Shown here: positions 1 through 59,702 of the stretch, one piece after another | Position numbering within the stretch: the first letter of the stretch is position 1 | How the letters are laid out: each line of letters starts with the position of its first letter | Assembly (NCBI GenBank): GCA_964472925.1 | Contig: CAYYNL010000002.1 | Span: 1 to 59,702 of the forward strand | DNA length: 59,702 nucleotides | From: an uncultured Fibrobacter sp. | GTDB lineage: Bacteria; Fibrobacterota; Chitinivibrionia; Chitinivibrionales; Chitinispirillaceae | Direction: 5' to 3' | Notes under the pieces: model-generated | The model's database searches: none | Told to the model about the DNA's origin: nothing | Seen by the model: only the letters and a program-made list of their open reading frames with translations | Made by a program: the position numbers and the translations under genes

Positions 1-2
1 TT

Positions 3-92
3 GATTTAAACGAAGAAATTGAAAAAATGAAGCAGTGGTGGAGAGAGCGAATCATTTATTTGGATGCTGAGATAAATAAATTGTCTTATTAA
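3..92 (+). CDS. 3' end of an upstream gene running into the window (last 29 codons, product unknown)
   Basis: Frame 3 is open from the window edge to TAA at 90-92 (DLNEEIEKMKQWWRERIIYLDAEINKLSY*). No recognisable domain in this fragment. Confidence 0.3.
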   Translation, partial: DLNEEIEKMKQWWRERIIYLDAEINKLSY

Positions 93-274
93 TCTCTGAA
101 AATCATTCCTTGAAAACTATCTTATTCTGATTCTAAGATTTCCTTCGATCTTTTAAAATACCTCCATAATAATTCAGACCTGTTTTAAATTGCCTCAGTT
201 GTGAAAGGGTTGTATATTGAAAAATCAACCAGAATAATACTTATTTTAAACGCCTGTAACAGGAAAGGTGAACT

Positions 275-772
275 ATGTCAGATGCACCATTACAATCAGC
301 TCAACCTCAGAAATTGGAAGTAGATGAATTTGCTATTAAACTGGAGCAATTACGAAAAAAACAGAACCCCTTATTGGCTATATCCGCAGGTATACTGGCC
401 TTTATCGCCACTACAGCATTATGGATTTTAATGGCCAACAAGTACCAGGTCTCCTGGATGGCTCTGGCAGTTGGTTTTGGAATTGCGTTTTCCATTCAAT
501 ATGCAGGAAAAATTATCGACCAATGGTATGGTTTCATCTCTGCCTTTCTTACTGTCATATCCATTATAGTAGGAACCTTGTATACTGCTGTTAACATTTT
601 TGCTACAGGTAAACAGATCACCAAATCAGAAGTACTATCGCAGTTTGATTTTTCCATGGCCATAAATTTTTTTACTGCAATCATGCGTCCAATTGATGTG
701 ATACTCTCTCTGGGAGCCATCTTTGCCGCTTTCTGGTTTTCTTTCAAACATATAGAGCCACCCCAGCCATAA
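275..772 (+). CDS. hypothetical multi-pass membrane protein
   Basis: 165-aa ORF with about four hydrophobic helices (LLAISAGILAFIATTALWILM, WMALAVGFGIAFSI, FISAFLTVISIIVGTLY, ILSLGAIFAAFWFSF). GGAAAGG Shine-Dalgarno-like sequence upstream. No family recognised. Confidence 0.5.
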   Translation: MSDAPLQSAQPQKLEVDEFAIKLEQLRKKQNPLLAISAGILAFIATTALWILMANKYQVSWMALAVGFGIAFSIQYAGKIIDQWYGFISAFLTVISIIVGTLYTAVNIFATGKQITKSEVLSQFDFSMAINFFTAIMRPIDVILSLGAIFAAFWFSFKHIEPPQP

Positions 773-791
773 ATTAAGTTTAGGCACTATC

Positions 792-1625
792 TCAGAGAGC
801 AGAGAGTACATGCCACTGAAAGGGGAAGCGAACTATTGCCTCTTCAAGAGTGGATACAATCGTTTGCACGGCAGTATCAAAATCGCTTTCTCCCCCAATT
901 TTTTGGGAATATACATTTAATACTCCGTCCTTATGGATGCAGTAAGCTACATATACCGGGATTTTTTTCTGCAAAGCATAGTTCACAATAGTCAGTGGCA
1001 TTCTTACTCGTTTTCCGAAAAAACGAACTTCAACCCCCCTGCCCCCCACCATTCTATCGCAAAGTATCCCTAACGGATTACCCTCTTTTATAATCTTTAA
1101 TATCTGGCGTAAATCATCGTGAACAACCGTCCTTATGCCATGAGACCGGCGGGTCCGCTTGAAAAAGTCGGCAATATACTCCGGACGAAGTCGCTCAGCT
1201 ACTACCTGGAAATCTTTTTGAGTAGTGTTCTTGATGATATTTCCAAAGAGTTCAAAATTTCCCATATGAAATGTAACCCCCAGAAAACAGGGTTCCGAAG
1301 GAGGAAATTGCTGAGAATGGTAAATTACAGTACTGCTTTCCCAGATCTTATTTACCAGCGGATATTCCGCCCAATACCTTCCATATTCCACAAAGACTCG
1401 CAGAATTTCAGCATAAGAAGGATCTCTTTTAAAAATGGATTTTAGATTTCTTTTTACAGAATTTCTTTTTGAATAACATAAAATGAAGCTTAAAAGAGAA
1501 AGTATATCGGTAACTGCATACCTAAGCGGCAAAGGGAATGAAGCGGTAGAGTATAGTAACCATAAAAAAAAGAATTTGACAGCTCCCCCGAGATGTTCGA
1601 GAACTTTTGAGAGTAAATAAATCAT
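792..1625 (-). CDS. lysophospholipid/lipid A-type (HtrB/LpxL-like) acyltransferase
   Basis: 277 aa with an N-terminal membrane anchor and the HX4D/E acyltransferase motif (FHMGNFELFG). Last gene of a tightly packed minus-strand operon with a GT4 glycosyltransferase. Confidence 0.65.
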   Translation of the reverse strand: MIYLLSKVLEHLGGAVKFFFLWLLYSTASFPLPLRYAVTDILSLLSFILCYSKRNSVKRNLKSIFKRDPSYAEILRVFVEYGRYWAEYPLVNKIWESSTVIYHSQQFPPSEPCFLGVTFHMGNFELFGNIIKNTTQKDFQVVAERLRPEYIADFFKRTRRSHGIRTVVHDDLRQILKIIKEGNPLGILCDRMVGGRGVEVRFFGKRVRMPLTIVNYALQKKIPVYVAYCIHKDGVLNVYSQKIGGESDFDTAVQTIVSTLEEAIVRFPFQWHVLSAL

Positions 1626-1631
1626 ACCACC

Positions 1632-2783
1632 TCACGAAGAGCCGACAAAAGTGCGGTAAGACTGCTCGACCTGATCTATTACCGAACTCCAACTGTATTT
1701 TTTAACATCTTCTATACCCTTAGCAGAGATCTGCCAGGCCAGCTTAGGTGACTGCAATAATCTGGCAATAGCCCTGGCGATCTGATCAGGATTAGTAGGA
1801 TCAACTAGTAAACCATTTTCCCCATCTTTAATCACCTTACGGTACCCTTCATTGTTTCCAGCCACAATAGGTACCCCAGCAGCCATTGCCTCAATAAGCA
1901 CTATTCCAAAGCTTTCTCCATAAGTAGCCGGAGAGCAAAATATGTCTGCAGTTTTATAAAACCTGGGAAGATCATCAAAAGATGCTTCACCTATAAAAAA
2001 GACACGATCTTCAACATCGGGCGGAACCCGACTTCTATAATATCGGGTCAATACACCATTGCCCACCACAATTAACCTGACCTGCTCATTAGTATAGTTC
2101 TGGATCAGGGGAATACTTTGCAATAGAGTGGTAAGTCCTTTTCTGGGCTCTAATCGCCCTACAAAGAGAATGTTTTTAATCCCATCATCAAAGCAGCTTA
2201 TTTTCTTTCTTTCTGAAGAGAAACGCAACAGATCAACTCCATTGGGGATAATCTGGTACTCTCCAGGCAGAATGGGTTTAACAAAATCTCTGGAAGCTGT
2301 AGAAACAGCTATGCGAGAGAAAAACTCAGTCTGGTATCTTCTGAAATAAAAGCCCAGACGTTTGACAAAAAAACGCTCCGTCCCTCCGCCGCAGGCATGA
2401 AAAGTGCCTATTACACCAGGAGTTTTTAATCCCAGCCGCCGCCTCTGCTTAACACAGCTTAAAACACTTAATCCCAGAAGACAGAAAAGAGGCTGATGCA
2501 AATGAATAATGTCAAAATCATGTTCTGTAAGAATCTTATTCATCACCCGCAACGGTCTGGTTACAAAAGGTACCTTAACTACAGATCCATTGAGAATAAA
2601 AGGGATCGGTTTACCAATCCTTATAAGGTCACTTCTCTCTTCCAGTATACCTTTTCCATCAAAAGGGGTTATCAACTTAACATCATATCCTCTTTTCTTC
2701 AGTTCTTTATACTGATAGAATACATGCTCGGTGATACCACCATACCAGGGATAGAAGTAAGAGGATACAATCCCGATTTTCAT
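1632..2783 (-). CDS. glycosyltransferase family 4 (PimA-like GT-B fold)
   Basis: 383 aa. N-terminal MKIGIVSSYFYPWYGGITEHV and C-terminal GT1/GT4 signature PATYGESFGIVLIEAMAAGVPIVAGNNEG. Confidence 0.8.
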   Translation of the reverse strand: MKIGIVSSYFYPWYGGITEHVFYQYKELKKRGYDVKLITPFDGKGILEERSDLIRIGKPIPFILNGSVVKVPFVTRPLRVMNKILTEHDFDIIHLHQPLFCLLGLSVLSCVKQRRRLGLKTPGVIGTFHACGGGTERFFVKRLGFYFRRYQTEFFSRIAVSTASRDFVKPILPGEYQIIPNGVDLLRFSSERKKISCFDDGIKNILFVGRLEPRKGLTTLLQSIPLIQNYTNEQVRLIVVGNGVLTRYYRSRVPPDVEDRVFFIGEASFDDLPRFYKTADIFCSPATYGESFGIVLIEAMAAGVPIVAGNNEGYRKVIKDGENGLLVDPTNPDQIARAIARLLQSPKLAWQISAKGIEDVKKYSWSSVIDQVEQSYRTFVGSS

Positions 2784-3799
2784 GTTTGGACATTCCTGTT
2801 TGACATTATTTGATTTTTTCCGGACGAGACAGTGTTTTCTGAATTCTTTGATAATATGAGCTCCTGGAAAAAAGAAATGGAACCGCCCAGAATTACCGGT
2901 ACGCCCTGAATGACCTGGAAAATGATGGAGAAGGTAAGCGCCTTAGGTTTGGAAACCGAAAAGAATGAAAGCGCTAAAATACTGAAAAACTGAAATGTGC
3001 CAATATTTCCGGGAGCAAGTGGAATGATCAGCCCCAGATTTATAATAAGTAAAACGACTGCCGAGGCCACAATGTCGATGGAGATGTTAAGAGCTTCAGC
3101 AGTAAGTCTGACCATGGAGATCTGTACCACCCAGGAAAGAAGGGACAGAGACATAATTTTTGACACATCAGAAATACTGTTTATTACTTTTGTTCCTGCA
3201 AGGAACTGCTCCAAAGCCATTGCTACAGTTCTTCCCAGCACAGGAGAAATTCTGCTTACCATCTTTTCGATTCCTTTAATCACCCACTCCCTTTTTCGAT
3301 ATAAATACAGCAACCCTATGATTGCTGTCAGAACCACTATTCCCAGTACCAGAGTTCTTCTCTGGAATAGCAGAGGAAAAGAAAACGCTAAGCCTACAAA
3401 CGCCATTACCATCATTAGGCTGGTAACTTCAAATATTCTTTGAATTACCACTGCAGAAACGGAGGAAATTTTTGAAATCTCCTGTTTTTTACTCAGTGAG
3501 TAGCCCTGGACTACATCACCCAACTTAAAAGGCAAAACCAAGTTGGAAAAAACTCCCATCAGATAGCTAGAAATTGCATTGTACAGAGAAACCACCTTTA
3601 TCGGTCTCACTATACACATCCACACCACCGATCGAATCATCAGATTAAAAGAAGTAAGCACAAACACACTAAATGTCTGAACGACATTCATCTCCCTTAA
3701 AATTACCCACACATCATTAAAATCGACCCCATGAACCGACCATACCAGCGCCAGAGCCACTCCACCTGTTCCGATAATCATCTTAATGGGGAATTTCAT
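2780..3799 (-). CDS. UPF0104 / lysylphosphatidylglycerol-synthase-TM-type (flippase-like) integral membrane protein
   Basis: 339 aa with about eight hydrophobic helices. 4-nt overlaps with both the upstream and downstream genes. Architecture typical of flippase-like membrane proteins found beside GT4 enzymes. Confidence 0.55.
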   Translation of the reverse strand: MKFPIKMIIGTGGVALALVWSVHGVDFNDVWVILREMNVVQTFSVFVLTSFNLMIRSVVWMCIVRPIKVVSLYNAISSYLMGVFSNLVLPFKLGDVVQGYSLSKKQEISKISSVSAVVIQRIFEVTSLMMVMAFVGLAFSFPLLFQRRTLVLGIVVLTAIIGLLYLYRKREWVIKGIEKMVSRISPVLGRTVAMALEQFLAGTKVINSISDVSKIMSLSLLSWVVQISMVRLTAEALNISIDIVASAVVLLIINLGLIIPLAPGNIGTFQFFSILALSFFSVSKPKALTFSIIFQVIQGVPVILGGSISFFQELILSKNSENTVSSGKNQIMSNRNVQT

Positions 3800-4479
3800 T
3801 TTTCCACACTTATCCGGAAATCATCATAATCAGCTTCCACGAACGACTCCGTATTATCAGAGTCTGACATTATCGCTATAGCTTCCACAGGAGGTGGACT
3901 GGTACCAAAAATTCTCTGATAATCCCCAAAAACATCTACGTTCTCTTCTATCCATTGTCCAGCAGAAGTTTCCCCGGATCGCAATACCACAATTTTTGTT
4001 CTTCGGTTAAAGGGGCTCTCGGTAATCACCCCAGGTTCTAAAGTACTGCTCCACACATATTTGATAATCCGGTTTAACCTGTATTTACCATTAAAGATCA
4101 CATAAACCCCGGCAGCACTATCAGCAAATCGCCGTTTGTCCTCTCTGGCCCCCTTGGGCAACTGATGAATCCTCCACCTCCAGCTTAAATAATGGTAAGT
4201 GTCGGTATTAAAACTGAAATGAATCCCTAAAGTGGTGTTTCCTCCCGCAGTCTTTATTTTAATAAATCGGTTCCCCTTCTCCTCCTCCAATGAAAACATA
4301 TGCACATCCTTCTGCGTAGCGTACCAGCCGCACGGAAGCCCCTCTTGCAAAGAAAGGCAAGCTGAAAAAGTGTCCACTACTAAAGTTTTTTCACCTCCTG
4401 GATTATACTGAGCCCATAAAAGAGCTTTGCTCTCAATAATAAGCATGAGAAAGATATTTACATATACACTGCGGTGCAT
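3796..4479 (-). CDS. secreted DUF3047-like protein
   Basis: 227 aa with a signal-like N-terminus. The segment YLSWRWRIHQLPKGAREDKRRFADSAAGVYVIF resembles the DUF3047 core (W-x-W ... D-x-A-A-x-V-Y-V-x-F). First gene of the operon. Confidence 0.45.
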   Translation of the reverse strand: MHRSVYVNIFLMLIIESKALLWAQYNPGGEKTLVVDTFSACLSLQEGLPCGWYATQKDVHMFSLEEEKGNRFIKIKTAGGNTTLGIHFSFNTDTYHYLSWRWRIHQLPKGAREDKRRFADSAAGVYVIFNGKYRLNRIIKYVWSSTLEPGVITESPFNRRTKIVVLRSGETSAGQWIEENVDVFGDYQRIFGTSPPPVEAIAIMSDSDNTESFVEADYDDFRISVEK

Positions 4480-4679
4480 TGTTCTCCTCCAGCTCTTTTA
4501 CTTTACTAAGGGAAAGCAAGAATCATGCCATAGCTCTCCTGCCAATGCTCTCTGAATCCAATTGCTTCTTCCCCTGTTAAAATTTTTAATGTAATTTGAA
4601 TTTATAATAACCCATAATACACTTTTCTCTCTATAAGGAATTGATCAGTTCATCTGATCAAAACGGAGGTTTTTTATCA

Positions 4680-5150
4680 ATGGAAACAACATATCTTACT
4701 AAAGAAGGATATAATAAGCTTATTTCAGATCTGGAATACCTTAAAACCACCAGACGCAAAGAAATAGCCGCTCAACTGGATTTAGCCCGCTCTCATGGGG
4801 ATTTGAGAGAAAACGCCGAGTATGAAGCAGCCAAACAAGCCCTTGCGCTAAATGAAATCCGCATAAGAGAACTGGAAGAGAAAATCTCCACCGCCCAAAT
4901 CATTAATACCGAAAACCTCTCCACCGACAAAATTTTTATCGGTGCCAAAGTCACCCTCTACGATATCGATTTTGAAGAGGAAGTAGAATTCGAACTGACC
5001 GGCTCGGATGAAGCAAACCCTTCGCAAGGCAAAATCTCTGTTAGTTCACCTGTGGCAAAAGCAATGTTAGGCCATTCAGTAGGGGATATAATAGAAGCAA
5101 AAGTGCCTCGAGGTATAATAAAATATAAAGTACTTAAGATCAGCAGATAA
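4680..5150 (+). CDS. greA: transcription elongation factor GreA
   Basis: METTYLTKEGYNKLISDLEYLKTTRRKEIAAQLDLARSHGDLRENAEYEAAKQ is the canonical GreA N-terminal coiled coil. Start moved to ATG 4680, with GGAGG 9 nt upstream, instead of the TTG at 4641 used by the ORF track. Confidence 0.9.
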   Translation: METTYLTKEGYNKLISDLEYLKTTRRKEIAAQLDLARSHGDLRENAEYEAAKQALALNEIRIRELEEKISTAQIINTENLSTDKIFIGAKVTLYDIDFEEEVEFELTGSDEANPSQGKISVSSPVAKAMLGHSVGDIIEAKVPRGIIKYKVLKISR

Positions 5151-5221
5151 ATTTCTCTTAATGAAATAAATAGCTGTCCTATCCCGAACAATTTTATTTG
5201 CTTTTAAACGTAACAATTTTT

Positions 5222-5734
5222 ATGTTTGGACAACTTATGTTTAACTACAGCGAAAACGAATTATTGCAGGAAGTATTCAGCAAAACCAGTATACTCCGCA
5301 AACCCATTACCGGGATCATCAGCGGCTATCATCAATTACCTTATATCCTTATCGCTCCCTCTGAACACAACAGTTCCCATACTGTGGAGATTAACGGCAA
5401 AATAAACGTCTCACCAAAGATTATCATCTCCCCTGCCTCATTTAATGAGACTTTCGGAGATATCTTTGATCCAGAAACATTTGACCAAACCATAGAAGGC
5501 CGTGTTTTCTCTTTTGCCTACGCAAAGAATAAAAACGTCAAAATTCAAAACGAATATTTTAATATAACCAATTATGAGGACAAACCCCAGGAACACCTCG
5601 ATCGGGTTTACGATCGACTTCTCCAACAGGAGAATACCTCAACAGGACTAATTTTTAGCCCTAAATTTCAATTTTATCCGGTCTCTATCGATAGATTTCT
5701 CTCTGAAATCCTTGACCGGGAATTTCGTGTTTAA
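5222..5734 (+). CDS. hypothetical protein
   Basis: Long ORF on the same strand as its neighbours, first ATG at 5222. No family recognised. Confidence 0.4.
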   Translation: MFGQLMFNYSENELLQEVFSKTSILRKPITGIISGYHQLPYILIAPSEHNSSHTVEINGKINVSPKIIISPASFNETFGDIFDPETFDQTIEGRVFSFAYAKNKNVKIQNEYFNITNYEDKPQEHLDRVYDRLLQQENTSTGLIFSPKFQFYPVSIDRFLSEILDREFRV

Positions 5735-5757
5735 TCACCTTTTCCAAAAAAATCACT

Positions 5758-6027
5758 ATGTACGAAAAACCACTTTATCCAACACCTGAGGGATATCGAA
5801 GATCGGACAAAAACCCCTATAAGAAAAATTGTCTGAAAGACGAAGTAATGGCTATGCTGAAACAAAAAGCCAAACTTCAAAAAAACAGTATACCAAACCC
5901 CAGCGAATCAAAACAATTGTCTTCAAAGTCTTCTCTATTACCATATCCAAAAAATAATGGGCAAATAAGTGAAAAGGCTGCAAAACTGATAGCTCAGGCC
6001 ATAAAAAGCATGTTAAGGAGTAAATAA
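5758..6027 (+). CDS. small lysine-rich hypothetical protein
   Basis: 89-aa ORF packed between co-directional ORFs. No family recognised. Confidence 0.3.
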   Translation: MYEKPLYPTPEGYRRSDKNPYKKNCLKDEVMAMLKQKAKLQKNSIPNPSESKQLSSKSSLLPYPKNNGQISEKAAKLIAQAIKSMLRSK

Positions 6028-6030
6028 AAC

Positions 6031-6471
6031 ATGATTTTACTTCGTTTTTACCGACTATATCTTTCATTTATTGGGGGAGCTGTCGTATTTTTCACACTCA
6101 TTCATTCCTGGTGGGCATGGCTATGTAGCTCTATCTTGCTACGGATTATCTGGGCCCTGGGAGAAACTAAATTCAATAATTACAGAAGTAACAAGTGTTT
6201 TGAACAGCACTCCTATGAATTCAAACAACTTATGGGGCCCTATGGTATCAGAATGATTAACAAAGCCGAATCTGACCCACAAATCAAAAAAAGCCTCTGT
6301 GAAGTGTTCACTCCTGATCTCAAAAAACTTCAGGAAACACTAAAACAACTGGAAATGATGGATACTCTCTTTACTGCCGGACTGCGTCCCGACTCAGACA
6401 CCTACCACCTGCATGATCTTAAACTCAAGTATGCTAAACACCGGTTGCAGAAAGCTTCCAGCCAAAAGTAG
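6031..6471 (+). CDS. hypothetical membrane-anchored protein
   Basis: 146 aa with an N-terminal hydrophobic region (LYLSFIGGAVVFFTLIHSWWAWLCSSILL). Starts 4 nt after the previous stop. Confidence 0.4.
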   Translation: MILLRFYRLYLSFIGGAVVFFTLIHSWWAWLCSSILLRIIWALGETKFNNYRSNKCFEQHSYEFKQLMGPYGIRMINKAESDPQIKKSLCEVFTPDLKKLQETLKQLEMMDTLFTAGLRPDSDTYHLHDLKLKYAKHRLQKASSQK

Positions 6472-6475
6472 GTTT

Positions 6476-7357
6476 TTAATCAAAAAAAATTTCTAATTTA
6501 CTCACCCCATCGCTGATTCCCTTAAGAAAAGTATGAAGTCCACCATAGTATCCGGAATCCACTTTTAAAACGATTGTACTATCATACTCATGTCTTGCCA
6601 GAAGAGAGCAGTACTCTCTCCATGGGACTTCTCCATCAGCTAAGGGAAAACAATCGATTTGGCCAGAACCAACAATATGAGCATCACAAGCATATACATG
6701 ATCAACCCGGGCCAGAAATTTTTCTTTTGGGAACATCTGATAATCCATCGTAGTCGATACAAACCAACTATGAACGAAATCCCAGCATATCCCCAGGTTC
6801 GTCTCCTCAATTAACGATAAACAACTCTGCCAATATTCCTGCTGTTTTCTCTGGTCTGCATTAATATCCCAAGGTTCGCAAAGAGCAACTACATCACCAT
6901 ACTGTTCTACAATCATTTTATCAATCAAAGTAAAAAAATATTTCCCTCCGGTTACAAATTTCTCCTGCTCTTCCGGAGTGTTATCCAAACCACAATGAAA
7001 AACATAAGGAACCGGAACTTTGGTAATGTTAGCGACAGATTGTGCGGTTCGCAATCTGTCGGTCAGAAATGGTATACAGTCTGAATTGAAAAAATCAGGC
7101 GAAAACCTGTTGTATTTTAAATCAAGTGAAATAAACAAGCCGGTATCTGCAAACACTTCAGCTAATTTGAGAATGACAGGTTCATCGGTCTGGGCTGTAA
7201 TATTTAAGTCCACAAAAGTAATTCCACACTCCTTAAGCATAGATCCCAACTGTCCAGGTTCGGCATACTTTTTCTGCCACTCAATCCCAACCAGATCTTC
7301 AACATTAAACTTTTGCCCGATATGTACTCTTCTCATCCGATTCTCCCGATAGCCCAT
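6476..7357 (-). CDS. xylose-isomerase-like TIM-barrel protein (sugar phosphate isomerase/epimerase family)
   Basis: 293 aa. Spaced metal-ligand-like motifs typical of the AP_endonuc_2 fold: VFHCG, ALCEPWD, ICWDFVHSW, HVYACDAH, PLADGEVPW. Confidence 0.5.
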   Translation of the reverse strand: MGYRENRMRRVHIGQKFNVEDLVGIEWQKKYAEPGQLGSMLKECGITFVDLNITAQTDEPVILKLAEVFADTGLFISLDLKYNRFSPDFFNSDCIPFLTDRLRTAQSVANITKVPVPYVFHCGLDNTPEEQEKFVTGGKYFFTLIDKMIVEQYGDVVALCEPWDINADQRKQQEYWQSCLSLIEETNLGICWDFVHSWFVSTTMDYQMFPKEKFLARVDHVYACDAHIVGSGQIDCFPLADGEVPWREYCSLLARHEYDSTIVLKVDSGYYGGLHTFLKGISDGVSKLEIFFD

Positions 7358-7543
7358 TCGACTGCGGATTTATGCTGATAAATGAATAAAAGAAATCAAA
7401 AAGCAGACCGAATAACCAGAAGATAGATGTATATATTCTCTATCCGATGTTCTAAAATCATTAACTCTCCAATGCGCAAATAGTTATTTTAAATGACTGA
7501 TTTTTAAATATCGTTTGATCACATACTTACGAAATTTTTTACC

Positions 7544-8146
7544 ATGAAAAGCTCCTCAACATCCTTTTTTATTAACAGTTTTTTGATCATAATTTCTACT
7601 CTCTTTTCTCTTAAAGCCGATTCTCTGTCTAGTACTGTACCAAAAATTTTCTTCAGCCCAGCACTCACTGCATCCATACGTAACCCGATCGGAAAATCAG
7701 CAGATCTCTGGAAACACTACAATTCTGCAGGTTTAAGCTTTGAATTCCCCTCTCGAATGAATAACTTATATTGTGAAGCCGCGTTTGAAACCGGACATGT
7801 TTTTAACAAGCTTAATACCAGTTCAGCCTATCTGTTGCATATCCATTTTGGAGTTCAGTATAGTATTGATACTCCTATAAAATGGTTGAAAGTGTTACCC
7901 CAGATAAGTATCACCAATACCATGGTAAGCAAATCCAATGTCTTTGATGCACTTTTTAAAACCGACCGGATCTCCTTTGCCGATGTAGAAAATGAATACG
8001 GTTTAAGGGGCGGTATAGAAACAAGGCTGGTTTTCAGGAATTTTTTCATCGGCATCCCTGTAATAATCGAAAGAACATTTTCCGATCCTGTTCCTCTTGA
8101 TCTGTTTCTTATCAATGTCATCGCAGGTTATAAATTCTACTTATGA
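7544..8146 (+). CDS. hypothetical secreted / outer-membrane protein
   Basis: 200 aa with a signal-like N-terminus (FFINSFLIIISTLFSLKA) and an aromatic C-terminus (GYKFYL). ATGA overlap with the next ORF. Confidence 0.45.
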   Translation: MKSSSTSFFINSFLIIISTLFSLKADSLSSTVPKIFFSPALTASIRNPIGKSADLWKHYNSAGLSFEFPSRMNNLYCEAAFETGHVFNKLNTSSAYLLHIHFGVQYSIDTPIKWLKVLPQISITNTMVSKSNVFDALFKTDRISFADVENEYGLRGGIETRLVFRNFFIGIPVIIERTFSDPVPLDLFLINVIAGYKFYL

Positions 8147-9777
8147 AAAGATTTACCATTTTTACCATTATAATACTGTTTTTTTTATTGCCATTTTCTT
8201 TATTCTCAGAAACCGATTCCATTCTAGTGCGTCTGGATAAGTCTAATTCATTTGTACTTTCTTCCACAACTGTTCTTCCCAACTCAAATCTTTCCATTAT
8301 TTCCCTCTCTCCCAATGACACCTTCCTTCAAGTCCCTGCACACGACAGTAATCACCTGCTTTTTATTTCCGGGGATATTGGGGCAGAAACAGGTGAAGCA
8401 TTACTCAGTAGAATATATAAACCAGGTTATTACCCCAACAGAGATCACCGTACCACCTTTTCCACCCTGTTATCTGTTCCAAGGATACCTCTGGCAATCA
8501 GTTATAAATATAACTACACAGATGAATACACCGACCGGTTTGATTCAATATGGATAAACTATACAAAAGCTACCGGCAAAAATATGCAGTACGACGAAGA
8601 TGGCTTGCGACATGAACATCTGTTTGGCATGCACTATCAGCAAAACAATCTGCTTGTGCAAGCAAGCTACAACTGGTACAGAAGATGGAATGCCACACCT
8701 TATTTCTTCTCCCCTGTACTTTCTTATGGTTATTCCCTCAATCCTCTTCTTACCTATACCAATAATAATTTAACCCTTTACTCTAACTGGTTAATAAATA
8801 AACATTCTGAATATTATGATCACATCTATCCCACCGAATATACCGATGTCTCATTTACAAATAAATTATCCGTTAAACTTTCATCTACCATGTCGACCGC
8901 TCTTGAGGCCAGATTTGATCCTGCACTCGATCCGGGTGCCGCTTTCTGTGCCAGTCTCCTGCATGATGGCACAGTCTTTAACTGGAATCTGTCTGTATCA
9001 ATATTCAACAGTAACGATTTTTCTTTGCATGGGTATGGTTCTTTGAATCCTACTCCAAATATCAACTGTTCTCTTTCGATAGCCAGGGCATTTATTCCAA
9101 AATCAAGAGATTATACCTTTATGGAGTATCAGCTCCCAGTTTCATATAACCCAATCGCCACTAACCAGATTGTTTTCTACAGCTCAGCAACTTACAAAGA
9201 CACCCTTTTTATTCCAGTTTCCATAAATACCTGGTTTCAGCATATCAATAAGCCCATCTGGGAATCGATTACTTTCTATGATGATTCTGCAGTTATCAAT
9301 CAGATACTTTATAAAAACGGTGAATCCGTTCTTGGATTAAACGGTAATGGCCGGTTGTATTTCAAATCATTCTATCTAGATTGTCATCCTTCAATTATAA
9401 TTCCGTTGGGAAATACTGTCCGTCGATTCGCAATTGAGAAAATGCTGGATATAGTACTGGCCTTTTCACCTTCAGACAATAATATCATTTCAGGTTCAGT
9501 AAGGTTCCATTACAGAGATAGTTCTTACCTCAATTACATACTGTCTGAAAATAGCGATCTGCTGCAGACTTTCACATCTCCGTCACAAACAGCGCTTTAT
9601 TTTCAGTTAAATTTGCCTTTCTCGGTTCCCTTTATTCACCGTTTTACCAGAAATGCTACGTTTTTTATAGATGCAGGTCCGTTAAGACTTTCAAAAACAC
9701 AGCGTTTACGCGAACATCCCAGAGGTAATCAGATCGGTCCTGCAATATATGCCGGCATTAAAGGAAACTTCTGGTAA
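8143..9777 (+). CDS. hypothetical outer-membrane beta-barrel-like protein
   Basis: 544 aa with a signal peptide (FTIFTIIILFFLLPFSLFS). Y/N/S/T-rich alternating composition and a terminal aromatic residue (GNFW), as in OMPs. No family recognised. Confidence 0.45.
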   Translation: MKRFTIFTIIILFFLLPFSLFSETDSILVRLDKSNSFVLSSTTVLPNSNLSIISLSPNDTFLQVPAHDSNHLLFISGDIGAETGEALLSRIYKPGYYPNRDHRTTFSTLLSVPRIPLAISYKYNYTDEYTDRFDSIWINYTKATGKNMQYDEDGLRHEHLFGMHYQQNNLLVQASYNWYRRWNATPYFFSPVLSYGYSLNPLLTYTNNNLTLYSNWLINKHSEYYDHIYPTEYTDVSFTNKLSVKLSSTMSTALEARFDPALDPGAAFCASLLHDGTVFNWNLSVSIFNSNDFSLHGYGSLNPTPNINCSLSIARAFIPKSRDYTFMEYQLPVSYNPIATNQIVFYSSATYKDTLFIPVSINTWFQHINKPIWESITFYDDSAVINQILYKNGESVLGLNGNGRLYFKSFYLDCHPSIIIPLGNTVRRFAIEKMLDIVLAFSPSDNNIISGSVRFHYRDSSYLNYILSENSDLLQTFTSPSQTALYFQLNLPFSVPFIHRFTRNATFFIDAGPLRLSKTQRLREHPRGNQIGPAIYAGIKGNFW

Positions 9778-9822
9778 CATTCTGGTCAGATTCATCACAA
9801 GCCATCTTGAAAGTAAACTATA

Positions 9823-10341
9823 ATGATTGAAAACACCGGATTTATTTACTGCCCCCGATGCTCTAAAGCATCATTGGAAAAATTCCATACCAATGGTATT
9901 AGATGCAAAGAATGTCATTTTGTTTATTTTCACAATACCGCTTCAGCAAGCGGTGCCATCATCTTTTCAAATAAAGGCATATTACTCATCAGAAGAGCTC
10001 AACCACCAAAGAAAGGTTTTCTTGATGTCCCAGGGGGCTTTGTCGATTATGGCGAAACATTGGAATCTGCACTGAAAAGAGAAGTCCATGAAGAATTAAG
10101 TGTTGATATTACAGATTACAAGTATCTGGGATCATTCCCAAATACCTATCTTTACGAAAGTGTTACCTACCACACTGTTGATGCTTTCTACATCTGTCAT
10201 TATGATGAAAGTCAAACACTTCTGCCAAACGAGGAAATCGAGGAAATTGTGTGGGTGACCGATATCAATTCGTTGCAGATGAATCTTTTGGCTTTTGATT
10301 CAACTAAAGCAGCGCTATCTAAAGTAAAAGATCACTGGTAA
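9823..10341 (+). CDS. NUDIX hydrolase with N-terminal zinc ribbon
   Basis: Nudix box GGFVDYGETLESALKREVHEELS. N-terminal CPRC...CKEC zinc-ribbon as in NADH-pyrophosphatase-like Nudix enzymes. Confidence 0.8.
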   Translation: MIENTGFIYCPRCSKASLEKFHTNGIRCKECHFVYFHNTASASGAIIFSNKGILLIRRAQPPKKGFLDVPGGFVDYGETLESALKREVHEELSVDITDYKYLGSFPNTYLYESVTYHTVDAFYICHYDESQTLLPNEEIEEIVWVTDINSLQMNLLAFDSTKAALSKVKDHW

Positions 10342-11429
10342 TGCTTTATCAGCTCTTCCATTTTCTGACTGATTTTGTCCCAGCTCAACTCTTTAGCCCT
10401 CCTGATGGCATTTTTTTCCAACCGTTCACGTTTTTCTGGGTCAAGAAGTACAGAAACCGCCTTATCACAGAAATCCTCAATATTATCCGGTTCGTACAAT
10501 AAACCTGTTACCCTGTCCTGAACAGAATCACGTAACCCAGCTACATTACTGGAAAGAGAAATCGTACCACAAAGATTCGCTTCGATATTGTTTATCCCCC
10601 ATCCCTCTTTAGCCGAAGGATTAACAAACAATGATGCTTGGCTCAGCAGATCCCTCTTATACTCTTCAGTTATCCGACCTGAAAAAACAACTGCATTCTT
10701 GACACCTTTGTCCTCAGCGATTTTTCTGAGATCATCTATATAATCCCCCCAGCCGCCTATCTCCAAAGTAACACCTTCAACCCTTTTTCTAAGTTCAGGT
10801 AAGGCGCTGATTATAAATTGGACATTCTTATACTTCATCAGACGACCTACATAAACCAGAAGCGGAGATCTGGACTTGGGCTTTGATGGGTAAAAATAGG
10901 AGGTATCAATGCCGGGCTCTACAATAGTGATTCTGTCTTTGGGAATTCCAAACTTCTGAATGTCTAAGCTGGTACTTTCAGAAATGGCTACGAATCTTTC
11001 TTTTCTATAAAAAAGCGAAACCAGACTTTCCATTAAATAGACATATAAAGCAAATATGAAGTTAGTCTCTCTGAAAACAGATTTCCTGAAAAAATGCATT
11101 ACCATGTGTAAACGCTTGCAATGCACAAAAAGAGGAGTAAAAAAAGGAATTTTGTTGATATCCTCTACTATCAAATCATACTGACCCTGATTTCTGATTA
11201 AGAAACCTATTGTAGAGAAATTAAACAGTAATTTGTTTCCCTTTCTTATCACCTTAATACCATCTATGATCTCGCAAGCTGAAGCCCCCTTGAATGAGTG
11301 GGCCAGTACAGTTATTTCATACCCACAGGGAACCATTCTTCTGAAAATCTCATGATAGTACATCTCTGCACCACCAGCTTCAGGGTTTTTTATGTCACGC
11401 CAGTTAATTACAAGAATCTTCTTAATCAT
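10332..11429 (-). CDS. glycosyltransferase family 4
   Basis: MIKKILVINWRDIKNPEAGGAEMY start and the C-terminal motif NPSAKEGWGINNIEANLCGTISLSSNVAG. Start trimmed to ATG 11429 from the ORF-track start at 11519. Confidence 0.75.
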   Translation of the reverse strand: MIKKILVINWRDIKNPEAGGAEMYYHEIFRRMVPCGYEITVLAHSFKGASACEIIDGIKVIRKGNKLLFNFSTIGFLIRNQGQYDLIVEDINKIPFFTPLFVHCKRLHMVMHFFRKSVFRETNFIFALYVYLMESLVSLFYRKERFVAISESTSLDIQKFGIPKDRITIVEPGIDTSYFYPSKPKSRSPLLVYVGRLMKYKNVQFIISALPELRKRVEGVTLEIGGWGDYIDDLRKIAEDKGVKNAVVFSGRITEEYKRDLLSQASLFVNPSAKEGWGINNIEANLCGTISLSSNVAGLRDSVQDRVTGLLYEPDNIEDFCDKAVSVLLDPEKRERLEKNAIRRAKELSWDKISQKMEELIKHYQ

Positions 11430-11882
11430 AAACCCGTAAATTCTTTTACATCTCTTTCCTATATACTTTTTAGAATGAGAAAAATAACTTCTGCCCTTCT
11501 CTTTTAACAGAAACTGCAACTATTAAGTTATTATATTTAGTGTGAAATTTCAGTATTGCCTGATTAATCAAAGTTGATCAATCAAATAAATTCCAAACAA
11601 AAAAAAGAACAAAAATAAAGACCTCTATCCTGTTTTGAATTTCGAATTCCGTATTTTCCTGCTCCAGTTTCTGTTTAGAATTTGGGTATTGTATTCGTGA
11701 TGATTTGGAGTTTTCAGGTCTGAAATTTAAAACAAACAGCTTTTATAGTGATTTTTTGTTGATTTAATCGGACACTATTGACGAAATTTTAATTTTGTAA
11801 TAAAACTTTTTATCGGACGCTCTATTGAACTCTGAGGAGCTTCTTTCAATTCATTTTGTTACTTGTTCAATCCGGCAAGACA

Positions 11883-12857
11883 ATGACTTCTAATAACATC
11901 TTTTATTTAGCCCCTATCCGTGGAATTACTGATCACATTTTCAGAAACACATTCGAGACCTTCTTCGCCAAATTTGATTTTCTGGTCACTCCCTTTATTC
12001 CAACAGTAAAAGGAGATTTCATAAATCCATCTATACTCCGTGATATCGATCCCTGTCACAATGATATTACAAGGGTTATTCCACAGATCATTGGTAATAA
12101 CCCGCAGGAGATAAGAGCTCTGGCCAATAAAATGTGTGAATTTGGCTACTCTGCTGTAAATCTCAACTTCGGATGTCCTCACCTGCCGGTAACCAGGAAA
12201 AAACGGGGAGCCGGTATTCTCCCCTATCCTGATATGATAAGATCCATATTGGATCAACTGCCTTTTCAGAGCTGTTCATTTTCTGTTAAGATACGCCTGG
12301 GGCTTGAAAATGAAAATGATATGGAAAGAACCATCCCACTTTTTAATGATTATCCACTCTCGGAGATCATCATTCATCCCAGGACCGGTGCTCAGATGTA
12401 CAAAGGATCGGTAAACCTGGATGCCTTTCAGAGATGTCTGTCCCTAAGCAGGCACATTTTGGTTTTTAATGGCGATATCTTCTCCTCAGAAGATTTTAGA
12501 TGTAAACAAAACCAATTTCCTCAAATCAATCGATGGATGCTGGGAAGAGGGGTTCTGTACAATCCATTTCTGCTCAGTATACTACGTGGACAGAGTCCAG
12601 ATTGCAGTATAATATATCTGAAAAATTTCCATGATGAAATAATGAAACAAAGCAGTCAAATCCTCTCAGGCCCTTCACATCTGCTTGGAAAAATGAAAGG
12701 GCTCTGGACTTATTTGGCAGCTTCACTGGTAGATGGTAAACGTATCCTAAAGAAGATACAGAAGACTTCCTGCCTGAAAAATTATAATGAGCTTATTAAC
12801 AGACTTTTTGACGATCAGTTGACTGCTCACTCCTCAAATTCTGTTTTTCTCCAGTGA
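11883..12857 (+). CDS. tRNA-dihydrouridine synthase (Dus family)
   Basis: LAPIRGITDHIFRN, NLNFGCPHLPVTRKKRGAGIL (catalytic Cys region) and IHPRT motifs are typical of Dus flavoenzymes. ATG at 11883 chosen over the TTG at 11856. Confidence 0.75.
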   Translation: MTSNNIFYLAPIRGITDHIFRNTFETFFAKFDFLVTPFIPTVKGDFINPSILRDIDPCHNDITRVIPQIIGNNPQEIRALANKMCEFGYSAVNLNFGCPHLPVTRKKRGAGILPYPDMIRSILDQLPFQSCSFSVKIRLGLENENDMERTIPLFNDYPLSEIIIHPRTGAQMYKGSVNLDAFQRCLSLSRHILVFNGDIFSSEDFRCKQNQFPQINRWMLGRGVLYNPFLLSILRGQSPDCSIIYLKNFHDEIMKQSSQILSGPSHLLGKMKGLWTYLAASLVDGKRILKKIQKTSCLKNYNELINRLFDDQLTAHSSNSVFLQ

Positions 12858-15800
12858 ACATATACATGGCAGGTGCGACAAACAGAGTCATTGTTGTCGA
12901 TACGATTATCCCACCTATTGCAGTTAATGCAAATGGCTTGCCTATGCTGGATTCGGATAATGCCAGAGGAAGCAAGACAAGTACGATAGCAAGATTTACC
13001 ATCAGTATTACATTGAATTTGACTCTGCAGGCGTCCACTATTGAGTCGAGTCTGCCTATTCCCTCCTTCTGCTTCCTATAAGCATAATTGATTAAAAGAA
13101 TAGTATTATTGACAACGACATCGATAAACACAATAGTTGACATCAGAGTCACCATGGAAATATTCTGTCCTGTCAGAAACAGGGTCCAAAAGACTCCTAT
13201 CAGCCCCAGTGAAAGAGTCACCATAACCAGAAACGGCTGAAGAACCGACTCTATGCACCCGGTCAGAATCATAAATGTCAAAACAATGGCAAGAATCATA
13301 GCAAAGAAAAGTGTCCGTTTGGACCCATTCATTTTCTCCTGTTTTCCACCATAATGTATGCTGCATCCTGATGGCACATCGATCTTATCAATTAAAGATT
13401 TCAATTCTGCGTTTTTTTTCCCAATCTTACCTGAAGATACATTTGCCATGACAGTAACCAACCTCTGCCGGTTCTTTCGAATGATATTTACAGCCCGGAC
13501 ATCCTGTTTCATTTCTGCAAGAACCTTTACCGGAATATTGCCTTTTGAAGTTTCAATGGAAATATTCTCTACAGCATCTATGGTATTACGATCCTCAGGT
13601 GAATACTGCACTCTGACAGTATGCTTATCACTCTCATCCCAAAAAACATCAGCTTCATTACCGGTAATACTGTTACGAATATCTTGTCCCATATTCAATA
13701 CAAAAATTCCATACTCATCTAGCAATTGACGATTTGGAATTATTGCTATCTCTGGTCTGGCTTCTTTCCAAGAGATTCTCGAATCCACCAATCCTGACAC
13801 ACTCTCTATCAGCGATTTTACAGTGTCTGCCAAAGAAAGAATCTGATGCATCTGATCCCCTGATATCTCAACACTTATGTCACATTCACCGGTCATATCA
13901 CCAATGCTATTTAAATCTTTCACTATTATACTGGCATCAGGAATATCGGAAAGCATAGAGCGAATAACATTGGCAATCTCCTTTGCAGTCCTGCTGCGCG
14001 CATGGTGATTCTTTAACTGTAAAGTCAGCTCCGCGAAATTAACACCGGCATTTGTTCCATGGCCACCCAATGATGAATAAATACTATGAATTTCAGGAAT
14101 TTCAGACAGACGCTTTTCAATATTAAGAAGAACACGGTCTGTTTCCTTCATCGAAGTGCCTGAAAACATTTCGATATTGATAGATATTAGTCCTTCATCT
14201 CCCCCAGGACAAAATTCCATCTCCAGTTTTGGTACTATTTTGATGACAGTTACAATTACCAGTACAAGTATCATCAGAACGGTCAGAAACCTGTATTTAA
14301 TAATCCTCTTTAAAAGCGATATATAGCTGTTTTCCAACAAATGAAAGACTCGCCCCATCCACCCCATTCCGGAATTCTTGCCTTTTAACAACAATGATGC
14401 CATCATGGGGACCAATGTAAATGAAAGGAACAGAGAGGCAACTGAAGTGAAAACAACAGTAAATCCCAGTGATCTGAAAATCTGTCCAGTTATTCCTTGT
14501 ATATATAGAACAGGAAGAAATACCGCGATATTGGTAAGCACCGAAGCCATCACAGCAGTAAGCACTTCACCTGCCCCCATTATAGTAGCTTCCATAACCG
14601 GTATTCCACTATTTCTGTGTCTTAGAATGTTTTCGAGCACGACAATGATACTGGTAACCATAGTACATACAGAAATCGCCAAACCCGTCATTGTCATCAA
14701 ATTACTGGAAAATTCAAATATCTGTAAACCAATGAATGTTATTAAAATGGAGAGGGGAACAGTCAGCGCCGCAGTTATTGTAACTTTAAAATTCCCCAGG
14801 AAAAGAATCATCATGGCTATAATAAATCCCAATCCCAGAAGTATATTGACATATATTTCCTTGACTGTATCACGGACATATTCAGCCCTGTCCAGAGCTA
14901 CATTTAAGACTGTTCCATCATTCATTTCACTATTAAATTTATCTACTATTTCCTTAACAGCTCTGGACAAATTCACTATGTTTGCATCACTTCTTTTATA
15001 GATGGACAGACCAACCGAGTTCTGTGAATTAAAACGGGTCAACTCCCTGATTTCCTTAAACGTATCAACTACATCGGCTATGGTATGCAAAGGCACTACT
15101 GCTTCACCTGTTTTACTGTTCACCGGAATACCGATATTTTTTATCTGATCGATGCTCTCAAATTGTCCCAGCACTCTTACCGTATACTCTTTTCTGTTGC
15201 CTGTAACATAACCTCCTGAAATATCAGCCGCTTGAGAGGAAATTATTTCAGCAACAGACTTAACAGAAAGATTGAGAGCATCTAGACGGGCCTTCCTTAA
15301 ATTTACCTGGATCTCACGTTGCCGTCCTCCGGTGATAAAGATATGAGTAACACCACTTATCTTGAGCAGACGGTCTTTGATGTTTTTTTCTGCTATCAAG
15401 CGTAATCTTTCAGGACTGTGAAACCCGGTCAAAGCCAGATTAAGTACTGGTTGATTATTAATATCATATTTGCAGATGATCGGTCTCTTCATATCATCGG
15501 GCAGTTCAAATAATATGGCATCGATTTTATTTTGCACATCTATAGCAGCAATATCCGGATCAACACCAATATTAAATTCCACAATGATATATCCGGTCCC
15601 TTCGGAGGTAACGGAAGTGATATTTTTGACATTTTTAATAGTTGAAAGTTGCTCTTCGATCGGTTTTATTACAGCAGTTTCTATCTTCTGTGGCGAAGCG
15701 CCTGTATAGTTTGTCTGTACCGAAATATAAGTGGATTCAATTTCAGGCATAAGATCAACTGGTACATTATAGAAAGCGATGACCCCGAAAATCGCCAGAG

Positions 15801-15858
15801 CCAAAATTAACATAATCATTAAAAGGGGCCGCTTAACACTCAATCTGATCAAAAACAT
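12796..15858 (-). CDS. RND family efflux transporter, inner-membrane permease (AcrB/HAE1-like)
   Basis: 1020 aa. Twelve-TM plus two large periplasmic loops. N-terminal MFLIRLSVKRPLLMIMLILALAIFGVIAF is typical of the ACR_tran family. Confidence 0.9.
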   Translation of the reverse strand: MFLIRLSVKRPLLMIMLILALAIFGVIAFYNVPVDLMPEIESTYISVQTNYTGASPQKIETAVIKPIEEQLSTIKNVKNITSVTSEGTGYIIVEFNIGVDPDIAAIDVQNKIDAILFELPDDMKRPIICKYDINNQPVLNLALTGFHSPERLRLIAEKNIKDRLLKISGVTHIFITGGRQREIQVNLRKARLDALNLSVKSVAEIISSQAADISGGYVTGNRKEYTVRVLGQFESIDQIKNIGIPVNSKTGEAVVPLHTIADVVDTFKEIRELTRFNSQNSVGLSIYKRSDANIVNLSRAVKEIVDKFNSEMNDGTVLNVALDRAEYVRDTVKEIYVNILLGLGFIIAMMILFLGNFKVTITAALTVPLSILITFIGLQIFEFSSNLMTMTGLAISVCTMVTSIIVVLENILRHRNSGIPVMEATIMGAGEVLTAVMASVLTNIAVFLPVLYIQGITGQIFRSLGFTVVFTSVASLFLSFTLVPMMASLLLKGKNSGMGWMGRVFHLLENSYISLLKRIIKYRFLTVLMILVLVIVTVIKIVPKLEMEFCPGGDEGLISINIEMFSGTSMKETDRVLLNIEKRLSEIPEIHSIYSSLGGHGTNAGVNFAELTLQLKNHHARSRTAKEIANVIRSMLSDIPDASIIVKDLNSIGDMTGECDISVEISGDQMHQILSLADTVKSLIESVSGLVDSRISWKEARPEIAIIPNRQLLDEYGIFVLNMGQDIRNSITGNEADVFWDESDKHTVRVQYSPEDRNTIDAVENISIETSKGNIPVKVLAEMKQDVRAVNIIRKNRQRLVTVMANVSSGKIGKKNAELKSLIDKIDVPSGCSIHYGGKQEKMNGSKRTLFFAMILAIVLTFMILTGCIESVLQPFLVMVTLSLGLIGVFWTLFLTGQNISMVTLMSTIVFIDVVVNNTILLINYAYRKQKEGIGRLDSIVDACRVKFNVILMVNLAIVLVLLPLALSESSIGKPFALTAIGGIIVSTTMTLFVAPAMYMFTGEKQNLRSEQSTDRQKVC

Positions 15859-15884
15859 GAATTATCCCCACCATCATCCCAGAT

Positions 15885-16931
15885 TCATTCATCTACTATC
15901 TTCACTCTGGCCCCATCAGTCAACATACTGCTGCCACTGACAACCACCAGATCTCCCTCAGATACTCCAGAAGCAATCTCCAGCATCTCTTCACCTCTGA
16001 TCCCCACACTGACAGGTACTTTTTTAGCCTGAAGATCTTTAATTACATACACGAATTTTTCTCTTCCCTCCGAAATAACCACCTCTACAGGTAATGAGAT
16101 CACATTTTTCTTATTATCAACAATAACTTTAACCGGAACGTACATACCAGGTTTAAGCACTTTTCCAGGATTATCGAAAAGCGCCTCAATAATAAAAGTG
16201 TGAGTCGCTTGCTGTCCAGAAAGAGCTACCTTCACGATTGATCCATGAATAGAATCAGCAGCGATTGCCTTCTGACCGGTTTTAAATTTATTGATAAGAA
16301 TATCACTTACCACAATCGGCACCCTTATACTGTCGATTCTGGCAATCGTCACCAGTTTGTCTCCGGCATTAACCCTTTTATTATCAGTCTGAAACAGATT
16401 AACAACTGTACCTGAAAAGGGTGCAGGGATAAACTGATTTTTACGCATTGCTTCCATATCCTCTTTGGCTGCCAGGCAAGTAGCCTCTATTTGATCGATC
16501 GTTTCCTGTGAAACTCCTCCCTGTTCAGCCAGAGCCAGTAGCCGCTCACGAGATTTTCTACTTGTCTCATATTGAGTTTTGGCCAAATTATAGTTTACTG
16601 CAACATCGGGTTCAATAGTCATTAATGATGAATTCTGCTCTACTTTATCACCAACCGATACATTTACAGTGGTAATCTTGCCGGTAATTGCTGAAGTGAT
16701 TGTAGTCTGGTAATACCCTTCTGCTGTTCCACCCAGAAATTCATAAGAAACAATCGCAGACTTTTCAGCCTTCATCACCCTAACCGGATATCCCTCCCGT
16801 TTCCGGATATCTGCAATGCTTTCCACACTTTCAACTGTTTTCTGCTTGCAGCCAGCCATGATCAAACCAGCAAAGATTGCTGCCAGAACAAAGAGGTTAA
16901 AAACAGAATCTTCTTTTACCTTCCAAATCAT
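15885..16931 (-). CDS. RND efflux periplasmic adaptor (membrane fusion protein, lipoprotein)
   Basis: 348 aa with a lipobox (LIMAGC). Lipoyl/hairpin/beta-barrel pattern (ITGKITTVNVSVGDKVEQNSSLMTIE ... GMYVPVKV). Sits between the TolC-like and RND genes. Confidence 0.85.
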   Translation of the reverse strand: MIWKVKEDSVFNLFVLAAIFAGLIMAGCKQKTVESVESIADIRKREGYPVRVMKAEKSAIVSYEFLGGTAEGYYQTTITSAITGKITTVNVSVGDKVEQNSSLMTIEPDVAVNYNLAKTQYETSRKSRERLLALAEQGGVSQETIDQIEATCLAAKEDMEAMRKNQFIPAPFSGTVVNLFQTDNKRVNAGDKLVTIARIDSIRVPIVVSDILINKFKTGQKAIAADSIHGSIVKVALSGQQATHTFIIEALFDNPGKVLKPGMYVPVKVIVDNKKNVISLPVEVVISEGREKFVYVIKDLQAKKVPVSVGIRGEEMLEIASGVSEGDLVVVSGSSMLTDGARVKIVDE

Positions 16932-16962
16932 AATATCTGCCTCATTCAGGATTGATCAGACA

Positions 16963-18345
16963 CTAAATATTACCCATCAAAAGTTTCAGACTAATAAGTG
17001 CATTCTGAAAGGAAAACTGAGCTGCGTTAAGTGACATTTTTGCACTGTTAAGTTCAAACTCTGCATTTTGCACATCAAGAATAGTCTTGCTACCTACTTC
17101 AAAAGCTTTTCTGGCGATTAGATACCGTTTTTCCGCCAACTGTATGAGGCTTCTGGTAGACAAAAGATTAATATTGCTCTGATGAACCTGCTCGTAAGCA
17201 TTGCGGGCCTTAAGTTCCAGAGTTTCAACTACTTTCTGTCGGGAAAGTCTGAACTTTTCCCGTTCTGCTTCTGCCTGCTTGAGTTTGTAAATTTTGCTCA
17301 ATCCGGTGAATATATCCCAGCTCAATCCCACATAGACTCTGCTTTCATTACCCAAACCCGGCTCAAAAATGTCAGAAGCATCATTAAAAAACCCATACCC
17401 ATAAACTGATGCACCAGCATAGATAGCGGGATAGAACTCACTCCTGGCAAGCCTTACCAGATTGTCCTGAATTTCTTCTGCTCCCTGAAGCTTAATGATA
17501 TCCGGATTCTTTCTGTGAACAAGCGCAAGAACACTGTCAATGCTTAAAGTAAACTCTGTCTGTTCAAATTCACCATCAACAGAAAAACCGGAAAGATCTT
17601 CATTGATTCCAGACTTGGTCATGATTTCTTGGTAAACAGTTCTTAAAGAACTCTGGGCTTTCTGCAGTTCGATTCTGGCTTTTTCCAAATTAAACAGTGA
17701 ACTGATAGTATCCAGTTCATTTGCCCTGCCAACCAGATAAGTAATAACTGCAAGCCGGTGGGTCTGCTCTGCCAACATTACCGCCTCAGAGCAGATAGTA
17801 ACATTTTTCTGAGCCAAAACTGCGCTGTAAAATGAAATCATAATTTCAGATTTGAGCTTCATCTTTTCAAAATTATATTTGCATAACAAAGTGCGGTGAT
17901 ATGCTTTTGCAACTTTCTTTCCCAGCCTGACTTTACCTTGCGCAAAAATTGCCTGTTTTATATCCAAAGAAGCTGTTATTGCATTATCTGGCATCAACAT
18001 CATCTCACCTGCCAGAGACAAGCTCTGGGATATTATCGATTCGGCAAGATGTTTGTCAGTGATATCAGAATTCTGCAGATTTGTGTTGAGGCTGTTTTGA
18101 AGCTTCTGATCATCTATGAAGAAAAAATTATTACCATGATCAATATTGAGAGATGCACTGATCTGAGGGAGCCCCCTGCCGGTAATTTCAAGAACATAAG
18201 CATCGGCTTTCTTGAGCTCAAGTTCCATACTTTTTAGTTCTTTTGAATTGTGTATTGCTGAAATAAGCAGTTCCTCAAGCGTATAAACCTCAGAAAAGGT
18301 GGTAAAAACCAGGATAAATAGTAGTAGGAATATGCGACCAGCCAT
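16963..18345 (-). CDS. TolC-family outer membrane efflux protein
   Basis: About 460 aa with a signal peptide (MAGRIFLLLFILVFTTFS). Two repeats of the OEP coiled-coil pattern. First gene of the efflux operon. ATG 18345 chosen over the TTG at 18372. Confidence 0.8.
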   Translation of the reverse strand: MAGRIFLLLFILVFTTFSEVYTLEELLISAIHNSKELKSMELELKKADAYVLEITGRGLPQISASLNIDHGNNFFFIDDQKLQNSLNTNLQNSDITDKHLAESIISQSLSLAGEMMLMPDNAITASLDIKQAIFAQGKVRLGKKVAKAYHRTLLCKYNFEKMKLKSEIMISFYSAVLAQKNVTICSEAVMLAEQTHRLAVITYLVGRANELDTISSLFNLEKARIELQKAQSSLRTVYQEIMTKSGINEDLSGFSVDGEFEQTEFTLSIDSVLALVHRKNPDIIKLQGAEEIQDNLVRLARSEFYPAIYAGASVYGYGFFNDASDIFEPGLGNESRVYVGLSWDIFTGLSKIYKLKQAEAEREKFRLSRQKVVETLELKARNAYEQVHQSNINLLSTRSLIQLAEKRYLIARKAFEVGSKTILDVQNAEFELNSAKMSLNAAQFSFQNALISLKLLMGNI

Positions 18346-18793
18346 ATCAATCCAATTCTCTATAGACAGCAAGTTGCTACAGATTTCAGTTTGCTCCCCC
18401 CCTGCTGCCCTGAAAACCTCTCATTCCGACCACATTCTCCTAAGGTTTTCAAGGAGTACAACCGGTTTTAAAATACTAATTACATCTTGCCATTAGAAAC
18501 TGCAAAAAAGTTAGCATCAACAGCAGAATTTTTTATTAAAACAAAATACCAAAGATTTTTTATGGCGAAAAGATAGTTCAATGGCAAATATGAACGGCTC
18601 TTCTTACCTATGTAATTTTGCGTTTTGGGGCAAAAGTTTGTTTACAACAAATCCGTAATTCTTTACAATAACTAACTTTGATTTAAAAATTTACTTCGGA
18701 TTTGTTGAGAGATGCAGATAAAGAAAGGAAGATTTAAAAGCAGTCTCAACAGCTTTATTTATAGCTATTATAGAAACTTTCTATGGGTCAGCA

Positions 18794-18931
18794 CAGTCAA
18801 GTTACTACCGCCACAGGAGTAGTACTTGATTGAGCGGCAAAGCCATTAAAGCAAGAAGGCACGATAGCGCCTTTACGAGACATCTGGCTTCACTGGCTTA
18901 GCCAGTGGTTTCCTGAAAGCCAAAAATGAAA
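18794..18931. repeat. copy A of a ~139-nt structured intergenic repeat (candidate ncRNA)
   Basis: Aligns by eye over its full length, roughly 85-90% identity, with 58182-58320 in the same orientation. Contains a bulged 12-bp hairpin (18796-18830), a GGCAC-GATA-GCGCC hairpin and a CACTGG-CTTAG-CCAGTG hairpin. Confidence 0.6.
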
Positions 18932-19097
18932 GAGAGAAAATAAAGTAAAGGATAATCGGTGAACTCGTCAAAATAAAATGTTTAAAGTGGTTATTTGGTG
19001 CAACTTTGTTAACATGGAAAATTGGTTGTGGATTGGTTGTGAAATTTGTAATTTGGACTTTTCTTTTCGGGATTGGTTCTGATTTGATGCTTACAGT

Positions 19098-19129
19098 TTT
19101 ATAGCTTTATAGCTTTATAGCTTCATAAC
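19098..19129. repeat. tandem 8-mer TTTATAGC x3 plus one degenerate unit (TTCATAAC)
   Basis: Read directly: tttatagc tttatagc tttatagc ttcataac. Further exact single copies at 18758-18765 and 19300-19307, the latter 35 nt upstream of the UGPase ATG. Confidence 0.85.
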
Positions 19130-19341
19130 TACAGGAAATTGCTGAGTAGTTTGATAAAATAATCATCCTGTTTAGCCGTAGATATCGTTTCATTTTACCC
19201 ATGAATAGCGACACATTAAGTATATTAATTAGATGAGCTATTTGTAAAATGAACATGGCAGAAGTTTTGCCGTATTATTTTAATAGAAATTTTCTATCTT
19301 TTATAGCTGCTTAAACCCAATAAATTACCCAGAATTCGATT

Positions 19342-20742
19342 ATGCATATTGAGCTATTTGTAAAAAAAATGTCGGACCAAAAGCTTCCTCAGGCTGCTAT
19401 AGACACGTTTGCTGGGTATTACAAGCAATTAATCAACGGAAAAACAGGGTTTATTCCTGAAAATCAGATTGAGCCGATCCAAAAGGGCCAACTCGATCTT
19501 TGGCAAACCAACTCCAGTTACATTAGTATCGGTGAACAGGCACTTAACCGTACAGTCATATTGAAGCTAAATGGTGGCCTTGGAACAACAATGGGATTGC
19601 AGGGCCCAAAATCTCTGATTCCGGTAAAAAACCAGTTAACATTTCTTGATATTACTGCCTTACAGGCCATCAATTTGAATAAAAAGATCGGTTCAAGAGT
19701 TCCACTTATTCTAATGAACAGCTTCAAAACTGATACCTTATGCTCTCAGTTTCTACAAAAATACTCTGAACTTCATGGCGATATTCCTGTTTCCTTTATT
19801 CAGAACATGTTTCCCCGTATAGATGTTTCGACTTTAGCTCCGGTTACATTTAGGCAAGACCCACAACTGGAGTGGAATCCATCAGGACATGGCGATATTT
19901 ACATTTCCCTTATGACCTCCGGAATACTGGACCAGTTGATTGAACACGGATATGTCTATGCTTTTATCTCCAACATAGATAATCTAGGGGCAAGCTTGGA
20001 TACCGGTATACTGGGTTATTTTATCTCGAACAAGCTTTCATTTCTGATGGAGGTCACAGACCGTACCTGGATGGACCGTAAAGGGGGACATCTGGCCCGA
20101 CATAAAGACGGCCGACTGATTTTACGAGAAGCAGCACAATGTCCTGAGCAGGATAGACAGAGCTTTCAGGACATCTCTCGTCACTCCTATTTTAATACCA
20201 ATAATCTTTGGATCAATCTATTGGATCTAAAAAAGCTTTTGGAAGCGAACAACAACATTCTGAATCTTCCCATGATCTGTAACAGAAAAAAAATCGACCC
20301 CACCAATCCCGACTCTATGGAAGTATTTCAACTGGAATCAGCAATGGGCACCGCCATTTCCATCTTCAGTAACGCCTCCGCCTTACGGGTCTCCAGATCC
20401 AGATTTGCCCCGGTAAAAAATTGCGAAGAATTGCTTCTTTTGTGGTCCGATTATTACCTTCTAAATGATGATTATCACATTATCCATAATCCTGCCAGGC
20501 GACATGAAAACATGGGAATTAATCTAGATCCGCAGTACTATTCCTGGATCGAACAGTTAAAAGATCGATTTCCTCACGATGTACCTTCACTATTAGAATG
20601 TAACTCGTTAAAAATTACCGGAGATATAAAATTTGGAAGAGGGATTTCCATAAAAGGGTCTGTTTCGATCTGTAACCGGAAAAAGCACCAGATCATAATA
20701 CCAGATTTCACCCGTATTGAAAGTGACCTTCATTTTGAATAA
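19342..20742 (+). CDS. UTP--glucose-1-phosphate uridylyltransferase, eukaryote-type (UDPGP family)
   Basis: LKLNGGLGTTMGLQGPKSLIPV, NSFKT, NPSGHGD, ISNIDNLGA and FNTNNLWINL are hallmark motifs of the UDPGP (UGP/UAP) family rather than bacterial GalU. Confidence 0.85.
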   Translation: MHIELFVKKMSDQKLPQAAIDTFAGYYKQLINGKTGFIPENQIEPIQKGQLDLWQTNSSYISIGEQALNRTVILKLNGGLGTTMGLQGPKSLIPVKNQLTFLDITALQAINLNKKIGSRVPLILMNSFKTDTLCSQFLQKYSELHGDIPVSFIQNMFPRIDVSTLAPVTFRQDPQLEWNPSGHGDIYISLMTSGILDQLIEHGYVYAFISNIDNLGASLDTGILGYFISNKLSFLMEVTDRTWMDRKGGHLARHKDGRLILREAAQCPEQDRQSFQDISRHSYFNTNNLWINLLDLKKLLEANNNILNLPMICNRKKIDPTNPDSMEVFQLESAMGTAISIFSNASALRVSRSRFAPVKNCEELLLLWSDYYLLNDDYHIIHNPARRHENMGINLDPQYYSWIEQLKDRFPHDVPSLLECNSLKITGDIKFGRGISIKGSVSICNRKKHQIIIPDFTRIESDLHFE

Positions 20743-20769
20743 AAACTGAATCCAATACAGGTTCTCAAT

Positions 20770-21222
20770 ATGTCATACCAACTTAGTCAGTTTCTTATTG
20801 ATGCTTACGATTACCATCATGTCACAACATCTAAACAAAATAAAGGGCTTAATTTCCCCATACAAATAGATGACCAGGACGATAACGATAAACTAAATGA
20901 ATTCTGCAACATCTTTGTAACTGTAAAACCTAAAGACATTATAAAACTGGAACTGATTGGCAACTTTCCCATAACTAAGGAACTGGTTGACCTAAGCACC
21001 AGTCTTAATGGATTCACCGATACTCTGCAATCAAAACTGGTTCTCTACCTTAAAATCGATCAAATAGATGTCATAATGAATATTGCGGATATAATAAGGA
21101 AGACTTCATTTCTGGGACCTGTTATTTCCAATCCAAACTGGCTCACCATCTCTTCACGAACTATCAGCTCCCTATATCGATTCGCAAGAATCATTAAAGA
21201 ATATAAAGCTTCCAAATCATAG
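20770..21222 (+). CDS. hypothetical protein
   Basis: 150-aa ORF 27 nt downstream of the UGPase gene on the same strand. No family recognised. Confidence 0.35.
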   Translation: MSYQLSQFLIDAYDYHHVTTSKQNKGLNFPIQIDDQDDNDKLNEFCNIFVTVKPKDIIKLELIGNFPITKELVDLSTSLNGFTDTLQSKLVLYLKIDQIDVIMNIADIIRKTSFLGPVISNPNWLTISSRTISSLYRFARIIKEYKASKS

Positions 21223-21414
21223 CTGATTTTCAGGGGTTTAACAAAAATAAATTCCTAAAAATGAAGTTATGACCAATAACTTTAAACCCTATATAGACAG
21301 TTGGGGTGGATGGCAGTCACGCACCATATTGAATTGATAAGCCTTGAATGTATTGAAGGCCTGTCGAATCGCATCAAACTGTAAAATTCAGGGTTAATAC
21401 AATGGTAATACCGT

Positions 21415-21448
21415 TTCTAAAGAAAGTCATAAATGAGTCTTTATGACC
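21415..21448 (-). terminator. possible Rho-independent terminator of nrdDG
   Basis: On the minus strand, directly after the nrdG stop: GTCATAAA-GACTCA-TTTATGAC hairpin followed by TTTCTTT. The stem is AT-rich, so weak. Confidence 0.35.
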
Positions 21449-21450
21449 AG

Positions 21451-22149
21451 TCATTCTCCTCTTATAACGCAACTACCTGCAGATGAAGCAATAATATCTC
21501 TAAAAATTTTAATCTTTGCGGTTGGTATCACATTTTGGGGCCCGAATGAGCTGTCCAAAACCGCACTGGTTAATTTAAGCGGCTGCAGAAACACCTTTTG
21601 TACTCCAGCAAGCAACTCTGCAATCTTGTAAACCACGTCTTCATTAATAAAAGGGGAAGCCATGGTTATACGAACTTCAGCAGAAGAACCCATTTTTTTA
21701 ACAATCCCAATTGCATTCCGCAGTTTGTTCCCAAACTCCTTATCTTTGTATCCTAACTCAGTATACCTTAGTGGTTCGGTCTTAATATCCAGGGCCAGAT
21801 AATCAGGTTCACACCTGGAAATCATTTCAGGATCTGTTCCGTTTGTGTCAATCTTTATCTTAAATCCGCTTTCTCGTATCTCTCTTACCAGATCCGGCAA
21901 AAAAACATGCAGAGTAGGTTCTCCCCCACTAAGAACAACTCCCTCGATAAACGTTTTTCTTCTGTGAAGGAAGGATTGAACAGAAGTCCAGGAGATTTGA
22001 GGCAGTTTTCTCAATACAATATCCGGGTTATGGCAATAAGGGCAGCGCAGATTGCAGCCCTCAAAAAAAAGGACGGTCGAAACCGTCCCTGGATAATCGA
22101 TAAAAGAGGTTTTCTGCCAGCCCGCTATTCCTTCGAAACTGCTGGACAT
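21451..22149 (-). CDS. nrdG: anaerobic ribonucleoside-triphosphate reductase activating protein (radical SAM)
   Basis: FIDYPGTVSTVLFFEGCNLRCPYCHNP (CX3CX2C cluster). Overlaps the nrdD 3' end by 25 nt. Confidence 0.85.
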   Translation of the reverse strand: MSSSFEGIAGWQKTSFIDYPGTVSTVLFFEGCNLRCPYCHNPDIVLRKLPQISWTSVQSFLHRRKTFIEGVVLSGGEPTLHVFLPDLVREIRESGFKIKIDTNGTDPEMISRCEPDYLALDIKTEPLRYTELGYKDKEFGNKLRNAIGIVKKMGSSAEVRITMASPFINEDVVYKIAELLAGVQKVFLQPLKLTSAVLDSSFGPQNVIPTAKIKIFRDIIASSAGSCVIRGE

Positions 22150-24269
22150 GCTACTTCCTTATTAATGATAGTGGCATCGATAACCGGATGTGAAGCAGAG
22201 GTTTCCTGATGAAAATTGCGGTATGTTTTACGAAAACTGAATTCCGATTTTTTACCATCATTCCAGTTCTGTACTGGTCTATAATATCCTACAATACGCG
22301 AATATACTTCAGTTTCCTCTGAGCAGTTTGGACAAGAAAAGTGTTCACCTTTAATGTATCCGTGATTGCTGCAGATTGAGAACGTTGGAGAAATGGTAAA
22401 ATAGGGAATTTCATAATTTTCAGCAATTTTTCTTACCAGTTTTTTACAAACCTCAACATCATCTATCGATTCACCTATAAAAGCGTGAAATACAGTTCCT
22501 CCAGTATAGAGTTTCTGGATATCATTCTGCAGGTCAAGGGCTTCAAAAAGATCATCCGTCGCATTTACCGGGAGTTGAGTGGAGTTGGTGTAAAATGGAT
22601 TGTTCTCACCTGGAATTATCATGCGGGAAAATTTCTCTTTATCGATTTTGGCCAGTCTATATGAAGTTCCTTCTCCCGGAGTAGCTTCCAGATTGTACAG
22701 ATGTCCGGTTTCTTCCTGATATTTAAGGAGTCTCTGACGCATATACAAAAGCACCTCTTTTGCAAATTCCCTGGCTTGTGAATCAACCAGACTTTTACCC
22801 ATGAAATTCTGTGTCGACTCGTTCATGCCAATCAGACCGATAGTTGAGAAATGGTTATTCCAGTGCCTCAGATATCGTTGAGTATAGGGAAAAAGCCCCT
22901 GATCCATCAATTTACTGATCACATTTCTTTTAATCTCCAGTGAATCTCTGGCAATATCCATGAAATGATCCAACTGGTGAAAATATTCCTCTTTATTTGA
23001 TGACAAGTAGCCTATTCTGGGAAGATTGATGGTTACTACACCGATTGAACCGGTAAACTCATCAGAACCGAATAAACCACCTCCTCTGTTGCGAAGTTCC
23101 CTTTTATCTAACTGCAATCTGCAGCACATTGATCGTACATCACTGGGATTCAATGATGAATTGAGGAAATTCTGAAAATAAGGCGTTCCATATTTTCCGG
23201 TCATTTTAAAAAGTAAGCCTGCATTTTCGCTATCCCAGTTGAAATTTCTGGTTATGTTATAGGTTGGAATGGGATAAGAGAAACCCCGTCCATCAGCATC
23301 TCCTTCGATTAATACCTCAAGAAAAGCTTTATTTATCATATCCATCTCAGGTTGATATTCTCCATAAGTGCTCTCAAGCGCTACTCCACCCACAATGGCC
23401 GGTTGATCCCGCAAGTCCTCCGGAACCACCCAGTCAAGAGTAATATTGGTGAAAGGAGCTTGAGATCCCCATCTCGATGGAGTATTGACACCAAATATGA
23501 AGGACTGAATCTGTTGTTTGACATCTTTGTATGAGAGCTGATCCGCTCTTACAAATGGTGCCAGATAAGTATCAAAGGAAGAAAATGCCTGCGCTCCCGC
23601 CCATTCATTTTGAAGAATACCCAGAAAGTTCACCATCTGCTGAATAAGAGTCGATAGATGTTTTGGAGGTCTGGAGGAGATCTTTCCTTTGACTTTCCCC
23701 AGACCTTCAGAGATTAGCTGCCGTAAAGACCAACCGGCACAATAGCCTGAAAACATAGATAAATCATGAATGTGAATATCACCATTTCTATGGGCAGAGG
23801 AGATATCGTGGTTATAGATGTTTTCCAGCCAGTAATTAGCTGTTATTGCTCCACTGTTGTGGAGAATTAATCCACCCAGAGAATAGTTTACGTTGGAGTT
23901 TTCCTTAACCCGCCAATCTTCCTTTTTAAGATAACCATCCATCGTGTTGGCAATATCCAGAACCAGATCTTTTGTACTGCGCAACCGCCGGTGCTGCTCT
24001 CTGTAAAGAATATATGCCTTGGCAATTCTGGCGTGTCCCTGCTCTATCAAGACTTTTTCCACAATATCCTGAATTTCTTCAACCGCAGGGATAGAATTGG
24101 GATGAAATTTTTGAGCGATTGATTCTTCAACGTTCTTAGCCAAATAAAGCGCCAATCCGAAGTCTTTTGCGCCAGCAGCCGATGCCGCCTTAAAAATTGC
24201 ATTAGCTATCTTATAGTTATCATAAGGAACCAGTTTTCCATCTCGCTTACGGATCGTCGAAATCATCAA
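22125..24269 (-). CDS. nrdD: anaerobic (class III) ribonucleoside-triphosphate reductase
   Basis: 714 aa. N-terminal ATP-cone (IRKRDGKLVPYDNYKIANAI), C-terminal zinc site CPNC and glycyl-radical motif SRIVGYYRPVQNWNDGKKSEF. Confidence 0.95.
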   Translation of the reverse strand: MMISTIRKRDGKLVPYDNYKIANAIFKAASAAGAKDFGLALYLAKNVEESIAQKFHPNSIPAVEEIQDIVEKVLIEQGHARIAKAYILYREQHRRLRSTKDLVLDIANTMDGYLKKEDWRVKENSNVNYSLGGLILHNSGAITANYWLENIYNHDISSAHRNGDIHIHDLSMFSGYCAGWSLRQLISEGLGKVKGKISSRPPKHLSTLIQQMVNFLGILQNEWAGAQAFSSFDTYLAPFVRADQLSYKDVKQQIQSFIFGVNTPSRWGSQAPFTNITLDWVVPEDLRDQPAIVGGVALESTYGEYQPEMDMINKAFLEVLIEGDADGRGFSYPIPTYNITRNFNWDSENAGLLFKMTGKYGTPYFQNFLNSSLNPSDVRSMCCRLQLDKRELRNRGGGLFGSDEFTGSIGVVTINLPRIGYLSSNKEEYFHQLDHFMDIARDSLEIKRNVISKLMDQGLFPYTQRYLRHWNNHFSTIGLIGMNESTQNFMGKSLVDSQAREFAKEVLLYMRQRLLKYQEETGHLYNLEATPGEGTSYRLAKIDKEKFSRMIIPGENNPFYTNSTQLPVNATDDLFEALDLQNDIQKLYTGGTVFHAFIGESIDDVEVCKKLVRKIAENYEIPYFTISPTFSICSNHGYIKGEHFSCPNCSEETEVYSRIVGYYRPVQNWNDGKKSEFSFRKTYRNFHQETSASHPVIDATIINKEVACPAVSKE

Positions 24270-24583
24270 TTATCTCCTAACTGATAGGGTGAACCACAAT
24301 AGGTGCTACAAATATGGAAAAGAGTATACAATATCTATCCCAACCAGTCAATGAGAAATATTGTAATTTTTTTTAATTTCTAACCTAATGCGAAAAAATA
24401 GAAACAAGAGTAAGTCTAAAGCAATGATATTAAAGGAAATCTGTCTTTTCCACCAATGCAGAAGGGGAAACAAAAACAGATCGTCTATTAGGTACATTTA
24501 AAGATTTTTTTTGAAGATCTGCTGGCATGTTTCTTGCAATTTCACATCAAAAACAACCTTAAACATTCGTCGCGGATATTAAA

Positions 24584-25105
24584 ATGTCCCTTTTTTTACA
24601 AAGAATAATCAGGGCAGCAAAGCTGGATCTCTCTCTTTATGAAGAAGTTGAATCCGACTCTACAGCCCTGCTTCCTGCCATGATGGTGGTAATCATCTCT
24701 TCTTTAGCCGCAGGTTTTGGAACCGTTCAACAGATTGGTCCTAGTGGAATCTTATGGGGAACAGTAACTGCTCTTGCTGGATGGTTTGTGTGGTCCTTTT
24801 TAACCTTTTTTATAGGCACCAAAGTTCTTCCTGAACCTCAAACTGAAGCAGATTACGGGCAACTGCTAAGAACCATCGGTTTTTCCAGTGCTCCTGGTAT
24901 AATAAGGATTCTTGGGCTGATACCGGTAATCGGCTTTATGTCTTTCTTTATTTCCTCTATCTGGATGCTTGCAGCAATGATTGTCGCTGTTCATCAGGCT
25001 CTGGATTATAGTTCCACCTGGCGAGCTGTAGCAGTCTGCGCAATCGGGTGGGCAGTTCAAATGGCTGTCATTATTCTGTTGAGCTCAATTTTTTATCACA
25101 CCTGA
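24584..25105 (+). CDS. Yip1-domain family membrane protein
   Basis: 173 aa, N-terminal amphipathic segment followed by about five TM helices. The pattern (LDLSLYEEVESD ... GWFVWSFLTFFIG ... SSAPGIIRILGLIP) resembles the bacterial Yip1/DUF1282 family. Confidence 0.5.
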   Translation: MSLFLQRIIRAAKLDLSLYEEVESDSTALLPAMMVVIISSLAAGFGTVQQIGPSGILWGTVTALAGWFVWSFLTFFIGTKVLPEPQTEADYGQLLRTIGFSSAPGIIRILGLIPVIGFMSFFISSIWMLAAMIVAVHQALDYSSTWRAVAVCAIGWAVQMAVIILLSSIFYHT

Positions 25106-25174
25106 AAAAATATGGGCTTATAACTATTCAGTTATGAAACAAAATAACTTTCAAGAAATTAACCAAAATAATTT

Positions 25175-26434
25175 CTAATCAGACAAGCTGGGCTGCTGAA
25201 TTATATAGGGAGTCACAAAAATCACCAGATCCTTTTTTTCCACGTTATTTTCTGATCTTTTAAACAGATTACCTAAAAGAGGAATATTTTTAAGCCCAGG
25301 AATTCCGGATTCGTTTTTTTGAATTTCATTAGAAGTCAGGCCGGCAATCACCACCGTTTCACCATTAGAGACAACCACATTAGTTGAAGCACTCTGCTCA
25401 TTTATTATAGGAACTCCATCCTGAAGAGTATAAGACTCTTTCCGTGGACTCAATTCAAGCAATATGCGTCCGTTTCCTGAAATATGGGGTTTAACGACCA
25501 ATTCAGTTCCTGCATTTACCATTTGAACTACCGTATTCCCGGCCTCATCCAGGTATTTTACCGGTACCTGCTGCCCCATAAATATCTTTGCCTCTTTGTT
25601 GTCAAGAGTTGTGATTTGCGGTTGTGCAACTATTTCTCCCTTATTATCGTTAAACAGGTATTCCAGAGTAACATCAAACTTGTCCGGACTGATAACTCCG
25701 TAACTAATCCTCTCCAAAGCTCCTGATACAATATTGGTTTTTTCCGGAATATGTACACCCTCCACTTTATTTGAAGCATCAGTATATCCCCAATGAACTC
25801 CTAATCTCTGGATGGCACCCGAACTCACCTCTATTATCTTACAGGAGATAGAAATCTGAGCGGTTTCCACATCCAGTTGTGATACCATCGACTTAATCTG
25901 ATTCACATTTTCTTCTGTATCGAAGATAATGAGAGAATTAGTATGTTCTACTACTGTAATCTTTCCTCTGGAAGACAAAAGTTCTTCAATGGATTTTTTC
26001 ATTTCACTGGCAGGAATATGCAGTATCCGCACAATCTCCCGTTTTAAAGAACCTGTTTCCAGAAGAGCCTGAGATGAAGTGGTTTCACTTTGCTGACTTT
26101 TATTTATCTGATCTGCAGGAAGAACATAAAAGTATGTTCCTTCGTCAACCGCCGCAAGATTGTTAATGCGACATAAAATATTCAGTATTTCTCTCCAGCT
26201 CTTATTTGATACAGAAAGTGATACAGTACCCTTTACCGCCTCTCCTGCAATTATATCTACTCCACTGAACGCACTGAGCTGTTTAAACACCGAATGGATC
26301 TCTGCATTATGTACCTCGAAAAGATCAATTCTCTTTTCGTTTTGTCTTCGGGACGAGGACTGGGAATTAGCTTCAAAGCCAATTAAACAGAGCATGATCA
26401 TAATATTAATTCTCAAGACAACTTTAGAGTTCAT
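25175..26434 (-). CDS. pilQ: type IV pilus secretin PilQ (short form, no AMIN domains)
   Basis: Signal peptide, N0/N1 domains (IDLFEVHNAEIHSVFKQLSAFSGVDII; ITVVEHTNSLIIFDTEENVNQI), secretin core and the C-terminal motif ESGIPGLKNIPLLGNLFK. Last gene of the pilMNO-x-Q operon. Confidence 0.85.
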   Translation of the reverse strand: MNSKVVLRINIMIMLCLIGFEANSQSSSRRQNEKRIDLFEVHNAEIHSVFKQLSAFSGVDIIAGEAVKGTVSLSVSNKSWREILNILCRINNLAAVDEGTYFYVLPADQINKSQQSETTSSQALLETGSLKREIVRILHIPASEMKKSIEELLSSRGKITVVEHTNSLIIFDTEENVNQIKSMVSQLDVETAQISISCKIIEVSSGAIQRLGVHWGYTDASNKVEGVHIPEKTNIVSGALERISYGVISPDKFDVTLEYLFNDNKGEIVAQPQITTLDNKEAKIFMGQQVPVKYLDEAGNTVVQMVNAGTELVVKPHISGNGRILLELSPRKESYTLQDGVPIINEQSASTNVVVSNGETVVIAGLTSNEIQKNESGIPGLKNIPLLGNLFKRSENNVEKKDLVIFVTPYIIQQPSLSD

Positions 26435-27966
26435 CGTACCCCCACTTCCTGATGTGATAAAGTATTGGTGAGGCGTAAAGTAACCGATCGTGAAATGCCA
26501 TATTCCGTAATCAGAAACACAATTCTGTCTCTGTAGATTTTTAAAACCTTTCCTTTTTCTACCCGGTCTTCCTCTCTCAGAGTAAATGGTCGATTATTAT
26601 TTTTTTTATCTTCCAGTAAACCAATGCGATCTCTATTGTCATATAGAATACCCACCAAACGGAGGTTTTCTACAAATGGCAATCCCAGATCCGATTCAAC
26701 ACTGCTTATATATGGCAAAAATGGATCACGTCCCTTACGGTGATAACGGATCACATTCCCGGAAGCTCCTAACATTGTATCAGAGAATCCCGCCCCTGAC
26801 AACTCATTATTAAGAGGTAAGGGGATTTCCGAATATAGATTCACCCTCAGTTGGGTTACTGTATCAGCCTGCAACTGTTGCATGGTTGTTATTGACGAAG
26901 GCACGCGATTATTTTCCTGACTCTCCATTTTCGGAGTCATTCCCTCCAGTGGTTGGAGTGCCCCCTGATCTGCCAGATCAGTTCTTTTCTCCTGTATCGA
27001 AAAGAGAAGATTTCGTGGGAAAGGTATGGAACGGTCTATCTGAATCTGTCGTTCGAGTGACTTCATGTCAATTTCATAGACTGGCATTTTGTAGAAATCG
27101 TAAACAAGCTCCATCCCCTCTATAGAATTCCACAAAACTGCTTTCTGCTCGTTCTTAAGCATGGCATATAGAGAGAGGCCCTGACCTCTTTTACTCAAAA
27201 TATTTAAGGCAGAATCGGCTGACTTGCGATTCAGAATAACTTTTGCCCACAGCAGACTATTGTTCCCCATTTTAGTTTTATCAAGTTTTATACTTTTAAA
27301 AACAGTTCCTTCTGGTAAATCATAGAAAGTCGATTCTATTTCACTGCCGGCATTATGGAACCTGATCAATAAAGTATCTTTTTTACGCTGTATATCACAG
27401 TCTACATCAGTATTGAAATCGAAAAACAATTCACAGGTGTTATCACGGTTGAATAAACGGATATTCCTCAGATTTGCCGCCAAAAGACTTTTTCTGTCTG
27501 CCTGTTGAACCGGATTCTCCCTTTGTCTGGAATCCAGATCCGACAGACTCCATTTCGATTGAGCAAATGGCTTACTGGAAAGCAGGGCCATCCAGGTATT
27601 TCCCTTTAATTGCGATCTGATAATGGAGTCTGCTGAAGTACGAAGGGCAATATTTAGTTCGACACCATCAATTCTGTTTTTTAAGGAAAGACTTTTAAGA
27701 GCAGCATCGGAATGAAACTGGTTAAAATTTACAGAATTTTCTTTATATGTACAACCCTCGATCAGAATACTGACCGAAGAACCATTCCTTTTTTGAAGGT
27801 GAGTATTTAAAGCACAATCAGATGTAATAGAAATCGCCAACCCTTTTGGACCAGCCACAACAACCAGATCAGAAACCGAGGGCTTACCATTTGCAGAAAA
27901 TATCGAAAATAAAACAGTAATGCTAATCAGCCGCTGTAGTACAAATGTCCACTCTTTCCTGTACAT
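26431..27966 (-). CDS. PilP-like protein with large N-terminal extension
   Basis: Occupies the pilP position. The C-terminal ~100 aa (GRDPFLPY ... LRLVGILYDNRDRIGLLED ... FTLREEDRVEKGKVLKIYRDRIVFL) match the PilP beta-sandwich pattern. The first ~400 aa (after a signal peptide) are unassigned. Confidence 0.5.
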   Translation of the reverse strand: MYRKEWTFVLQRLISITVLFSIFSANGKPSVSDLVVVAGPKGLAISITSDCALNTHLQKRNGSSVSILIEGCTYKENSVNFNQFHSDAALKSLSLKNRIDGVELNIALRTSADSIIRSQLKGNTWMALLSSKPFAQSKWSLSDLDSRQRENPVQQADRKSLLAANLRNIRLFNRDNTCELFFDFNTDVDCDIQRKKDTLLIRFHNAGSEIESTFYDLPEGTVFKSIKLDKTKMGNNSLLWAKVILNRKSADSALNILSKRGQGLSLYAMLKNEQKAVLWNSIEGMELVYDFYKMPVYEIDMKSLERQIQIDRSIPFPRNLLFSIQEKRTDLADQGALQPLEGMTPKMESQENNRVPSSITTMQQLQADTVTQLRVNLYSEIPLPLNNELSGAGFSDTMLGASGNVIRYHRKGRDPFLPYISSVESDLGLPFVENLRLVGILYDNRDRIGLLEDKKNNNRPFTLREEDRVEKGKVLKIYRDRIVFLITEYGISRSVTLRLTNTLSHQEVGVR

Positions 27967-27968
27967 AA

Positions 27969-28559
27969 CTATCTTTTCGATGAAAATGTGGTCATTTCAA
28001 AAGAAGAAACCACAGTTATTCCTGTCGTTTCCATCAGCTCAGTTTGCGTCTGAGATAAATTCAATTGACTGGCTGCAATATTTACAGAAGTCAAATTGAT
28101 AATCAATGCGAAATTGGCCAAGAACGCAAAAAATTCAGCAAGTTCATGGTAACCACCTTCTATTGTAACATTATACCGGTTTTCCACATAATACTCCCTC
28201 TCCACATCAGGAAGAGGGTTAAAGCGGGTAGTGGTAATTCCGGAAGCTCGTGCAACCGCATTAATCTCCCTCAAAAGCTTTGGTATCTCTTTATGGTCAG
28301 GAAAAATCGATTTAAGCGAATCCAGTTTGGCCTGAGATTTTGTAAGCTCTATCCTGAGTACATCAAGTTGAGGTTTCAGGGCAAGGATTGTACGTAAGGT
28401 ATCCTGTTTTTGTTTCTGTTTTTTCTGTAAAGATATAAGAGTGTCCATCGAAGGAGTATAAAAATACTGATGCCAAAATAAGGCAATTACAGCCGTAATA
28501 GCTAGCACAATGAGGGGGTTTCTGATTTTAGGGTTTTTCAGATTCAAAGAGAGTTTCAT
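27969..28559 (-). CDS. pilO: type IV pilus assembly protein PilO
   Basis: 196 aa: one TM, coiled coil, then the C-terminal pattern VTIEGGYHELAEFFAFLANFALIINLTSVNI typical of PilO. Operon position. Confidence 0.7.
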   Translation of the reverse strand: MKLSLNLKNPKIRNPLIVLAITAVIALFWHQYFYTPSMDTLISLQKKQKQKQDTLRTILALKPQLDVLRIELTKSQAKLDSLKSIFPDHKEIPKLLREINAVARASGITTTRFNPLPDVEREYYVENRYNVTIEGGYHELAEFFAFLANFALIINLTSVNIAASQLNLSQTQTELMETTGITVVSSFEMTTFSSKR

Positions 28560-29179
28560 GGCGCATTTCCCTCTTGATTTTGACTGGCTACCGCATTACA
28601 AACGCTGAGTTTGACATCAGGATTAATTTGACATGAAATATTGAAACTAAAGAGTCTGCTCTGCGGATCGATCTGTTCTATTCTTGAAAGATCGACGCTA
28701 TTCACATATTCGCTTTCCTTTAATTGTGACATATAATTTGCGACTTCAGAAAAAGAATAGGTTCTTCCTTCTATATGGATTACAGGAGGTGAACTGTTTT
28801 CCTCCTTTATAGAGATAAGCCATGTGTACTCGGGAAGCCTGCTGCTGAGCTCTTCCATCAGCCTCACCCATTTTTCACGATTGACACTGATACGTTCTAA
28901 AGCCAGTATCTTCTCCCCTATGAGCTGTTGATCTGAACGAAGCTTTTTTATTTCATCGTGAATCGGACGGTTGATTGCGATTTGCTGTTCAAGGGCCTTG
29001 ATCTCGTTTTCACATATTCCCTTGGTATTTTCAATATTAACACTCCAGAACATCAGCCCCAGACATGTAAGAACCAGTATGATAAGCGGGTAAACCACTT
29101 CCCTCTCAAGATGAAAGTTTCTCCGGTGGACCCGATACTCAGCGGGCAGCAAATTTATTTCTATTCTCTCTACCATCAT
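28556..29179 (-). CDS. pilN: type IV pilus assembly protein PilN
   Basis: N-terminal IEINLLPAEYR motif, single TM, coiled coil. 4-nt overlap with pilO. Confidence 0.7.
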   Translation of the reverse strand: MMVERIEINLLPAEYRVHRRNFHLEREVVYPLIILVLTCLGLMFWSVNIENTKGICENEIKALEQQIAINRPIHDEIKKLRSDQQLIGEKILALERISVNREKWVRLMEELSSRLPEYTWLISIKEENSSPPVIHIEGRTYSFSEVANYMSQLKESEYVNSVDLSRIEQIDPQSRLFSFNISCQINPDVKLSVCNAVASQNQEGNAP

Positions 29180-30250
29180 TTATTCACATTTTCTTAAAGC
29201 CAGACCAATAGCTACCGTCAGCAGAGCAGAAAAACTCTTAGGTGCCATGTTCCCAAATAAACTCGGATCGAACTGCAGAAATGACAGTGGATCTGCCAGC
29301 CTGACCTGAATCTGATGCTTTTTGGCCAGAATGGATGCAATATTTGGAATATAAGCACCTCCTCCAGATAAGACCATCTTATCAACACTATCATTTTTCT
29401 CTGAACTTTTGAAATAAGAAAATGCCAGTTCAATACCCGATGAAAGCTCCTCTGCAGCATACTCGATACTTTGCAGAACCTTATTGGGATCTATGGAATC
29501 GATCATACGTCCTTTCAATACCTGGAATGCCTCTTCACTATTGAGACCAAGATTACGCTGCATTATTTTGTGAAAATATCCACCCGCTGTGGAAACATCT
29601 CTGGTAGAATGATAAACCCCATCTTTAACAAATGTAATATTGGTAAGATCGTGACCAATGTTTACCAGGGCAACAACCCCCTTGTCCGGATTTGCAGATG
29701 ATTCCATTGCATAGCAGTTATTGATGGCGAAAGCATCGACATCAATTATAATCGGGCGTAAACCAGTATCATAAAGAAGGTCGATGTATTTCTGCATGAT
29801 CTGATTTTTTGCAGCTATAAGCAGAACTTCTATCTCCCCGGTCTCGTGGTTGCGGTGAAGGATCTTATAATCAAGGGTGATATCATCCACATCAAAGGGG
29901 CTTCTCTGGCCAGCTTCCCATAAAATCAACTCTTCGGCATTATCATTGGAATCGATTTTAAAAACGAATTTATCTGAGATAATTCCATGACCAGACATAG
30001 AAATAACCACTTCCACAATCGAAGGGTCGCATTGATTTACCAGATTACTTATAGCCTCTATCAGCACATCCCGTTTCTTTATATCACTGCCTTCGATTGT
30101 ACCAGCAGGAAGCTCCTTAATTCCCACTGCCTCTAGAAAATATCCTTCTTTAAGATGAACTATTTTCACCAGTTTTATGGAATGGTTTCCTATATCAAGC
30201 CCTACGGTAGCTTTTCTGGAGCTAAATTTGGTAAACAGTTTCATTTGCAA
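29180..30250 (-). CDS. pilM: type IV pilus assembly ATPase-fold protein PilM
   Basis: 356 aa, actin-like fold motifs VGLDIGNHSIKLVKI, VALVNIGHDLTNITF and MVLSGGGAYIPNI. Confidence 0.9.
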   Translation of the reverse strand: MQMKLFTKFSSRKATVGLDIGNHSIKLVKIVHLKEGYFLEAVGIKELPAGTIEGSDIKKRDVLIEAISNLVNQCDPSIVEVVISMSGHGIISDKFVFKIDSNDNAEELILWEAGQRSPFDVDDITLDYKILHRNHETGEIEVLLIAAKNQIMQKYIDLLYDTGLRPIIIDVDAFAINNCYAMESSANPDKGVVALVNIGHDLTNITFVKDGVYHSTRDVSTAGGYFHKIMQRNLGLNSEEAFQVLKGRMIDSIDPNKVLQSIEYAAEELSSGIELAFSYFKSSEKNDSVDKMVLSGGGAYIPNIASILAKKHQIQVRLADPLSFLQFDPSLFGNMAPKSFSALLTVAIGLALRKCE

Positions 30251-30381
30251 TTACCTATGGTTCTCTGGTTAGTTTTTTCAGGGTTGATAAAGAAAACCTG
30301 CACTATTAACATGTAACATGAATGCAGAAAATTGTCAATGTTAAAACGTTTAAATTAAAGATTTCCGGTCAAAGATGCTCT

Positions 30382-30816
30382 TCAGCGCATCTGCTGTGGT
30401 ATCCAGGTAGAATCCTTTCCCTCCACCTGAAGCATCAGTACAATCTGACGCTCTTCAGTGACACTATTCATATACCCGCGGGAAACGATAGTCATATAAA
30501 GAGTCTGATCTTGAAGATAGGGGCGAAGTTCTACGGAAAAGAAGCCGTTTTCGTAACTGGTTTTCTTGTACCCTTCACGCCAGGATGGTTTCTCATTTAT
30601 CTTTTGCAATGTAAGCAGCATTCCGTACTCACTCAGCTCAATCGCTTTTCTGTGATACTCCTGACCGTTCTGCTGATAATCCTGGATCAACGAATAAATT
30701 AAGGCACCAATTATAATGAGAGTGGTAAAAGCAGCAATTATTCTGAATATTACACCACCATGTTGAAGATAATTGGCTTTCTCCTCATCCGCTTTTTTAA
30801 TTCTTTTTATCATCAA
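30382..30816 (-). CDS. hypothetical membrane-anchored protein
   Basis: 144 aa with one N-terminal TM (VIFRIIAAFTTLIIIGALIYSLI). Co-directional, between the PilZ gene and pilM. Preferred over the antisense ORF at 30322-30702. No prepilin G-F-T-L-I-E motif. Confidence 0.4.
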   Translation of the reverse strand: MMIKRIKKADEEKANYLQHGGVIFRIIAAFTTLIIIGALIYSLIQDYQQNGQEYHRKAIELSEYGMLLTLQKINEKPSWREGYKKTSYENGFFSVELRPYLQDQTLYMTIVSRGYMNSVTEERQIVLMLQVEGKDSTWIPQQMR

Positions 30817-30885
30817 AACTCAGTATCCATTTATCATCAAATTCAAGTATCCGTCCCGATCAAATCTTAATATACACAAAAGCCT

Positions 30886-32043
30886 TCAACGCCATTGATT
30901 AAGTTGACGCTGTTTTTCAAAAACGAATCGGATTATCTTCTCTCTGATTGCAGTTTCAATATTAATAAACTGAAGACTGTGCCTATAAAAGGTGGTATCA
31001 TGAACCTCCTGAAGGCTCACCCGCAAAATTCTGGCCCCAATCCCGCTAAAAACATTATCGGTGATTTTAAAGCTAAGCGATACAATGTCTCCTGGAATAA
31101 AAGATCTCTCTACTACTATACATCCACCACCGCCGCTTATATCAACCATACGGCCTTCAATCAATCCGCCAATCTCTGCATACTCATCTTCCCTTGCACT
31201 TCTAATCAACCTCACCTTTACCGGAATGTTTATGTCTACTCTGGCATACTGACGCAATTGATTTCTGGTCAATTCAAGGGTATGCCTGAAATCAACCGTT
31301 GACTGATCTTTTCCACAGATAACTACCTGAACTCCATATACTCCATCATTTTGTCTGGCCAAAGCAAGCATTACAGATTGCCCCTCAAGTATCCCCAGAC
31401 TTTCCTCTTTTTCAGGATCGTACTGAATCCTGAAATAAAACTCCTTGTTCTTCACCACTCTGGCATTGTGTATAAGTGTAGCCTTACTCCTGCGATTTAT
31501 TACAGTGACTTTCTGTCCTACTTCAAGATTGCGGGTTGAGATAAGTGGATGCTCATATGGAAGAAAACCGTATCCCAGTTTTTTCCTTATCATCCCAAGA
31601 ATCTCTTCCTGCTGTTCGATAACATCCAGAGAAGCATTCTGTTGAAGTAAAGAATTTACTTCTGCATCGATACATCTCTCAAAAAGTGATTCTGATTGAA
31701 AAATTATGTGGGGATGACTGACATTGGTATGCTGAAGAAGTTTTTTTATTTTCTCTATTTCAGCTTCAGTTAACTCCGCCTTTTCTATATTCTTCTGAAA
31801 AATCTGATATGCCAGTTTTTCCATTTCATTCTGACGTCTGAATTTTGCCTGTAAATGCATTAGGACCACGATCCCTATCCCGGCAATAAAAGTCAGAACC
31901 AGCCCTGATATCAAAGAGACATCTGCGCCTCTCCAGCCAATCTGGTCAAAAAGGTTTTGCCCGTTTGCCCCACAGACAAACAATACCGATATTGTCAGTG
32001 GAATCGTAAAAAATATTTTTTTTGAATACAACATAGGTTTCAC
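30886..32043 (-). CDS. membrane-anchored YcgR-like PilZ domain protein (c-di-GMP receptor)
   Basis: PilZ signature RQYARVDI ... DISGGGGCIV (RxxxR / DxSxxG). Preceded by a PilZN-like beta-barrel, a coiled coil, and an N-terminal signal-like segment plus TM helix. Confidence 0.75.
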   Translation of the reverse strand: MKPMLYSKKIFFTIPLTISVLFVCGANGQNLFDQIGWRGADVSLISGLVLTFIAGIGIVVLMHLQAKFRRQNEMEKLAYQIFQKNIEKAELTEAEIEKIKKLLQHTNVSHPHIIFQSESLFERCIDAEVNSLLQQNASLDVIEQQEEILGMIRKKLGYGFLPYEHPLISTRNLEVGQKVTVINRRSKATLIHNARVVKNKEFYFRIQYDPEKEESLGILEGQSVMLALARQNDGVYGVQVVICGKDQSTVDFRHTLELTRNQLRQYARVDINIPVKVRLIRSAREDEYAEIGGLIEGRMVDISGGGGCIVVERSFIPGDIVSLSFKITDNVFSGIGARILRVSLQEVHDTTFYRHSLQFINIETAIREKIIRFVFEKQRQLNQWR

Positions 32044-32179
32044 CTGATTAGAAAAGTATAAAGGTTAAACACTAAATTGTCCATGTTTTTTTAACCCTTT
32101 ACCCATTATGTACCCTGATACTATCCTGTTGCATAACTGATTAACCCCAGTTATAATCATTAAGAGGTTACAAAAAAAA

Positions 32180-32500
32180 ATGAAAAAAATAGCAGTTGAA
32201 AAAATTGAAGATGGGATGATACTATACAGAAAAGTCTGCAACTCATCAGGAAACATTCTGGTTTCCAAAGGCGTATCACTTACAGCAGCACTGGGAAGAA
32301 GGTTGAAAAACTGGGGAATTCATTATGTTTACGTTGAAGGAGAAGAGCAGTCAACGGAGGAATCAACCATTATATCCAGTTCTCCAGAAGAGCTTAAAAC
32401 ACATCTGTTATCCAAGTTTTCCTCTGTAATAGAAAATCCCATAATGGAAAAACTTTTTGTGGCCGTTTACCAGTACCGTTTACAAAAAAACAGCAGATAG
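32180..32500 (+). CDS. hypothetical small protein
   Basis: 106 aa. MKKIAVEKIEDGMILYRKVCNSSGNILVSKGVSLTAALGRRLKNWGIHYVYVEG resembles the small N-terminal domains often found ahead of HD-GYP/HDOD proteins. Stop lies 8 nt before the HDOD ATG. Confidence 0.45.
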   Translation: MKKIAVEKIEDGMILYRKVCNSSGNILVSKGVSLTAALGRRLKNWGIHYVYVEGEEQSTEESTIISSSPEELKTHLLSKFSSVIENPIMEKLFVAVYQYRLQKNSR

Positions 32501-32507
32501 GGTAATA

Positions 32508-33368
32508 ATGCCAGACCAAAAGAAAATAATGGAGAAGATAAGTACTCTCTCTTCCATCCCTACTTTACCTTCTATTATCGGACAGATTACCAGTCTTCTT
32601 CAAAACCCAAAAACCTCTGCAGAAGAACTGGGACGGGCTATTGCATCCGATCAGGCTCTTGCCGCCAAAGTATTAAAACTGGTAAACTCGGCATTCTATG
32701 GATTCCCCGGACGAATCAGCACTATCACCCATGCAATTGTAATACTTGGATTTTCCACCATTAAAAATGTGGTTCTCACAGCTTCTATTCTGGATATATT
32801 CAAAAAGAAATCGGACAATCTCATCGATTTTGATATAGAACAGTTCTGGATGCATTCTATCGCTTGTGGAGCTGCTGCAAAATCAATTGCTCGGTTCACC
32901 GACAATAAAATAAAGGAAGAATGTTTCATTGCAGGTCTGATCCATGATGTAGGTAAAATTCTGCTTTATCAGTATCTTCCGGAACTCTTCATGAAAACGT
33001 ATGCCTTTTCAATCCAGAACAAGCTGCTTTTTTATCAAAGCGAACTGCAATTGTTCCAAATAACCCATCAGGAAATTGGTGGTACTCTGGCAGAAAAGTG
33101 GAATCTTCCGCAAATGCTGCAACAGGCGATCAAATATCATCATACTCCCAATCCGGTTCAGGAGTGTTTTTCCACCAATTCGATTGTCCATTGTGCAGAT
33201 ATTCTGGTAAGAGCTCTTGATTTTGGTAATGGAGGTGATAATAAATTACCTAACTTGTCTGAAATCGCTTGGAAAAGCCTCAATCTTGATGCCATTCCAG
33301 CTTCAACCCTCTTTGACATGATTTCAGATGAAATAGAAAAAGCTACTGCATTTATTCAATTATCCTGA
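32508..33368 (+). CDS. HDOD domain-containing signalling protein
   Basis: LPTLPSIIGQITSLLQNPKTSAEELGRAIASDQALAAKVLKLVNSAFYGFPGRISTITHAIVILGF and GLIHDVGK are canonical HDOD motifs. ATG 32508 chosen. Confidence 0.8.
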   Translation: MPDQKKIMEKISTLSSIPTLPSIIGQITSLLQNPKTSAEELGRAIASDQALAAKVLKLVNSAFYGFPGRISTITHAIVILGFSTIKNVVLTASILDIFKKKSDNLIDFDIEQFWMHSIACGAAAKSIARFTDNKIKEECFIAGLIHDVGKILLYQYLPELFMKTYAFSIQNKLLFYQSELQLFQITHQEIGGTLAEKWNLPQMLQQAIKYHHTPNPVQECFSTNSIVHCADILVRALDFGNGGDNKLPNLSEIAWKSLNLDAIPASTLFDMISDEIEKATAFIQLS

Positions 33369-33388
33369 AGATGATGTCTTTGCCATTT

Positions 33389-33422
33389 ACTACAGGTGAA
33401 ATCTTCTGTAGTTTTCTTTTTT
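33389..33422 (+). terminator. Rho-independent terminator after the HDOD gene
   Basis: ACTACAG-(10 nt loop)-CTGTAGT hairpin followed by TTTTCTTTTTT, beginning 21 nt after the stop codon. Confidence 0.45.
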
Positions 33423-33838
33423 CATGGTAGGAATAGTAAATGAAAAGAGAACAATGGCGCAACTTTCCTATATCCTTTTACCGTTTACAAATCAATAGAT
33501 GTTGAGTTGCTGCTGTCATGCCTGTTTTTGTAGATTTTTCCTTTAATGCACTTAACTTCATATTCAATAGAGTTTATGTTTATTTTATTAATAAGGGGTG
33601 GTAATAAAAGAAAACAATTAATGAAACTGTATCGATTGCCGTCTGGCATTACTTCTCCTGATCGTTTTGATCTCTGGAAATATTCTGCGTTTCAAGATTC
33701 TTTAAAAACAGCTTTTGACGAAGTTGAGAACGGATTTTCTGATTCTCCTGGTGACTTTGAGGCATCCTAAAACCTCTTATTAGAAATGTAAGCACCAGCA
33801 GACCAAACAATATCAGTATATAGGCTGTGAGTGGAAGA

Positions 33839-34819
33839 TCAAAAAGATCCATACGTATACTCCTTGCTGAAATTACTTTTTGGTCTCAGTTCCGATTCTT
33901 CACACATTTCTTGGCTATATGATCCACCTTCATTTACAATAAGGAAATCAGAAATACTTCTCCATGAAGCCAAACCATGTTTTTGCATCCTGTTAATCAT
34001 CACCTTCAAAAGCGCAAAAGACATCTTGCTCAATTCTGCCACAGTGCGATTCCGATGCCAACGCTGCTCCATATCTACCTGAGCAACTCTTGATAAACCC
34101 CTGGAAAAATAGATATCCATTAACAACCCTATCTCTACTCCATACCCGGAAAAGATAGGTAAGTTTTCCAACAGAGAACGACTTATGGCATATTCACCAG
34201 CCAGAGGCTGATTAAAACAGGCTAATTCAGGAATGAATGCAGAAAGCAAAGGTCGCACTAAAATTTCGGTAACCCTTCCACCCTGATTCTCATACACTCC
34301 AGACCCTAAAAGTAATGGTCGTTTGTAAAACGCTTTAACAAAATCAAACTCCTGATAAATCAGCAAAGGACCCAGAAGTCCGCAGATAAACCGCTCATCA
34401 AAATCTATTATATCCGAATCGATAAATACCAGAATGTCACCAGAGGTTACAAACTGAGATTTCCACAAAGCAACTCCTTTACCATAGCAGTCTACCTTCG
34501 GACCGGCAGAATCCGGAGTGTAAACCGATGCACCGGCTTTAACAGCCTCTTTTACCGTACTGTCATTAGAAAAACCATCCATAACCACTATTTCATCCAC
34601 GATCTCTATCTCCTTCACCATCTTCTGATGAATTCTGGAAACGATCGTCCCGATGGTCCTTTCCTCATTCAGTGCCGGAATGACCACACTTATCCTTATT
34701 TCCCTCTGTTTTTTTGCCTGCAGTAATTGTGGTTTTGATAAAAAGGCGCTACTGTGAAAAGTCTTTATCATCCATTTATCCGAAAAATATGAGGAATAGT
34801 AAAGAATGTAATGATACAT
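33839..34819 (-). CDS. GT-A fold glycosyltransferase, glucosyl-3-phosphoglycerate synthase-like
   Basis: ISVVIPALNEERTIGTIV, MDGFSNDST and FIDSDI (DxD) in a ~320-aa protein resemble the GpgS/MpgS-type GT2/GT81 enzymes. Confidence 0.55.
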   Translation of the reverse strand: MYHYILYYSSYFSDKWMIKTFHSSAFLSKPQLLQAKKQREIRISVVIPALNEERTIGTIVSRIHQKMVKEIEIVDEIVVMDGFSNDSTVKEAVKAGASVYTPDSAGPKVDCYGKGVALWKSQFVTSGDILVFIDSDIIDFDERFICGLLGPLLIYQEFDFVKAFYKRPLLLGSGVYENQGGRVTEILVRPLLSAFIPELACFNQPLAGEYAISRSLLENLPIFSGYGVEIGLLMDIYFSRGLSRVAQVDMEQRWHRNRTVAELSKMSFALLKVMINRMQKHGLASWRSISDFLIVNEGGSYSQEMCEESELRPKSNFSKEYTYGSF

Positions 34820-35041
34820 TCAAAAGACAATATCGGGCAACCCCTTTTACTGTCTTTCGAATGTTTCCAAAACTGACAACTATCTGGCCTAAATCTTACA
34901 ATTCACGCCACACAACGCAATACAAGATAAAAAACGGTGCTTTTGCACCAGATAACATACCCCAAAATACGACAGTAATAATCGTCGGAAATCAGGCAAT
35001 ACCTAAATCATAGGAATCAGGTATCACCTTATATTCTGCAC

Positions 35042-36550
35042 TTAGAAAAGCGCAACTCCGCTCATCTCCTGAGGTTGAGCAATCCCAAGAATCTTTAACA
35101 TTGTAGGAGCAATATCAGAAAGCTTGCCACCTTCCCTAAGATTAAGATCACCATTACCCACTATGGTCAATGGTACGACATTGGTGGTATGTGCAGTCAT
35201 GGGAGAGCCATCTTCTAGCATTGTCTGCTCTGCATTACCGTGATCTGCAGTTAAAATACAGCAACCGCCTTTGGCTAACACCGCTTCTACTACATCATGT
35301 ACACAAGTATCCACAGTCTCCACCGCTTTGACGATTGCACTGAAAACTCCAGTATGGCCTACCATGTCACAATTGGCAAAATTACAAATGATCACATCAT
35401 ATTTTTCGCTATTTATCGCCTCTACCAGCTTATCCCGCACCTCAAAAGCACTCATTGAAGGAGCAAGATCATAAGTTGCCACTTTCGGGCTGTTCACCAG
35501 GATTCTTTCCTCACCATTAAAGGGCTCATTCTTTTGTCCGTTAAAGAAAAAGGTGACATGTGCATACTTTTCTGTCTCTGCGCATCTTAACTGCTTAAGA
35601 CCATTTTTTGCCAGTACCTCTCCAAGAATATTTTTGTTTTCCAACTCAGGATATGCTTCTTCAAAATTTCCATTATCATAATAATGAGTCATCGCAACAA
35701 AACATGGAACGATAAATGGACGTTTTTCAAATCCGGTAAAATCCGACTCAACCATAGCTTTGGTTAACTGACGGGTCCTGTCAAAACGAAAATTGAAAAA
35801 TATAAAAGCATCATTTGGATTCATCCCCTGGTAATCGATAATCCGCGGCTTGATAAATTCATCAGTCTGGTTTGATTCATAAGAATTCTCAATCGCATCT
35901 TTCCAATTGCTTTCCTTTATTCCTGTACCCTCGATAACTGCGCGATAAGCAAGCTCGGTCCTGTCCCAGCGGTTATCCCTGTCCATGGCATAATAGCGCC
36001 CGATCACCGTAGCCACTCTTCCCACTCCCACCTGATCGATTCCATCCTGAAGAAACTTCATGTGTTCCAAAGCCGATTTAGGCGCAGTATCTCGTCCGTC
36101 AGTGATGGCATGAATAAGAACATTACTGAATTGACGTTTTTTACAAAGTTTCAATAAAGCTATGCAATGTCTGGTTACAGCATGAACGCCTTCCTCCTGA
36201 ATCAGACCCATAAGATGCAGTGTGCTGCCGTGTTCCTGAGCATAATCTATGGCCCTGTTGAATGCTTTATTGCTAAAGAAATCTCCATCACTAATTGATT
36301 TGTCTATTCTGGTAAGGCTTTGGTAAATAGTTCTTCCGGCACCGATGTTCAAATGTCCTACTTCACTATTACCCATATAACCTTCGGGCAGCCCGGCACT
36401 CAGACCTGATGTTTCAATAAAAGTCGTCGGAAAATTCTTCTCGTAAAAATCTGTAAATGGTGTTCTGGCTTTGTAAATGGCATTTGAATCCTCTTCATTA
36501 CCTTTACCCCATCCGTCACGCAGTATCAGACATACAGGCCGTTTCTTCAT
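35042..36550 (-). CDS. gpmI: 2,3-bisphosphoglycerate-independent phosphoglycerate mutase
   Basis: 502 aa. ILRDGWG, GNSEVGHLNIGAGR, ITDGRDT, NFANCDMVGHTG and LTADHGNAE are hallmark iPGM motifs. Confidence 0.95.
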   Translation of the reverse strand: MKKRPVCLILRDGWGKGNEEDSNAIYKARTPFTDFYEKNFPTTFIETSGLSAGLPEGYMGNSEVGHLNIGAGRTIYQSLTRIDKSISDGDFFSNKAFNRAIDYAQEHGSTLHLMGLIQEEGVHAVTRHCIALLKLCKKRQFSNVLIHAITDGRDTAPKSALEHMKFLQDGIDQVGVGRVATVIGRYYAMDRDNRWDRTELAYRAVIEGTGIKESNWKDAIENSYESNQTDEFIKPRIIDYQGMNPNDAFIFFNFRFDRTRQLTKAMVESDFTGFEKRPFIVPCFVAMTHYYDNGNFEEAYPELENKNILGEVLAKNGLKQLRCAETEKYAHVTFFFNGQKNEPFNGEERILVNSPKVATYDLAPSMSAFEVRDKLVEAINSEKYDVIICNFANCDMVGHTGVFSAIVKAVETVDTCVHDVVEAVLAKGGCCILTADHGNAEQTMLEDGSPMTAHTTNVVPLTIVGNGDLNLREGGKLSDIAPTMLKILGIAQPQEMSGVALF

Positions 36551-36991
36551 TTAGATAATGCTCCTTGAGAAAAAATTTATACCTGCTCCGCTTAAGACAG
36601 CCTTTCAGCGATCTATCGAAGCGAATTAAAGAGTTCAGCTAACCCGCTTTAGCCCATTAATCGGGTAAAGCCAGAATTAAAGCCTCTAAATATAGTAAAA
36701 ATCCTTTAACTACTCTGAAATTTCCGATAATTATAAAATCCAAAAAATTCCAAAACTATAGGCATCGAATCACAAACCCCCAATAGGAAAATTCCAATAA
36801 CCAATTATTAAAAGATCCCATTCCTGTTTCGGATTTCTAATTCTCCTTTCATACTCCTGTTCTTTTTTCCAATTTCTAACATTGTAACTTAGGATTTGTT
36901 TGAATTTATAGGAAACCAATATTTTGATTTTTATCCGCAGAAAGGCTATCTTTAAGGATTAAAAAACTGCAATCATTTTTCTTTTGAGGGA

Positions 36992-37978
36992 ATGATCATG
37001 CGACCAGCATCTTATACTTATTTATCTGAAAATGAATGGAATGAGCGTATCTCTAAAGCAGAGGCTATTGCTGCAAATTGCCAGCTCTGCCCCAGACGAT
37101 GCCGGGTGAATCGGCTTATTGGAGAAAAAGGATTCTGTGCCGCCCCTGATAAAATGATCATTTCCAGCATTTTCCCTCATCATGGTGAAGAACCCCCGAT
37201 TTCCGGTGAAAAAGGTTCAGGAACGGTCTTCTTCTCTTTTTGTACTCTTAAGTGCTGCTTCTGCCAAAATTACCAGATTTCCCACGAACACGAGGGGAAA
37301 CCTTACTCGATTGAGGAACTGGCCGATAAAATGCTTCATCTTCAGGAGCTTGGATGTCACAACATTAATCTGGTAACCGCAACTCATTTTCTTCCCTGGA
37401 TCCTCAAGTCACTAAGGGAAGCAGCCAAAAAAGGGCTCTATCTTCCCATCGTTTATAATTGCGGGGGTTATGAACTCTGTTCCACTATTTCACTGCTTTC
37501 CGATATTGTTGACATCTATCTTCCAGATATGAAATATGGCATAGAAAAAGCGGCAACCGATTATTCATGTGCTCCTGATTATGTGCAAATTAATAGAGAT
37601 GCAATTAAGGAGATGTTTCGCCATGCTGGACCATTGCGCTTGGATCAAGATGGAATTGCATGGAGAGGTCTTTGTATACGCCATCTGGTGCTTCCGGGTA
37701 ACCTGGAATCCAGCATATCAATCTGTAAATTCCTCAGTTCAACTTTTGATCCTGAAGATATCTCAATAAGCCTCATGGCCCAATACAGGCCTCTTTTTAA
37801 GGCAGATCAATTTGAAGCGCTAAGGAATACTCTTACTCCTGAAAGCTACTCTCTTATCAGGGACAAATTTATTTCTGCAGGATTTGGAGGGTATTACCAG
37901 GAATTGGAACAGTTGGACAAATCATTTCTGATTAACTTTAAGGAGCATAAGGATAAGCCATTGACTGGTAATTCATAG
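36992..37978 (+). CDS. radical SAM protein (PflX-like, pyruvate formate-lyase-activase-related)
   Basis: CPRRCRVNR...GFC N-terminal Cys cluster plus FFSFCTLKCCFCQNYQIS (CX3CX2C), about 330 aa. Confidence 0.8.
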   Translation: MIMRPASYTYLSENEWNERISKAEAIAANCQLCPRRCRVNRLIGEKGFCAAPDKMIISSIFPHHGEEPPISGEKGSGTVFFSFCTLKCCFCQNYQISHEHEGKPYSIEELADKMLHLQELGCHNINLVTATHFLPWILKSLREAAKKGLYLPIVYNCGGYELCSTISLLSDIVDIYLPDMKYGIEKAATDYSCAPDYVQINRDAIKEMFRHAGPLRLDQDGIAWRGLCIRHLVLPGNLESSISICKFLSSTFDPEDISISLMAQYRPLFKADQFEALRNTLTPESYSLIRDKFISAGFGGYYQELEQLDKSFLINFKEHKDKPLTGNS

Positions 37979-38162
37979 GATTCAGCCATTTCATTTACAT
38001 CTATGTTCTTCACGCCCGTACTTTAATCTCGCATCCACCATTATTTATCTTTCTTCCCCCAATTAAGTTTTTTTGTAAATTAATAGGAATCCCTTTTTTC
38101 GGGTAATAAATAAAATGTTTGAATAATTAACAGAAAATAATATCTTGAACAAGACGCTCCAA

Positions 38163-41100
38163 TTATTCTCCAGATTGGGCTATCCTGCTCATCACAGCAT
38201 CTCTTTCCACTATCATTTCCGGACATTTAAGACTAAAAAATTCCTTGTCACCAAATGGTAACACTGTTTCTGAAAACTTTACCTGCACTCCGTATGGTAA
38301 AATTATCATATTCTGGATATTTCTTTCCCATCTGGCAATCATCGAAGTACTGTTCTGAATATTTACCTGCGCAGATTCGAATAATCTAAAAATAGCCCAA
38401 TCTCCTTTAAATTTGAGCTCATCAGTATAGTTCTGATGAATAAATAAGCTCAAAGTGATCCCGTTTTCCTGTGTTTCTGAAGGCCACTGAAGACATAAAC
38501 TGAGCTTATCATCAACAATCTTATATTCCTGCTTACCTATATTCAATGTACCTCTAATCTTATTACCAGGTAAAGATATAAAATATAACGACTGAACTTT
38601 CAAAGAACCGTCACTGTTAAATATAGAACTACTTATTTTATCTGCTTTCCTTATCATTTCATAAAATAACTCGTTGAACTGAAGATTAATACACCCCACT
38701 AATTTTGACTTCCATTTATCGCCATCTCTAACCAGATAAAAAGACAGATTATTCAGAATAAACCCAAATAATATACCTGTATTAGGCCGTAAAAACTCTA
38801 TCGCTGCATCCAACGGTGCATCCTCTTTTGTCTTGTAAAAAGGATATTTCCCTGACAATTTGCTATTATAGAAATTATATACATTTCTATACCAGATATC
38901 ATTGATCTCTTCCGAGATTAAACTAATAATAGTTTCTGCAGCCATTTCTAAAGGCTTTCTGATAACTGAAATCATGGCAGGTTGTAAATATTCTGGCATT
39001 GACATTATCAGTTTTTCAGTTACTCTCCATGCGTTTAACAATGGATCTTGATCAGTTCCATTAAAAACTTCCAGAAAATTTTTGCTTCCTGCACAGCTTA
39101 TCATTTTATCAGAAATAATATTTAGCTTTTCCTTGTATTCTGATAAGCCCTGTGACCTGACAAGAACCATCAATGGTTTAAAAAACTGATCAATTTTACT
39201 CAGGGTATCTTTTTTCAATATGGCATCATTGGCTACAGAAATATGTTTTTTAACAGATGTGATATTTTTTGCGGTACAACTCTTTGCAGCATTTATCAAA
39301 GCCTTCTCTTTAGGTAATGTATTTACCTTAGATAGTTTTATAACATTATCCAAAAAAACAGAAATGTCAGAACCCTCCACTGTAAGTTTTCTTAAAAATT
39401 GAGCCATACCAGAAATACCTTCCGGTTTCTGGTAATAGACTGATTCCAAAAACGATAACCATTCCCTGCATACATCATCGATATACATGGAATCCAGATC
39501 TGATTTTAATTTTTTTTCATCCTTTATTTCATATCTGATACCATTTTCACCTGTAACCCAGTCTATTATTATAGGATTCTTGATCGAGATTGATATCTCA
39601 TTTTTTACGTACTTGTCCCATCCTTCCTGTGTATAAATAGTATTGATTCTTTTTTTGCTTAAAATTACTCCGTCCCCAATCGAAATCAATGAAGAAGTTT
39701 TCTGTAATCGGCTGGCAAGCGATTCGTAGATAATTTTCGCATCCGGAATCTGTGCAAGATGATTCCTTGCCTGCTTCACTAAGAACGGATTCTGCTGAAT
39801 CAAAGGCATTTCACCAGTTTTTAAAAAATAATTGTATAACCCGATATTCTTTTTCAGTATTGTCTCCAGATTCATCGGCAACTTTTTTATTTTTTTTAGA
39901 TTGATCATAAAAGGGAAAAAGTCATTTTCTATTGTTTCTCGAATAACCACTGTATCTATTCTACTCTGATTTATAGCAACTTCTTCAGAAATAGACAAAT
40001 AAGTTTTTAAATACCTGTAAAGAGATAAGTAATTTTCATATGTCAGATTGTAATTGGATGCGCTGATATTTTTAATACAAGATTCAAGGTATGCTGCCAT
40101 AGGAACACTTAAAAGGTTATATGCCTGTTGAATGTAGATCCTTTTCAATTTATCATAAGTTCTCTCAGTTTTTACAAACCCTATTCCATAGGATAAAGGC
40201 ACTCCAGTCTTGTGAAATGTCCTGAATTTTTCAACCATCTCAGATATATTTTGCATTTGTGTATAAGCATCTATCATTTTACCGTTTTTGGAATAATTCT
40301 TTGTAATTTTTTCATTAATTTGGCCTTTTAATTTTTGTGCTTTTTCATAAGAAAAGAACAGATACAATAACATAAAAATAAAAACCAGAGAATATACCCC
40401 GCACAATGTATAGTATTTTATGCGACCTTTTTTTGTTGTACTCCTGGTTCCCTTCAAAATCTGAATACCACTGGGGAAAACCTCAAAAAATAACCTTTCA
40501 ATAAATAACGTTCCTGGTTTTCGAAATGACTTTTGTTCTGTTCCCCTGAAATAATCCTCATTTCTATGTGGGTTTAGTGGATGACATATTATTGTTTGTG
40601 ATAATTTTGAAGAGATCACACATTCTTTTGGATTTGTTCCTTTTATTTCATTTGTATTACAGCTAACAAAATAAAACCCTTTGAAAACTGGTTTACCTTC
40701 GTATGGATTATCTTTGAACAATTCTTCAAAAAAATCACCAATTTTTTTCTTTATTCCCTCAAATTCAACTAAAAATTGACTTATGAGTCTTCGTGTATTA
40801 TTATTGTTTTCTTTTGCAGATCTTTTCAGATAAAAAGATTTAAGAGAATTACAGATTATTTCGTACTCTTTATTAAACTCTATGCGGGGGAAATCTTTCA
40901 TCCCCTCATTAGCAAATGTAGCGCCTAAAATCTGATCAGACCATTTTTCTGAACCATTATAAAAATATTCTGTAAACCCTGGCATTGAATCCATTTTACT
41001 GAAAATGCAAAATACTGGTAGTTCAATTCCCCAATATCTTATCATTTCATCATATTTACTTCTCAGTTCTTTTGCTGTTTTTCTGATACTCTGCTGAGAG

Positions 41101-41558
41101 CCATTGATTATGCAACCAATATCTATAATACAAATAGTACAATCGACAGGTCTTTTCCGACGTATCTTTGCCAAAGACTGATAAACTGATTCAAATAACT
41201 CATTATTTTCTGAATTGTATAATTTTCCTGGAAAATCTAACCATATAGCATTATTTCCTGAGAACCATTTTATCCCAGATGAGCTTTCATCATCATTGTC
41301 TATGGGATATCTGAACTGAAAACTTAGTCCAGATTCAGCCAATACAGTACTCTTTCCACTATTTTCAGGCCCGGTTATCATGAACCACGGGATATCATAC
41401 AAAGCATGATTTATAAATAATCTTCCTGGCTTCACCGTTTTTAAATAGCTCTTTATCGCAGTTTTAAACTCTTTCTGGACCTGATATGACATCTGATTTT
41501 CTATTGAAAATGAGTGAGATAGTTTTTTATTGGTCTTTTCTTTCTTCATAAATAACAT
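38163..41558 (-). CDS. tssM: type VI secretion membrane subunit TssM (IcmF family), N-terminally truncated architecture
   Basis: LYDIPWFMITGPENSGKSTVL (TssM Walker A region) at residues 54-73. Single TM near residues 382-404. C-terminal IcmF_C-like region (SGKYPFYK ... LQWPSE ... KGDWAIFRLFESA). Confidence 0.85.
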   Translation of the reverse strand: MLFMKKEKTNKKLSHSFSIENQMSYQVQKEFKTAIKSYLKTVKPGRLFINHALYDIPWFMITGPENSGKSTVLAESGLSFQFRYPIDNDDESSSGIKWFSGNNAIWLDFPGKLYNSENNELFESVYQSLAKIRRKRPVDCTICIIDIGCIINGSQQSIRKTAKELRSKYDEMIRYWGIELPVFCIFSKMDSMPGFTEYFYNGSEKWSDQILGATFANEGMKDFPRIEFNKEYEIICNSLKSFYLKRSAKENNNNTRRLISQFLVEFEGIKKKIGDFFEELFKDNPYEGKPVFKGFYFVSCNTNEIKGTNPKECVISSKLSQTIICHPLNPHRNEDYFRGTEQKSFRKPGTLFIERLFFEVFPSGIQILKGTRSTTKKGRIKYYTLCGVYSLVFIFMLLYLFFSYEKAQKLKGQINEKITKNYSKNGKMIDAYTQMQNISEMVEKFRTFHKTGVPLSYGIGFVKTERTYDKLKRIYIQQAYNLLSVPMAAYLESCIKNISASNYNLTYENYLSLYRYLKTYLSISEEVAINQSRIDTVVIRETIENDFFPFMINLKKIKKLPMNLETILKKNIGLYNYFLKTGEMPLIQQNPFLVKQARNHLAQIPDAKIIYESLASRLQKTSSLISIGDGVILSKKRINTIYTQEGWDKYVKNEISISIKNPIIIDWVTGENGIRYEIKDEKKLKSDLDSMYIDDVCREWLSFLESVYYQKPEGISGMAQFLRKLTVEGSDISVFLDNVIKLSKVNTLPKEKALINAAKSCTAKNITSVKKHISVANDAILKKDTLSKIDQFFKPLMVLVRSQGLSEYKEKLNIISDKMISCAGSKNFLEVFNGTDQDPLLNAWRVTEKLIMSMPEYLQPAMISVIRKPLEMAAETIISLISEEINDIWYRNVYNFYNSKLSGKYPFYKTKEDAPLDAAIEFLRPNTGILFGFILNNLSFYLVRDGDKWKSKLVGCINLQFNELFYEMIRKADKISSSIFNSDGSLKVQSLYFISLPGNKIRGTLNIGKQEYKIVDDKLSLCLQWPSETQENGITLSLFIHQNYTDELKFKGDWAIFRLFESAQVNIQNSTSMIARWERNIQNMIILPYGVQVKFSETVLPFGDKEFFSLKCPEMIVERDAVMSRIAQSGE

Positions 41559-41577
41559 CTTTGGCCATCTTTTTCTT

Positions 41578-42513
41578 TCAGTTTTTTCCTTGAATTACCA
41601 ACCAATACTCTTCACCATTTCCCCCTGGTTCACCACATATACTGTCAATTCCTAAAGATGCATTATCAGTTCCCAGATTGACGGAAATCATGTTTTCTGT
41701 TGTATATTTCACTTTCACATCATATTCCAGATATTGTGGGAGATAAGAATTTATTATTTTAAAAACACCTGAAATGAAACCTGACCCGCTGTTATAAGAT
41801 CTGATAGAATGAGAATGGTCCAGTTCCAAAATAACCGAAAATTTACCTGACCGATCTATTATTCTTTCTCCCAAAACGATATTATCAGAAAGTACCATAT
41901 CTTTGCCAAGCACCCCTAAACAATCAACCTTCACCCATTGTGAACACCATTGCTCGATATATACTTTCACTCCATCACAATAATCACTTATCATTTCAAT
42001 AAGACAATTAATATTTCCATATACTCTTGTCATTAAACCATAACAGTATGATAAATCTATTTCTTCCTTATTCGATTGTATGGATTTTGGAGCCTGACTT
42101 TTCAGAAAGAAGCTTATATCATTTTTTGATAATGGAAATTGATAACATTTTTTCCATGCCTGAAAAAATAAAACATATAGTCGGTTGTCAAAAATGTTTA
42201 AAAAATCGGTTAAGGGGTTCTTCTCACGACTGTGCATTGCTCCATACTCTAAAAAATAGTTTGGCAAAGGAGAACTAATCCCCATAAGCCCTAAAAAAGA
42301 AAGCACTACATTCAAACCATCTTGATCTCTGACTACCTTTTCTACATCACTGCAAGGAAATGCTATTTCCTGATTAGATGACAATCTTATAAGCCTGGAC
42401 CATGAACTATACTCCCCTGCATTAATACCGAAATACTCTTCCATCATCACCAAAATTTGGAATGCATCGAACTCATGACCCCTTTTAAGTAAATCATTTA
42501 TCAGATCAGGCAT
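41578..42513 (-). CDS. tssG: type VI secretion baseplate subunit TssG
   Basis: 311 aa. N-terminal FDAFQILVMMEEYF (TssG F-x-F-Q-x-x-x-x-L-E pattern). Directly follows tssF. Confidence 0.8.
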   Translation of the reverse strand: MPDLINDLLKRGHEFDAFQILVMMEEYFGINAGEYSSWSRLIRLSSNQEIAFPCSDVEKVVRDQDGLNVVLSFLGLMGISSPLPNYFLEYGAMHSREKNPLTDFLNIFDNRLYVLFFQAWKKCYQFPLSKNDISFFLKSQAPKSIQSNKEEIDLSYCYGLMTRVYGNINCLIEMISDYCDGVKVYIEQWCSQWVKVDCLGVLGKDMVLSDNIVLGERIIDRSGKFSVILELDHSHSIRSYNSGSGFISGVFKIINSYLPQYLEYDVKVKYTTENMISVNLGTDNASLGIDSICGEPGGNGEEYWLVIQGKN

Positions 42514-42526
42514 TCATTTACCTTTT

Positions 42527-44251
42527 TTATAACAGATTCCAGGTCAGTATTTTATCGGAAGGTTTCAAAATAAACTGAAGCTCACAGAAATTATTTACTT
42601 GCATATATTGATTAAACAGATTCAAAAGTATCAGTCCAAACAGATGAAGGTCTTGTGTATCTTTAAACACCTCCTCTTCAATGGTAACAACAAAACGTAT
42701 CCCGAATATGAGACAACCCCTATATGCTTTATGCACCGGTTCGCTTTTTACATCGGTAACAGATTCTATTATGTAATTTTTCTCTTCAAGACCTGACCAG
42801 TTATATAGATGAAGATATTTCCTTAGCACTTCTTTATCTGCTAATCTTTTTATATTTGCCACCAGATTAGTATGAAAAGCCCATACATATTCATCATTTT
42901 CTGGAGGAGATACCGGCAATGATGGCCGTGTAATATTGGAAATTTTTATGTAATCAGGAAAACCTTTTCCTAAACTGTTAATATCTCCTTCATAAACCAT
43001 GTCTCTGGGAAACCTTCCGTTTGTGCACCATGCTTCAATTACTATTATCTCTTCCTTTATCTCTTTTCCGAAAAGATTAGAACCTCCAAACGAAATATTC
43101 ATCTGCCGCTTTCCTTCTGCAGTATAAACGAATCGTGTGGTATATGTATTGGCAGATCTATTTCTGACATTTCTAAATGTATAGTAAGGCTCATACACAG
43201 TTTTCTCACCTGTTACTTTGTTTATTCCTGTTACAGAATGAATACTATGTACAGCCATATTTTCAGATTCATAATCTGCAACCACCCGATATTCAGGCTG
43301 TGTCCCGTTTTTCACCACAGGTTCTGCGTTCTTTAGAAACATATTTACAACAGGACTACAATATAGCCTGAATATGGAAGAGGAAAATTCTCTTCCCACA
43401 GGAAACCGTTCTGAAATGGTTATTCTTATGATAATTGTCTCAGGAGTCGTTTGGGGCTCTGGCAGAGTATCTATTCCTCTGAATTCAATGAATTGAAACT
43501 TTTCAGGAAATGCAAAATATTCCTTTAATAAATTATGTCCATAGAAAGATCGTTTGGAAGTCGGTAAAATTGTCTCATCGATCTCAAAACCTCCAGCTTT
43601 AATGGCTTCCCTTGGATCGATGGAGTAATGCGTTCCATCTTTTGTATATTGCACTTCGAACTTTTTCGCTTCAGTGGTAAATAAACGATGCAAAGTCATG
43701 GCAACAGGATATTCTGCATATAGAAAGATGCTTATTTTTTTTAAGTCGTACTTTTCCCATTTGACCGAAGTATCCAGACTGAATTCAAAAGTAAAAACGT
43801 CGTTATTCTGGTTATCACTTTCTTTTTTTACTGCAACTAATAATAATGGATTAAATACTATCGGTTTAACAGTTCTGAACCTGCATATATCCAAACCAGG
43901 ACCTATTTGACCGGTAGTTATTTCTGATCCTGCAGGTAAGATTCTGCTCTCTTGAAGAAATCCTGCTCGTGGCTCAAATTGGACTATGGCCAAAGATGGT
44001 ATTTCCTGGAAAAACTGTGGCCATATCAGATTTATAAGTCCTTCTGTCAACCTGGGCAGAGATTCATCCAGTTTCTCACGAATCCTTCCTGCAATAAATG
44101 CAAAACCCTCAAATAAGCGTTCCACATATGGATCCCGATCCCCAAGAGAATCGATATTAAGATAACGTGCAAGCTGTGGATGAGCTTTGGCAAATTCAGC
44201 TCCGGACTCATAAAGATATCGAAGTTCCTCTTCGTAATATTTTTCTATCAC
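42527..44251 (-). CDS. tssF: type VI secretion baseplate subunit TssF
   Basis: KYYEEELRYLYESGAEFAKAHPQLARYL ... DPYVERLFEGFAFIAGRIREKLDESLPRLTEGLINLIWPQF is the canonical TssF N-terminus. Confidence 0.9.
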   Translation of the reverse strand: MIEKYYEEELRYLYESGAEFAKAHPQLARYLNIDSLGDRDPYVERLFEGFAFIAGRIREKLDESLPRLTEGLINLIWPQFFQEIPSLAIVQFEPRAGFLQESRILPAGSEITTGQIGPGLDICRFRTVKPIVFNPLLLVAVKKESDNQNNDVFTFEFSLDTSVKWEKYDLKKISIFLYAEYPVAMTLHRLFTTEAKKFEVQYTKDGTHYSIDPREAIKAGGFEIDETILPTSKRSFYGHNLLKEYFAFPEKFQFIEFRGIDTLPEPQTTPETIIIRITISERFPVGREFSSSIFRLYCSPVVNMFLKNAEPVVKNGTQPEYRVVADYESENMAVHSIHSVTGINKVTGEKTVYEPYYTFRNVRNRSANTYTTRFVYTAEGKRQMNISFGGSNLFGKEIKEEIIVIEAWCTNGRFPRDMVYEGDINSLGKGFPDYIKISNITRPSLPVSPPENDEYVWAFHTNLVANIKRLADKEVLRKYLHLYNWSGLEEKNYIIESVTDVKSEPVHKAYRGCLIFGIRFVVTIEEEVFKDTQDLHLFGLILLNLFNQYMQVNNFCELQFILKPSDKILTWNLL

Positions 44252-44691
44252 TTTTTAACCTCCTGATTCATTTTGTTGGAAATTTCAGGAGGTTGATTTG
44301 GAATAAGAACCGTATGGAACATTACTTCTGGTCCTTCTATAATTTCTGCTGATATAACAAAAAAGATATTGCCACTATTTCCTTCCGATTCTAATGCTTC
44401 TACCTGGACATTCTTAAGCCTTGTTTCATACTTTTTAACTGTATCCCTTATAGCTTCCTTTAATCTTCTTATTCCTTCGGGTGTTGATCGGTAAATTTCT
44501 GAAAACTCCGGAATTCCATAATCTGCCAGATGTTGAATTGAACCACGCCTAGTGTTAAGAAGACGAAAGAGATGATCCATGATTGATTTTGTTTTTTGAT
44601 AACCCGCTGGCACCGATTCAACAGGATTTCCATCCAGAAATTTTCCAGTCAGACATTCAAATAAACCTGTCTTCACCCATTTTTCTCCCAT
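44248..44691 (-). CDS. tssE: type VI secretion baseplate subunit TssE (gp25-like)
   Basis: SIMDHLFRLLNTRRGSIQHLADYGIPEF is the gp25/TssE signature. Start moved to ATG 44691 because the ORF-track start at 44793 overlaps hcp by 35 nt. ATGA overlap with tssF. Confidence 0.8.
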   Translation of the reverse strand: MGEKWVKTGLFECLTGKFLDGNPVESVPAGYQKTKSIMDHLFRLLNTRRGSIQHLADYGIPEFSEIYRSTPEGIRRLKEAIRDTVKKYETRLKNVQVEALESEGNSGNIFFVISAEIIEGPEVMFHTVLIPNQPPEISNKMNQEVKK

Positions 44692-44758
44692 CCTGCTTTG
44701 ATTAAAACCCAAGAAAAACCGATCCTCCGGCTTTTTCCGGAGGATTTTAATTTTTCTC

Positions 44759-45235
44759 TTAACGACCTTCCAACCAGGAATCGGTATGCACATACCCCCC
44801 TTCCGGATACTCCCAGGTTATCTTTCCATATCTGAAACTTACTTTTTCCATATGCACAAATCGTTCAAATTCTCTGGCTTTTACATTATACATAATCGGT
44901 TCTACAGAACAGACTTTTACAGTTTCCAGAAGATGACTGAAATAAAGCACCTCTGCCCCCTGATCATCGATTTTATACCAATCCACTTTCATTTTATCGT
45001 ATGTTATCCCTTCACAGACTGCTTTATAAAGAAGTGGAGAAGATTGGTCAAATGCTTTTATGATCTGAAAGGCTTCATGTTTCCTGGTTCCGGTTAATGC
45101 ACCTGTATCCGGGTCGGTAGGGATCCTAACTTCATGGTGAAACTCCAAAACCTCAATACTGTTTTCTCTGCCAGCAACAGTACATCCTCCCTTAATTTTG
45201 CCATCATTAATCCACATGTAGGCTGGTATAGGCAT
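44759..45235 (-). CDS. hcp: type VI secretion tube protein Hcp (TssD)
   Basis: 158 aa. MPIPAYMWINDGKIKGGCTVAGRENSIEVLEFHHEVRIPTDPDTGALTGTRKHEAF matches the Hcp1 family pattern. Confidence 0.9.
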   Translation of the reverse strand: MPIPAYMWINDGKIKGGCTVAGRENSIEVLEFHHEVRIPTDPDTGALTGTRKHEAFQIIKAFDQSSPLLYKAVCEGITYDKMKVDWYKIDDQGAEVLYFSHLLETVKVCSVEPIMYNVKAREFERFVHMEKVSFRYGKITWEYPEGGYVHTDSWLEGR

Positions 45236-45338
45236 AAGATCTCCTTTAATGTTAATGGTGAAGCAAATTACTCATTATTTTTTGAGCATCTTTTTATTTA
45301 TGATTAATTACGCAGATCATATACAATTGATAATGCTC

Positions 45339-46895
45339 TTATTTGCCTTTGGGCATCTGACTTACAAGAAATAGACTTACATCAATTCCTTCTATCTGAA
45401 AATGCGGTATAACCGATAATGAAACAGAAAAGAATCCTGGATTATCTGTTAACTCATTTACACTCACCTCGGCTGCTTTCAATGGATGTGTTGCAATAAG
45501 CTGCGGACCCGGATCAGGCATTTCGGTAACCAATCCCTTTATCCATTTATTTAACTCCTCCTGAAGTACTGCTTTGCTTTTAGTAGTTCCGATATTTTCC
45601 CGTTGGATTATTTTCAGATAATGAGCTATCCTGGAAATCATGAAAATGTAAGGCAATCTTGAATTAACCTTTAAATTCGCATTTACATCAGGATTATCAG
45701 TTGGAACAATTTTCTGAGCAGAATTGGCAGAAAAGAAACATGCGTAATTGCTATTCTTATAATATGACAATGGAATAAATCCTTCATTGGCGAACTCAAA
45801 TTCGCGGGTTTCCGGTATTAATATCTCGGTAGGAATCTTCATCTGCGTTCCCTTTCCGGCATCGAAAAAATGAACCGGCAAATCCTCTATCTTTCCTCCC
45901 GATTCAGGGCCACGAATCTGAACACACCATCCATTTTCAACAAAAGAACGAATCATATTGGAAGCAAATGCGAATGAACTGTTTCCCCACAGATATTTCT
46001 GATGATCCTTACCTGTTACTTTTTCAGTGTAATTAAATTCCTTTACTGCAACAGTATCTGGTCCGTATGGAAGCCTCAATGTAAATCTGGGCAAAGTTAA
46101 ACCCACATATCTGGCATCCTCTGTTCTCCTAAATGAATTCCACCTCATAAATTCTGAACGATCCATGAATGTATGCAGATCTTCTATTTTTGTCAATTCA
46201 CTAAAGTCTTTTTTGCCGAAAAAACCTGGTGAAACAGCACCAATAAAAGGGCAGTGACATGCAGCAGCAACCTTGGAAATATTTTGGAGAAATCCAATAT
46301 CCTCTGCAGTATTATTGAATTCAAAATTGGAGATCATTGCCCCATAAGGTTCTCCACCAGGAGTATCATATTCATCTGTGTATACCTGTTTATATATACC
46401 GGATTGAATTATTTCTGCAGCATCCTCGAAATCTTCATTAATCACCTCCTTTGCTACATCCAGAAGATCTATTTTCACATTTTTGTGAAAGTCAGTCCTG
46501 TCTACCAGAAATTTCAGACTCCTCCAGGCGGATTCCATACTTTGAAAATCCGGATGATGCATTATTTCATCAAGCTGTTCTGATATTTTACTGTCAATTT
46601 GAGCGATTATCATGTCAATAAGATTTTTATCAACCTTTTCTATGCTCATTTCATTAAGAACAATACTTTCCATGAAAAATTTCAATGCTGCACCTATTCG
46701 TTCATTTGAACTGCTCTCTGCCAAAGCTGATATTTCCGCATATATCATCACATCAATCTCTTTTTGTGGAATTGTCAGCTCCATAGAGTCGTATATATAT
46801 TGTAAATGATTTTGAATTTCAGTAGGGTTCTTCTGCATTTCCATCTTTTCATTTAACATGAATTGCTCCTCACCATAACCATTTTTACGATTCAA
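45339..46895 (-). CDS. tssC: type VI secretion contractile sheath large subunit TssC
   Basis: 518 aa of VipB/EvpB-type sequence (WRSLKFLVDRTD, GEPYGAMISNFEF, AAACHCPFIGAVSP, RLPYGP, NAQKI). Follows tssB. Confidence 0.9.
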   Translation of the reverse strand: MNRKNGYGEEQFMLNEKMEMQKNPTEIQNHLQYIYDSMELTIPQKEIDVMIYAEISALAESSSNERIGAALKFFMESIVLNEMSIEKVDKNLIDMIIAQIDSKISEQLDEIMHHPDFQSMESAWRSLKFLVDRTDFHKNVKIDLLDVAKEVINEDFEDAAEIIQSGIYKQVYTDEYDTPGGEPYGAMISNFEFNNTAEDIGFLQNISKVAAACHCPFIGAVSPGFFGKKDFSELTKIEDLHTFMDRSEFMRWNSFRRTEDARYVGLTLPRFTLRLPYGPDTVAVKEFNYTEKVTGKDHQKYLWGNSSFAFASNMIRSFVENGWCVQIRGPESGGKIEDLPVHFFDAGKGTQMKIPTEILIPETREFEFANEGFIPLSYYKNSNYACFFSANSAQKIVPTDNPDVNANLKVNSRLPYIFMISRIAHYLKIIQRENIGTTKSKAVLQEELNKWIKGLVTEMPDPGPQLIATHPLKAAEVSVNELTDNPGFFSVSLSVIPHFQIEGIDVSLFLVSQMPKGK

Positions 46896-46935
46896 TTAAT
46901 ATTAAACCCAAATCATATCCGAAACAGGTTAAATC

Positions 46936-47457
46936 TTAAGCCTCATTGACAGTTTTCTCTGTTGAATCCGGAATTAGTTTTTTTAATTCTCCTAGTAATG
47001 CTTTTGAAGATTCGTTATCTTTTAAGATCCCCTCCAGACGTCTTCTGAATTCTCTGTTATCTATCAGATTCGATTTAAGATCTTTGAGTAGATTCCTCGC
47101 GGCTAAAAGCCTGCTTATAGCTGGAATATTTTTGGCCACATACTCAGGTCTGAATGATTTCATATTTTTGATTTTTAAATGAACTTCAAGCATTTTATCC
47201 TTTTCTCTGGAAAGCTTGTCATCAACTGCATAATCCAACGACAGACCCATCCCCTCCATAACCTGCTCCAGATTATTTTTGTTGATACTAATTTTTTCCA
47301 TATCAGAAATTCTCTCAGATTTCTTCTTCTTTGAAAAATCACCTGTAACCAGAATTTTAAATGGCAACTCCACTTTTTTCCTGGTATCCCCTTTTCCTAC
47401 ATCCAGTTTTAAATTGATCCTGGCAGGCGGTATCTCATTTTGAAAACTCCCGGCCAT
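46936..47457 (-). CDS. tssB: type VI secretion contractile sheath small subunit TssB
   Basis: MAGSFQNEIPPARINLKLDVGKGDTRKKVELPFKILVTGDFS is canonical VipA/TssB. ATG 47457 (AAAGG upstream) preferred. The ORF-track start at 47475 would overlap tssA. Confidence 0.9.
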   Translation of the reverse strand: MAGSFQNEIPPARINLKLDVGKGDTRKKVELPFKILVTGDFSKKKKSERISDMEKISINKNNLEQVMEGMGLSLDYAVDDKLSREKDKMLEVHLKIKNMKSFRPEYVAKNIPAISRLLAARNLLKDLKSNLIDNREFRRRLEGILKDNESSKALLGELKKLIPDSTEKTVNEA

Positions 47458-47461
47458 ATTA

Positions 47462-48976
47462 TTACCTTTCATCAAAAGATTGATAATTTAATGCAGCTCC
47501 CGGATCCAAATTACACATCATTTTCAGAGCATTATCTCTTTTATCAATAAGTACAGATCTTTTATCTCCAGATTTATCTTTTGCCATTAACTCATAGGTT
47601 TTTACCATAAGATTAAGAAGATCCACAACCAGCGATGGTACCCATTTGGCCAAATAATAAGTATTAGCCAGTTCGTAAAGTGATTCCAGCATATATAAAG
47701 CAATTTCAAGCCTTTTTACTTCGAGCATATAAGAAACAATCGATAATCTTCTTCTGAAATTATCAAGCTCGTTTCCGTCACTTCTAATTTCATCTACCAG
47801 ATGCACCAGATCGGTTTCAGTATTGCTTGCAACTACAGAGGACTTTATGCCTTCCTTTTCCACTCTGCCTGAATTATCACCCACTTTATTAAAGTTGCAA
47901 AACAGCGGGATTATATCATGCTTAATCCATCTTTCTGTTTCAGAATCACTGAATGGTGTACCATCTATAAATTTCAATTCCCTTATTTGCGGATATTTGT
48001 TCAGAAACATGGCAGTTTCAAAAGTAATAGTCTCCTTAACTCCAGCAAATGTAACCCCGAGATTATCAGCAGCATTAGCTGAAATTCTTTGCAATTCAAA
48101 CCAGAAAAGCGTATTGCCTGAACTGAACATTTTTTCCGATTGAACTAATGCAGATTTGTAATCTCTCTTTTCCAGTAATGATATCAAATACTCTCTTCTT
48201 TCTTTTGATGGGGGTTCGATCTTTGTTATTTTTTCTTCTGCAAATGGAAGCATTTCAACATTACTCCAACGTATAATCCTCATTAACCGGTAACCGGCAG
48301 TTTTTTGCGGCTCCTTCTCTATTAAAAACAAAGCACACTTGCGAATCGTATCGAATGCAGCTTTGGCTGTTTCAAATTCACCAGATGATTCGCTTATTAT
48401 TGAATTCTCCTTTGAAACATATTCTTTGGAAGATTCTTTATTTTCAATTGGTTGTGAAATTTCCGCCTGTTTCTTCTCAGTCAATTGTCGCCATTTTTTA
48501 GCGAATGCATAAAGCTTCTCTGGAAAAGGGGATGATTCTGGAAAATTTAAGGTGAGAGAGTCCCTCAGATTATCTAATACCGAAGCCAACCGATCCATTT
48601 GATCATGAGCATCACTGGAGACTGTAGCGTTTTCAAGCATCTCTGTAAACCTGCTCTCTTCCAGCCATTTAAATGCCATCCTTTTTCCCTGCAGCCGCCT
48701 GGGAAATAAAGAATCAAATCTTTCTTTGGTTAAGTGTACCAATGCTTCGAAAAGATCAACAAAATAGCACCAGTTCTCTTTTTTCAGATAACATAATGCC
48801 AGGTAAGAAAACACACGAATGTCTTTACTTTTATTATTCAGTATATAACAGGCTTTTTCTTCAACAAGCTCGTAATCAATACATTCTGACTTGCTGACTT
48901 CTTGCTTAATAGTTTCGAAATCAGAGTCGTAATTTAACTCACTTCCACAGTCATTTTCACTAAAGACTGCCTTCAA
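47462..48976 (-). CDS. tssA: TssA-like protein (ImpA N-terminal domain family)
   Basis: N-terminal ENDCGSELNYDSDFETIKQEVSK fits the ImpA_N motif (G-x-D/E-L-x-Y-D-x-x-F). First gene of the locus. TTG start in the ORF track, true start uncertain. C-terminal domain not recognised. Confidence 0.65.
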   Translation of the reverse strand: MKAVFSENDCGSELNYDSDFETIKQEVSKSECIDYELVEEKACYILNNKSKDIRVFSYLALCYLKKENWCYFVDLFEALVHLTKERFDSLFPRRLQGKRMAFKWLEESRFTEMLENATVSSDAHDQMDRLASVLDNLRDSLTLNFPESSPFPEKLYAFAKKWRQLTEKKQAEISQPIENKESSKEYVSKENSIISESSGEFETAKAAFDTIRKCALFLIEKEPQKTAGYRLMRIIRWSNVEMLPFAEEKITKIEPPSKERREYLISLLEKRDYKSALVQSEKMFSSGNTLFWFELQRISANAADNLGVTFAGVKETITFETAMFLNKYPQIRELKFIDGTPFSDSETERWIKHDIIPLFCNFNKVGDNSGRVEKEGIKSSVVASNTETDLVHLVDEIRSDGNELDNFRRRLSIVSYMLEVKRLEIALYMLESLYELANTYYLAKWVPSLVVDLLNLMVKTYELMAKDKSGDKRSVLIDKRDNALKMMCNLDPGAALNYQSFDER

Positions 48977-49743
48977 TGAATTTAAAAGGATTTCAGAAAT
49001 GAGATCCTCCTGGTTGTTTTTTATTCCAGTTTTTAAACCTTCAGAATTCCAGAAACAGCTCAGCCAGAAATGAGAAAAAAGGAAAGGAAATTTAAATGGA
49101 ATACTCAGAAAAGATGAAGCATAAAATGGAAATGCTGTTACATTAATATAATTGAAAGTAATACTGTTAAAAACAAGTATCTTTCAAATTGGCTGACATT
49201 TCCATCAAAACGCTCCTGATAAGAACGATTTTCTTATGTATAATATAATTTGGGATTAGACTGACTGTGTATTTCAGTTTTCACTTTTTTTATTAATTTA
49301 TACAATAGGAATGGCCAAATTTGCTGATGGTTGCCTGGGAGTTCCCGGATTTTTTCCTTTTTTCACCATGTTCATCCAAATAGAAGCTTATCTCTTCAGA
49401 CACGAATGAAGCATTGCATAAACCTGACAAATTGAAGAATTGTTTAAATAACTCAGTTATAATTTATTTTTCCCTATCATTAAAGACAGCAGTAAAAACA
49501 GCATTATTTCTGATGATGGCTATTTAGGCAGTAAGTGAAATTAGTTCAATTTTAATATTATCAAATCAAAGTCTCTCTACTAAAGAATATTAAGGCATTA
49601 TGTATTTTCGCTATTTAGTTCTGGTTTTCTCTCTGATCCGATTCTCTTTCTGATTATCCCTGTTTATTCCTTTTCTTTTAATATTTCTCTCTTATTACTG
49701 TATTATTTCGATTTAACTCTGATTTCAACAAGGACTCCCGCTT

Positions 49744-51237
49744 ATGAATAAATACTATCTGGAAATAATTCGCGGAATTGACCTCGGAAAAAGATATGCA
49801 TTGGTTGAAGGGGTAATTACGATAGGTCGCAGTGATGATAATCTGATAATTCTCAATGAAAACGAACTGTTGGTTTCAAATCATCACGCTATTCTTTATA
49901 TATACCCAAATAATATCTGCATCCAGGATATAAACAGCAGAAATGGAACATATCTTAATGGCCAACGAATCAGTCTCAATGAGGTAAAGCTAAATGATAT
50001 AATCGGCTTCGGTGAAAAAGGTCCCCAACTGAAACTTATCTGTACTACTGAAGATATCACTCAAAATGAGTCCGTTTTGCAAACACCATGTATCTCTAAG
50101 GTTGAAATCTCCTGCATTAATGATAGCCCACCCGAATCAGCATCGATCTTCACTACAGATATTGAGCATAAAATTATGAATAACAGTATTAATGCAGATG
50201 AATTGACGAAGTTAATGGAGCAAAGTGCTTCTCTTAAGAAGATACTTCAAAAAGGAAATCTTCCTGAAACTCAATCTAATCTTCTCTTTAGCGATTACGG
50301 AACCCATCAAAGAAACCGTATCCGTATTATAATGCTGACATGTTCCATCATTCTCTTTTCACTTTTCTCTATAGCATATCTTACAATCCGGTTTTTTCAA
50401 ATTAAATCAAAACCAGATTCAGAACTCATCTCTAAAATGACAGAGAATAAAAAATCAATTGATTCACTACTTTTTAGTTTCAGTCAACCAATCCAGATAG
50501 ATCATCTTAGATCTCTATTCAATACATGGGATTATCAACCTGTCATTAAAGATACAATAGATTTTTTTCTTTATGAGATATTATCCGGTTTTGGGCACAC
50601 CGACTACCAGATCCCTCCACAGATGTCAACTACCGTTAAACGTCATCTGGAAACCTATTCCCAAACCCAAAGATTAATGACCAGCAGATTATTAAAAAGA
50701 AAAGAGCTCTACTTTCCTATGATTCAGAAAATATTTTCGGAGAAAAATATACCGTCTCAGTTAGCCTATATTTCTATGCTTGAGAGCGGTTTTAATCCTA
50801 AAGCATTGAGTCATGCAGGTGCAAGGGGCCTGTGGCAGTTTATGCCACATACTGCACGAAAATATGGATTGAAAGTTGACAGCTTTTCTGATGAACGTAT
50901 TGAGCCACAAAAAGCCACTTATGCAGCAGCAGAATATCTTAGAGACCTTATTGGAATTTTTGGAGCAAAAAGTTCAATTATGCTTGTCATGGCAGCTTAC
51001 AACGCAGGTGAGGAAAGAATTATGAATGCTCTTCGGAAAATTGAAGATCCTATTCGTGACCGTGATTTCTGGTATATTTATAGAATGGGTTACCTGTCAG
51101 AGGAAACAAATGAGTATATTCCCAGAATACTTGCTTTAATGATAATAGATAATAATCGTGAGTATTTCGGCTTCACAAATCAAGATATCGCGACTACCCA
51201 AATTGGCGAAACTGAGGATGACTATTGCAATTGGTGA
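49744..51237 (+). CDS. FHA domain - TM helix - MltD-type lytic transglycosylase (SLT) fusion protein
   Basis: FHA: ITIGRSDDNLIILNENELLVSNHHAILYIYPNNICIQDINSRNGTYLNGQRI. TM near residues 194-216. SLT: AYISMLESGFNPKALSHAGARGLWQFMPHTARKYGL ... AAAEYLRDL ... LVMAAYNAGEERI. Confidence 0.8.
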   Translation: MNKYYLEIIRGIDLGKRYALVEGVITIGRSDDNLIILNENELLVSNHHAILYIYPNNICIQDINSRNGTYLNGQRISLNEVKLNDIIGFGEKGPQLKLICTTEDITQNESVLQTPCISKVEISCINDSPPESASIFTTDIEHKIMNNSINADELTKLMEQSASLKKILQKGNLPETQSNLLFSDYGTHQRNRIRIIMLTCSIILFSLFSIAYLTIRFFQIKSKPDSELISKMTENKKSIDSLLFSFSQPIQIDHLRSLFNTWDYQPVIKDTIDFFLYEILSGFGHTDYQIPPQMSTTVKRHLETYSQTQRLMTSRLLKRKELYFPMIQKIFSEKNIPSQLAYISMLESGFNPKALSHAGARGLWQFMPHTARKYGLKVDSFSDERIEPQKATYAAAEYLRDLIGIFGAKSSIMLVMAAYNAGEERIMNALRKIEDPIRDRDFWYIYRMGYLSEETNEYIPRILALMIIDNNREYFGFTNQDIATTQIGETEDDYCNW

Positions 51238-51346
51238 TCGGGTTATGGAAGGGGAAATTCAAAATACGTATAAATCACATTGCATGTTGATACTATGGTG
51301 CTTGACAACAACCAAAGAGGCTGTTGCCAGATTATCGAATAATCTC

Positions 51347-52087
51347 TCAGTTACTTTTCTGAGCCTTAACCACCTTGGTTTCCTGTGCATCCGGACATTG
51401 TTCCACCAGTTTTTTCCAGGTTAGCGTTTTAGATTTGTCCTTCTTCTGCCTTTCGTATACCAGACCAAGCTTGTAAAGAGAAACACAGAGTTTAGTTCCC
51501 TGTGGATAATTTTTGATATAACTAAGATAGGCATTTTCTGCATCACTGTATTTTCTGGTGGCATAAAAACATTCCGCAATCCAGTACTGGGCTTCCTGAG
51601 CCAGTGATGATTCCTGGTACTGATTTGTAATGTTCTGAAAAGCACCTAATGCGATATCATACCTTCCTGCATTAAAATCGCTCATAGCCAGTTGAAAAAA
51701 CTTTTCAGTTTCAGAGGCCCTGGAACTTGAAGCAGAGTCAGCAATAAGCTTTGCTTCGAGTCTTTTGTTGAATTCAGCCGTTTTTTCATCGATCTTTGAT
51801 AGCTTGAACTGACTCTCCGACAAATTGCCATCGATAGTCGATACTTTTCTGTCCAGCTCGTTGAATCTTATCTGAATATCTGCTCGGAGCAGCCTTAATA
51901 CCTCTGACTGATTTTTCTGTTCTTCCAGCATTTTCTTCTGCATGGCTGTGAGCTCCGATTGTAACGAATCAACCTGAGCCTTTACCGCACGCAATTCCTG
52001 AGTCCTTAACATAGTAAGATTTGTACAGCCCTGAAACTGTGATACGCTAAAAAGAAATACAACCGTTAGAATAAACTTTTTAATCAT
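51347..52087 (-). CDS. cpoB: Tol-Pal system protein CpoB/YbgF (coiled coil + TPR lipoprotein)
   Basis: Lipobox FQGC, coiled-coil N-terminal half, TPR half (AGRYDIALGAFQNITNQYQESSLAQEAQYWIAECFYATRKYSDAENAYLSYIKNYPQGTK). Last gene of the tol-pal operon. ATG 52087 with GAGGTG upstream. Confidence 0.75.
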   Translation of the reverse strand: MIKKFILTVVFLFSVSQFQGCTNLTMLRTQELRAVKAQVDSLQSELTAMQKKMLEEQKNQSEVLRLLRADIQIRFNELDRKVSTIDGNLSESQFKLSKIDEKTAEFNKRLEAKLIADSASSSRASETEKFFQLAMSDFNAGRYDIALGAFQNITNQYQESSLAQEAQYWIAECFYATRKYSDAENAYLSYIKNYPQGTKLCVSLYKLGLVYERQKKDKSKTLTWKKLVEQCPDAQETKVVKAQKSN

Positions 52088-52129
52088 CAACTCACCTCTT
52101 CCAAAATATCTATCCGATATAACCGGCAA

Positions 52130-52678
52130 TTATTTAGCCAGCACCTTAAATTCAGCCCGACGGTTCTGCCTGTGACAGGACTCATCGGCACAACCAGTGA
52201 TCAGCGGCATCTCCTTACCCAAAGAAGTTATTTCTATGCGAATCGGCAAAATCCCCAGATTCAAAAGATAATCCCTCACCGCCCTGGCCCTTCTCTCACC
52301 AAGTCCCATATTATACTCTGATGATCCCCGCTCATCACAGTGCCCCTGGATAAGAATGCGAATACCGGAATATTCATTCAGAAATTTTGCGGCAGTAAAC
52401 AGTTTCTGCACAGCTTCATCATCAAGACTATAGCTGTTAAACTCAAAATGGATGGCATTAAGATTCTCTTTGACCTTTGATGCGATCTCACTTGCCAGAT
52501 CAGCCTCAATAAATGAAACTTCATCTGTTGTATCTACCCCTTTAAACAGATCCGGCTGTGGAGTAGCTTTCTGCACAGTGTCTCTGGGAACATCCATCAG
52601 GGTAGAAACCTGTTTTCGACACCCGTACACAAATACTGCTACAAACATAAAAAGTATCAGCAGAAAATTTCTTGCCAT
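52130..52678 (-). CDS. pal: peptidoglycan-associated lipoprotein Pal (OmpA-like domain)
   Basis: Lipobox VYGC. OmpA_C motifs IHFEFNSYSL, GHCDERGSSEYNMGLGERRARAV and NRRAEF. ATG 52678 chosen. Confidence 0.85.
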   Translation of the reverse strand: MARNFLLILFMFVAVFVYGCRKQVSTLMDVPRDTVQKATPQPDLFKGVDTTDEVSFIEADLASEIASKVKENLNAIHFEFNSYSLDDEAVQKLFTAAKFLNEYSGIRILIQGHCDERGSSEYNMGLGERRARAVRDYLLNLGILPIRIEITSLGKEMPLITGCADESCHRQNRRAEFKVLAK

Positions 52679-52700
52679 AATAAATTCCTGGTTTTCGGGA

Positions 52701-53945
52701 TTAAAAATCAGACCAATCCGGCATCTTAACATTCCCGGTACTGGTCACCCTGCGAAGTCTGGTACCGTCGGGCTTTACCACATAAAGATCACTATTGCTT
52801 CCTACTGTATTGACAAAAGCTATCAGGTATCCATCCGGTGACCACGCCGGGTATTCGTTATTTCCTCCCAGCTCTGTCACTTTGGTCAATCCGGTTCCAT
52901 CTGGTGCTATTGTCCATATATCGAATTTACCATTGTCCATCGATTGAAAGGCGATTTTATCTCCTTTGGGTGACCAGGCCGGAGAATCGGTATATTTGCT
53001 TTCAAAGGTTAACCGCCTCTGGTTGGCCCCATCAGCATCCATTACATAAATCTGTGGATTACCCGATCTGTCAGAGGTAAAGGCGATCTGATAACCGTTT
53101 GGAGACCATGATGGTGATGTATCCACACCGTAATGAACCGTAAGCTGCCTGACATTTGTACCATCAGGGTTACAGGTATAGATATCGAGATTACCCTTTA
53201 CAGAGGACCCATAGGCAATGGTCCCATCTATGGGCGATACATCCGGACTGGTTGTAATGGCTTTACTGTATATGTGAATTTTTGAAGAGCCATCCGCAAT
53301 AGATCCTTTATACATATCCGGCTTTCCCCTGAGATATGAGATCCACAGGATATTGTTGGCATCGGCAAAGGTGGGGAAAATATTGATCACATTGTTTTTG
53401 GTAATAGTAACCCTGTTATGACCATCAAAATCCATTAGAGCGATATCTTTTCTGTTTCCGGAAGCACTTACGTATAAGATGCGGCTGAGGAATATTCCAC
53501 GATCCCCGAAAAGTATCTCCACAATCTCGTTGGAATAGCGATGGGAAATGGTTCTTATCGATTTCAGATCACCTTTATATTTCTTACCAATTATCAGTTC
53601 CTTTGATGCAGCATCCCTGAGATAGCAATTAACAGTAACCTGAGAACCCTCGATTACATATTCGCCATCGATATAAATTCCCACGCTGGCAGCAGCAAAT
53701 GCCGCACTGTCGTAATCGCCAAGGCTTGTTACTGTAAACCTGCCGCAAAAATCCAGATCAGAAAAGATTATTTTCCAAGGCTGGTTTTCCTCTTCGCTTA
53801 TCACCTTTCCGTTAGTGGAACGGAAATCGATTATCCCAATCGGTATGGAATCAAATTTACTGGCATAAATTTCCAGATCGATTTTTTCTGCATGAATTGC
53901 ACACGTAAGAATCAGAAATGATAAAATGTAAAGTGGTTTCGGCAT
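52701..53945 (-). CDS. tolB: Tol-Pal system beta-propeller protein TolB
   Basis: Repeated propeller blades (SPSWSPNGYQIAFTSDRSGNPQIYVMDADG, SPAWSPKGDKIAFQS, YPAWSPDGYLIAFV). ATG 53945 sits 1 nt after the upstream stop. Confidence 0.9.
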   Translation of the reverse strand: MPKPLYILSFLILTCAIHAEKIDLEIYASKFDSIPIGIIDFRSTNGKVISEEENQPWKIIFSDLDFCGRFTVTSLGDYDSAAFAAASVGIYIDGEYVIEGSQVTVNCYLRDAASKELIIGKKYKGDLKSIRTISHRYSNEIVEILFGDRGIFLSRILYVSASGNRKDIALMDFDGHNRVTITKNNVINIFPTFADANNILWISYLRGKPDMYKGSIADGSSKIHIYSKAITTSPDVSPIDGTIAYGSSVKGNLDIYTCNPDGTNVRQLTVHYGVDTSPSWSPNGYQIAFTSDRSGNPQIYVMDADGANQRRLTFESKYTDSPAWSPKGDKIAFQSMDNGKFDIWTIAPDGTGLTKVTELGGNNEYPAWSPDGYLIAFVNTVGSNSDLYVVKPDGTRLRRVTSTGNVKMPDWSDF

Positions 53946-53946
53946 A

Positions 53947-54609
53947 TTATTTCCTGGTTGGGATAAGGGTACAATTGAGATCCAGTTTATCACCCGAAAA
54001 ACCTGGCGGTAGTTTTCCAAATGGTGCTGCAAGCTTCACTGCACGCAGAGCAATATTATCGATAGTACTGCTGCCAGAAGACTGCCGGATGGAGGGCTCT
54101 GATATGTTTCCATCATTATAAATAATAAAATGCACTACTACCTTTATATGGTGATTCTCTGTTGGAGGATTCCAATACCTTTCAAGTTTCTGCTGAACCT
54201 GGTTAAGATACCAATGAAATTTAAAATCCCCTACAGCAGAAACACTGGTTGGTGCCGGAAGCTCCTCAAGAATAGATGCCAGTTCATCTAAGTTCTCCTC
54301 AACTGCCTTGGAAGGCTCAGTTTTAGGTTGAGGCTTTGCATTTCTATCGGAACTTTTTTTAGTGGAAGGTACCGGTTTCGGTTCAGGTTTAGCTTCCCTG
54401 CGAGCCACTTTCTGCGGAGTCGACGGACGCAGGGGCGACACTAACTGAAAGGTCTGGGGGCGCTGAAATGTTCTAGATTTCCAGGTCAGTTTTAAAATTA
54501 GAGGAATACCAATTAACACCACCAGATGAAAGGCAATGGAGATAACAAAGAAAACCCAGCCACTCTCCTTTTGATAATCGTATGTCATCATCATATCGGA
54601 TCTGGACAT
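53947..54609 (-). CDS. TolA-like / TonB-family energy transducer
   Basis: One N-terminal TM, a Pro/Lys-rich linker (PSTPQKVARREAKPEPKPVPSTKK...KPQPKTEPSK) and a TonB_C-like C-terminal domain. Occupies the tolA position between tolR and tolB. Confidence 0.65.
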   Translation of the reverse strand: MSRSDMMMTYDYQKESGWVFFVISIAFHLVVLIGIPLILKLTWKSRTFQRPQTFQLVSPLRPSTPQKVARREAKPEPKPVPSTKKSSDRNAKPQPKTEPSKAVEENLDELASILEELPAPTSVSAVGDFKFHWYLNQVQQKLERYWNPPTENHHIKVVVHFIIYNDGNISEPSIRQSSGSSTIDNIALRAVKLAAPFGKLPPGFSGDKLDLNCTLIPTRK

Positions 54610-54613
54610 ATTA

Positions 54614-55033
54614 TTACCTTTCGGGAGTCTCTAAAGGCAGTGTCAGAAATCCCAGTTTTACCACCCCCGCTTTCTGTATCTCCCCTATCACCCTTATTAC
54701 CAAACCATAGGGCACCTTGGCATCTGCATTCACAAATACAGGTGTTTCCTTTTCTCCGGCAAATACTTCCCGAAAGCTCTTTCTGAAATCCAGCAGAGAC
54801 ACTTTCTCATAATCGATGTAAATCTCATTTTTCGAATTGATAGTAACCTGAATCGATTTATCTACTTCCACATTTTCGGCATCAGCCTTGGGAAGATCCA
54901 CCTGTACCCCCTGAGTCATCATCGGAGCTGTAATCATGAAAATAATAAGTAAGGCAAATACCACATCGATCAGGTTGGTAAGATTGACATCGCTTATAAC
55001 ATGACGACGCCTGGCTTTTCTTTTTTGGCCCAT
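54614..55033 (-). CDS. tolR: biopolymer transport protein TolR (ExbD family)
   Basis: 139 aa. NLTNLIDVVFALLIIFMITAP is the canonical ExbD/TolR TM segment with the conserved Asp. Confidence 0.8.
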   Translation of the reverse strand: MGQKRKARRRHVISDVNLTNLIDVVFALLIIFMITAPMMTQGVQVDLPKADAENVEVDKSIQVTINSKNEIYIDYEKVSLLDFRKSFREVFAGEKETPVFVNADAKVPYGLVIRVIGEIQKAGVVKLGFLTLPLETPER

Positions 55034-55051
55034 TGTCTGTTCCCCTGCTTC

Positions 55052-55795
55052 TTAAACCCGCGGCATCTGTGATGGTTGTGTGCGACCGGGGCGTTCCGTG
55101 TAAAGCAGATTGAATATCTCCCGTTTCAACCGCACTATCACCAGTTCCTTAAACTCATCCATCTGGTTTTCCAGTTTTTCTGCCCGGTGATTGAAGTAAT
55201 TATAGAAGAATAGCGATGGAATGGCCACTGCCAAACCCACGATAGTAGTAATAAGAGCTTCGGCAATTCCTGGAGCAACTACCGGTAAGGATGCAGAGCC
55301 CTGATTTCCAATTTCAAAAAAGGAATTCATTATTCCCCAAACCGTTCCTAAAAGGCCCAAAAATGGAGCAATGCTGCTTATCATCGCCAGAAAAAACACT
55401 CCCTTATCCAGAGGAGCAATAAGTGCCATGAATGCGCTCTCCATTCGCTCAGATGCCATGGTGAATTGGTTCTGCAGAAAAAATGACCAGTCTTTAACAC
55501 CGGTATGGGATTTTGCATCCTCCAGAATTCTTCGATATTCCATTGCGGCTGTACGTCCTAACTGCCCCATTGGAGCCCCCAGGGTTTTGGCATCCATCGA
55601 TTCAATTTCGGAGAGTTTATTGATCATATCATAACGACGTTTGAAAAGTTTATTTTTGGCCACAACCGAAGCCAACGCAAAATACCGGTTAAAAATTATA
55701 GCCCAGGAAATAAGTGAAGATATTGCCAGAAGAACGATGATAATTCTACCAGCCCATCCCGAGCGAATAATCATATCGATTACAGGAATATGCAT
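55052..55795 (-). CDS. tolQ: proton channel TolQ (MotA/TolQ/ExbB family)
   Basis: 247 aa, three TM helices. APFLGLLGTVWGIMNSF and PGIAEALITTIVGLAVAIP motifs. Confidence 0.85.
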   Translation of the reverse strand: MHIPVIDMIIRSGWAGRIIIVLLAISSLISWAIIFNRYFALASVVAKNKLFKRRYDMINKLSEIESMDAKTLGAPMGQLGRTAAMEYRRILEDAKSHTGVKDWSFFLQNQFTMASERMESAFMALIAPLDKGVFFLAMISSIAPFLGLLGTVWGIMNSFFEIGNQGSASLPVVAPGIAEALITTIVGLAVAIPSLFFYNYFNHRAEKLENQMDEFKELVIVRLKREIFNLLYTERPGRTQPSQMPRV

Positions 55796-56072
55796 GAATA
55801 GATCCTTTCGGATAAAACTGAAACCAAACTGTATATTTGTAAATTTGGGAACCCACTTTTTAGATCAACTCTGGAGCAGGATAACCAAACCGCAAAAGAC
55901 TCATTTTATACACAGTAACACGTCTTTAAAATTACTTCCTGATCGATTGATAATCAAATAGAAGTCCCAATTTGATGCTCCTTTATTCTGGCCTTTAGGA
56001 GTCTTTGATAATCTTACCCTCTGATCTATATTTATCCAGTAAAACCTTTAACGCCAGGGCAGATCAAAAGTC

Positions 56073-59702: not shown

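What the first reader, a model, noticed from the sequence alone, without database searches (positions are those of the whole stretch)
38163..48976. Compact eight-gene T6SS locus (tssA-B-C-hcp-E-F-G-M) with no tssJ, tssK, tssL, vgrG or clpV in 59.7 kb
Seen: eight same-strand ORFs with gaps from -4 to about 100 nt encode recognisable TssA (ImpA_N motif), TssB, TssC, Hcp, TssE, TssF, TssG and TssM. A convergent radical SAM gene closes the block on one side and a 767-bp divergent spacer closes the other. None of the other ORFs of 60 aa or more in the window resembles TssK, TssL, TssJ, VgrG or ClpV; the ORFs of comparable size are clearly TolB, TolC-like and UGPase. Established: proteobacterial T6SS-i loci normally carry 13 core genes. 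Bacteroidota T6SS-iii lacks TssJ/L/M but keeps TssK and VgrG. Francisella T6SS-ii and Amoebophilus T6SS-iv differ again. Inference: a TssM-positive locus with no linked TssJ/L/K does not fit those categories. It could be an undescribed minimal or re-wired T6SS architecture, or one half of a split locus whose remainder lies beyond the PAAR gene at the window edge.
Basis: partly seen in the sequence, partly recalled or inferred. Interest (0 to 1): 0.85.

Follow-up and report, generated by a model that had tools for sequence, protein, structure and literature searches.

The report
One half of a split T6SS
The eight-gene cluster is the larger half of an ordinary proteobacterial-type (T6SS-i) type VI secretion system in an uncultured Fibrobacterota bacterium; the apparently missing tssK, tssL and vgrG sit in a second small gene module on another contig, so it is not a new minimal system.

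Summary
Window 38163-48976 (minus strand) encodes TssA-B-C-Hcp-E-F-G-M. No other ORF in the 59.7 kb is TssJ, K, L, VgrG or ClpV.

The "minimal T6SS" reading fails. The organism is an uncultured Fibrobacterota from anaerobic digesters. In the four metagenomes that hold contigs 99.8% identical to the window, a second contig carries vgrG, a Ser/Thr kinase and a PEGA protein, divergent from tssK-tssL. All three core genes pass NCBIfam cut-offs. A sister species has both modules in one assembly, at least 100 kb apart if they share a replicon. Two relatives (TssC 81% and 76% identical) have both modules side by side. TssC and TssK clades match, and dN/dS is 0.03-0.27 in both modules.

Real departures remain. 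clpV lies between tssG and tssM in Chitinispirillia relatives but is absent from this clade's locus. TssJ was seen in no Fibrobacterota locus. TssM lacks the N-terminal two-helix membrane hairpin. A conserved divergent gene fuses FHA, a membrane helix and an SLT lytic transglycosylase.

Verdict: a split, ClpV-less T6SS-i variant of modest interest. Still open are genome-wide ClpV and TssJ, and physical linkage of the two modules in this species.

The parts
38163..41558 (-). tssM (IcmF-like inner-membrane/periplasmic subunit, 1131 aa). It has a single membrane helix at about residues 380-405 and lacks the N-terminal TM1-TM2 hairpin.
   Evidence: Pfam IcmF-related_N, IcmF-related, IcmF_helical and IcmF_C. 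TIGR03348 at 388 bits against a 388.15 cut-off, with the alignment starting at model position 81. Hydropathy compared with Simiduia TssM. PDB EAEC TssM matches only from residue 434 onward.
41578..42513 (-). tssG (baseplate wedge)
   Evidence: PF06996 5e-38. TIGR03347 at 133 bits, just under its 143 cut-off.
42527..44251 (-). tssF (baseplate wedge)
   Evidence: PF05947 2e-128; TIGR03359 at 457 bits.
44248..44712 (-). tssE (gp25-like). The ORF extends to 44793 but public gene calls give 154 aa, so the start is uncertain.
   Evidence: PF04965; TIGR03357 at 94.8 bits. Gene calls in L003/L005.
44759..45235 (-). hcp (tube)
   Evidence: PF05638; TIGR03344. The identical protein is indexed in 159 blocks of the public assembly collection.
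45339..46859 (-). tssC (sheath large subunit, 506 aa; the ORF extends to 46895)
   Evidence: VipB + VipB_2; TIGR03355 at 643 bits. Best PDB matches are T6SS-i sheaths. 57-61% identical to enterobacterial plasmid TssC.
46936..47457 (-). tssB (sheath small subunit, 173 aa; the ORF extends to 47475)
   Evidence: PF05591; TIGR03358.
47462..48976 (-). tssA (ImpA_N + VasJ type)
   Evidence: PF06812 + PF16989; TIGR03362 at 235.9 bits against a 230.1 cut-off.
48977..49743 (.). 767-bp divergent intergenic region between tssA and the FHA-SLT gene, presumably holding both promoters
   Evidence: No ORF. Sigma-70-like hexamer matches are not above chance. No sigma-54 -24/-12 match lies inside it.
49744..51237 (+). 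FHA - membrane helix - SLT lytic transglycosylase fusion (497 aa), a conserved divergent partner of tssA
   Evidence: Pfam FHA, Yop-YscD_cpl and SLT. Membrane helix at about 192-220. PDB SLT and FHA hits. Adjacent to tssA in L001-L006, L011-L013, L035, L036, L046 and L097. dN/dS 0.16.
58502..59702 (+). PAAR-domain protein with a long C-terminal extension (471 aa in full; cut by the window end). It is an orphan spike-tip or effector gene.
   Evidence: PF05488 3e-18. Full length seen in L007.

Best explanation
The eight genes, together with the divergent FHA-TM-SLT gene, form module 1 of a two-module T6SS of the proteobacterial type (T6SS-i). The host is an uncultured Fibrobacterota bacterium from anaerobic digesters; the nearest MAG is labelled 'Fibrobacter sp.'. 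Module 2 lies on another contig. It reads vgrG - (small four-helix-bundle gene) - membrane Ser/Thr kinase with periplasmic TPR - PEGA protein, divergent from tssK - tssL. Orphan PAAR genes such as the one at the window edge supply spike tips or effectors. In relatives all of this is one contiguous cluster, so the window's clade split it by rearrangement. The same clade lost clpV, which in Chitinispirillia sits between tssG and tssM.

How it works is inferred from established T6SS-i biology. TssL and the single-pass TssM form the envelope complex. TssK-TssEFG-VgrG-PAAR form the baseplate. TssA primes Hcp tube and TssBC sheath polymerisation, and contraction fires the spike. I further infer that the kinase and the FHA domain gate assembly by threonine phosphorylation, as PpkA, TssL-pThr and Fha do in Agrobacterium. 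The fused SLT domain would then cut peptidoglycan locally so that the complex can span the wall. Sheath recycling would rely on an unlinked Clp ATPase or on none, as in Campylobacter jejuni.

Shown: gene identities, the existence and conservation of module 2, contiguity in relatives, purifying selection and the missing TssM hairpin. Inferred: that module 2 lies in the very same genome as the window, all functional coupling, and how the system does without ClpV and TssJ.
For: Gene identities come: VgrG TIGR03361 at 260 bits (cut-off 186), TssK TIGR03353 at 361 (cut-off 100), TssL TIGR03349 at 156 (cut-off 90).

The phylum comes: 19 of the 21 confirmed TssF relatives carry Fibrobacterota-group names, and the best is 86% identical.

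Same populations: window-identical contigs (99.8%) come from JGI samples 3300020813, 3300023203, 3300023207 and 3300029799. The module-2 contigs come from exactly those four samples plus one more.

Sister species: TssC (93% identical) lies on scaffold_13 and TssK on scaffold_112 of the same assembly ERZ28595025. Both are also present in SRR13358444.

Contiguous state: in L097/L098 (TssC 81%) the order is tssF-E-hcp-C-B-A | FHA-SLT | kinase, PEGA | tssK, tssL. Isolate ANBcel5 (L036) has tssL-tssK | PEGA-kinase-DUF2169 | FHA-SLT | tssA...tssG-clpV-tssM.

Congruence: the TssC and TssK identity matrices give the same clade structure. Divergence from the sister species is similar in both modules: 68-96% against 71-83% identity, and dS 0.62-0.89 against 0.66-1.06. 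dN/dS is 0.03-0.27 for all 14 genes.

clpV lies between tssG and tssM in L013, L035, L036 and L051-L054 but is absent in the window, L001, L002/L011, L012 and L046.
Against: No read or contig physically joins module 2 to the window sequence; blastn found no overlap. The four samples may belong to one study, so the 4-of-4 co-occurrence is weaker than it looks.

Module-2 genes have higher GC (0.42-0.46) than module-1 genes (0.32-0.41). The sister species shows the same trend more weakly. Tetranucleotide similarity does not discriminate among these Fibrobacterota.

clpV and tssJ were found nowhere for this clade. The ClpV N-domain metagenome scan used a single 9-residue pattern and returned no contig from the four samples, which is only a weak negative. 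The TssC N-terminal helix region stays conserved in the ClpV-less clade, which would fit a trans-encoded ClpV.
Confidence: 0.85

Rival explanations
1. The remainder lies immediately beyond the window edge. On this view the system is one extended locus, in which Tol-Pal genes, a kinase-like gene and the PAAR/effector region were inserted between the FHA-SLT gene and the kinase-PEGA | tssK-tssL block. This was the first reader's guess, and it differs from my best explanation only in distance.
For: Window-type contigs in four assemblies all break in or just after the PAAR gene. Four of the six module-2 places shown (L038, L039, L040, L042) start 472 bp downstream of vgrG. Placed end to end, the order would be FHA-SLT(+) ... 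PAAR(+) | vgrG(-) kinase(-) PEGA(-) tssK(+) tssL(+). This reproduces the orientation seen in the contiguous relative L097.
Against: There is no sequence overlap between L007, which extends 1.3 kb past the window, and L037, which extends 2.8 kb past vgrG. In the sister species the modules sit on scaffolds of 367 kb and 137 kb, at least about 100 kb apart, with different flanks. In Chitinispirillum alkaliphilum TssK and TssC are also on different contigs.
Confidence: 0.25
2. The eight-gene cluster is a decaying or non-functional remnant. The tssK-tssL-vgrG contigs would then belong to another Fibrobacterota species living in the same digesters.
For: There is no physical linkage. Module-1 genes are unusually AT-rich (GC 0.35; tssM 0.32) against flanks of 0.40 and module 2 at 0.42-0.46. 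clpV has been lost.
Against: All eight ORFs and the FHA-SLT gene are intact. They are under purifying selection against the sister species, with dN/dS 0.03-0.27. The identical Hcp is found on contigs with three different flanking contexts. The number and branching of TssK clusters mirror those of TssC clusters in the clade. The sister species shows the same two-module pattern in one assembly.
Confidence: 0.07
3. It is a genuinely minimal or re-wired T6SS that works with TssM but without TssK, TssL and VgrG.
For: None of these genes lies within 59.7 kb. TssM lacks the N-terminal hairpin.
Against: Canonical tssK, tssL and vgrG exist throughout the clade and co-occur with the cluster. The single-pass TssM is also present in relatives whose tssK and tssL are adjacent (L036). 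A PAAR gene implies a VgrG partner, from established T6SS knowledge.
Confidence: 0.03

Closest known systems
Canonical T6SS-i of Pseudomonadota (for example the enterobacterial plasmid systems of Cronobacter sakazakii and Rahnella aquatilis)
   Same: TssA, B, C, Hcp, E, F, G, K, L, M, VgrG and PAAR are all recognised by T6SS-i equivalog models. TssC is 57-61% identical. The best PDB sheath matches are T6SS-i.
   Different: The host is Fibrobacterota, whereas a 2026 review still describes T6SS-i as restricted to Pseudomonadota (PMC13584744). The genes lie in two modules rather than one cluster. clpV and tssJ were not found, whereas Rahnella has tssH and an OmpA/TagL-like gene in the locus. TssM has one membrane helix instead of three.
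T6SS clusters of cultured Chitinispirillia (Chitinispirillales bacterium ANBcel5; Chitinispirillum alkaliphilum ACht6-1, whose genome paper PMC4814513 mentions a T6SS and Rhs toxins)
   Same: Same gene order: FHA-SLT | tssA-B-C-hcp-E-F-G-(clpV)-M. Same kinase and PEGA proteins, and same single-pass TssM. TssC is 76-78% identical.
   Different: These relatives keep clpV between tssG and tssM. ANBcel5 has tssK and tssL in the same cluster and a DUF2169 gene. The window clade has lost clpV and DUF2169 from the locus and separated tssK-tssL-vgrG.
ClpV-less T6SS of Campylobacter jejuni and Helicobacter hepaticus (PMC3667781)
   Same: A T6SS-i-type cluster without a ClpV gene. In C. jejuni this was shown experimentally to function. 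It also has an FHA (TagH) protein.
   Different: A different phylum. C. jejuni keeps all other core genes, including tssJ, K, L and vgrG, in one 17-kb cluster. Function has not been tested here.
TssJ-less membrane complexes (Acinetobacter, with TsmK and TagX; PMC10564176, PMC13584744)
   Same: No recognisable TssJ in the locus. A dedicated peptidoglycan-cleaving enzyme is associated with the system.
   Different: Acinetobacter uses an L,D-endopeptidase (TagX) and TsmK. Here the enzyme is an SLT lytic transglycosylase fused to an FHA domain, and a PEGA membrane protein is conserved. Absence of TssJ is not proven genome-wide.
Threonine-phosphorylation control (PpkA - TssL-pThr - Fha in Agrobacterium, PMC3953482) and MltE recruitment in EAEC (Santin and Cascales 2017, cited in PMC13584744)
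   Same: A membrane Ser/Thr kinase next to tssK and tssL, an FHA protein next to tssA, and a lytic transglycosylase activity linked to the system.
   Different: The FHA and transglycosylase functions are fused into one membrane protein. No PppA phosphatase was seen. The coupling is inference only.

Membership tests
T6SS-i (13 core components) | TssB/TssC contractile sheath | tested here: met
   TIGR03358 at 149 bits and TIGR03355 at 643 bits, both above cut-off. PDB T6SS-i sheaths at E of about 1e-137.
T6SS-i (13 core components) | Hcp tube (TssD) | tested here: met
   TIGR03344 at 143 bits against a 58.9 cut-off.
T6SS-i (13 core components) | TssE, TssF and TssG baseplate wedge | tested here: met
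   TssE and TssF are above their cut-offs. TssG scores 133 bits against a 143 cut-off but passes Pfam PF06996 at 131 bits against 24.6.
T6SS-i (13 core components) | TssA (ImpA_N) | tested here: met
   TIGR03362 at 235.9 bits against 230.1; ImpA_N + VasJ.
T6SS-i (13 core components) | TssM (IcmF-like, normally with three membrane helices) | tested here: met
   All four IcmF Pfam domains are present. TIGR03348 scores 388 bits, 0.15 below its cut-off, because model positions 1-80 (TM1-TM2) are missing. There is one membrane helix only. It is a member with a truncated N-terminus.
T6SS-i (13 core components) | TssK baseplate subunit | tested here: met
   Not in the window. Present on the second contig in the same four samples, with TIGR03353 at 361 bits against a 100 cut-off. 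Same-genome assignment is inferred, not proven.
T6SS-i (13 core components) | TssL (DotU) | tested here: met
   It follows tssK on the second contig, with TIGR03349 at 156 bits against a 90 cut-off. It is the short form without a peptidoglycan-binding domain. Same caveat as for TssK.
T6SS-i (13 core components) | VgrG spike (TssI), plus PAAR | tested here: met
   VgrG of 720 aa on the second contig, with TIGR03361 at 260 bits against a 186 cut-off. PAAR is in the window.
T6SS-i (13 core components) | ClpV (TssH) sheath-recycling ATPase | tested here: inconclusive
   Absent from the window. Absent from both modules in the window species and the sister species. Present between tssG and tssM in Chitinispirillia. 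The N-domain scan of metagenome contigs found none from the four samples but used only one pattern. A whole-genome search was not possible.
T6SS-i (13 core components) | TssJ outer-membrane lipoprotein | tested here: inconclusive
   No TssJ family hit in the window or in the precomputed Pfam lists of any Fibrobacterota locus seen. TssJ is small and divergent, and the rest of the genome could not be searched.
T6SS-iii (Bacteroidota) | TssN-R membrane complex and no TssA, TssL or TssM homologues (as stated in PMC13584744) | tested here: not met
   TssA and TssM are in the window, and TssL is on the second contig.
T6SS-ii (Francisella) | IglA/IglB-type sheath and Igl/Pdp-specific proteins | tested here: not met
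   IglB is the weakest PDB sheath match, at 291 bits against 447-461 for the top five T6SS-i chains. The IglI family model scores 41 bits against a 100 cut-off.
Threonine-phosphorylation pathway (PpkA / Fha / PppA) | Ser/Thr kinase, FHA protein and phosphatase encoded with the T6SS | tested here: inconclusive
   The kinase (Pkinase domain, membrane helix) lies next to tssK, and the FHA protein next to tssA. No PP2C phosphatase was seen in either module. Phosphorylation cannot be tested here.

The most novel reading that the evidence does not exclude
Fibrobacterota carry a T6SS-i with a re-wired envelope-spanning part. It has a single-pass TssM without the N-terminal hairpin, a short TssL and no TssJ at all. 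Two lineage-specific membrane proteins would be obligatory assembly factors: an FHA-TM-SLT fusion that couples phospho-threonine signalling directly to local peptidoglycan cutting, and a PEGA protein with a C-terminal membrane hairpin. In the window's clade the machine would fire without any dedicated ClpV.
Probability: 0.35. Interest if true: 0.55.

Novelty: new variant of a known kind. Interest (0 to 1): 0.3.

Why it matters
The striking claim, a TssM-positive T6SS with no TssK, TssL or VgrG, does not hold: those genes are simply encoded elsewhere. This is a reminder that calling genes absent from one window is unsafe in lineages that scatter T6SS genes.

What remains is modest but real. A proteobacterial-type T6SS-i is widespread in Fibrobacterota, a phylum outside the usual textbook range. 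One clade lost clpV yet keeps every other part under purifying selection. The phylum-wide FHA-TM-SLT fusion suggests a direct link between kinase signalling and cell-wall opening during assembly. Cultured Chitinispirillia (ANBcel5, C. alkaliphilum) could be used to test that link.

Tried and rejected
1. I looked for TssK, TssL and VgrG in the 10-kb flanks of 19 Fibrobacterota TssF loci. Most flanks were housekeeping genes. This showed only that Chitinivibrionales scatter their T6SS genes (tssM | tssEFG-clpV alone).
2. I followed PAAR homologues hoping for a linked vgrG. The closest one (76% identical) is another orphan among housekeeping genes.
3. A metagenome scan with an alignment of ClpV N-domains gave 36 ClpV loci, none from the window's samples. 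Only one peptide pattern was used, so this is a weak negative.
4. Tetranucleotide comparison was meant to tie module 2 to the window. It does not discriminate among low-GC Fibrobacterota.
5. Cluster-member look-up for shared MAG accessions returned no usable accessions.
6. No sigma-54 promoter motif lies in the 767-bp spacer. The sigma-70 scan was not above chance. Rfam and tRNA searches found nothing.
7. LysM in the PAAR protein's extension was suspected by eye, but Pfam does not report it, so I dropped the claim.
8. T6SS-i subclade (i1-i5) assignment was not attempted, because I had no trustworthy labelled reference set. PDB and plasmid comparisons show T6SS-i only.


Full report
OBSERVATION

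Eight minus-strand ORFs between 38163 and 48976 match the expected families in both Pfam and NCBIfam. In gene order they are TssA, TssB, TssC, Hcp, TssE, TssF, TssG and TssM. Most scores exceed the curated T6SS-i equivalog cut-offs. TssG (133 against 143 bits) and TssM (388 against 388.15 bits) fall just below theirs, although both clear their Pfam cut-offs.

Public gene calls for identical proteins put the true starts of TssB, TssC and TssE a little inside the maximal ORFs. The intergenic gaps then run from -4 to 103 nt.

I packed the other 48 non-overlapping ORFs of 60 aa or more into pseudo-proteins and scanned them against Pfam. They encode glycosyltransferases, an RND efflux pump, NrdD, a pilMNOPQ type IV pilus cluster, iPGM, the Tol-Pal proteins and similar housekeeping functions. 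The only further T6SS item is a PAAR protein that starts at 58502 and runs off the window end.

tblastn with Fibrobacterota TssK, TssL, VgrG, ClpV, kinase, PEGA and DUF2169 proteins found no remnant in any frame.

The divergent gene 49744-51237 encodes an FHA domain, one membrane helix and an SLT lytic-transglycosylase domain. It sits next to tssA in every relative examined.

WHOSE GENOME

The Hcp protein occurs unchanged on many metagenome contigs from biogas and digester samples. A scan of species-representative genomes with TssF returned almost only Fibrobacterota: Fibrobacter sp., Chitinispirillaceae and Chitinivibrionales. The best hit is 86% identical, in MAG AS22ysBPME_152.

Contigs 99.8% identical to the window come from JGI samples 3300020813, 3300023203, 3300023207 and 3300029799. 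All of them break inside or just after the PAAR gene.

WHERE THE MISSING GENES ARE

The cultured isolate Chitinispirillales bacterium ANBcel5 has a single cluster. It reads tssL-tssK (minus), PEGA-kinase-DUF2169 (plus), FHA-SLT (minus), then tssA-B-C-hcp-E-F-G-clpV-tssM (plus). Canonical TssK and TssL therefore exist in this phylum.

I used the ANBcel5 TssK as a query. One hit, P0265, lies on contigs from exactly the four samples that hold the window sequence, plus a fifth. Those contigs carry:
- vgrG (720 aa)
- a small four-helix-bundle gene
- a Ser/Thr kinase with a membrane helix and TPR region
- a PEGA protein
- divergently, tssK (452 aa) and tssL (236 aa)

VgrG, TssK and TssL all pass NCBIfam cut-offs.

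In a sister species (TssC 93% identical) the eight-gene locus lies on scaffold_13 (367 kb) of assembly ERZ28595025. The vgrG-kinase-PEGA | tssK-tssL module lies on scaffold_112 (137 kb) of the same assembly. Both are also present in SRR13358444. From the positions within the scaffolds, the modules are at least about 100 kb apart if they share a replicon. A third species shows the same module 2.

In an intermediate relative (TssC 81% identical) the two modules are adjacent: tssF-E-hcp-C-B-A | FHA-SLT | kinase-PEGA | tssK-tssL, followed by an RCC1/Ig protein. An RCC1/Ig protein also follows tssL in the window species.

In Chitinispirillum alkaliphilum, TssK and TssC lie on different contigs. In Chitinivibrionales, tssM | tssEFG-clpV stands alone among housekeeping genes. 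Scattering of T6SS genes is thus common in this phylum.

ARE BOTH MODULES ONE SYSTEM IN ONE LINEAGE?

The identity matrices of TssC and TssK give the same structure. Each shows a tight group of five or six species, then one outlier (P0126 and P0257), then the contiguous relative (P0127 and P0252), then Chitinispirillia.

Divergence between the window species and the sister species is similar in both modules. Identity is 68-96% against 71-83%, and dS is 0.62-0.89 against 0.66-1.06. All 14 genes have dN/dS of 0.03-0.27, so both modules are maintained by selection.

The weak points are these:
- No physical link exists in the window species.
- The four samples may be related to one another.
- Tetranucleotide similarity does not discriminate.
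- Module-2 genes are more GC-rich (0.42-0.46) than module-1 genes (0.32-0.41). The sister species shows this more weakly, and contiguous relatives do not show it.

I put 0.85 on the split-locus explanation.

Whether module 2 lies right beyond the PAAR gene in this species is open. Both contig types end at that sort of variable region. The orientations would reproduce the order seen in L097. No overlap was found, however, and the sister species argues for distance.

WHAT IS REALLY UNUSUAL

1. clpV. In L013, L035, L036 and several metagenome loci, clpV sits between tssG and tssM. In the window, L001, L002/L011, L012 and L046 that gap is 7-80 nt and holds no clpV; in the window it is 19 nt with no remnant. 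A scan with ClpV N-domains found no contig from the window's samples, but it used a single pattern. The N-terminal TssC region stays conserved in the ClpV-less clade, so an unlinked ClpV or ClpB cannot be excluded. A functional ClpV-less T6SS is known in C. jejuni (PMC3667781).
2. TssJ. It was never seen in any Fibrobacterota locus, but the genomes could not be searched. TssJ-less systems are known in Acinetobacter (PMC13584744, PMC10564176).
3. TssM. It begins directly with the Walker A region and has one membrane helix. The same holds in the sister species and ANBcel5. A gammaproteobacterial TssM has three helices.
4. The FHA-TM-SLT fusion. Its FHA residues and its SLT Glu-Ser and GLWQ motifs are intact by inspection of the sequence. 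Dozens of 50%-identity clusters in the protein library share the full-length architecture, so it is a sizeable family.

MECHANISM

The mechanism is inferred from established T6SS-i biology, as reviewed in PMC13584744 and PMC3953482. It is a standard contractile injection machine. The kinase and FHA pair probably gates assembly. The fused SLT domain probably opens the peptidoglycan at the assembly site, combining the roles played separately by Fha and MltE or TagX in Pseudomonadota. None of this was tested.

CLASSIFICATION

TssA, TssL and TssM exclude T6SS-iii. The sheath is closest to T6SS-i structures and far from Francisella IglB. TssC is 57-61% identical to enterobacterial plasmid TssC. The subclade was not resolved.

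A T6SS in this phylum has been mentioned once in passing (PMC4814513), and NCBI already names these proteins in MAGs. No paper in the searchable library describes the system.

VERDICT

This is a split T6SS-i with lineage-specific variations, not a new minimal architecture.

Noticed in passing
window 57048-58501: A 1.45-kb stretch upstream of the PAAR gene has no ORF of 60 aa or more in any frame (GC 0.37). It has no Rfam family, no tRNA, and no similarity to VgrG, ClpV, TssK or TssL proteins. Its nature is unknown; it could be a regulatory region or a decayed gene.
   Followed up: partly
window 38163-51237 versus the rest; L039 1-9300: Module-1 genes are markedly AT-rich (GC 0.35; tssM 0.32) compared with their flanks (0.40) and with the module-2 genes (0.42-0.46). 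The sister species shows the same trend more weakly. Relatives with a contiguous cluster show none. This is unexplained.
   Followed up: partly
window 36992-37978; L022 5999-6985: The radical SAM gene convergent with tssM has a close homologue (E 5e-135) in a distant Fibrobacteraceae MAG. There it lies between the FHA-SLT gene and tssE. This could be conserved synteny or a functional link; I did not examine it.
   Followed up: no
window end 59702; L007-L010 ends; L038-L040, L042 starts: Four independent assemblies break inside or just after the PAAR gene's C-terminal extension. The module-2 contigs all start 472 bp downstream of vgrG. This fits strain-variable effector cassettes at both places.
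   Followed up: partly
L022 2526-4172: A 548-aa protein upstream of the FHA-SLT gene has an N-terminal stretch that weakly resembles TssB/VipA (Pfam E 0.029, below the cut-off; no NCBIfam hit). It may be a lineage-specific T6SS accessory protein.
   Followed up: partly
L038 3119-3574: A four-helix-bundle gene (TIGR02436, '23S rRNA intervening sequence protein') is inserted between vgrG and the kinase gene in the window species. It is absent there in the sister species.
   Followed up: no
L013 18853-19749; L036 21475-: In ClpV-containing Chitinispirillia a gene of about 290-300 aa follows tssM. It has a signal peptide and C-terminal membrane segments, with no family hit. The window has no homologue. 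It is a possible extra envelope component lost together with clpV.
   Followed up: partly
window 44759-45235: The Hcp protein is 100% identical on contigs with three different flanking contexts (L001, L002/L004/L006, L003/L005). It is indexed in 159 blocks of the public assembly collection. It is 96% identical to the sister species' Hcp, whose TssM is only 68% identical. This is unusually strong conservation of the tube protein.
   Followed up: no
window 25175-33368: A type IV pilus assembly cluster (pilM, N, O, a 511-aa ORF of unknown family, and the secretin pilQ) is followed by PilZ- and HDOD-domain genes. It is unrelated to the finding.
   Followed up: no
window 7544-9777: Two adjacent ORFs (200 and 544 aa) have N-terminal hydrophobic, signal-peptide-like starts and no Pfam family. 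By eye they could be outer-membrane beta-barrel proteins.
   Followed up: no

Follow-up and report, generated by a model that had tools for sequence, protein, structure and literature searches.

The stretch of DNA analysed here (the window, 59,702 nt) carries tssA-G, hcp, tssM and a PAAR-domain gene of a T6SS. Its host is an uncultured Chitinispirillaceae-type member of the Fibrobacterota from an anaerobic digester. Another contig of the same genome, C62, carries tssK, tssL and vgrG. The features of the window are as follows.

38163 to 41558, minus strand: tssM, the short single-TM form, 1131 aa (ORF list and translation, four Pfam domains, TIGR03348)
38319 to 40241, minus strand: periplasmic part of TssM, with IcmF-related at residues 440-730, IcmF_helical at 883-982 and IcmF_C at 993-1080 (Pfam)
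40353 to 40409, minus strand: sole TM helix, residues 384-402, the counterpart of TMH3 in canonical TssM (Kyte-Doolittle 2.26; within AlphaFold2 helix 376-423)
40428 to 41210, minus strand: cytoplasmic IcmF-related_N NTPase domain, residues 117-377 (PF14331, E 8.7e-39)
41346 to 41372, minus strand: Walker A P-loop GPENSGKST, residues 63-71 (G63, G68 and K69 invariant in a 20-member clade)
41490 to 41558, minus strand: Lys-rich N-terminal tail in place of the hairpin, residues 1-23 (counterpart in the alignment: the basic stretch behind TM2 of long forms)
41559 to 41597, minus strand: tssG-tssM junction, with a 19-nt spacer and an in-frame TAA at 41595-41597 (sequence, public-run contigs)
41578 to 48976, minus strand: tssG, tssF, tssE, hcp, tssC, tssB and tssA, directly upstream of tssM (Pfam, NCBIfam)
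49744 to 51237, plus strand: FHA domain, TM helix (195-213) and SLT lytic transglycosylase, divergent from tssA (family profiles)
58502 to 59701, plus strand: PAAR-domain gene, open at the contig end (Pfam PF05488)

Homologues of the FHA-SLT protein accompany the T6SS in relatives.

Canonical TssM has three TM helices, and two of them, TM1 and TM2, form a hairpin before the NTPase domain. The topology of the TssM in the window was called from hydropathy (Kyte-Doolittle, 19-residue window, TM threshold 1.6), AlphaFold2 secondary structure and alignment to hairpin-bearing homologues. One segment exceeds the threshold, TLCGVYSLVFIFMLLYLFF, with a peak of 2.26 at residues 384-402. The runner-up windows reach at most 1.15 and fall on an NTPase-fold strand and on a helix that long-form TssMs conserve. 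Before residue 380 there is no hydrophobic window of 1.6 or more, and hence no TM1-TM2 hairpin. The AlphaFold2 model, of moderate confidence (mean pLDDT 70, pTM 0.44), has one long helix at 376-423, and homologues carry their TM segment at the same relative position as residues 384-402. It is confirmed that TssM lacks the hairpin and has one TM helix. The original prediction, made from the sequence of the window, had placed a single membrane-spanning stretch at about residues 382-404 and only a hydrophilic, Lys-rich segment ahead of the NTPase domain, and both statements are borne out. It had also put the TssM hallmark at residues 54-71; the motif is there, although its boundary was off by one residue, as LYDIPWFMITGPENSGKST occupies residues 53-71. 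Walker A, GPENSGKS, lies at 63-70.

In the same model, residues 1-20 have a pLDDT of about 32. Strands alternate with helices from residue 58 to about 298, a predicted pattern that is consistent with a nucleotide-binding fold.

Comparison with family profiles likewise agrees with the claim that the protein begins directly with its NTPase domain. IcmF-related_N, IcmF-related, IcmF_helical and IcmF_C each score above the Pfam gathering cut-off, with PF06761, PF21070 and PF06744 lying C-terminal of the TM helix. A profile of the short-form clade matches EAEC TssM (6ixh, 6hs7) with E 5e-41, and residues 363-1080 align with 338-1057 of these chains. The match to TIGR03348 begins only at profile position 81 (71 in a six-frame search) of 1168, so the TM1-TM2 hairpin region of the model is left unmatched. 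Because 70-80 profile positions are missing, the score is at or just under the curated cut-off of 388.15 bits (388.0 bits for the protein, 388.3 in the six-frame search).

When N-termini are compared across related genomes, 20 homologues from independent assemblies (36-79% identity, among the best 150 of about 4,800 TssM representative clusters) begin at the same point without a hairpin. No hydrophobic segment precedes Walker A in any of the 20. A quick tree unites them in one clade (SH-like support 100), and 134 of the 1131 query positions are invariant across it. Aligned to hairpin-bearing relatives, they start in the basic stretch behind TM2, which points to a 5' truncation. The truncation point is shown to be the cytoplasmic end of TM2, the new start retaining the basic juxtamembrane stretch. 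Over the 22 aligned residues the printed means of K+R are 11.0 for short and 4.7 for long forms, the former inflated by a mis-anchored row, P0077; recounted by hand without this row, the short-form mean is about 6.7, which is a weak effect among rows that are not independent and is given no weight here. Outside the clade, the hairpin has also been lost in at least four or five further lineages of TssM. None of 41 genomes has both the type-A short form and a long form, which fits orthologous replacement.

The position of the gene also differs. In the short-form clade tssM ends the series tssA-B-C-hcp-E-F-G(-clpV), and the order tssG(-clpV)-tssM is found in 9/9 scorable loci of short-form relatives, plus the window itself; a tenth relative (G023), with a short contig, was left out of this count. 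Hairpin-bearing loci have the order tssK-tssL-tssM in 13 of 19 cases, and in the other 6 no T6SS neighbour is detected upstream or within the available sequence. Relocation and truncation are correlated within one clade, which counts as a single event. An independently hairpin-less TssM (P0051, genome G030) is encoded directly after tssK-tssL, and this loss of the hairpin without relocation counts against the link.

The partners of TssM are present in the genome. The original prediction saw the hairpin loss as coherent with the absence of tssL and tssK from the locus. This does not hold: both genes are encoded on C62, where with vgrG they adjoin a PEGA-domain gene and a Ser/Thr kinase gene, and P0051 is hairpin-less in spite of following them directly. 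An absence of TssK and TssL is thus rejected as the cause of the loss. In a congener (G002) the genes of the window and those of the C62 type all lie in one super-cluster, and tssL is present in 10 of 10 short-form relatives searched. Genes such as tssK and tssL that are missing from a window need not be missing from the genome, and here the core set of TssA, B, C, Hcp, E, F, G, K, L, M, VgrG and PAAR is all found. The C-tail anchor of TssL is ordinary in both the short-form and the long-form group, and no TssL change that tracks the hairpin loss (an extra TM helix, a PG-binding domain or an altered anchor) was seen between them.

TssJ and ClpV are a different matter. Neither TIGR03352 nor PF12790 has a match in the genome, and of the 41 relatives just 4 have PF12790 hits, next to a TssM of a third, unrelated type. 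TssJ goes unrecognised throughout this lineage of T6SSs, in hairpin-bearing and hairpin-less members alike; since long-form relatives also lack it, a tie between hairpin loss and TssJ loss was rejected. The suggestion of a differently anchored membrane complex survives in a weak sense, that of fewer TM helices and no recognisable TssJ, but the absence of TssJ is not linked to that of the hairpin. No dedicated ClpV/TssH was found in the genome, where the best TIGR03345 match (826.8 bits, cut-off 884.95) is a ClpB (1340 bits against a cut-off of 1232). More distant short-form genera have clpV between tssG and tssM.

A short gene of this kind might be produced by gene calling or assembly, the true start lying further upstream. 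The relatives are mostly metagenome-assembled genomes, and a hairpin-less singleton from another part of the tree (P0128) is indeed a partial gene at a contig end. At the locus itself, however, an in-frame TAA lies 12 codons 5' of the tssM ATG, and 19 nt separate this start from the stop of tssG, which matches the TssG profile over its full length. There is no room for the split-off N-terminal ORF that the original prediction had already dismissed, and the frame cannot be extended to an upstream start. Seven further, independent assemblies show the same junction and start, with an in-frame stop 0-12 codons upstream of the short tssM. One of them (G013) matches, by N-terminal sequence, the NCBI record of Chitinispirillum alkaliphilum, a species reported as an isolate (PMC4814513). 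The junction is spanned whole, and without any difference, by one contig of a public run (X1), and is covered identically by overlapping or abutting contigs in two others (X2, X3). The source sample may be among these runs. Truncation of the 5' end by sequencing or assembly, which the original prediction had named as a way in which it could fail, is not what is found, and an artefact is extremely improbable. A hairpin encoded as a separate ORF was also sought in the genome and not found, the best hits being E 0.026 with tblastn and E 0.012 with an HMM built from 13 long-form hairpins (46,513 frames), nor was a second, canonical TssM found elsewhere in the genome. Together, the in-frame stop, the 19-nt spacer and the lack of a hairpin-like ORF genome-wide rule out both a start concealed further upstream and an N-terminal part split off as its own ORF.

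Two other explanations accept the short gene as real. A decaying or non-functional T6SS could tolerate a truncated tssM as a lesion, and such decay would fit the failure to detect ClpV and TssJ, the spread of the T6SS genes over at least two contigs and the GC content of the T6SS block (32-38%, flanks 40-44%). Yet each of the other 12 core genes is an intact ORF of full length that matches its family strongly. The short tssM itself remains open and is conserved, P-loop included, across genera down to 36% identity, and the more distant of these genera retain clpV. T6SSs without ClpV or TssJ are known to work: that of Acinetobacter lacks TssJ (PMC10564176), and one report implicates ClpB in T6SS disassembly in Francisella novicida (PMC6063899). 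Decay is therefore improbable. It is also unlikely that a separate small membrane protein supplies the two missing helices in trans, although candidates can be named. The PEGA protein beside tssK on C62 combines a signal-like N-terminus with a C-terminal pair of hydrophobic segments (219-237 and 263-281). A protein of 291-295 aa that shares this layout, with its signal peptide and a pair of TM segments at the C-terminus, is encoded directly 3' of the short tssM in G009, G011, G020 and G022, and in Acinetobacter the two-TM accessory TsmK stabilises TssL-TssM (PMC10564176). Neither candidate is specific to the loss, since hairpin-bearing TssMs have them too: a PEGA protein in 12 loci, the two-TM protein in G006 and G014. 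After signal-peptide cleavage, moreover, an accessory hairpin would run from periplasm through a cytoplasmic loop to periplasm, opposite to TM1-TM2. The window has no such gene beside tssM, and no ORF in the genome resembles a long-form hairpin.

Very probably, then, the protein is the orthologous T6SS-i TssM whose 5' end, with TM1-TM2, was lost in the common ancestor of several genera, leaving a single-pass protein that would still work with TssL and TssK. It is a trimmed variant of a known T6SS machine, not a new kind of machine. Because removal of a helical hairpin keeps the orientation of the remainder, TssM would be single-pass with its N-terminus in and its C-terminus out. It would consist of a cytoplasmic P-loop NTPase domain (residues ~24-380), a signal-anchor helix (384-402) and normal periplasmic IcmF domains. 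The loss may have accompanied the relocation of tssM. The short TssM presumably still assembles with the C-tail-anchored TssL, encoded beside TssK on C62, and its cytoplasmic domain would still dock the TssK/F/G/E baseplate. The inner-membrane base would then contain about half the usual number of TM helices, and the hairpin would be dispensable in the short-form lineage.

A further reading goes beyond orthologous loss of the hairpin and is doubtful. It holds that this is a naturally minimised T6SS-i membrane complex, made of the hairpin-less TssM and C-tail-anchored TssL, with about 20 instead of 40 TM helices in its inner-membrane base, without TssJ and, in this genus, without ClpV. The conserved polybasic N-terminus (M-K/R-L-F-K-K-x-K-K) would act as a peripheral lipid-binding anchor that replaces TM1-TM2 in function, and the repeated, independent losses within the Chitinivibrionales would reflect a lineage-specific property of the envelope by which the hairpin is no longer needed.

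To our knowledge, the role of TM1 and TM2 of TssM is not known. In the cryo-EM structure of EAEC TssJLM the cytoplasmic and membrane base was too poorly resolved to fit the cytoplasmic domains (PMC6517824). In the short-form clade, to which the cultured C. alkaliphilum belongs, the hairpin has been deleted naturally from a TssM that is otherwise intact, and this recurs in no fewer than four or five further lineages. This argues that TssM can function without the hairpin in these lineages. The natural breakpoint offers a concrete design for deleting the hairpin in model systems. For annotation, the missing hairpin explains why the scores of such TssMs lie at the NCBIfam cut-off or just below it.

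Like canonical T6SS-i TssM (EAEC Sci-1, 6ixh/6hs7; Agrobacterium TssM/ImpL), the protein has the four IcmF/TssM Pfam domains and Walker A, and its one TM helix is followed by a large periplasmic domain that includes a C-terminal beta domain. As in canonical systems, its gene shares a cluster with hcp and tssA-G, and the genome also encodes TssK and TssL. It differs in having neither TM1-TM2 nor a detectable TssJ, and in following tssG and not tssL. Closer at hand are the sister hairpin TssMs of Chitinivibrionales and Fibrobacterota (P0021-P0031, 1190-1238 aa), which belong to the same T6SS lineage and are 30-33% identical over the full length after the hairpin. Their loci have the same PEGA protein, Ser/Thr kinase and FHA-SLT protein, and TssJ is likewise absent. 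They differ in keeping the first 50-60 residues, with TM1-TM2, and mostly in the order tssK-tssL-tssM.

Lineage-specific remodelling of a membrane complex without TssJ is also known from the TssL-TssM-TsmK-TagX-TslA assembly of Acinetobacter baumannii (PMC10564176). Each cluster encodes a peptidoglycan-cleaving enzyme, TagX in Acinetobacter and FHA-SLT here. A homologue of TsmK is not evident here, unlike in Acinetobacter. Acinetobacter TssM has three TM segments (review, PMC9952577), and the report on its complex describes no loss of the TssM hairpin (PMC10564176), whereas here the loss is within TssM itself.

The open-access literature yielded only the canonical three-TM layout and, from Boyer et al., bulk statistics, but no description of a single-TM class of TssM. 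In that 2009 survey of IcmF/COG3523 proteins, three TM helices were predicted in only 63% and at least one in 84% (PMC2660368), so variation in TM number was already visible in bulk. The survey neither defined a single-TM class, nor placed it, nor told it from prediction noise. Here, by comparison, the loss is traced to a particular clade and breakpoint and to a change in gene order.

The TssM encoded in the window lacks the N-terminal transmembrane (TM) hairpin, TM1-TM2, and is a real, conserved, clade-specific variant in an otherwise recognisable T6SS-i. The hairpin-less TssMs of this clade are called short forms here, and TssMs that bear the hairpin long forms.

38163-41558, minus strand: tssM (ORF call), product of 1131 aa

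The N-terminal sequence, MLFMKKEKTNKKLSHSFSIENQMSYQVQKEFKTAIKSYLKTVKPGRLFINHALYDIPWFMITGPENSGKST, places the Walker A motif at residues 63-71. In a Kyte-Doolittle scan with a 19-residue window, the sole membrane-grade segment lies at residues 384-402 (score 2.26), and the runner-up windows reach at most 1.15. All four IcmF/TssM Pfam domains (IcmF-related_N, IcmF-related, IcmF_helical and IcmF_C) are found. Alignment to TIGR03348, the NCBIfam profile for TssM, starts at position 81 of 1168 (71 in a six-frame search) and scores 388.0 bits (six-frame 388.3) against a cut-off of 388.15; the 70-80 profile positions left unaligned are those of the hairpin. The original prediction of a missing hairpin and a lone TM stretch at about residues 382-404 is therefore upheld.

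An AlphaFold2 model computed from a 20-sequence alignment (mean pLDDT 70) has residues 1-20 disordered, helices at 22-41 and 46-55 and, from residue 58, alternating strands and helices consistent with a nucleotide-binding fold. A single long helix (376-423) encloses the hydrophobic segment, and the periplasmic region is helical, then continues into a beta-rich C-terminal domain. The clade profile matches EAEC TssM chains 6ixh and 6hs7 (E 5e-41) over query residues 363-1080.

A protein that appears to lack its N-terminus might be an artefact of gene calling or assembly. The spacer from the tssG stop to the tssM start is 19 nt, and a TAA stands in the tssM frame 12 codons 5' of the ATG. Seven related assemblies have an in-frame stop 0-12 codons 5' of a conserved start, M-(K/R/L)-L-F-x-K-K. 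A word-indexed protein search found 19 more proteins of 1126-1155 aa, 36-79% identical to the query and from independent assemblies, none with a hydrophobic segment before Walker A. One of them is annotated as Chitinispirillum alkaliphilum, reported as an isolate by its describing paper (PMC4814513). In contigs from public anaerobic-digester runs the tssG-tssM junction is unchanged, in a single spanning contig (one run) or in overlapping or abutting pieces (two). The upstream stop, the shared layout and the unchanged junction rule out an artefact. Within the genome that holds the window, tssM is single-copy, with no second TssM found, and no ORF resembling a long-form hairpin was found either. 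This agrees with the earlier claim that the 19-nt gap leaves no split-off N-terminal ORF.

Long-form homologues from Chitinivibrionales and other Fibrobacterota (1190-1238 aa, 30-33% identity) open with MKK, TM1, TM2 and KKK, and are then colinear with the query. When the N-terminal regions are aligned, the short-form start coincides with the basic stretch after TM2. This fits a 5' truncation after which translation begins at a newly used start codon, and not an internal deletion. In a FastTree tree of 175 full-length TssMs, the 20 short forms make up one clade (SH-like support 100), nested among hairpin-bearing sequences.

Gene order was compared across 34 TssM loci from the genus, family and order to which the window's genome belongs. 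In nine short-form loci and in the window itself it is tssA-B-C-hcp-E-F-G-(clpV)-tssM; one further short-form locus (genome G023) lay on a contig too short to be scored. Thirteen hairpin-bearing loci have the order tssK-tssL-tssM, with genes for a Ser/Thr kinase and, divergently, a PEGA-domain protein alongside; six more had no neighbouring T6SS gene upstream or in the DNA examined. Among 41 genomes, none holds both a short form of the query clade and a long form. The most economical reading of this correlation, seen in one clade, is that tssM, in a single relocation, left the tssK-tssL-tssM operon and joined the sheath/baseplate operon as its last gene, without taking along its first 150-180 nt.

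The original prediction tied the absence of the hairpin to that of tssL and tssK from the locus, and proposed a differently anchored membrane complex. Both genes are missing from the window alone, and are found on another contig, C62, of the same genome.

C62:15121-22792 (locus L004, 7122-14793): second T6SS locus, with tssL-tssK, a divergent PEGA-domain gene, a membrane Ser/Thr kinase gene and vgrG

Both products score above cut-off (TssK 364 bits on TIGR03353, TssL 146 bits on TIGR03349), and the PEGA-domain protein has a signal-like N-terminus and two C-terminal hydrophobic segments. The slot after tssL, which the long tssM occupies in relatives, is empty on C62. tssL is present in each of the ten short-form relatives searched, and in a congener, G002, tssL-tssK, PEGA-kinase-vgrG, FHA-SLT and tssA...tssG-tssM lie together in one super-cluster. 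In another genome, G030, an independently hairpin-less TssM (P0051) is encoded directly after tssK-tssL. Loss of TssL or TssK is thus ruled out as the cause; the original observation stands, and its interpretation is supported in part. TssL itself has an ordinary C-tail anchor (TM at 212-230), and no systematic difference was seen between the TssLs of short-form and long-form genomes.

Since removing a helical hairpin would keep the orientation of the remaining protein, the short TssM should be single-pass, N-in/C-out. As in canonical TssM, the NTPase domain would lie in the cytoplasm and the IcmF domains in the periplasm. Targeting would then depend on the internal signal-anchor helix instead of an early TM1, and the base formed with TssL would contain roughly half as many TM helices as usual. 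That the whole protein stays conserved down to 36% identity speaks for a function. Of the 20 clade members, 19 keep the P-loop; the sole non-canonical Walker A, GPENCGKK in C. alkaliphilum (P0020), has Lys for Ser/Thr.

Hairpin loss is recurrent and concentrated in this branch of the TssM family, as the tree requires at least 9-10 changes of state. Among the best 150 representative clusters from an exhaustive search, some 16 full-length proteins that do not belong to the query clade have no TM segment before Walker A. They comprise a clade of six (type B), a three-member clade (two of its three clusters named Chitinispirillales), the pair P0048/P0051, P0061 and four singletons (one or more of them a partial gene). 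In the mainstream TssM group such loss is rare (4 of 120 sequences, artefacts included). Type B proteins (1094-1111 aa, about 24% identity to the query; L045-L049 in G005, G002, G020, G009 and G007) are encoded by orphan tssM paralogues beside a divergent FHA-TM-SLT gene (598-624 aa) and a Ser/Thr kinase gene (908-964 aa). Four of these five loci have no other T6SS core gene within the DNA examined; at the G007 locus the paralogue is followed by a PEGA gene and tssK. Three metagenomic proteins from JGI (P0033-P0035, 1105-1111 aa) lack Walker A, have a single hydrophobic segment near the N-terminus besides the usual TM helix further on, and may be a two-TM class.

Other components and neighbours are listed here.

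49744-51237, plus strand: FHA domain, one TM helix (195-213) and periplasmic SLT/MltD-type lytic transglycosylase; divergent from tssA
51347-55795, minus strand: complete Tol-Pal cluster beside the FHA-SLT gene
C165:109-2601 (L051), same genome: ClpB, the only strong ClpV-like match (1340 bits on TIGR03346)
L018:15497-16372 (G011) and L020:5217-6104 (G009), also in G020 and G022: two-TM protein of 291-295 aa

TssJ is undetectable in the genome (TIGR03352, PF12790), and within the order was found in only 4 of 41 genomes, next to a third, distinct TssM type. As it is missing with and without the hairpin, its absence characterises the whole T6SS lineage. No dedicated TssH/ClpV was found in the genome, where it is seemingly absent; more distant short-form genera retain clpV between tssG and tssM. 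In G002 and G011 an FHA-SLT homologue adjoins the T6SS, and others stand beside the type B paralogues. The Tol-Pal genes encode TolQ/ExbB, TolR/ExbD, a TonB_C-type TolA, TolB, an OmpA-family Pal and a CpoB/YbgF-type TPR protein; in G002 their position is taken by vgrG-kinase-PEGA-tssK-tssL. GC content is 32-38% across the T6SS block and FHA-SLT gene (38000-51000), against 40-44% in the flanks, with tssM the most AT-rich. The two-TM protein carries a signal peptide, has both TM segments in its C-terminal part, is encoded directly 3' of short tssM and matches nothing in Pfam or NCBIfam. It is also present beside long-form loci, and has paralogues on contigs C30, C10 and C19 of the window's genome.

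TssM is described as having an N-terminal TM hairpin and a third helix (PMC6517824, PMC9952577, PMC11872809). In the survey of Boyer et al. (2009), only 63% of IcmF sequences had three predicted TM helices, and no class was defined (PMC2660368). A search of the open-access literature found no account of a TssM clade with a single TM helix. The short clade is of value above all as a natural experiment on what TM1-TM2 does. The nearest precedent for such lineage-specific remodelling is the 'non-canonical membrane complex' of Acinetobacter (PMC10564176).

Follow-up and report, generated by a model that had tools for sequence, protein, structure and literature searches.

The window, by which we mean the whole 59,702-nucleotide stretch of DNA that was analysed, carries at 49744-51237 on the forward strand a gene with an ATG start for a protein of 497 residues, in which an FHA domain, a single transmembrane (TM) helix and a lytic transglycosylase (LT) domain follow one another. 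We regard this FHA-LT protein as a probable T6SS accessory protein, in which the phospho-reading role of TagH/Fha and the wall-opening role of MltE or TagX would be united. Because the gene, in its own clade of the family, always accompanies a T6SS cluster, it probably represents an undescribed tie between a kinase signal and the opening of the wall during assembly of the secretion machine. To our knowledge, the passage of the T6SS membrane complex through the wall, and its limits in place and time, are known in two systems only, those of MltE and TagX, and we know of no cytoplasmic input in either. If our reading is true, one protein would be a direct physical link from a threonine phosphorylation pathway to wall opening. 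It would also be an evolutionary case of a kinase-controlled wall enzyme that was absorbed into a secretion gene cluster, which is like the "domestication" of MltE but genetically fixed. The earlier note, made from the letters without database searches, had proposed such a coupling of a phospho-signal to wall opening, and the sequence and gene context lend this proposal support. Its author knew of no described example of the combination, and neither a 2026 review of T6SS accessory genes nor full-text literature searches gave us any description of an FHA-LT or FHA-SLT fusion. According to that review, it is otherwise TagX that remodels the wall for the T6SS, or else MltE, whose gene lies outside T6SS loci.

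Domains and membrane topology of the fusion protein

The FHA domain (residues 1-101, 49744-50046) is placed in the cytoplasm and is identified by Pfam, by the AF2 model and by Foldseek, while the predicted periplasmic LT domain, of the MltD-type family 1 (residues 270-480, 50551-51183), is identified by profile, PDB and Foldseek matches. Both profiles pass their cutoffs, FHA (PF00498) at residues 25-90 with an E-value of 1.5e-14 and 54.6 bits against 20.7, and SLT (PF01464) at residues 333-432 with an E-value of 6.5e-26 and 90.6 bits against 21.3. The top LT model in NCBIfam is MltD PRK10783 (residues 317-476), and the PDB sequence search returned P. aeruginosa MltD, 8rhe, at 1.6e-31. The FHA signature at about residues 1-100 and the MltD-like family-1 motifs, which had first been read by eye, are thus borne out. 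The AF2 model has a pLDDT of 73.8 overall and of 80-92 in the FHA and LT domains (82-92 in the FHA domain itself), and its Foldseek matches are MltD and the FHA domains of OdhI, GarA, FhaA and ArnA, the latter with TM scores of 0.74-0.92. Between the two domains lie a predicted cytoplasmic linker that is mostly disordered by AF2 pLDDT (residues 102-192, 50047-50319; below 50 at residues 104-135), the TM helix (residues 193-215, 50320-50388) on which hydropathy, AF2 and the relatives agree, and a periplasmic stalk (residues 216-269, 50389-50550) which in the model is helical with low confidence and in the alignment is little conserved.

The residues on which both functions would depend are conserved across the family set of 134 sequences (96 of clade A, 33 of clade B and 5 of an outgroup). 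The phospho-Thr pocket of the FHA domain (G28-R29, S45-x-x-H48 and N67-G68) is kept in 133-134 of the 134. The catalytic Glu347 (codon 50782-50784), which sits inside MLESGFNP, is present in every one of them, and the GLWQF and AYNAG motifs are, together with E347-S348, invariant or nearly so. A further conserved residue lies in the otherwise disordered linker, where Thr137 (codon 50152-50154) forms part of the motif S-x-T-x-[ED]-[LIM]-E-x-K-[IL] and occurs in all 33 clade B and all 96 clade A sequences and in 4 of the 5 from the outgroup. This makes it a candidate phospho-acceptor and FHA ligand, although we infer its phosphorylation itself. Phospho-acceptor threonines in a disordered linker beside FHA domains are found in mycobacterial Rv1747 as well.

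Only one hydrophobic segment is found in the window protein, at residues 193-215 (Kyte-Doolittle maximum 2.37), close to the 194-216 that had been proposed, and hydropathy gave no signal-like N-terminal segment. Exactly one TM helix is also found in 133 of the 134 relatives, whose flank charges favour an N-in orientation by 83 to 16, a signal that is moderate in the window protein itself. These observations favour a topology in which, as the earlier note had predicted, the FHA domain lies in the cytoplasm and the LT domain in the periplasm, on opposite sides of the inner membrane. Profile matches and predicted topology together confirm a bitopic protein, in which an LT is fused to a predicted phospho-Thr reader across the inner membrane.

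The catalytic fold and motifs are common to the protein and to MltD (family 1D; P. aeruginosa 8RHE/8RHF/8RHI), which is its best match in both sequence and structure. However, MltD is an outer-membrane lipoprotein with C-terminal LysM repeats, whereas the FHA-LT protein has neither lipobox nor LysM and adds the FHA domain and the inner-membrane TM helix. This is also seen with the equivalog for MltD proper (NF008050), against which it scores 105 bits where the cutoff is 508, over the catalytic core only.

Linkage of clade B to the T6SS cluster

FHA-TM-LT proteins form a large Fibrobacterota family of two sister clades, so that the architecture is not rare. The window protein belongs to clade B, which is monophyletic in 88 of 100 NJ bootstraps, while clade A makes up 96 of the 129 sampled Chitinivibrionia sequences; context labels are unmixed on the tree of 134 sequences. 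The clade B loci sampled were those of the window, L013, L081, L083, L084, L086, L087, L088, L091 and L094, where L087 is Chitinispirillum alkaliphilum, a host already in culture, and L094 was picked blind from the tree as a prediction.

In the window the gene and tssA (47462-48976, reverse strand; Pfam ImpA_N and T6SS_VasJ) are transcribed divergently, as had been noted, and share a control region of 767 bp between them (48977-49743, GC 0.305). The rest of the tss block (38163-47475) continues on the reverse strand with tssB (46936-47475), tssC (45339-46895), hcp (44759-45235), tssE (44248-44793), tssF (42527-44251), tssG (41578-42513) and tssM (38163-41558). Kinase, phosphatase, TssK, TssL, VgrG and ClpV genes are absent from the window. 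Beyond tssM, iPGM (35042-36550, reverse) and a radical-SAM (rSAM) gene (36992-37978, forward) form the canonical site (35042-37978) of the clade A kinase-FHA-LT operon, which is empty here. The right flank is the convergent cpoB/ybgF-pal-tolB-tolA-tolR-tolQ set (51347-55795, reverse), which has normal GC3 and lies outside the system. The low GC that was claimed to be common to the gene and the T6SS block is confirmed by GC3, which is 0.315 in the FHA-LT gene, 0.29-0.36 in the tss genes and 0.37-0.44 in all sampled flanking genes and changes abruptly at rSAM|tssM and at FHA-LT|cpoB. GC3 places the FHA-LT gene with the T6SS island.

Within the control region, the tssA-proximal ~320 nt (48977 to ~49300) are conserved in four clade B loci. 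The 767-bp spacer matched no Rfam family, held no convincing small ORF and had no excess of sigma-70-like sites over shuffled expectation; no sigma-54 motif was consistent across the spacers of the 10 loci. As signs of a mobile element, neither a tRNA nor meaningful flanking repeats were found. We also considered a single insertion of the T6SS island between the FHA-LT and rSAM genes and rejected it, since the order iPGM, rSAM, T6SS, FHA-LT fits neither one insertion nor one inversion, and since the relative L093/L081 has the block at another place.

In all 10 sampled clade B genomes the FHA-LT gene is divergent from tssA (from hcp-tssA in L094), while its neighbour on the other side varies among cpoB, SurA, an ARM/TPR protein, VgrG, an STPK, DUF2169, an aminotransferase and a transposase fragment. 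The linkage to tssA has outlasted this near-universal swap of the opposite flank, down to 45% protein identity. In a close relative with 75% identity, synteny with the window covers the PilQ...iPGM-rSAM stretch, but the T6SS and FHA-LT genes are found 170 kb off on the same contig, so the block stays together when it moves. In four of the 10 genomes (L084, L088, L091 and L094) the gene is interior to a complete T6SS cluster, between tssA or, in L094, hcp-tssA and a set of STPK-PEGA and tssK-tssL, with vgrG or DUF2169 adjoining it in three of the four. It encodes the sole FHA protein seen in these four loci. The kinase of these clusters combines a kinase domain in the cytoplasm with one TM helix and about 260 periplasmic residues, and their TssL is of the short kind that lacks a peptidoglycan-binding domain. 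The six other clade B loci have no PpkA-like kinase of the cluster type within 10 kb.

Of the checks on the sequence that the earlier note had put forward, the profile matches, the topology and, within clade B (10/10), the co-occurrence with T6SS loci all speak for its reading. In clade A (0/11) the architecture is common and belongs to a kinase operon that has no T6SS genes, which is what the note had named as a ground for refutation. Conserved encoding within the cluster, by which a T6SS-associated gene (TAG) is recognised, is found for clade B FHA-LT in 10/10 genomes and in an interior position in 4, with the limit that the split of clades A and B may simply follow the species tree, which would make these 10 observations non-independent.

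A possibly older partnership with a kinase

One possible problem with a T6SS role is that the protein could be a general wall-remodelling enzyme under Ser/Thr kinase control, comparable to PknB-FHA in Actinobacteria, with no T6SS-specific role and with a tssA adjacency that came from one ancestral rearrangement. This becomes apparent when looking at clade A, where the gene lies directly downstream of a CHASE2 Ser/Thr kinase in a FecR-CHASE2-STPK-FHA-LT-rSAM operon in 11/11 sampled loci. In the Fibrobacteria outgroup the same architecture is found with a kinase nearby and no T6SS genes nearby; in L011 the STPK is adjacent and divergent, amid housekeeping genes. The deep conserved partner is then the kinase and not the T6SS, and the FHA-LT protein is clearly able to work without a T6SS. 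Additionally, two clade B genomes lack the clade A operon at its canonical site, so that in those cells no other such LT may exist besides that of clade B; the rSAM homolog of C. alkaliphilum was not among the 120 matches listed. Given that there is one FHA-LT copy per genome as far as seen, the clade B protein could still serve general wall turnover. Against this, the linkage to tssA was kept through the replacement of the flank in nearly every genome, the T6SS and FHA-LT genes were relocated as a unit, the gene goes with the island in its GC3, and in four genomes it is enclosed by the T6SS cluster, in which the kinase adjoins tssK-tssL. We give the general wall enzyme a minor but real chance.

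The mycobacterial STPK-FHA modules (PknB with FhaA/FipA; Rv1747) include the closest FHA domains and have the same layout of kinase, FHA and membrane protein, but in none of them is an FHA domain known to be fused to an enzyme that cleaves peptidoglycan.

The clade A operons also encode a single-chain protein with a TssB-TssC sheath fold. A broader reading, which we consider rather unlikely, is that Fibrobacterota have long used the kinase and FHA-LT pair as a module for breaching the wall, and that this module and contractile-sheath machinery co-evolved along two lines. In the clade B line the pair would be part of a canonical T6SS. In the clade A line it would act with the sheath-fold protein, the FecR/LysM protein and the radical-SAM enzyme, perhaps as a system that derives from a sheath, is minimal or repurposed and is so far undescribed, and not as a dead relic.

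Proposed role in wall opening and remaining alternatives

For the T6SS accessory role that we prefer, the proposed sequence of events starts with a receptor-type, PpkA-like Ser/Thr kinase, which is in the cluster in relatives and would be encoded elsewhere in the window's genome. It would phosphorylate a threonine on the kinase itself, on the TssL N-terminus (NFTKTIISQTMDINLS) or at the invariant Thr137 of the linker. The FHA domain would then dock on this phospho-threonine, and the LT could thereby be recruited, clustered or released at the TssL/TssM assembly site. The periplasmic LT domain would cut glycan strands locally and allow the membrane complex to span the wall, in which case secretion may require the protein. 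A single polypeptide would then perform the TagH/Fha and the MltE/TagX jobs, which are separate in the systems studied.

The likeness to TagH/Fha1 with TagE/PpkA is that an FHA protein and a receptor-type Ser/Thr kinase are likewise encoded in one T6SS cluster, and the pocket of the FHA-LT protein is intact. However, TagH is a soluble protein without an enzymatic domain, whereas the FHA-LT protein has a TM helix and an enzyme domain. The TagH/Fha1 model (TIGR03354), which describes a soluble protein of some 420 aa and requires at least 120 bits, gives it 23.8 bits, in the FHA region only. From the T6SS threonine phosphorylation set (TagE-TagG-TagH), kinase and FHA protein are found together in the four loci with complete clusters; no PP2C phosphatase was seen within 10 kb in any locus, and neither a PppA-type phosphatase nor TagF was found in the sampled loci.

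On the periplasmic side, MltE of the enteroaggregative E. coli Sci-1 T6SS is likewise an LT, to which the opening of the wall ahead of the membrane complex has been ascribed as a proposal, but it is a housekeeping outer-membrane lipoprotein that is encoded outside the T6SS locus and is recruited via TssM (2026 review). It is not known to have a cytoplasmic signalling domain. TagX of Acinetobacter and others is a T6SS-locus-encoded periplasmic peptidoglycan hydrolase that is anchored in the inner membrane and aids T6SS biogenesis (2026 review). It differs in being a VanY-type L,D-endopeptidase that cuts no glycan strands and in having no FHA domain.

The short TssL raises another alternative, in which the protein would be an equivalent of TagH/Fha that is fixed in the membrane. 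Its periplasmic domain would mainly bind peptidoglycan and so hold the machine in place, as TagL does for loci with a short TssL, with no cutting. Loci with a short TssL usually have a compensating wall-binding accessory protein (2026 review), and none was seen in the sampled loci. However, the presence of the catalytic Glu and of the GLWQ and AYNAG motifs in 134/134 sequences argues for retained catalysis, and the protein has no LysM match in Pfam and no OmpA-type binding modules. We consider anchoring without cutting improbable.

A partnership with the Tol-Pal/CpoB division machinery could be suspected, as cpoB-pal-tolB-tolA-tolR-tolQ starts 110 bp past the FHA-LT stop codon, and the septum is where Tol-Pal acts, as do lytic transglycosylases. 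But only the window has this adjacency, which is lacking in the 9 other clade B loci and in the 11 clade A loci, and GC3 changes sharply at FHA-LT|cpoB, so we rejected this linkage as very improbable. It is scarcely credible that the protein is a secreted peptidoglycan-degrading effector, even though its gene lies in a T6SS locus and muramidases and LTs are common T6SS cargo, since the N-terminal cytoplasmic FHA domain and the internal TM anchor, the lack of any adjacent immunity gene, PAAR or MIX-type delivery feature that we noticed, and the same protein in kinase operons without a T6SS rule it out on architecture and distribution.

The window protein is also matched by the Pfam family Yop-YscD_cpl (E-value 1.6e-11). 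The YscD/PrgH proteins of the T3SS inner-membrane ring have the same layout of a cytoplasmic FHA fold, one TM helix and a periplasmic domain, but the periplasmic part of YscD is made of ring-building motifs and holds no enzyme.

Domains, topology and conserved residues

The gene at 49744-51237 (+) begins with an ATG and encodes a protein of 497 residues, here called FHA-LT, in which the earlier note had read an N-terminal FHA signature and MltD-like motifs of a family-1 lytic transglycosylase (LT). Profile searches bear out both readings, with Pfam placing an FHA domain at residues 25-90 (E 1.5e-14) and an SLT lytic transglycosylase domain at residues 333-432 (E 6.5e-26), each far over its gathering score. 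The closest NCBIfam models are MltD for the LT part (residues 317-476, 105 bits against an equivalog cutoff of 508) and mycobacterial FhaB/FipA for the FHA part, which scores 23.8 bits against the T6SS TagH cutoff of 120. The protein belongs to the FHA and family-1 LT superfamilies; membership of MltD proper and of TagH was tested and rejected. When PDB sequences were searched with the family profile, P. aeruginosa MltD came first (8rhe, E 1.6e-31), followed by the FHA domains of Rv1747, EmbR, FhaA, GarA and OdhI. An AlphaFold model (17 sequences as input, mean pLDDT 73.8) has a confident FHA beta-sandwich at residues 1-101, a disordered stretch at 104-135, a long helix at 175-220 containing the membrane segment and, between about residues 270 and 480, an LT domain that is helical and confidently modelled. 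Its Foldseek matches are to MltD structures and FHA domains.

Hydropathy gives the protein one transmembrane segment (TM) at 193-215 and no signal-like segment at the N-terminus. Exactly one TM was found in 133 of 134 relatives, and the flanking Lys/Arg residues point to a cytoplasmic N-terminus in 83 of these proteins against 16. A single TM puts the two domains on opposite sides of the membrane. Since FHA ligands are products of ATP-dependent kinases and LT substrates are periplasmic, N-in/C-out is the sole sensible topology, in agreement with the proposed layout of a cytoplasmic FHA and a periplasmic SLT domain.

The residues on which function would depend are strongly conserved. The phospho-Thr pocket (G28-R29, S45-x-x-H48, N67-G68) is kept in 133-134 of 134 aligned sequences. 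None of the 134 lacks the catalytic Glu E347 of MLESGFNP, and there is next to no variation in the GLWQ and AYNAG motifs, so that both halves look active. The cytoplasmic linker is poorly conserved except for T137, within S-x-T-x-[ED]-[LIM]-E-x-K-[IL], a position that is Thr in all 33 sequences of clade B, all 96 of clade A and 4 of 5 from the outgroup. Many bacterial FHA domains favour a hydrophobic residue at +3, and T137 is a candidate phospho-acceptor and FHA ligand.

Two genomic contexts and the T6SS island

The full-length architecture is common to at least 120 protein clusters, the named ones from Chitinispirillaceae/Chitinivibrionales. Scanning species-representative genomes gave 14 full-length copies, each in a different Fibrobacterota MAG and each the only one seen in its genome, together with a few from Myxococcales; every further match covered the LT half only. 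The 508-aa proteins of Myxococcales MAGs (L031:430-1956, L039:6054-7580; L numbers denote loci on relatives' contigs), which have no T6SS matches nearby, combine an FHA-like N-terminal region with an LT domain about 40% identical; the architecture is therefore not confined to Fibrobacterota.

Neighbours were mapped by tblastn and on Pfam-annotated contigs, and fall into two classes. In class A (11 loci: L001-L008, L089, L090, L092, some on cut contigs that give a partial view) the order is iPGM (-) and a small gene (-), then on the + strand an optional gene of about 555 aa, a FecR/LysM protein, a CHASE2-domain Ser/Thr kinase (STPK) of about 785 aa immediately before FHA-LT, FHA-LT itself and a radical-SAM gene (rSAM), with tight, operon-like spacing and no tss core genes. 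In class B (10 genomes: the window, L013, L081, L083, L084, L086, L088, L091, L094 and L087, the cultured Chitinispirillum alkaliphilum) FHA-LT is 45-75% identical to the window protein and divergent, in 10/10, from a block running from tssA to tssG-tssM or -clpV, with hcp between tssA and FHA-LT in L094. The immediate neighbour on the far side varies: cpoB, SurA, an ARM/TPR protein, VgrG (twice), an STPK, DUF2169 (twice), an aminotransferase and a transposase fragment. At four loci (L084, L088, L091, L094) the far side holds an STPK and a PEGA protein (-) and tssK-tssL (+), which places FHA-LT inside a complete T6SS cluster; vgrG or DUF2169 adjoins it in three of these, and no other FHA protein was seen at the four loci.

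Neighbour joining of the 26 sequences with a context label recovers class B as monophyletic in 88/100 bootstraps and class A in 87/100; the two are sister groups, and both Fibrobacteria (about 30% identity) and Myxococcales branch outside them. When 120 database sequences were added, clade B grew to 33 members and clade A to 96, with the context labels unmixed. T6SS linkage for P0040, a clade B protein of atypical length (556 aa) whose context had not been examined, was predicted beforehand, and its gene lies amid a full T6SS cluster. The expected co-occurrence of this architecture with T6SS holds for clade B (10/10) and fails for clade A (0/11); Fisher's exact test gives p of about 3e-6, a value that overstates the evidence given phylogenetic non-independence.

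In the window, full-length tssA, tssB, tssC, hcp, tssE, tssF, tssG and tssM (38163-48976, -) lie upstream of FHA-LT and divergent from it, while cpoB/ybgF, pal, tolB, tolA, tolR and tolQ lie downstream and convergent. Beyond tssM are rSAM (36992-37978, +) and iPGM (35042-36550, -). With relatives' proteins as tblastn queries, no STPK, PEGA protein, TssK, TssL, VgrG or ClpV was found in the 59.7 kb, and tssJ and PAAR genes are likewise absent there; the T6SS block of the window is thus incomplete, and the system is divided between two or more loci, as it is in L081 and L083. The remainder is housekeeping: lipid A genes and glycosyltransferases, an RND efflux pump, NrdD/G and type IV pilus genes. 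As the earlier note had remarked, FHA-LT has the low GC of the block: its GC3 is 0.315, the eight tss genes have 0.29-0.36, and all flanking genes sampled have 0.37-0.44. The change is sharp at both the rSAM/tssM and the FHA-LT/cpoB boundary. By composition, FHA-LT closes the T6SS island, which in the window is marked by neither a tRNA nor flanking repeats.

Block and gene also travel together. An rSAM homolog, P0123 (82% identical), shares a 366.8-kb contig with L081, and its neighbourhood (PilQ...PilO-PilN-PilM, PilZ, HDOD, GT2, iPGM(-), rSAM(+)) is syntenic with about 25-38 kb of the window. Unrelated genes come next, with tssM...tssA and FHA-LT 170 kb away, from which it follows that the T6SS block and FHA-LT (75% identical) changed place jointly between the two genomes. 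The class A operon is absent from its canonical iPGM-rSAM site in both genomes (L093 being this site in the relative). In the window the two genes are directly adjacent (35042-37978, 441-bp spacer), while in the 11 clade A loci they are separated by the operon of the small gene, FecR, CHASE2-kinase and FHA-LT, which may have been excised in the window or inserted in clade A.

Partners and proposed role

In the class B kinase, the kinase domain (about residues 99-367) is followed by one TM (about 400-420) and some 260 C-terminal residues that must be periplasmic, the layout also found in PpkA. Compared with the CHASE2 kinase of class A, identity over the kinase domain is 44-50%. The PEGA protein begins with a signal peptide and carries a TM at its C-terminal end. 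TssL of the class B clusters is the short form, lacking a peptidoglycan-binding domain. In three loci (L094:18398-19150, L084:18060-18779, L088:16070-16792) its N-terminus carries the conserved Thr-rich motif NFT[KE]TI[IL]SQT[ML]D[IL]NLS, which is missing from the called start in L091. In Agrobacterium, an N-terminal Thr of TssL is phosphorylated by PpkA and then bound by Fha (PMC3953482). By analogy, TssL is a plausible ligand of FHA-LT, and the Thr-rich motif a candidate phospho-site.

Kinase pairing is the older association. At L011, a Fibrobacteria outgroup locus, FHA-LT is paired with an adjacent divergent STPK amid housekeeping genes, which argues that kinase and FHA-LT form the deep conserved pair and that T6SS linkage is particular to clade B. 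The main rival explanation draws on this: FHA-LT would be a general kinase-controlled wall enzyme, merely linked to the T6SS cluster. Given the 10/10 linkage in clade B and the joint relocation, we consider this unlikely and are confident that in clade B the gene is truly T6SS-associated. Within the reach of sequence analysis the earlier interpretation is supported, with three provisos: the architecture forms a sizeable family, the kinase tie of that family is older, and the T6SS-bound members make up one clade only. Its full mechanism, in which a phospho-signal would recruit or activate FHA-LT and the enzyme would then cut glycan locally to allow membrane-complex insertion, we hold to be somewhat the better bet.

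Class A has its own tie to sheath genes. The optional gene is present in 5/11 operons (L092:4956-6623, +; also L008:4888-6573, L006:4896-6560, L004:4849-6459, L090:4851-6473), in company with FecR/LysM, CHASE2-STPK, FHA-LT and rSAM; neither Hcp nor any baseplate gene lies within 10 kb. Its product matches the TssB and TssC models weakly and, by hhalign, colinearly (residues 32-150 to TssB, 78%, E 1.8e-5; residues 200-377 to TssC, 92%, E 6.5e-7), and its 50 database relatives (clusters) often carry both Pfam families. The nine best PDB matches of its confident AF2 model (pLDDT 81.6, pTM 0.79) in Foldseek are T6SS sheath TssC/VipB chains, with a TssB match besides. Together these lines identify a single-chain TssB-TssC sheath-fold protein. 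Class A may be a decayed T6SS locus or something functional; in either case the link of kinase and FHA-LT with sheath-derived genes predates clade B or arose more than once.

A recent review of T6SS accessory genes (2026) lists two wall-remodelling factors, the in-locus L,D-endopeptidase TagX and the lytic transglycosylase MltE, explicitly not encoded in the T6SS locus, and describes TagH/Fha as a soluble phospho-reader with the partners TagE/PpkA and TagG/PppA. FHA-LT would work most like the TagH role fused with that of MltE/TagX, and falls under known kinds, namely secretion-system-dedicated lytic transglycosylases and T6SS phospho-Thr signalling. No mention of the fusion was found in this review or in full-text literature searches, in line with the earlier note, which knew of no described example; the C. 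alkaliphilum genome paper notes the T6SS and not this gene.

Minor features of the loci

About 320 nt of the divergent spacer beside tssA (48977-49300) are kept in the window, L081, L083 and partly L084, in pieces such as GTGGAAATGCTG and ATAATATAATTTGGGATTAGA. Neither an Rfam match nor a consistent sigma-54 motif was found for this stretch, which probably serves as a shared regulatory region or long leader. A candidate sigma-70-like site lies at 49216-49244 (+).

The clade B locus L086:1-11575 looks decayed, with tssF split in two ORFs, tssA called at 313 aa, transposase genes nearby and an FHA-LT without its first 18 or so residues; this could be co-decay of T6SS and FHA-LT or a MAG assembly error. 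Three window ORFs have no Pfam family: 200 aa (7544-8146, +), 544 aa (8143-9777, +) and 511 aa (26431-27966, -). The last sits between pilO and the secretin gene of the type IV pilus cluster and has a 504-aa counterpart in L093, likewise without a Pfam match. An OmpA/Pal-like gene lies 0.5-1 kb downstream of rSAM in three clade A loci (L006:13084-13623, L008:14516-15079, L092:13765-14307), the copies in L006 and L008 being 40-42% identical to the window Pal.
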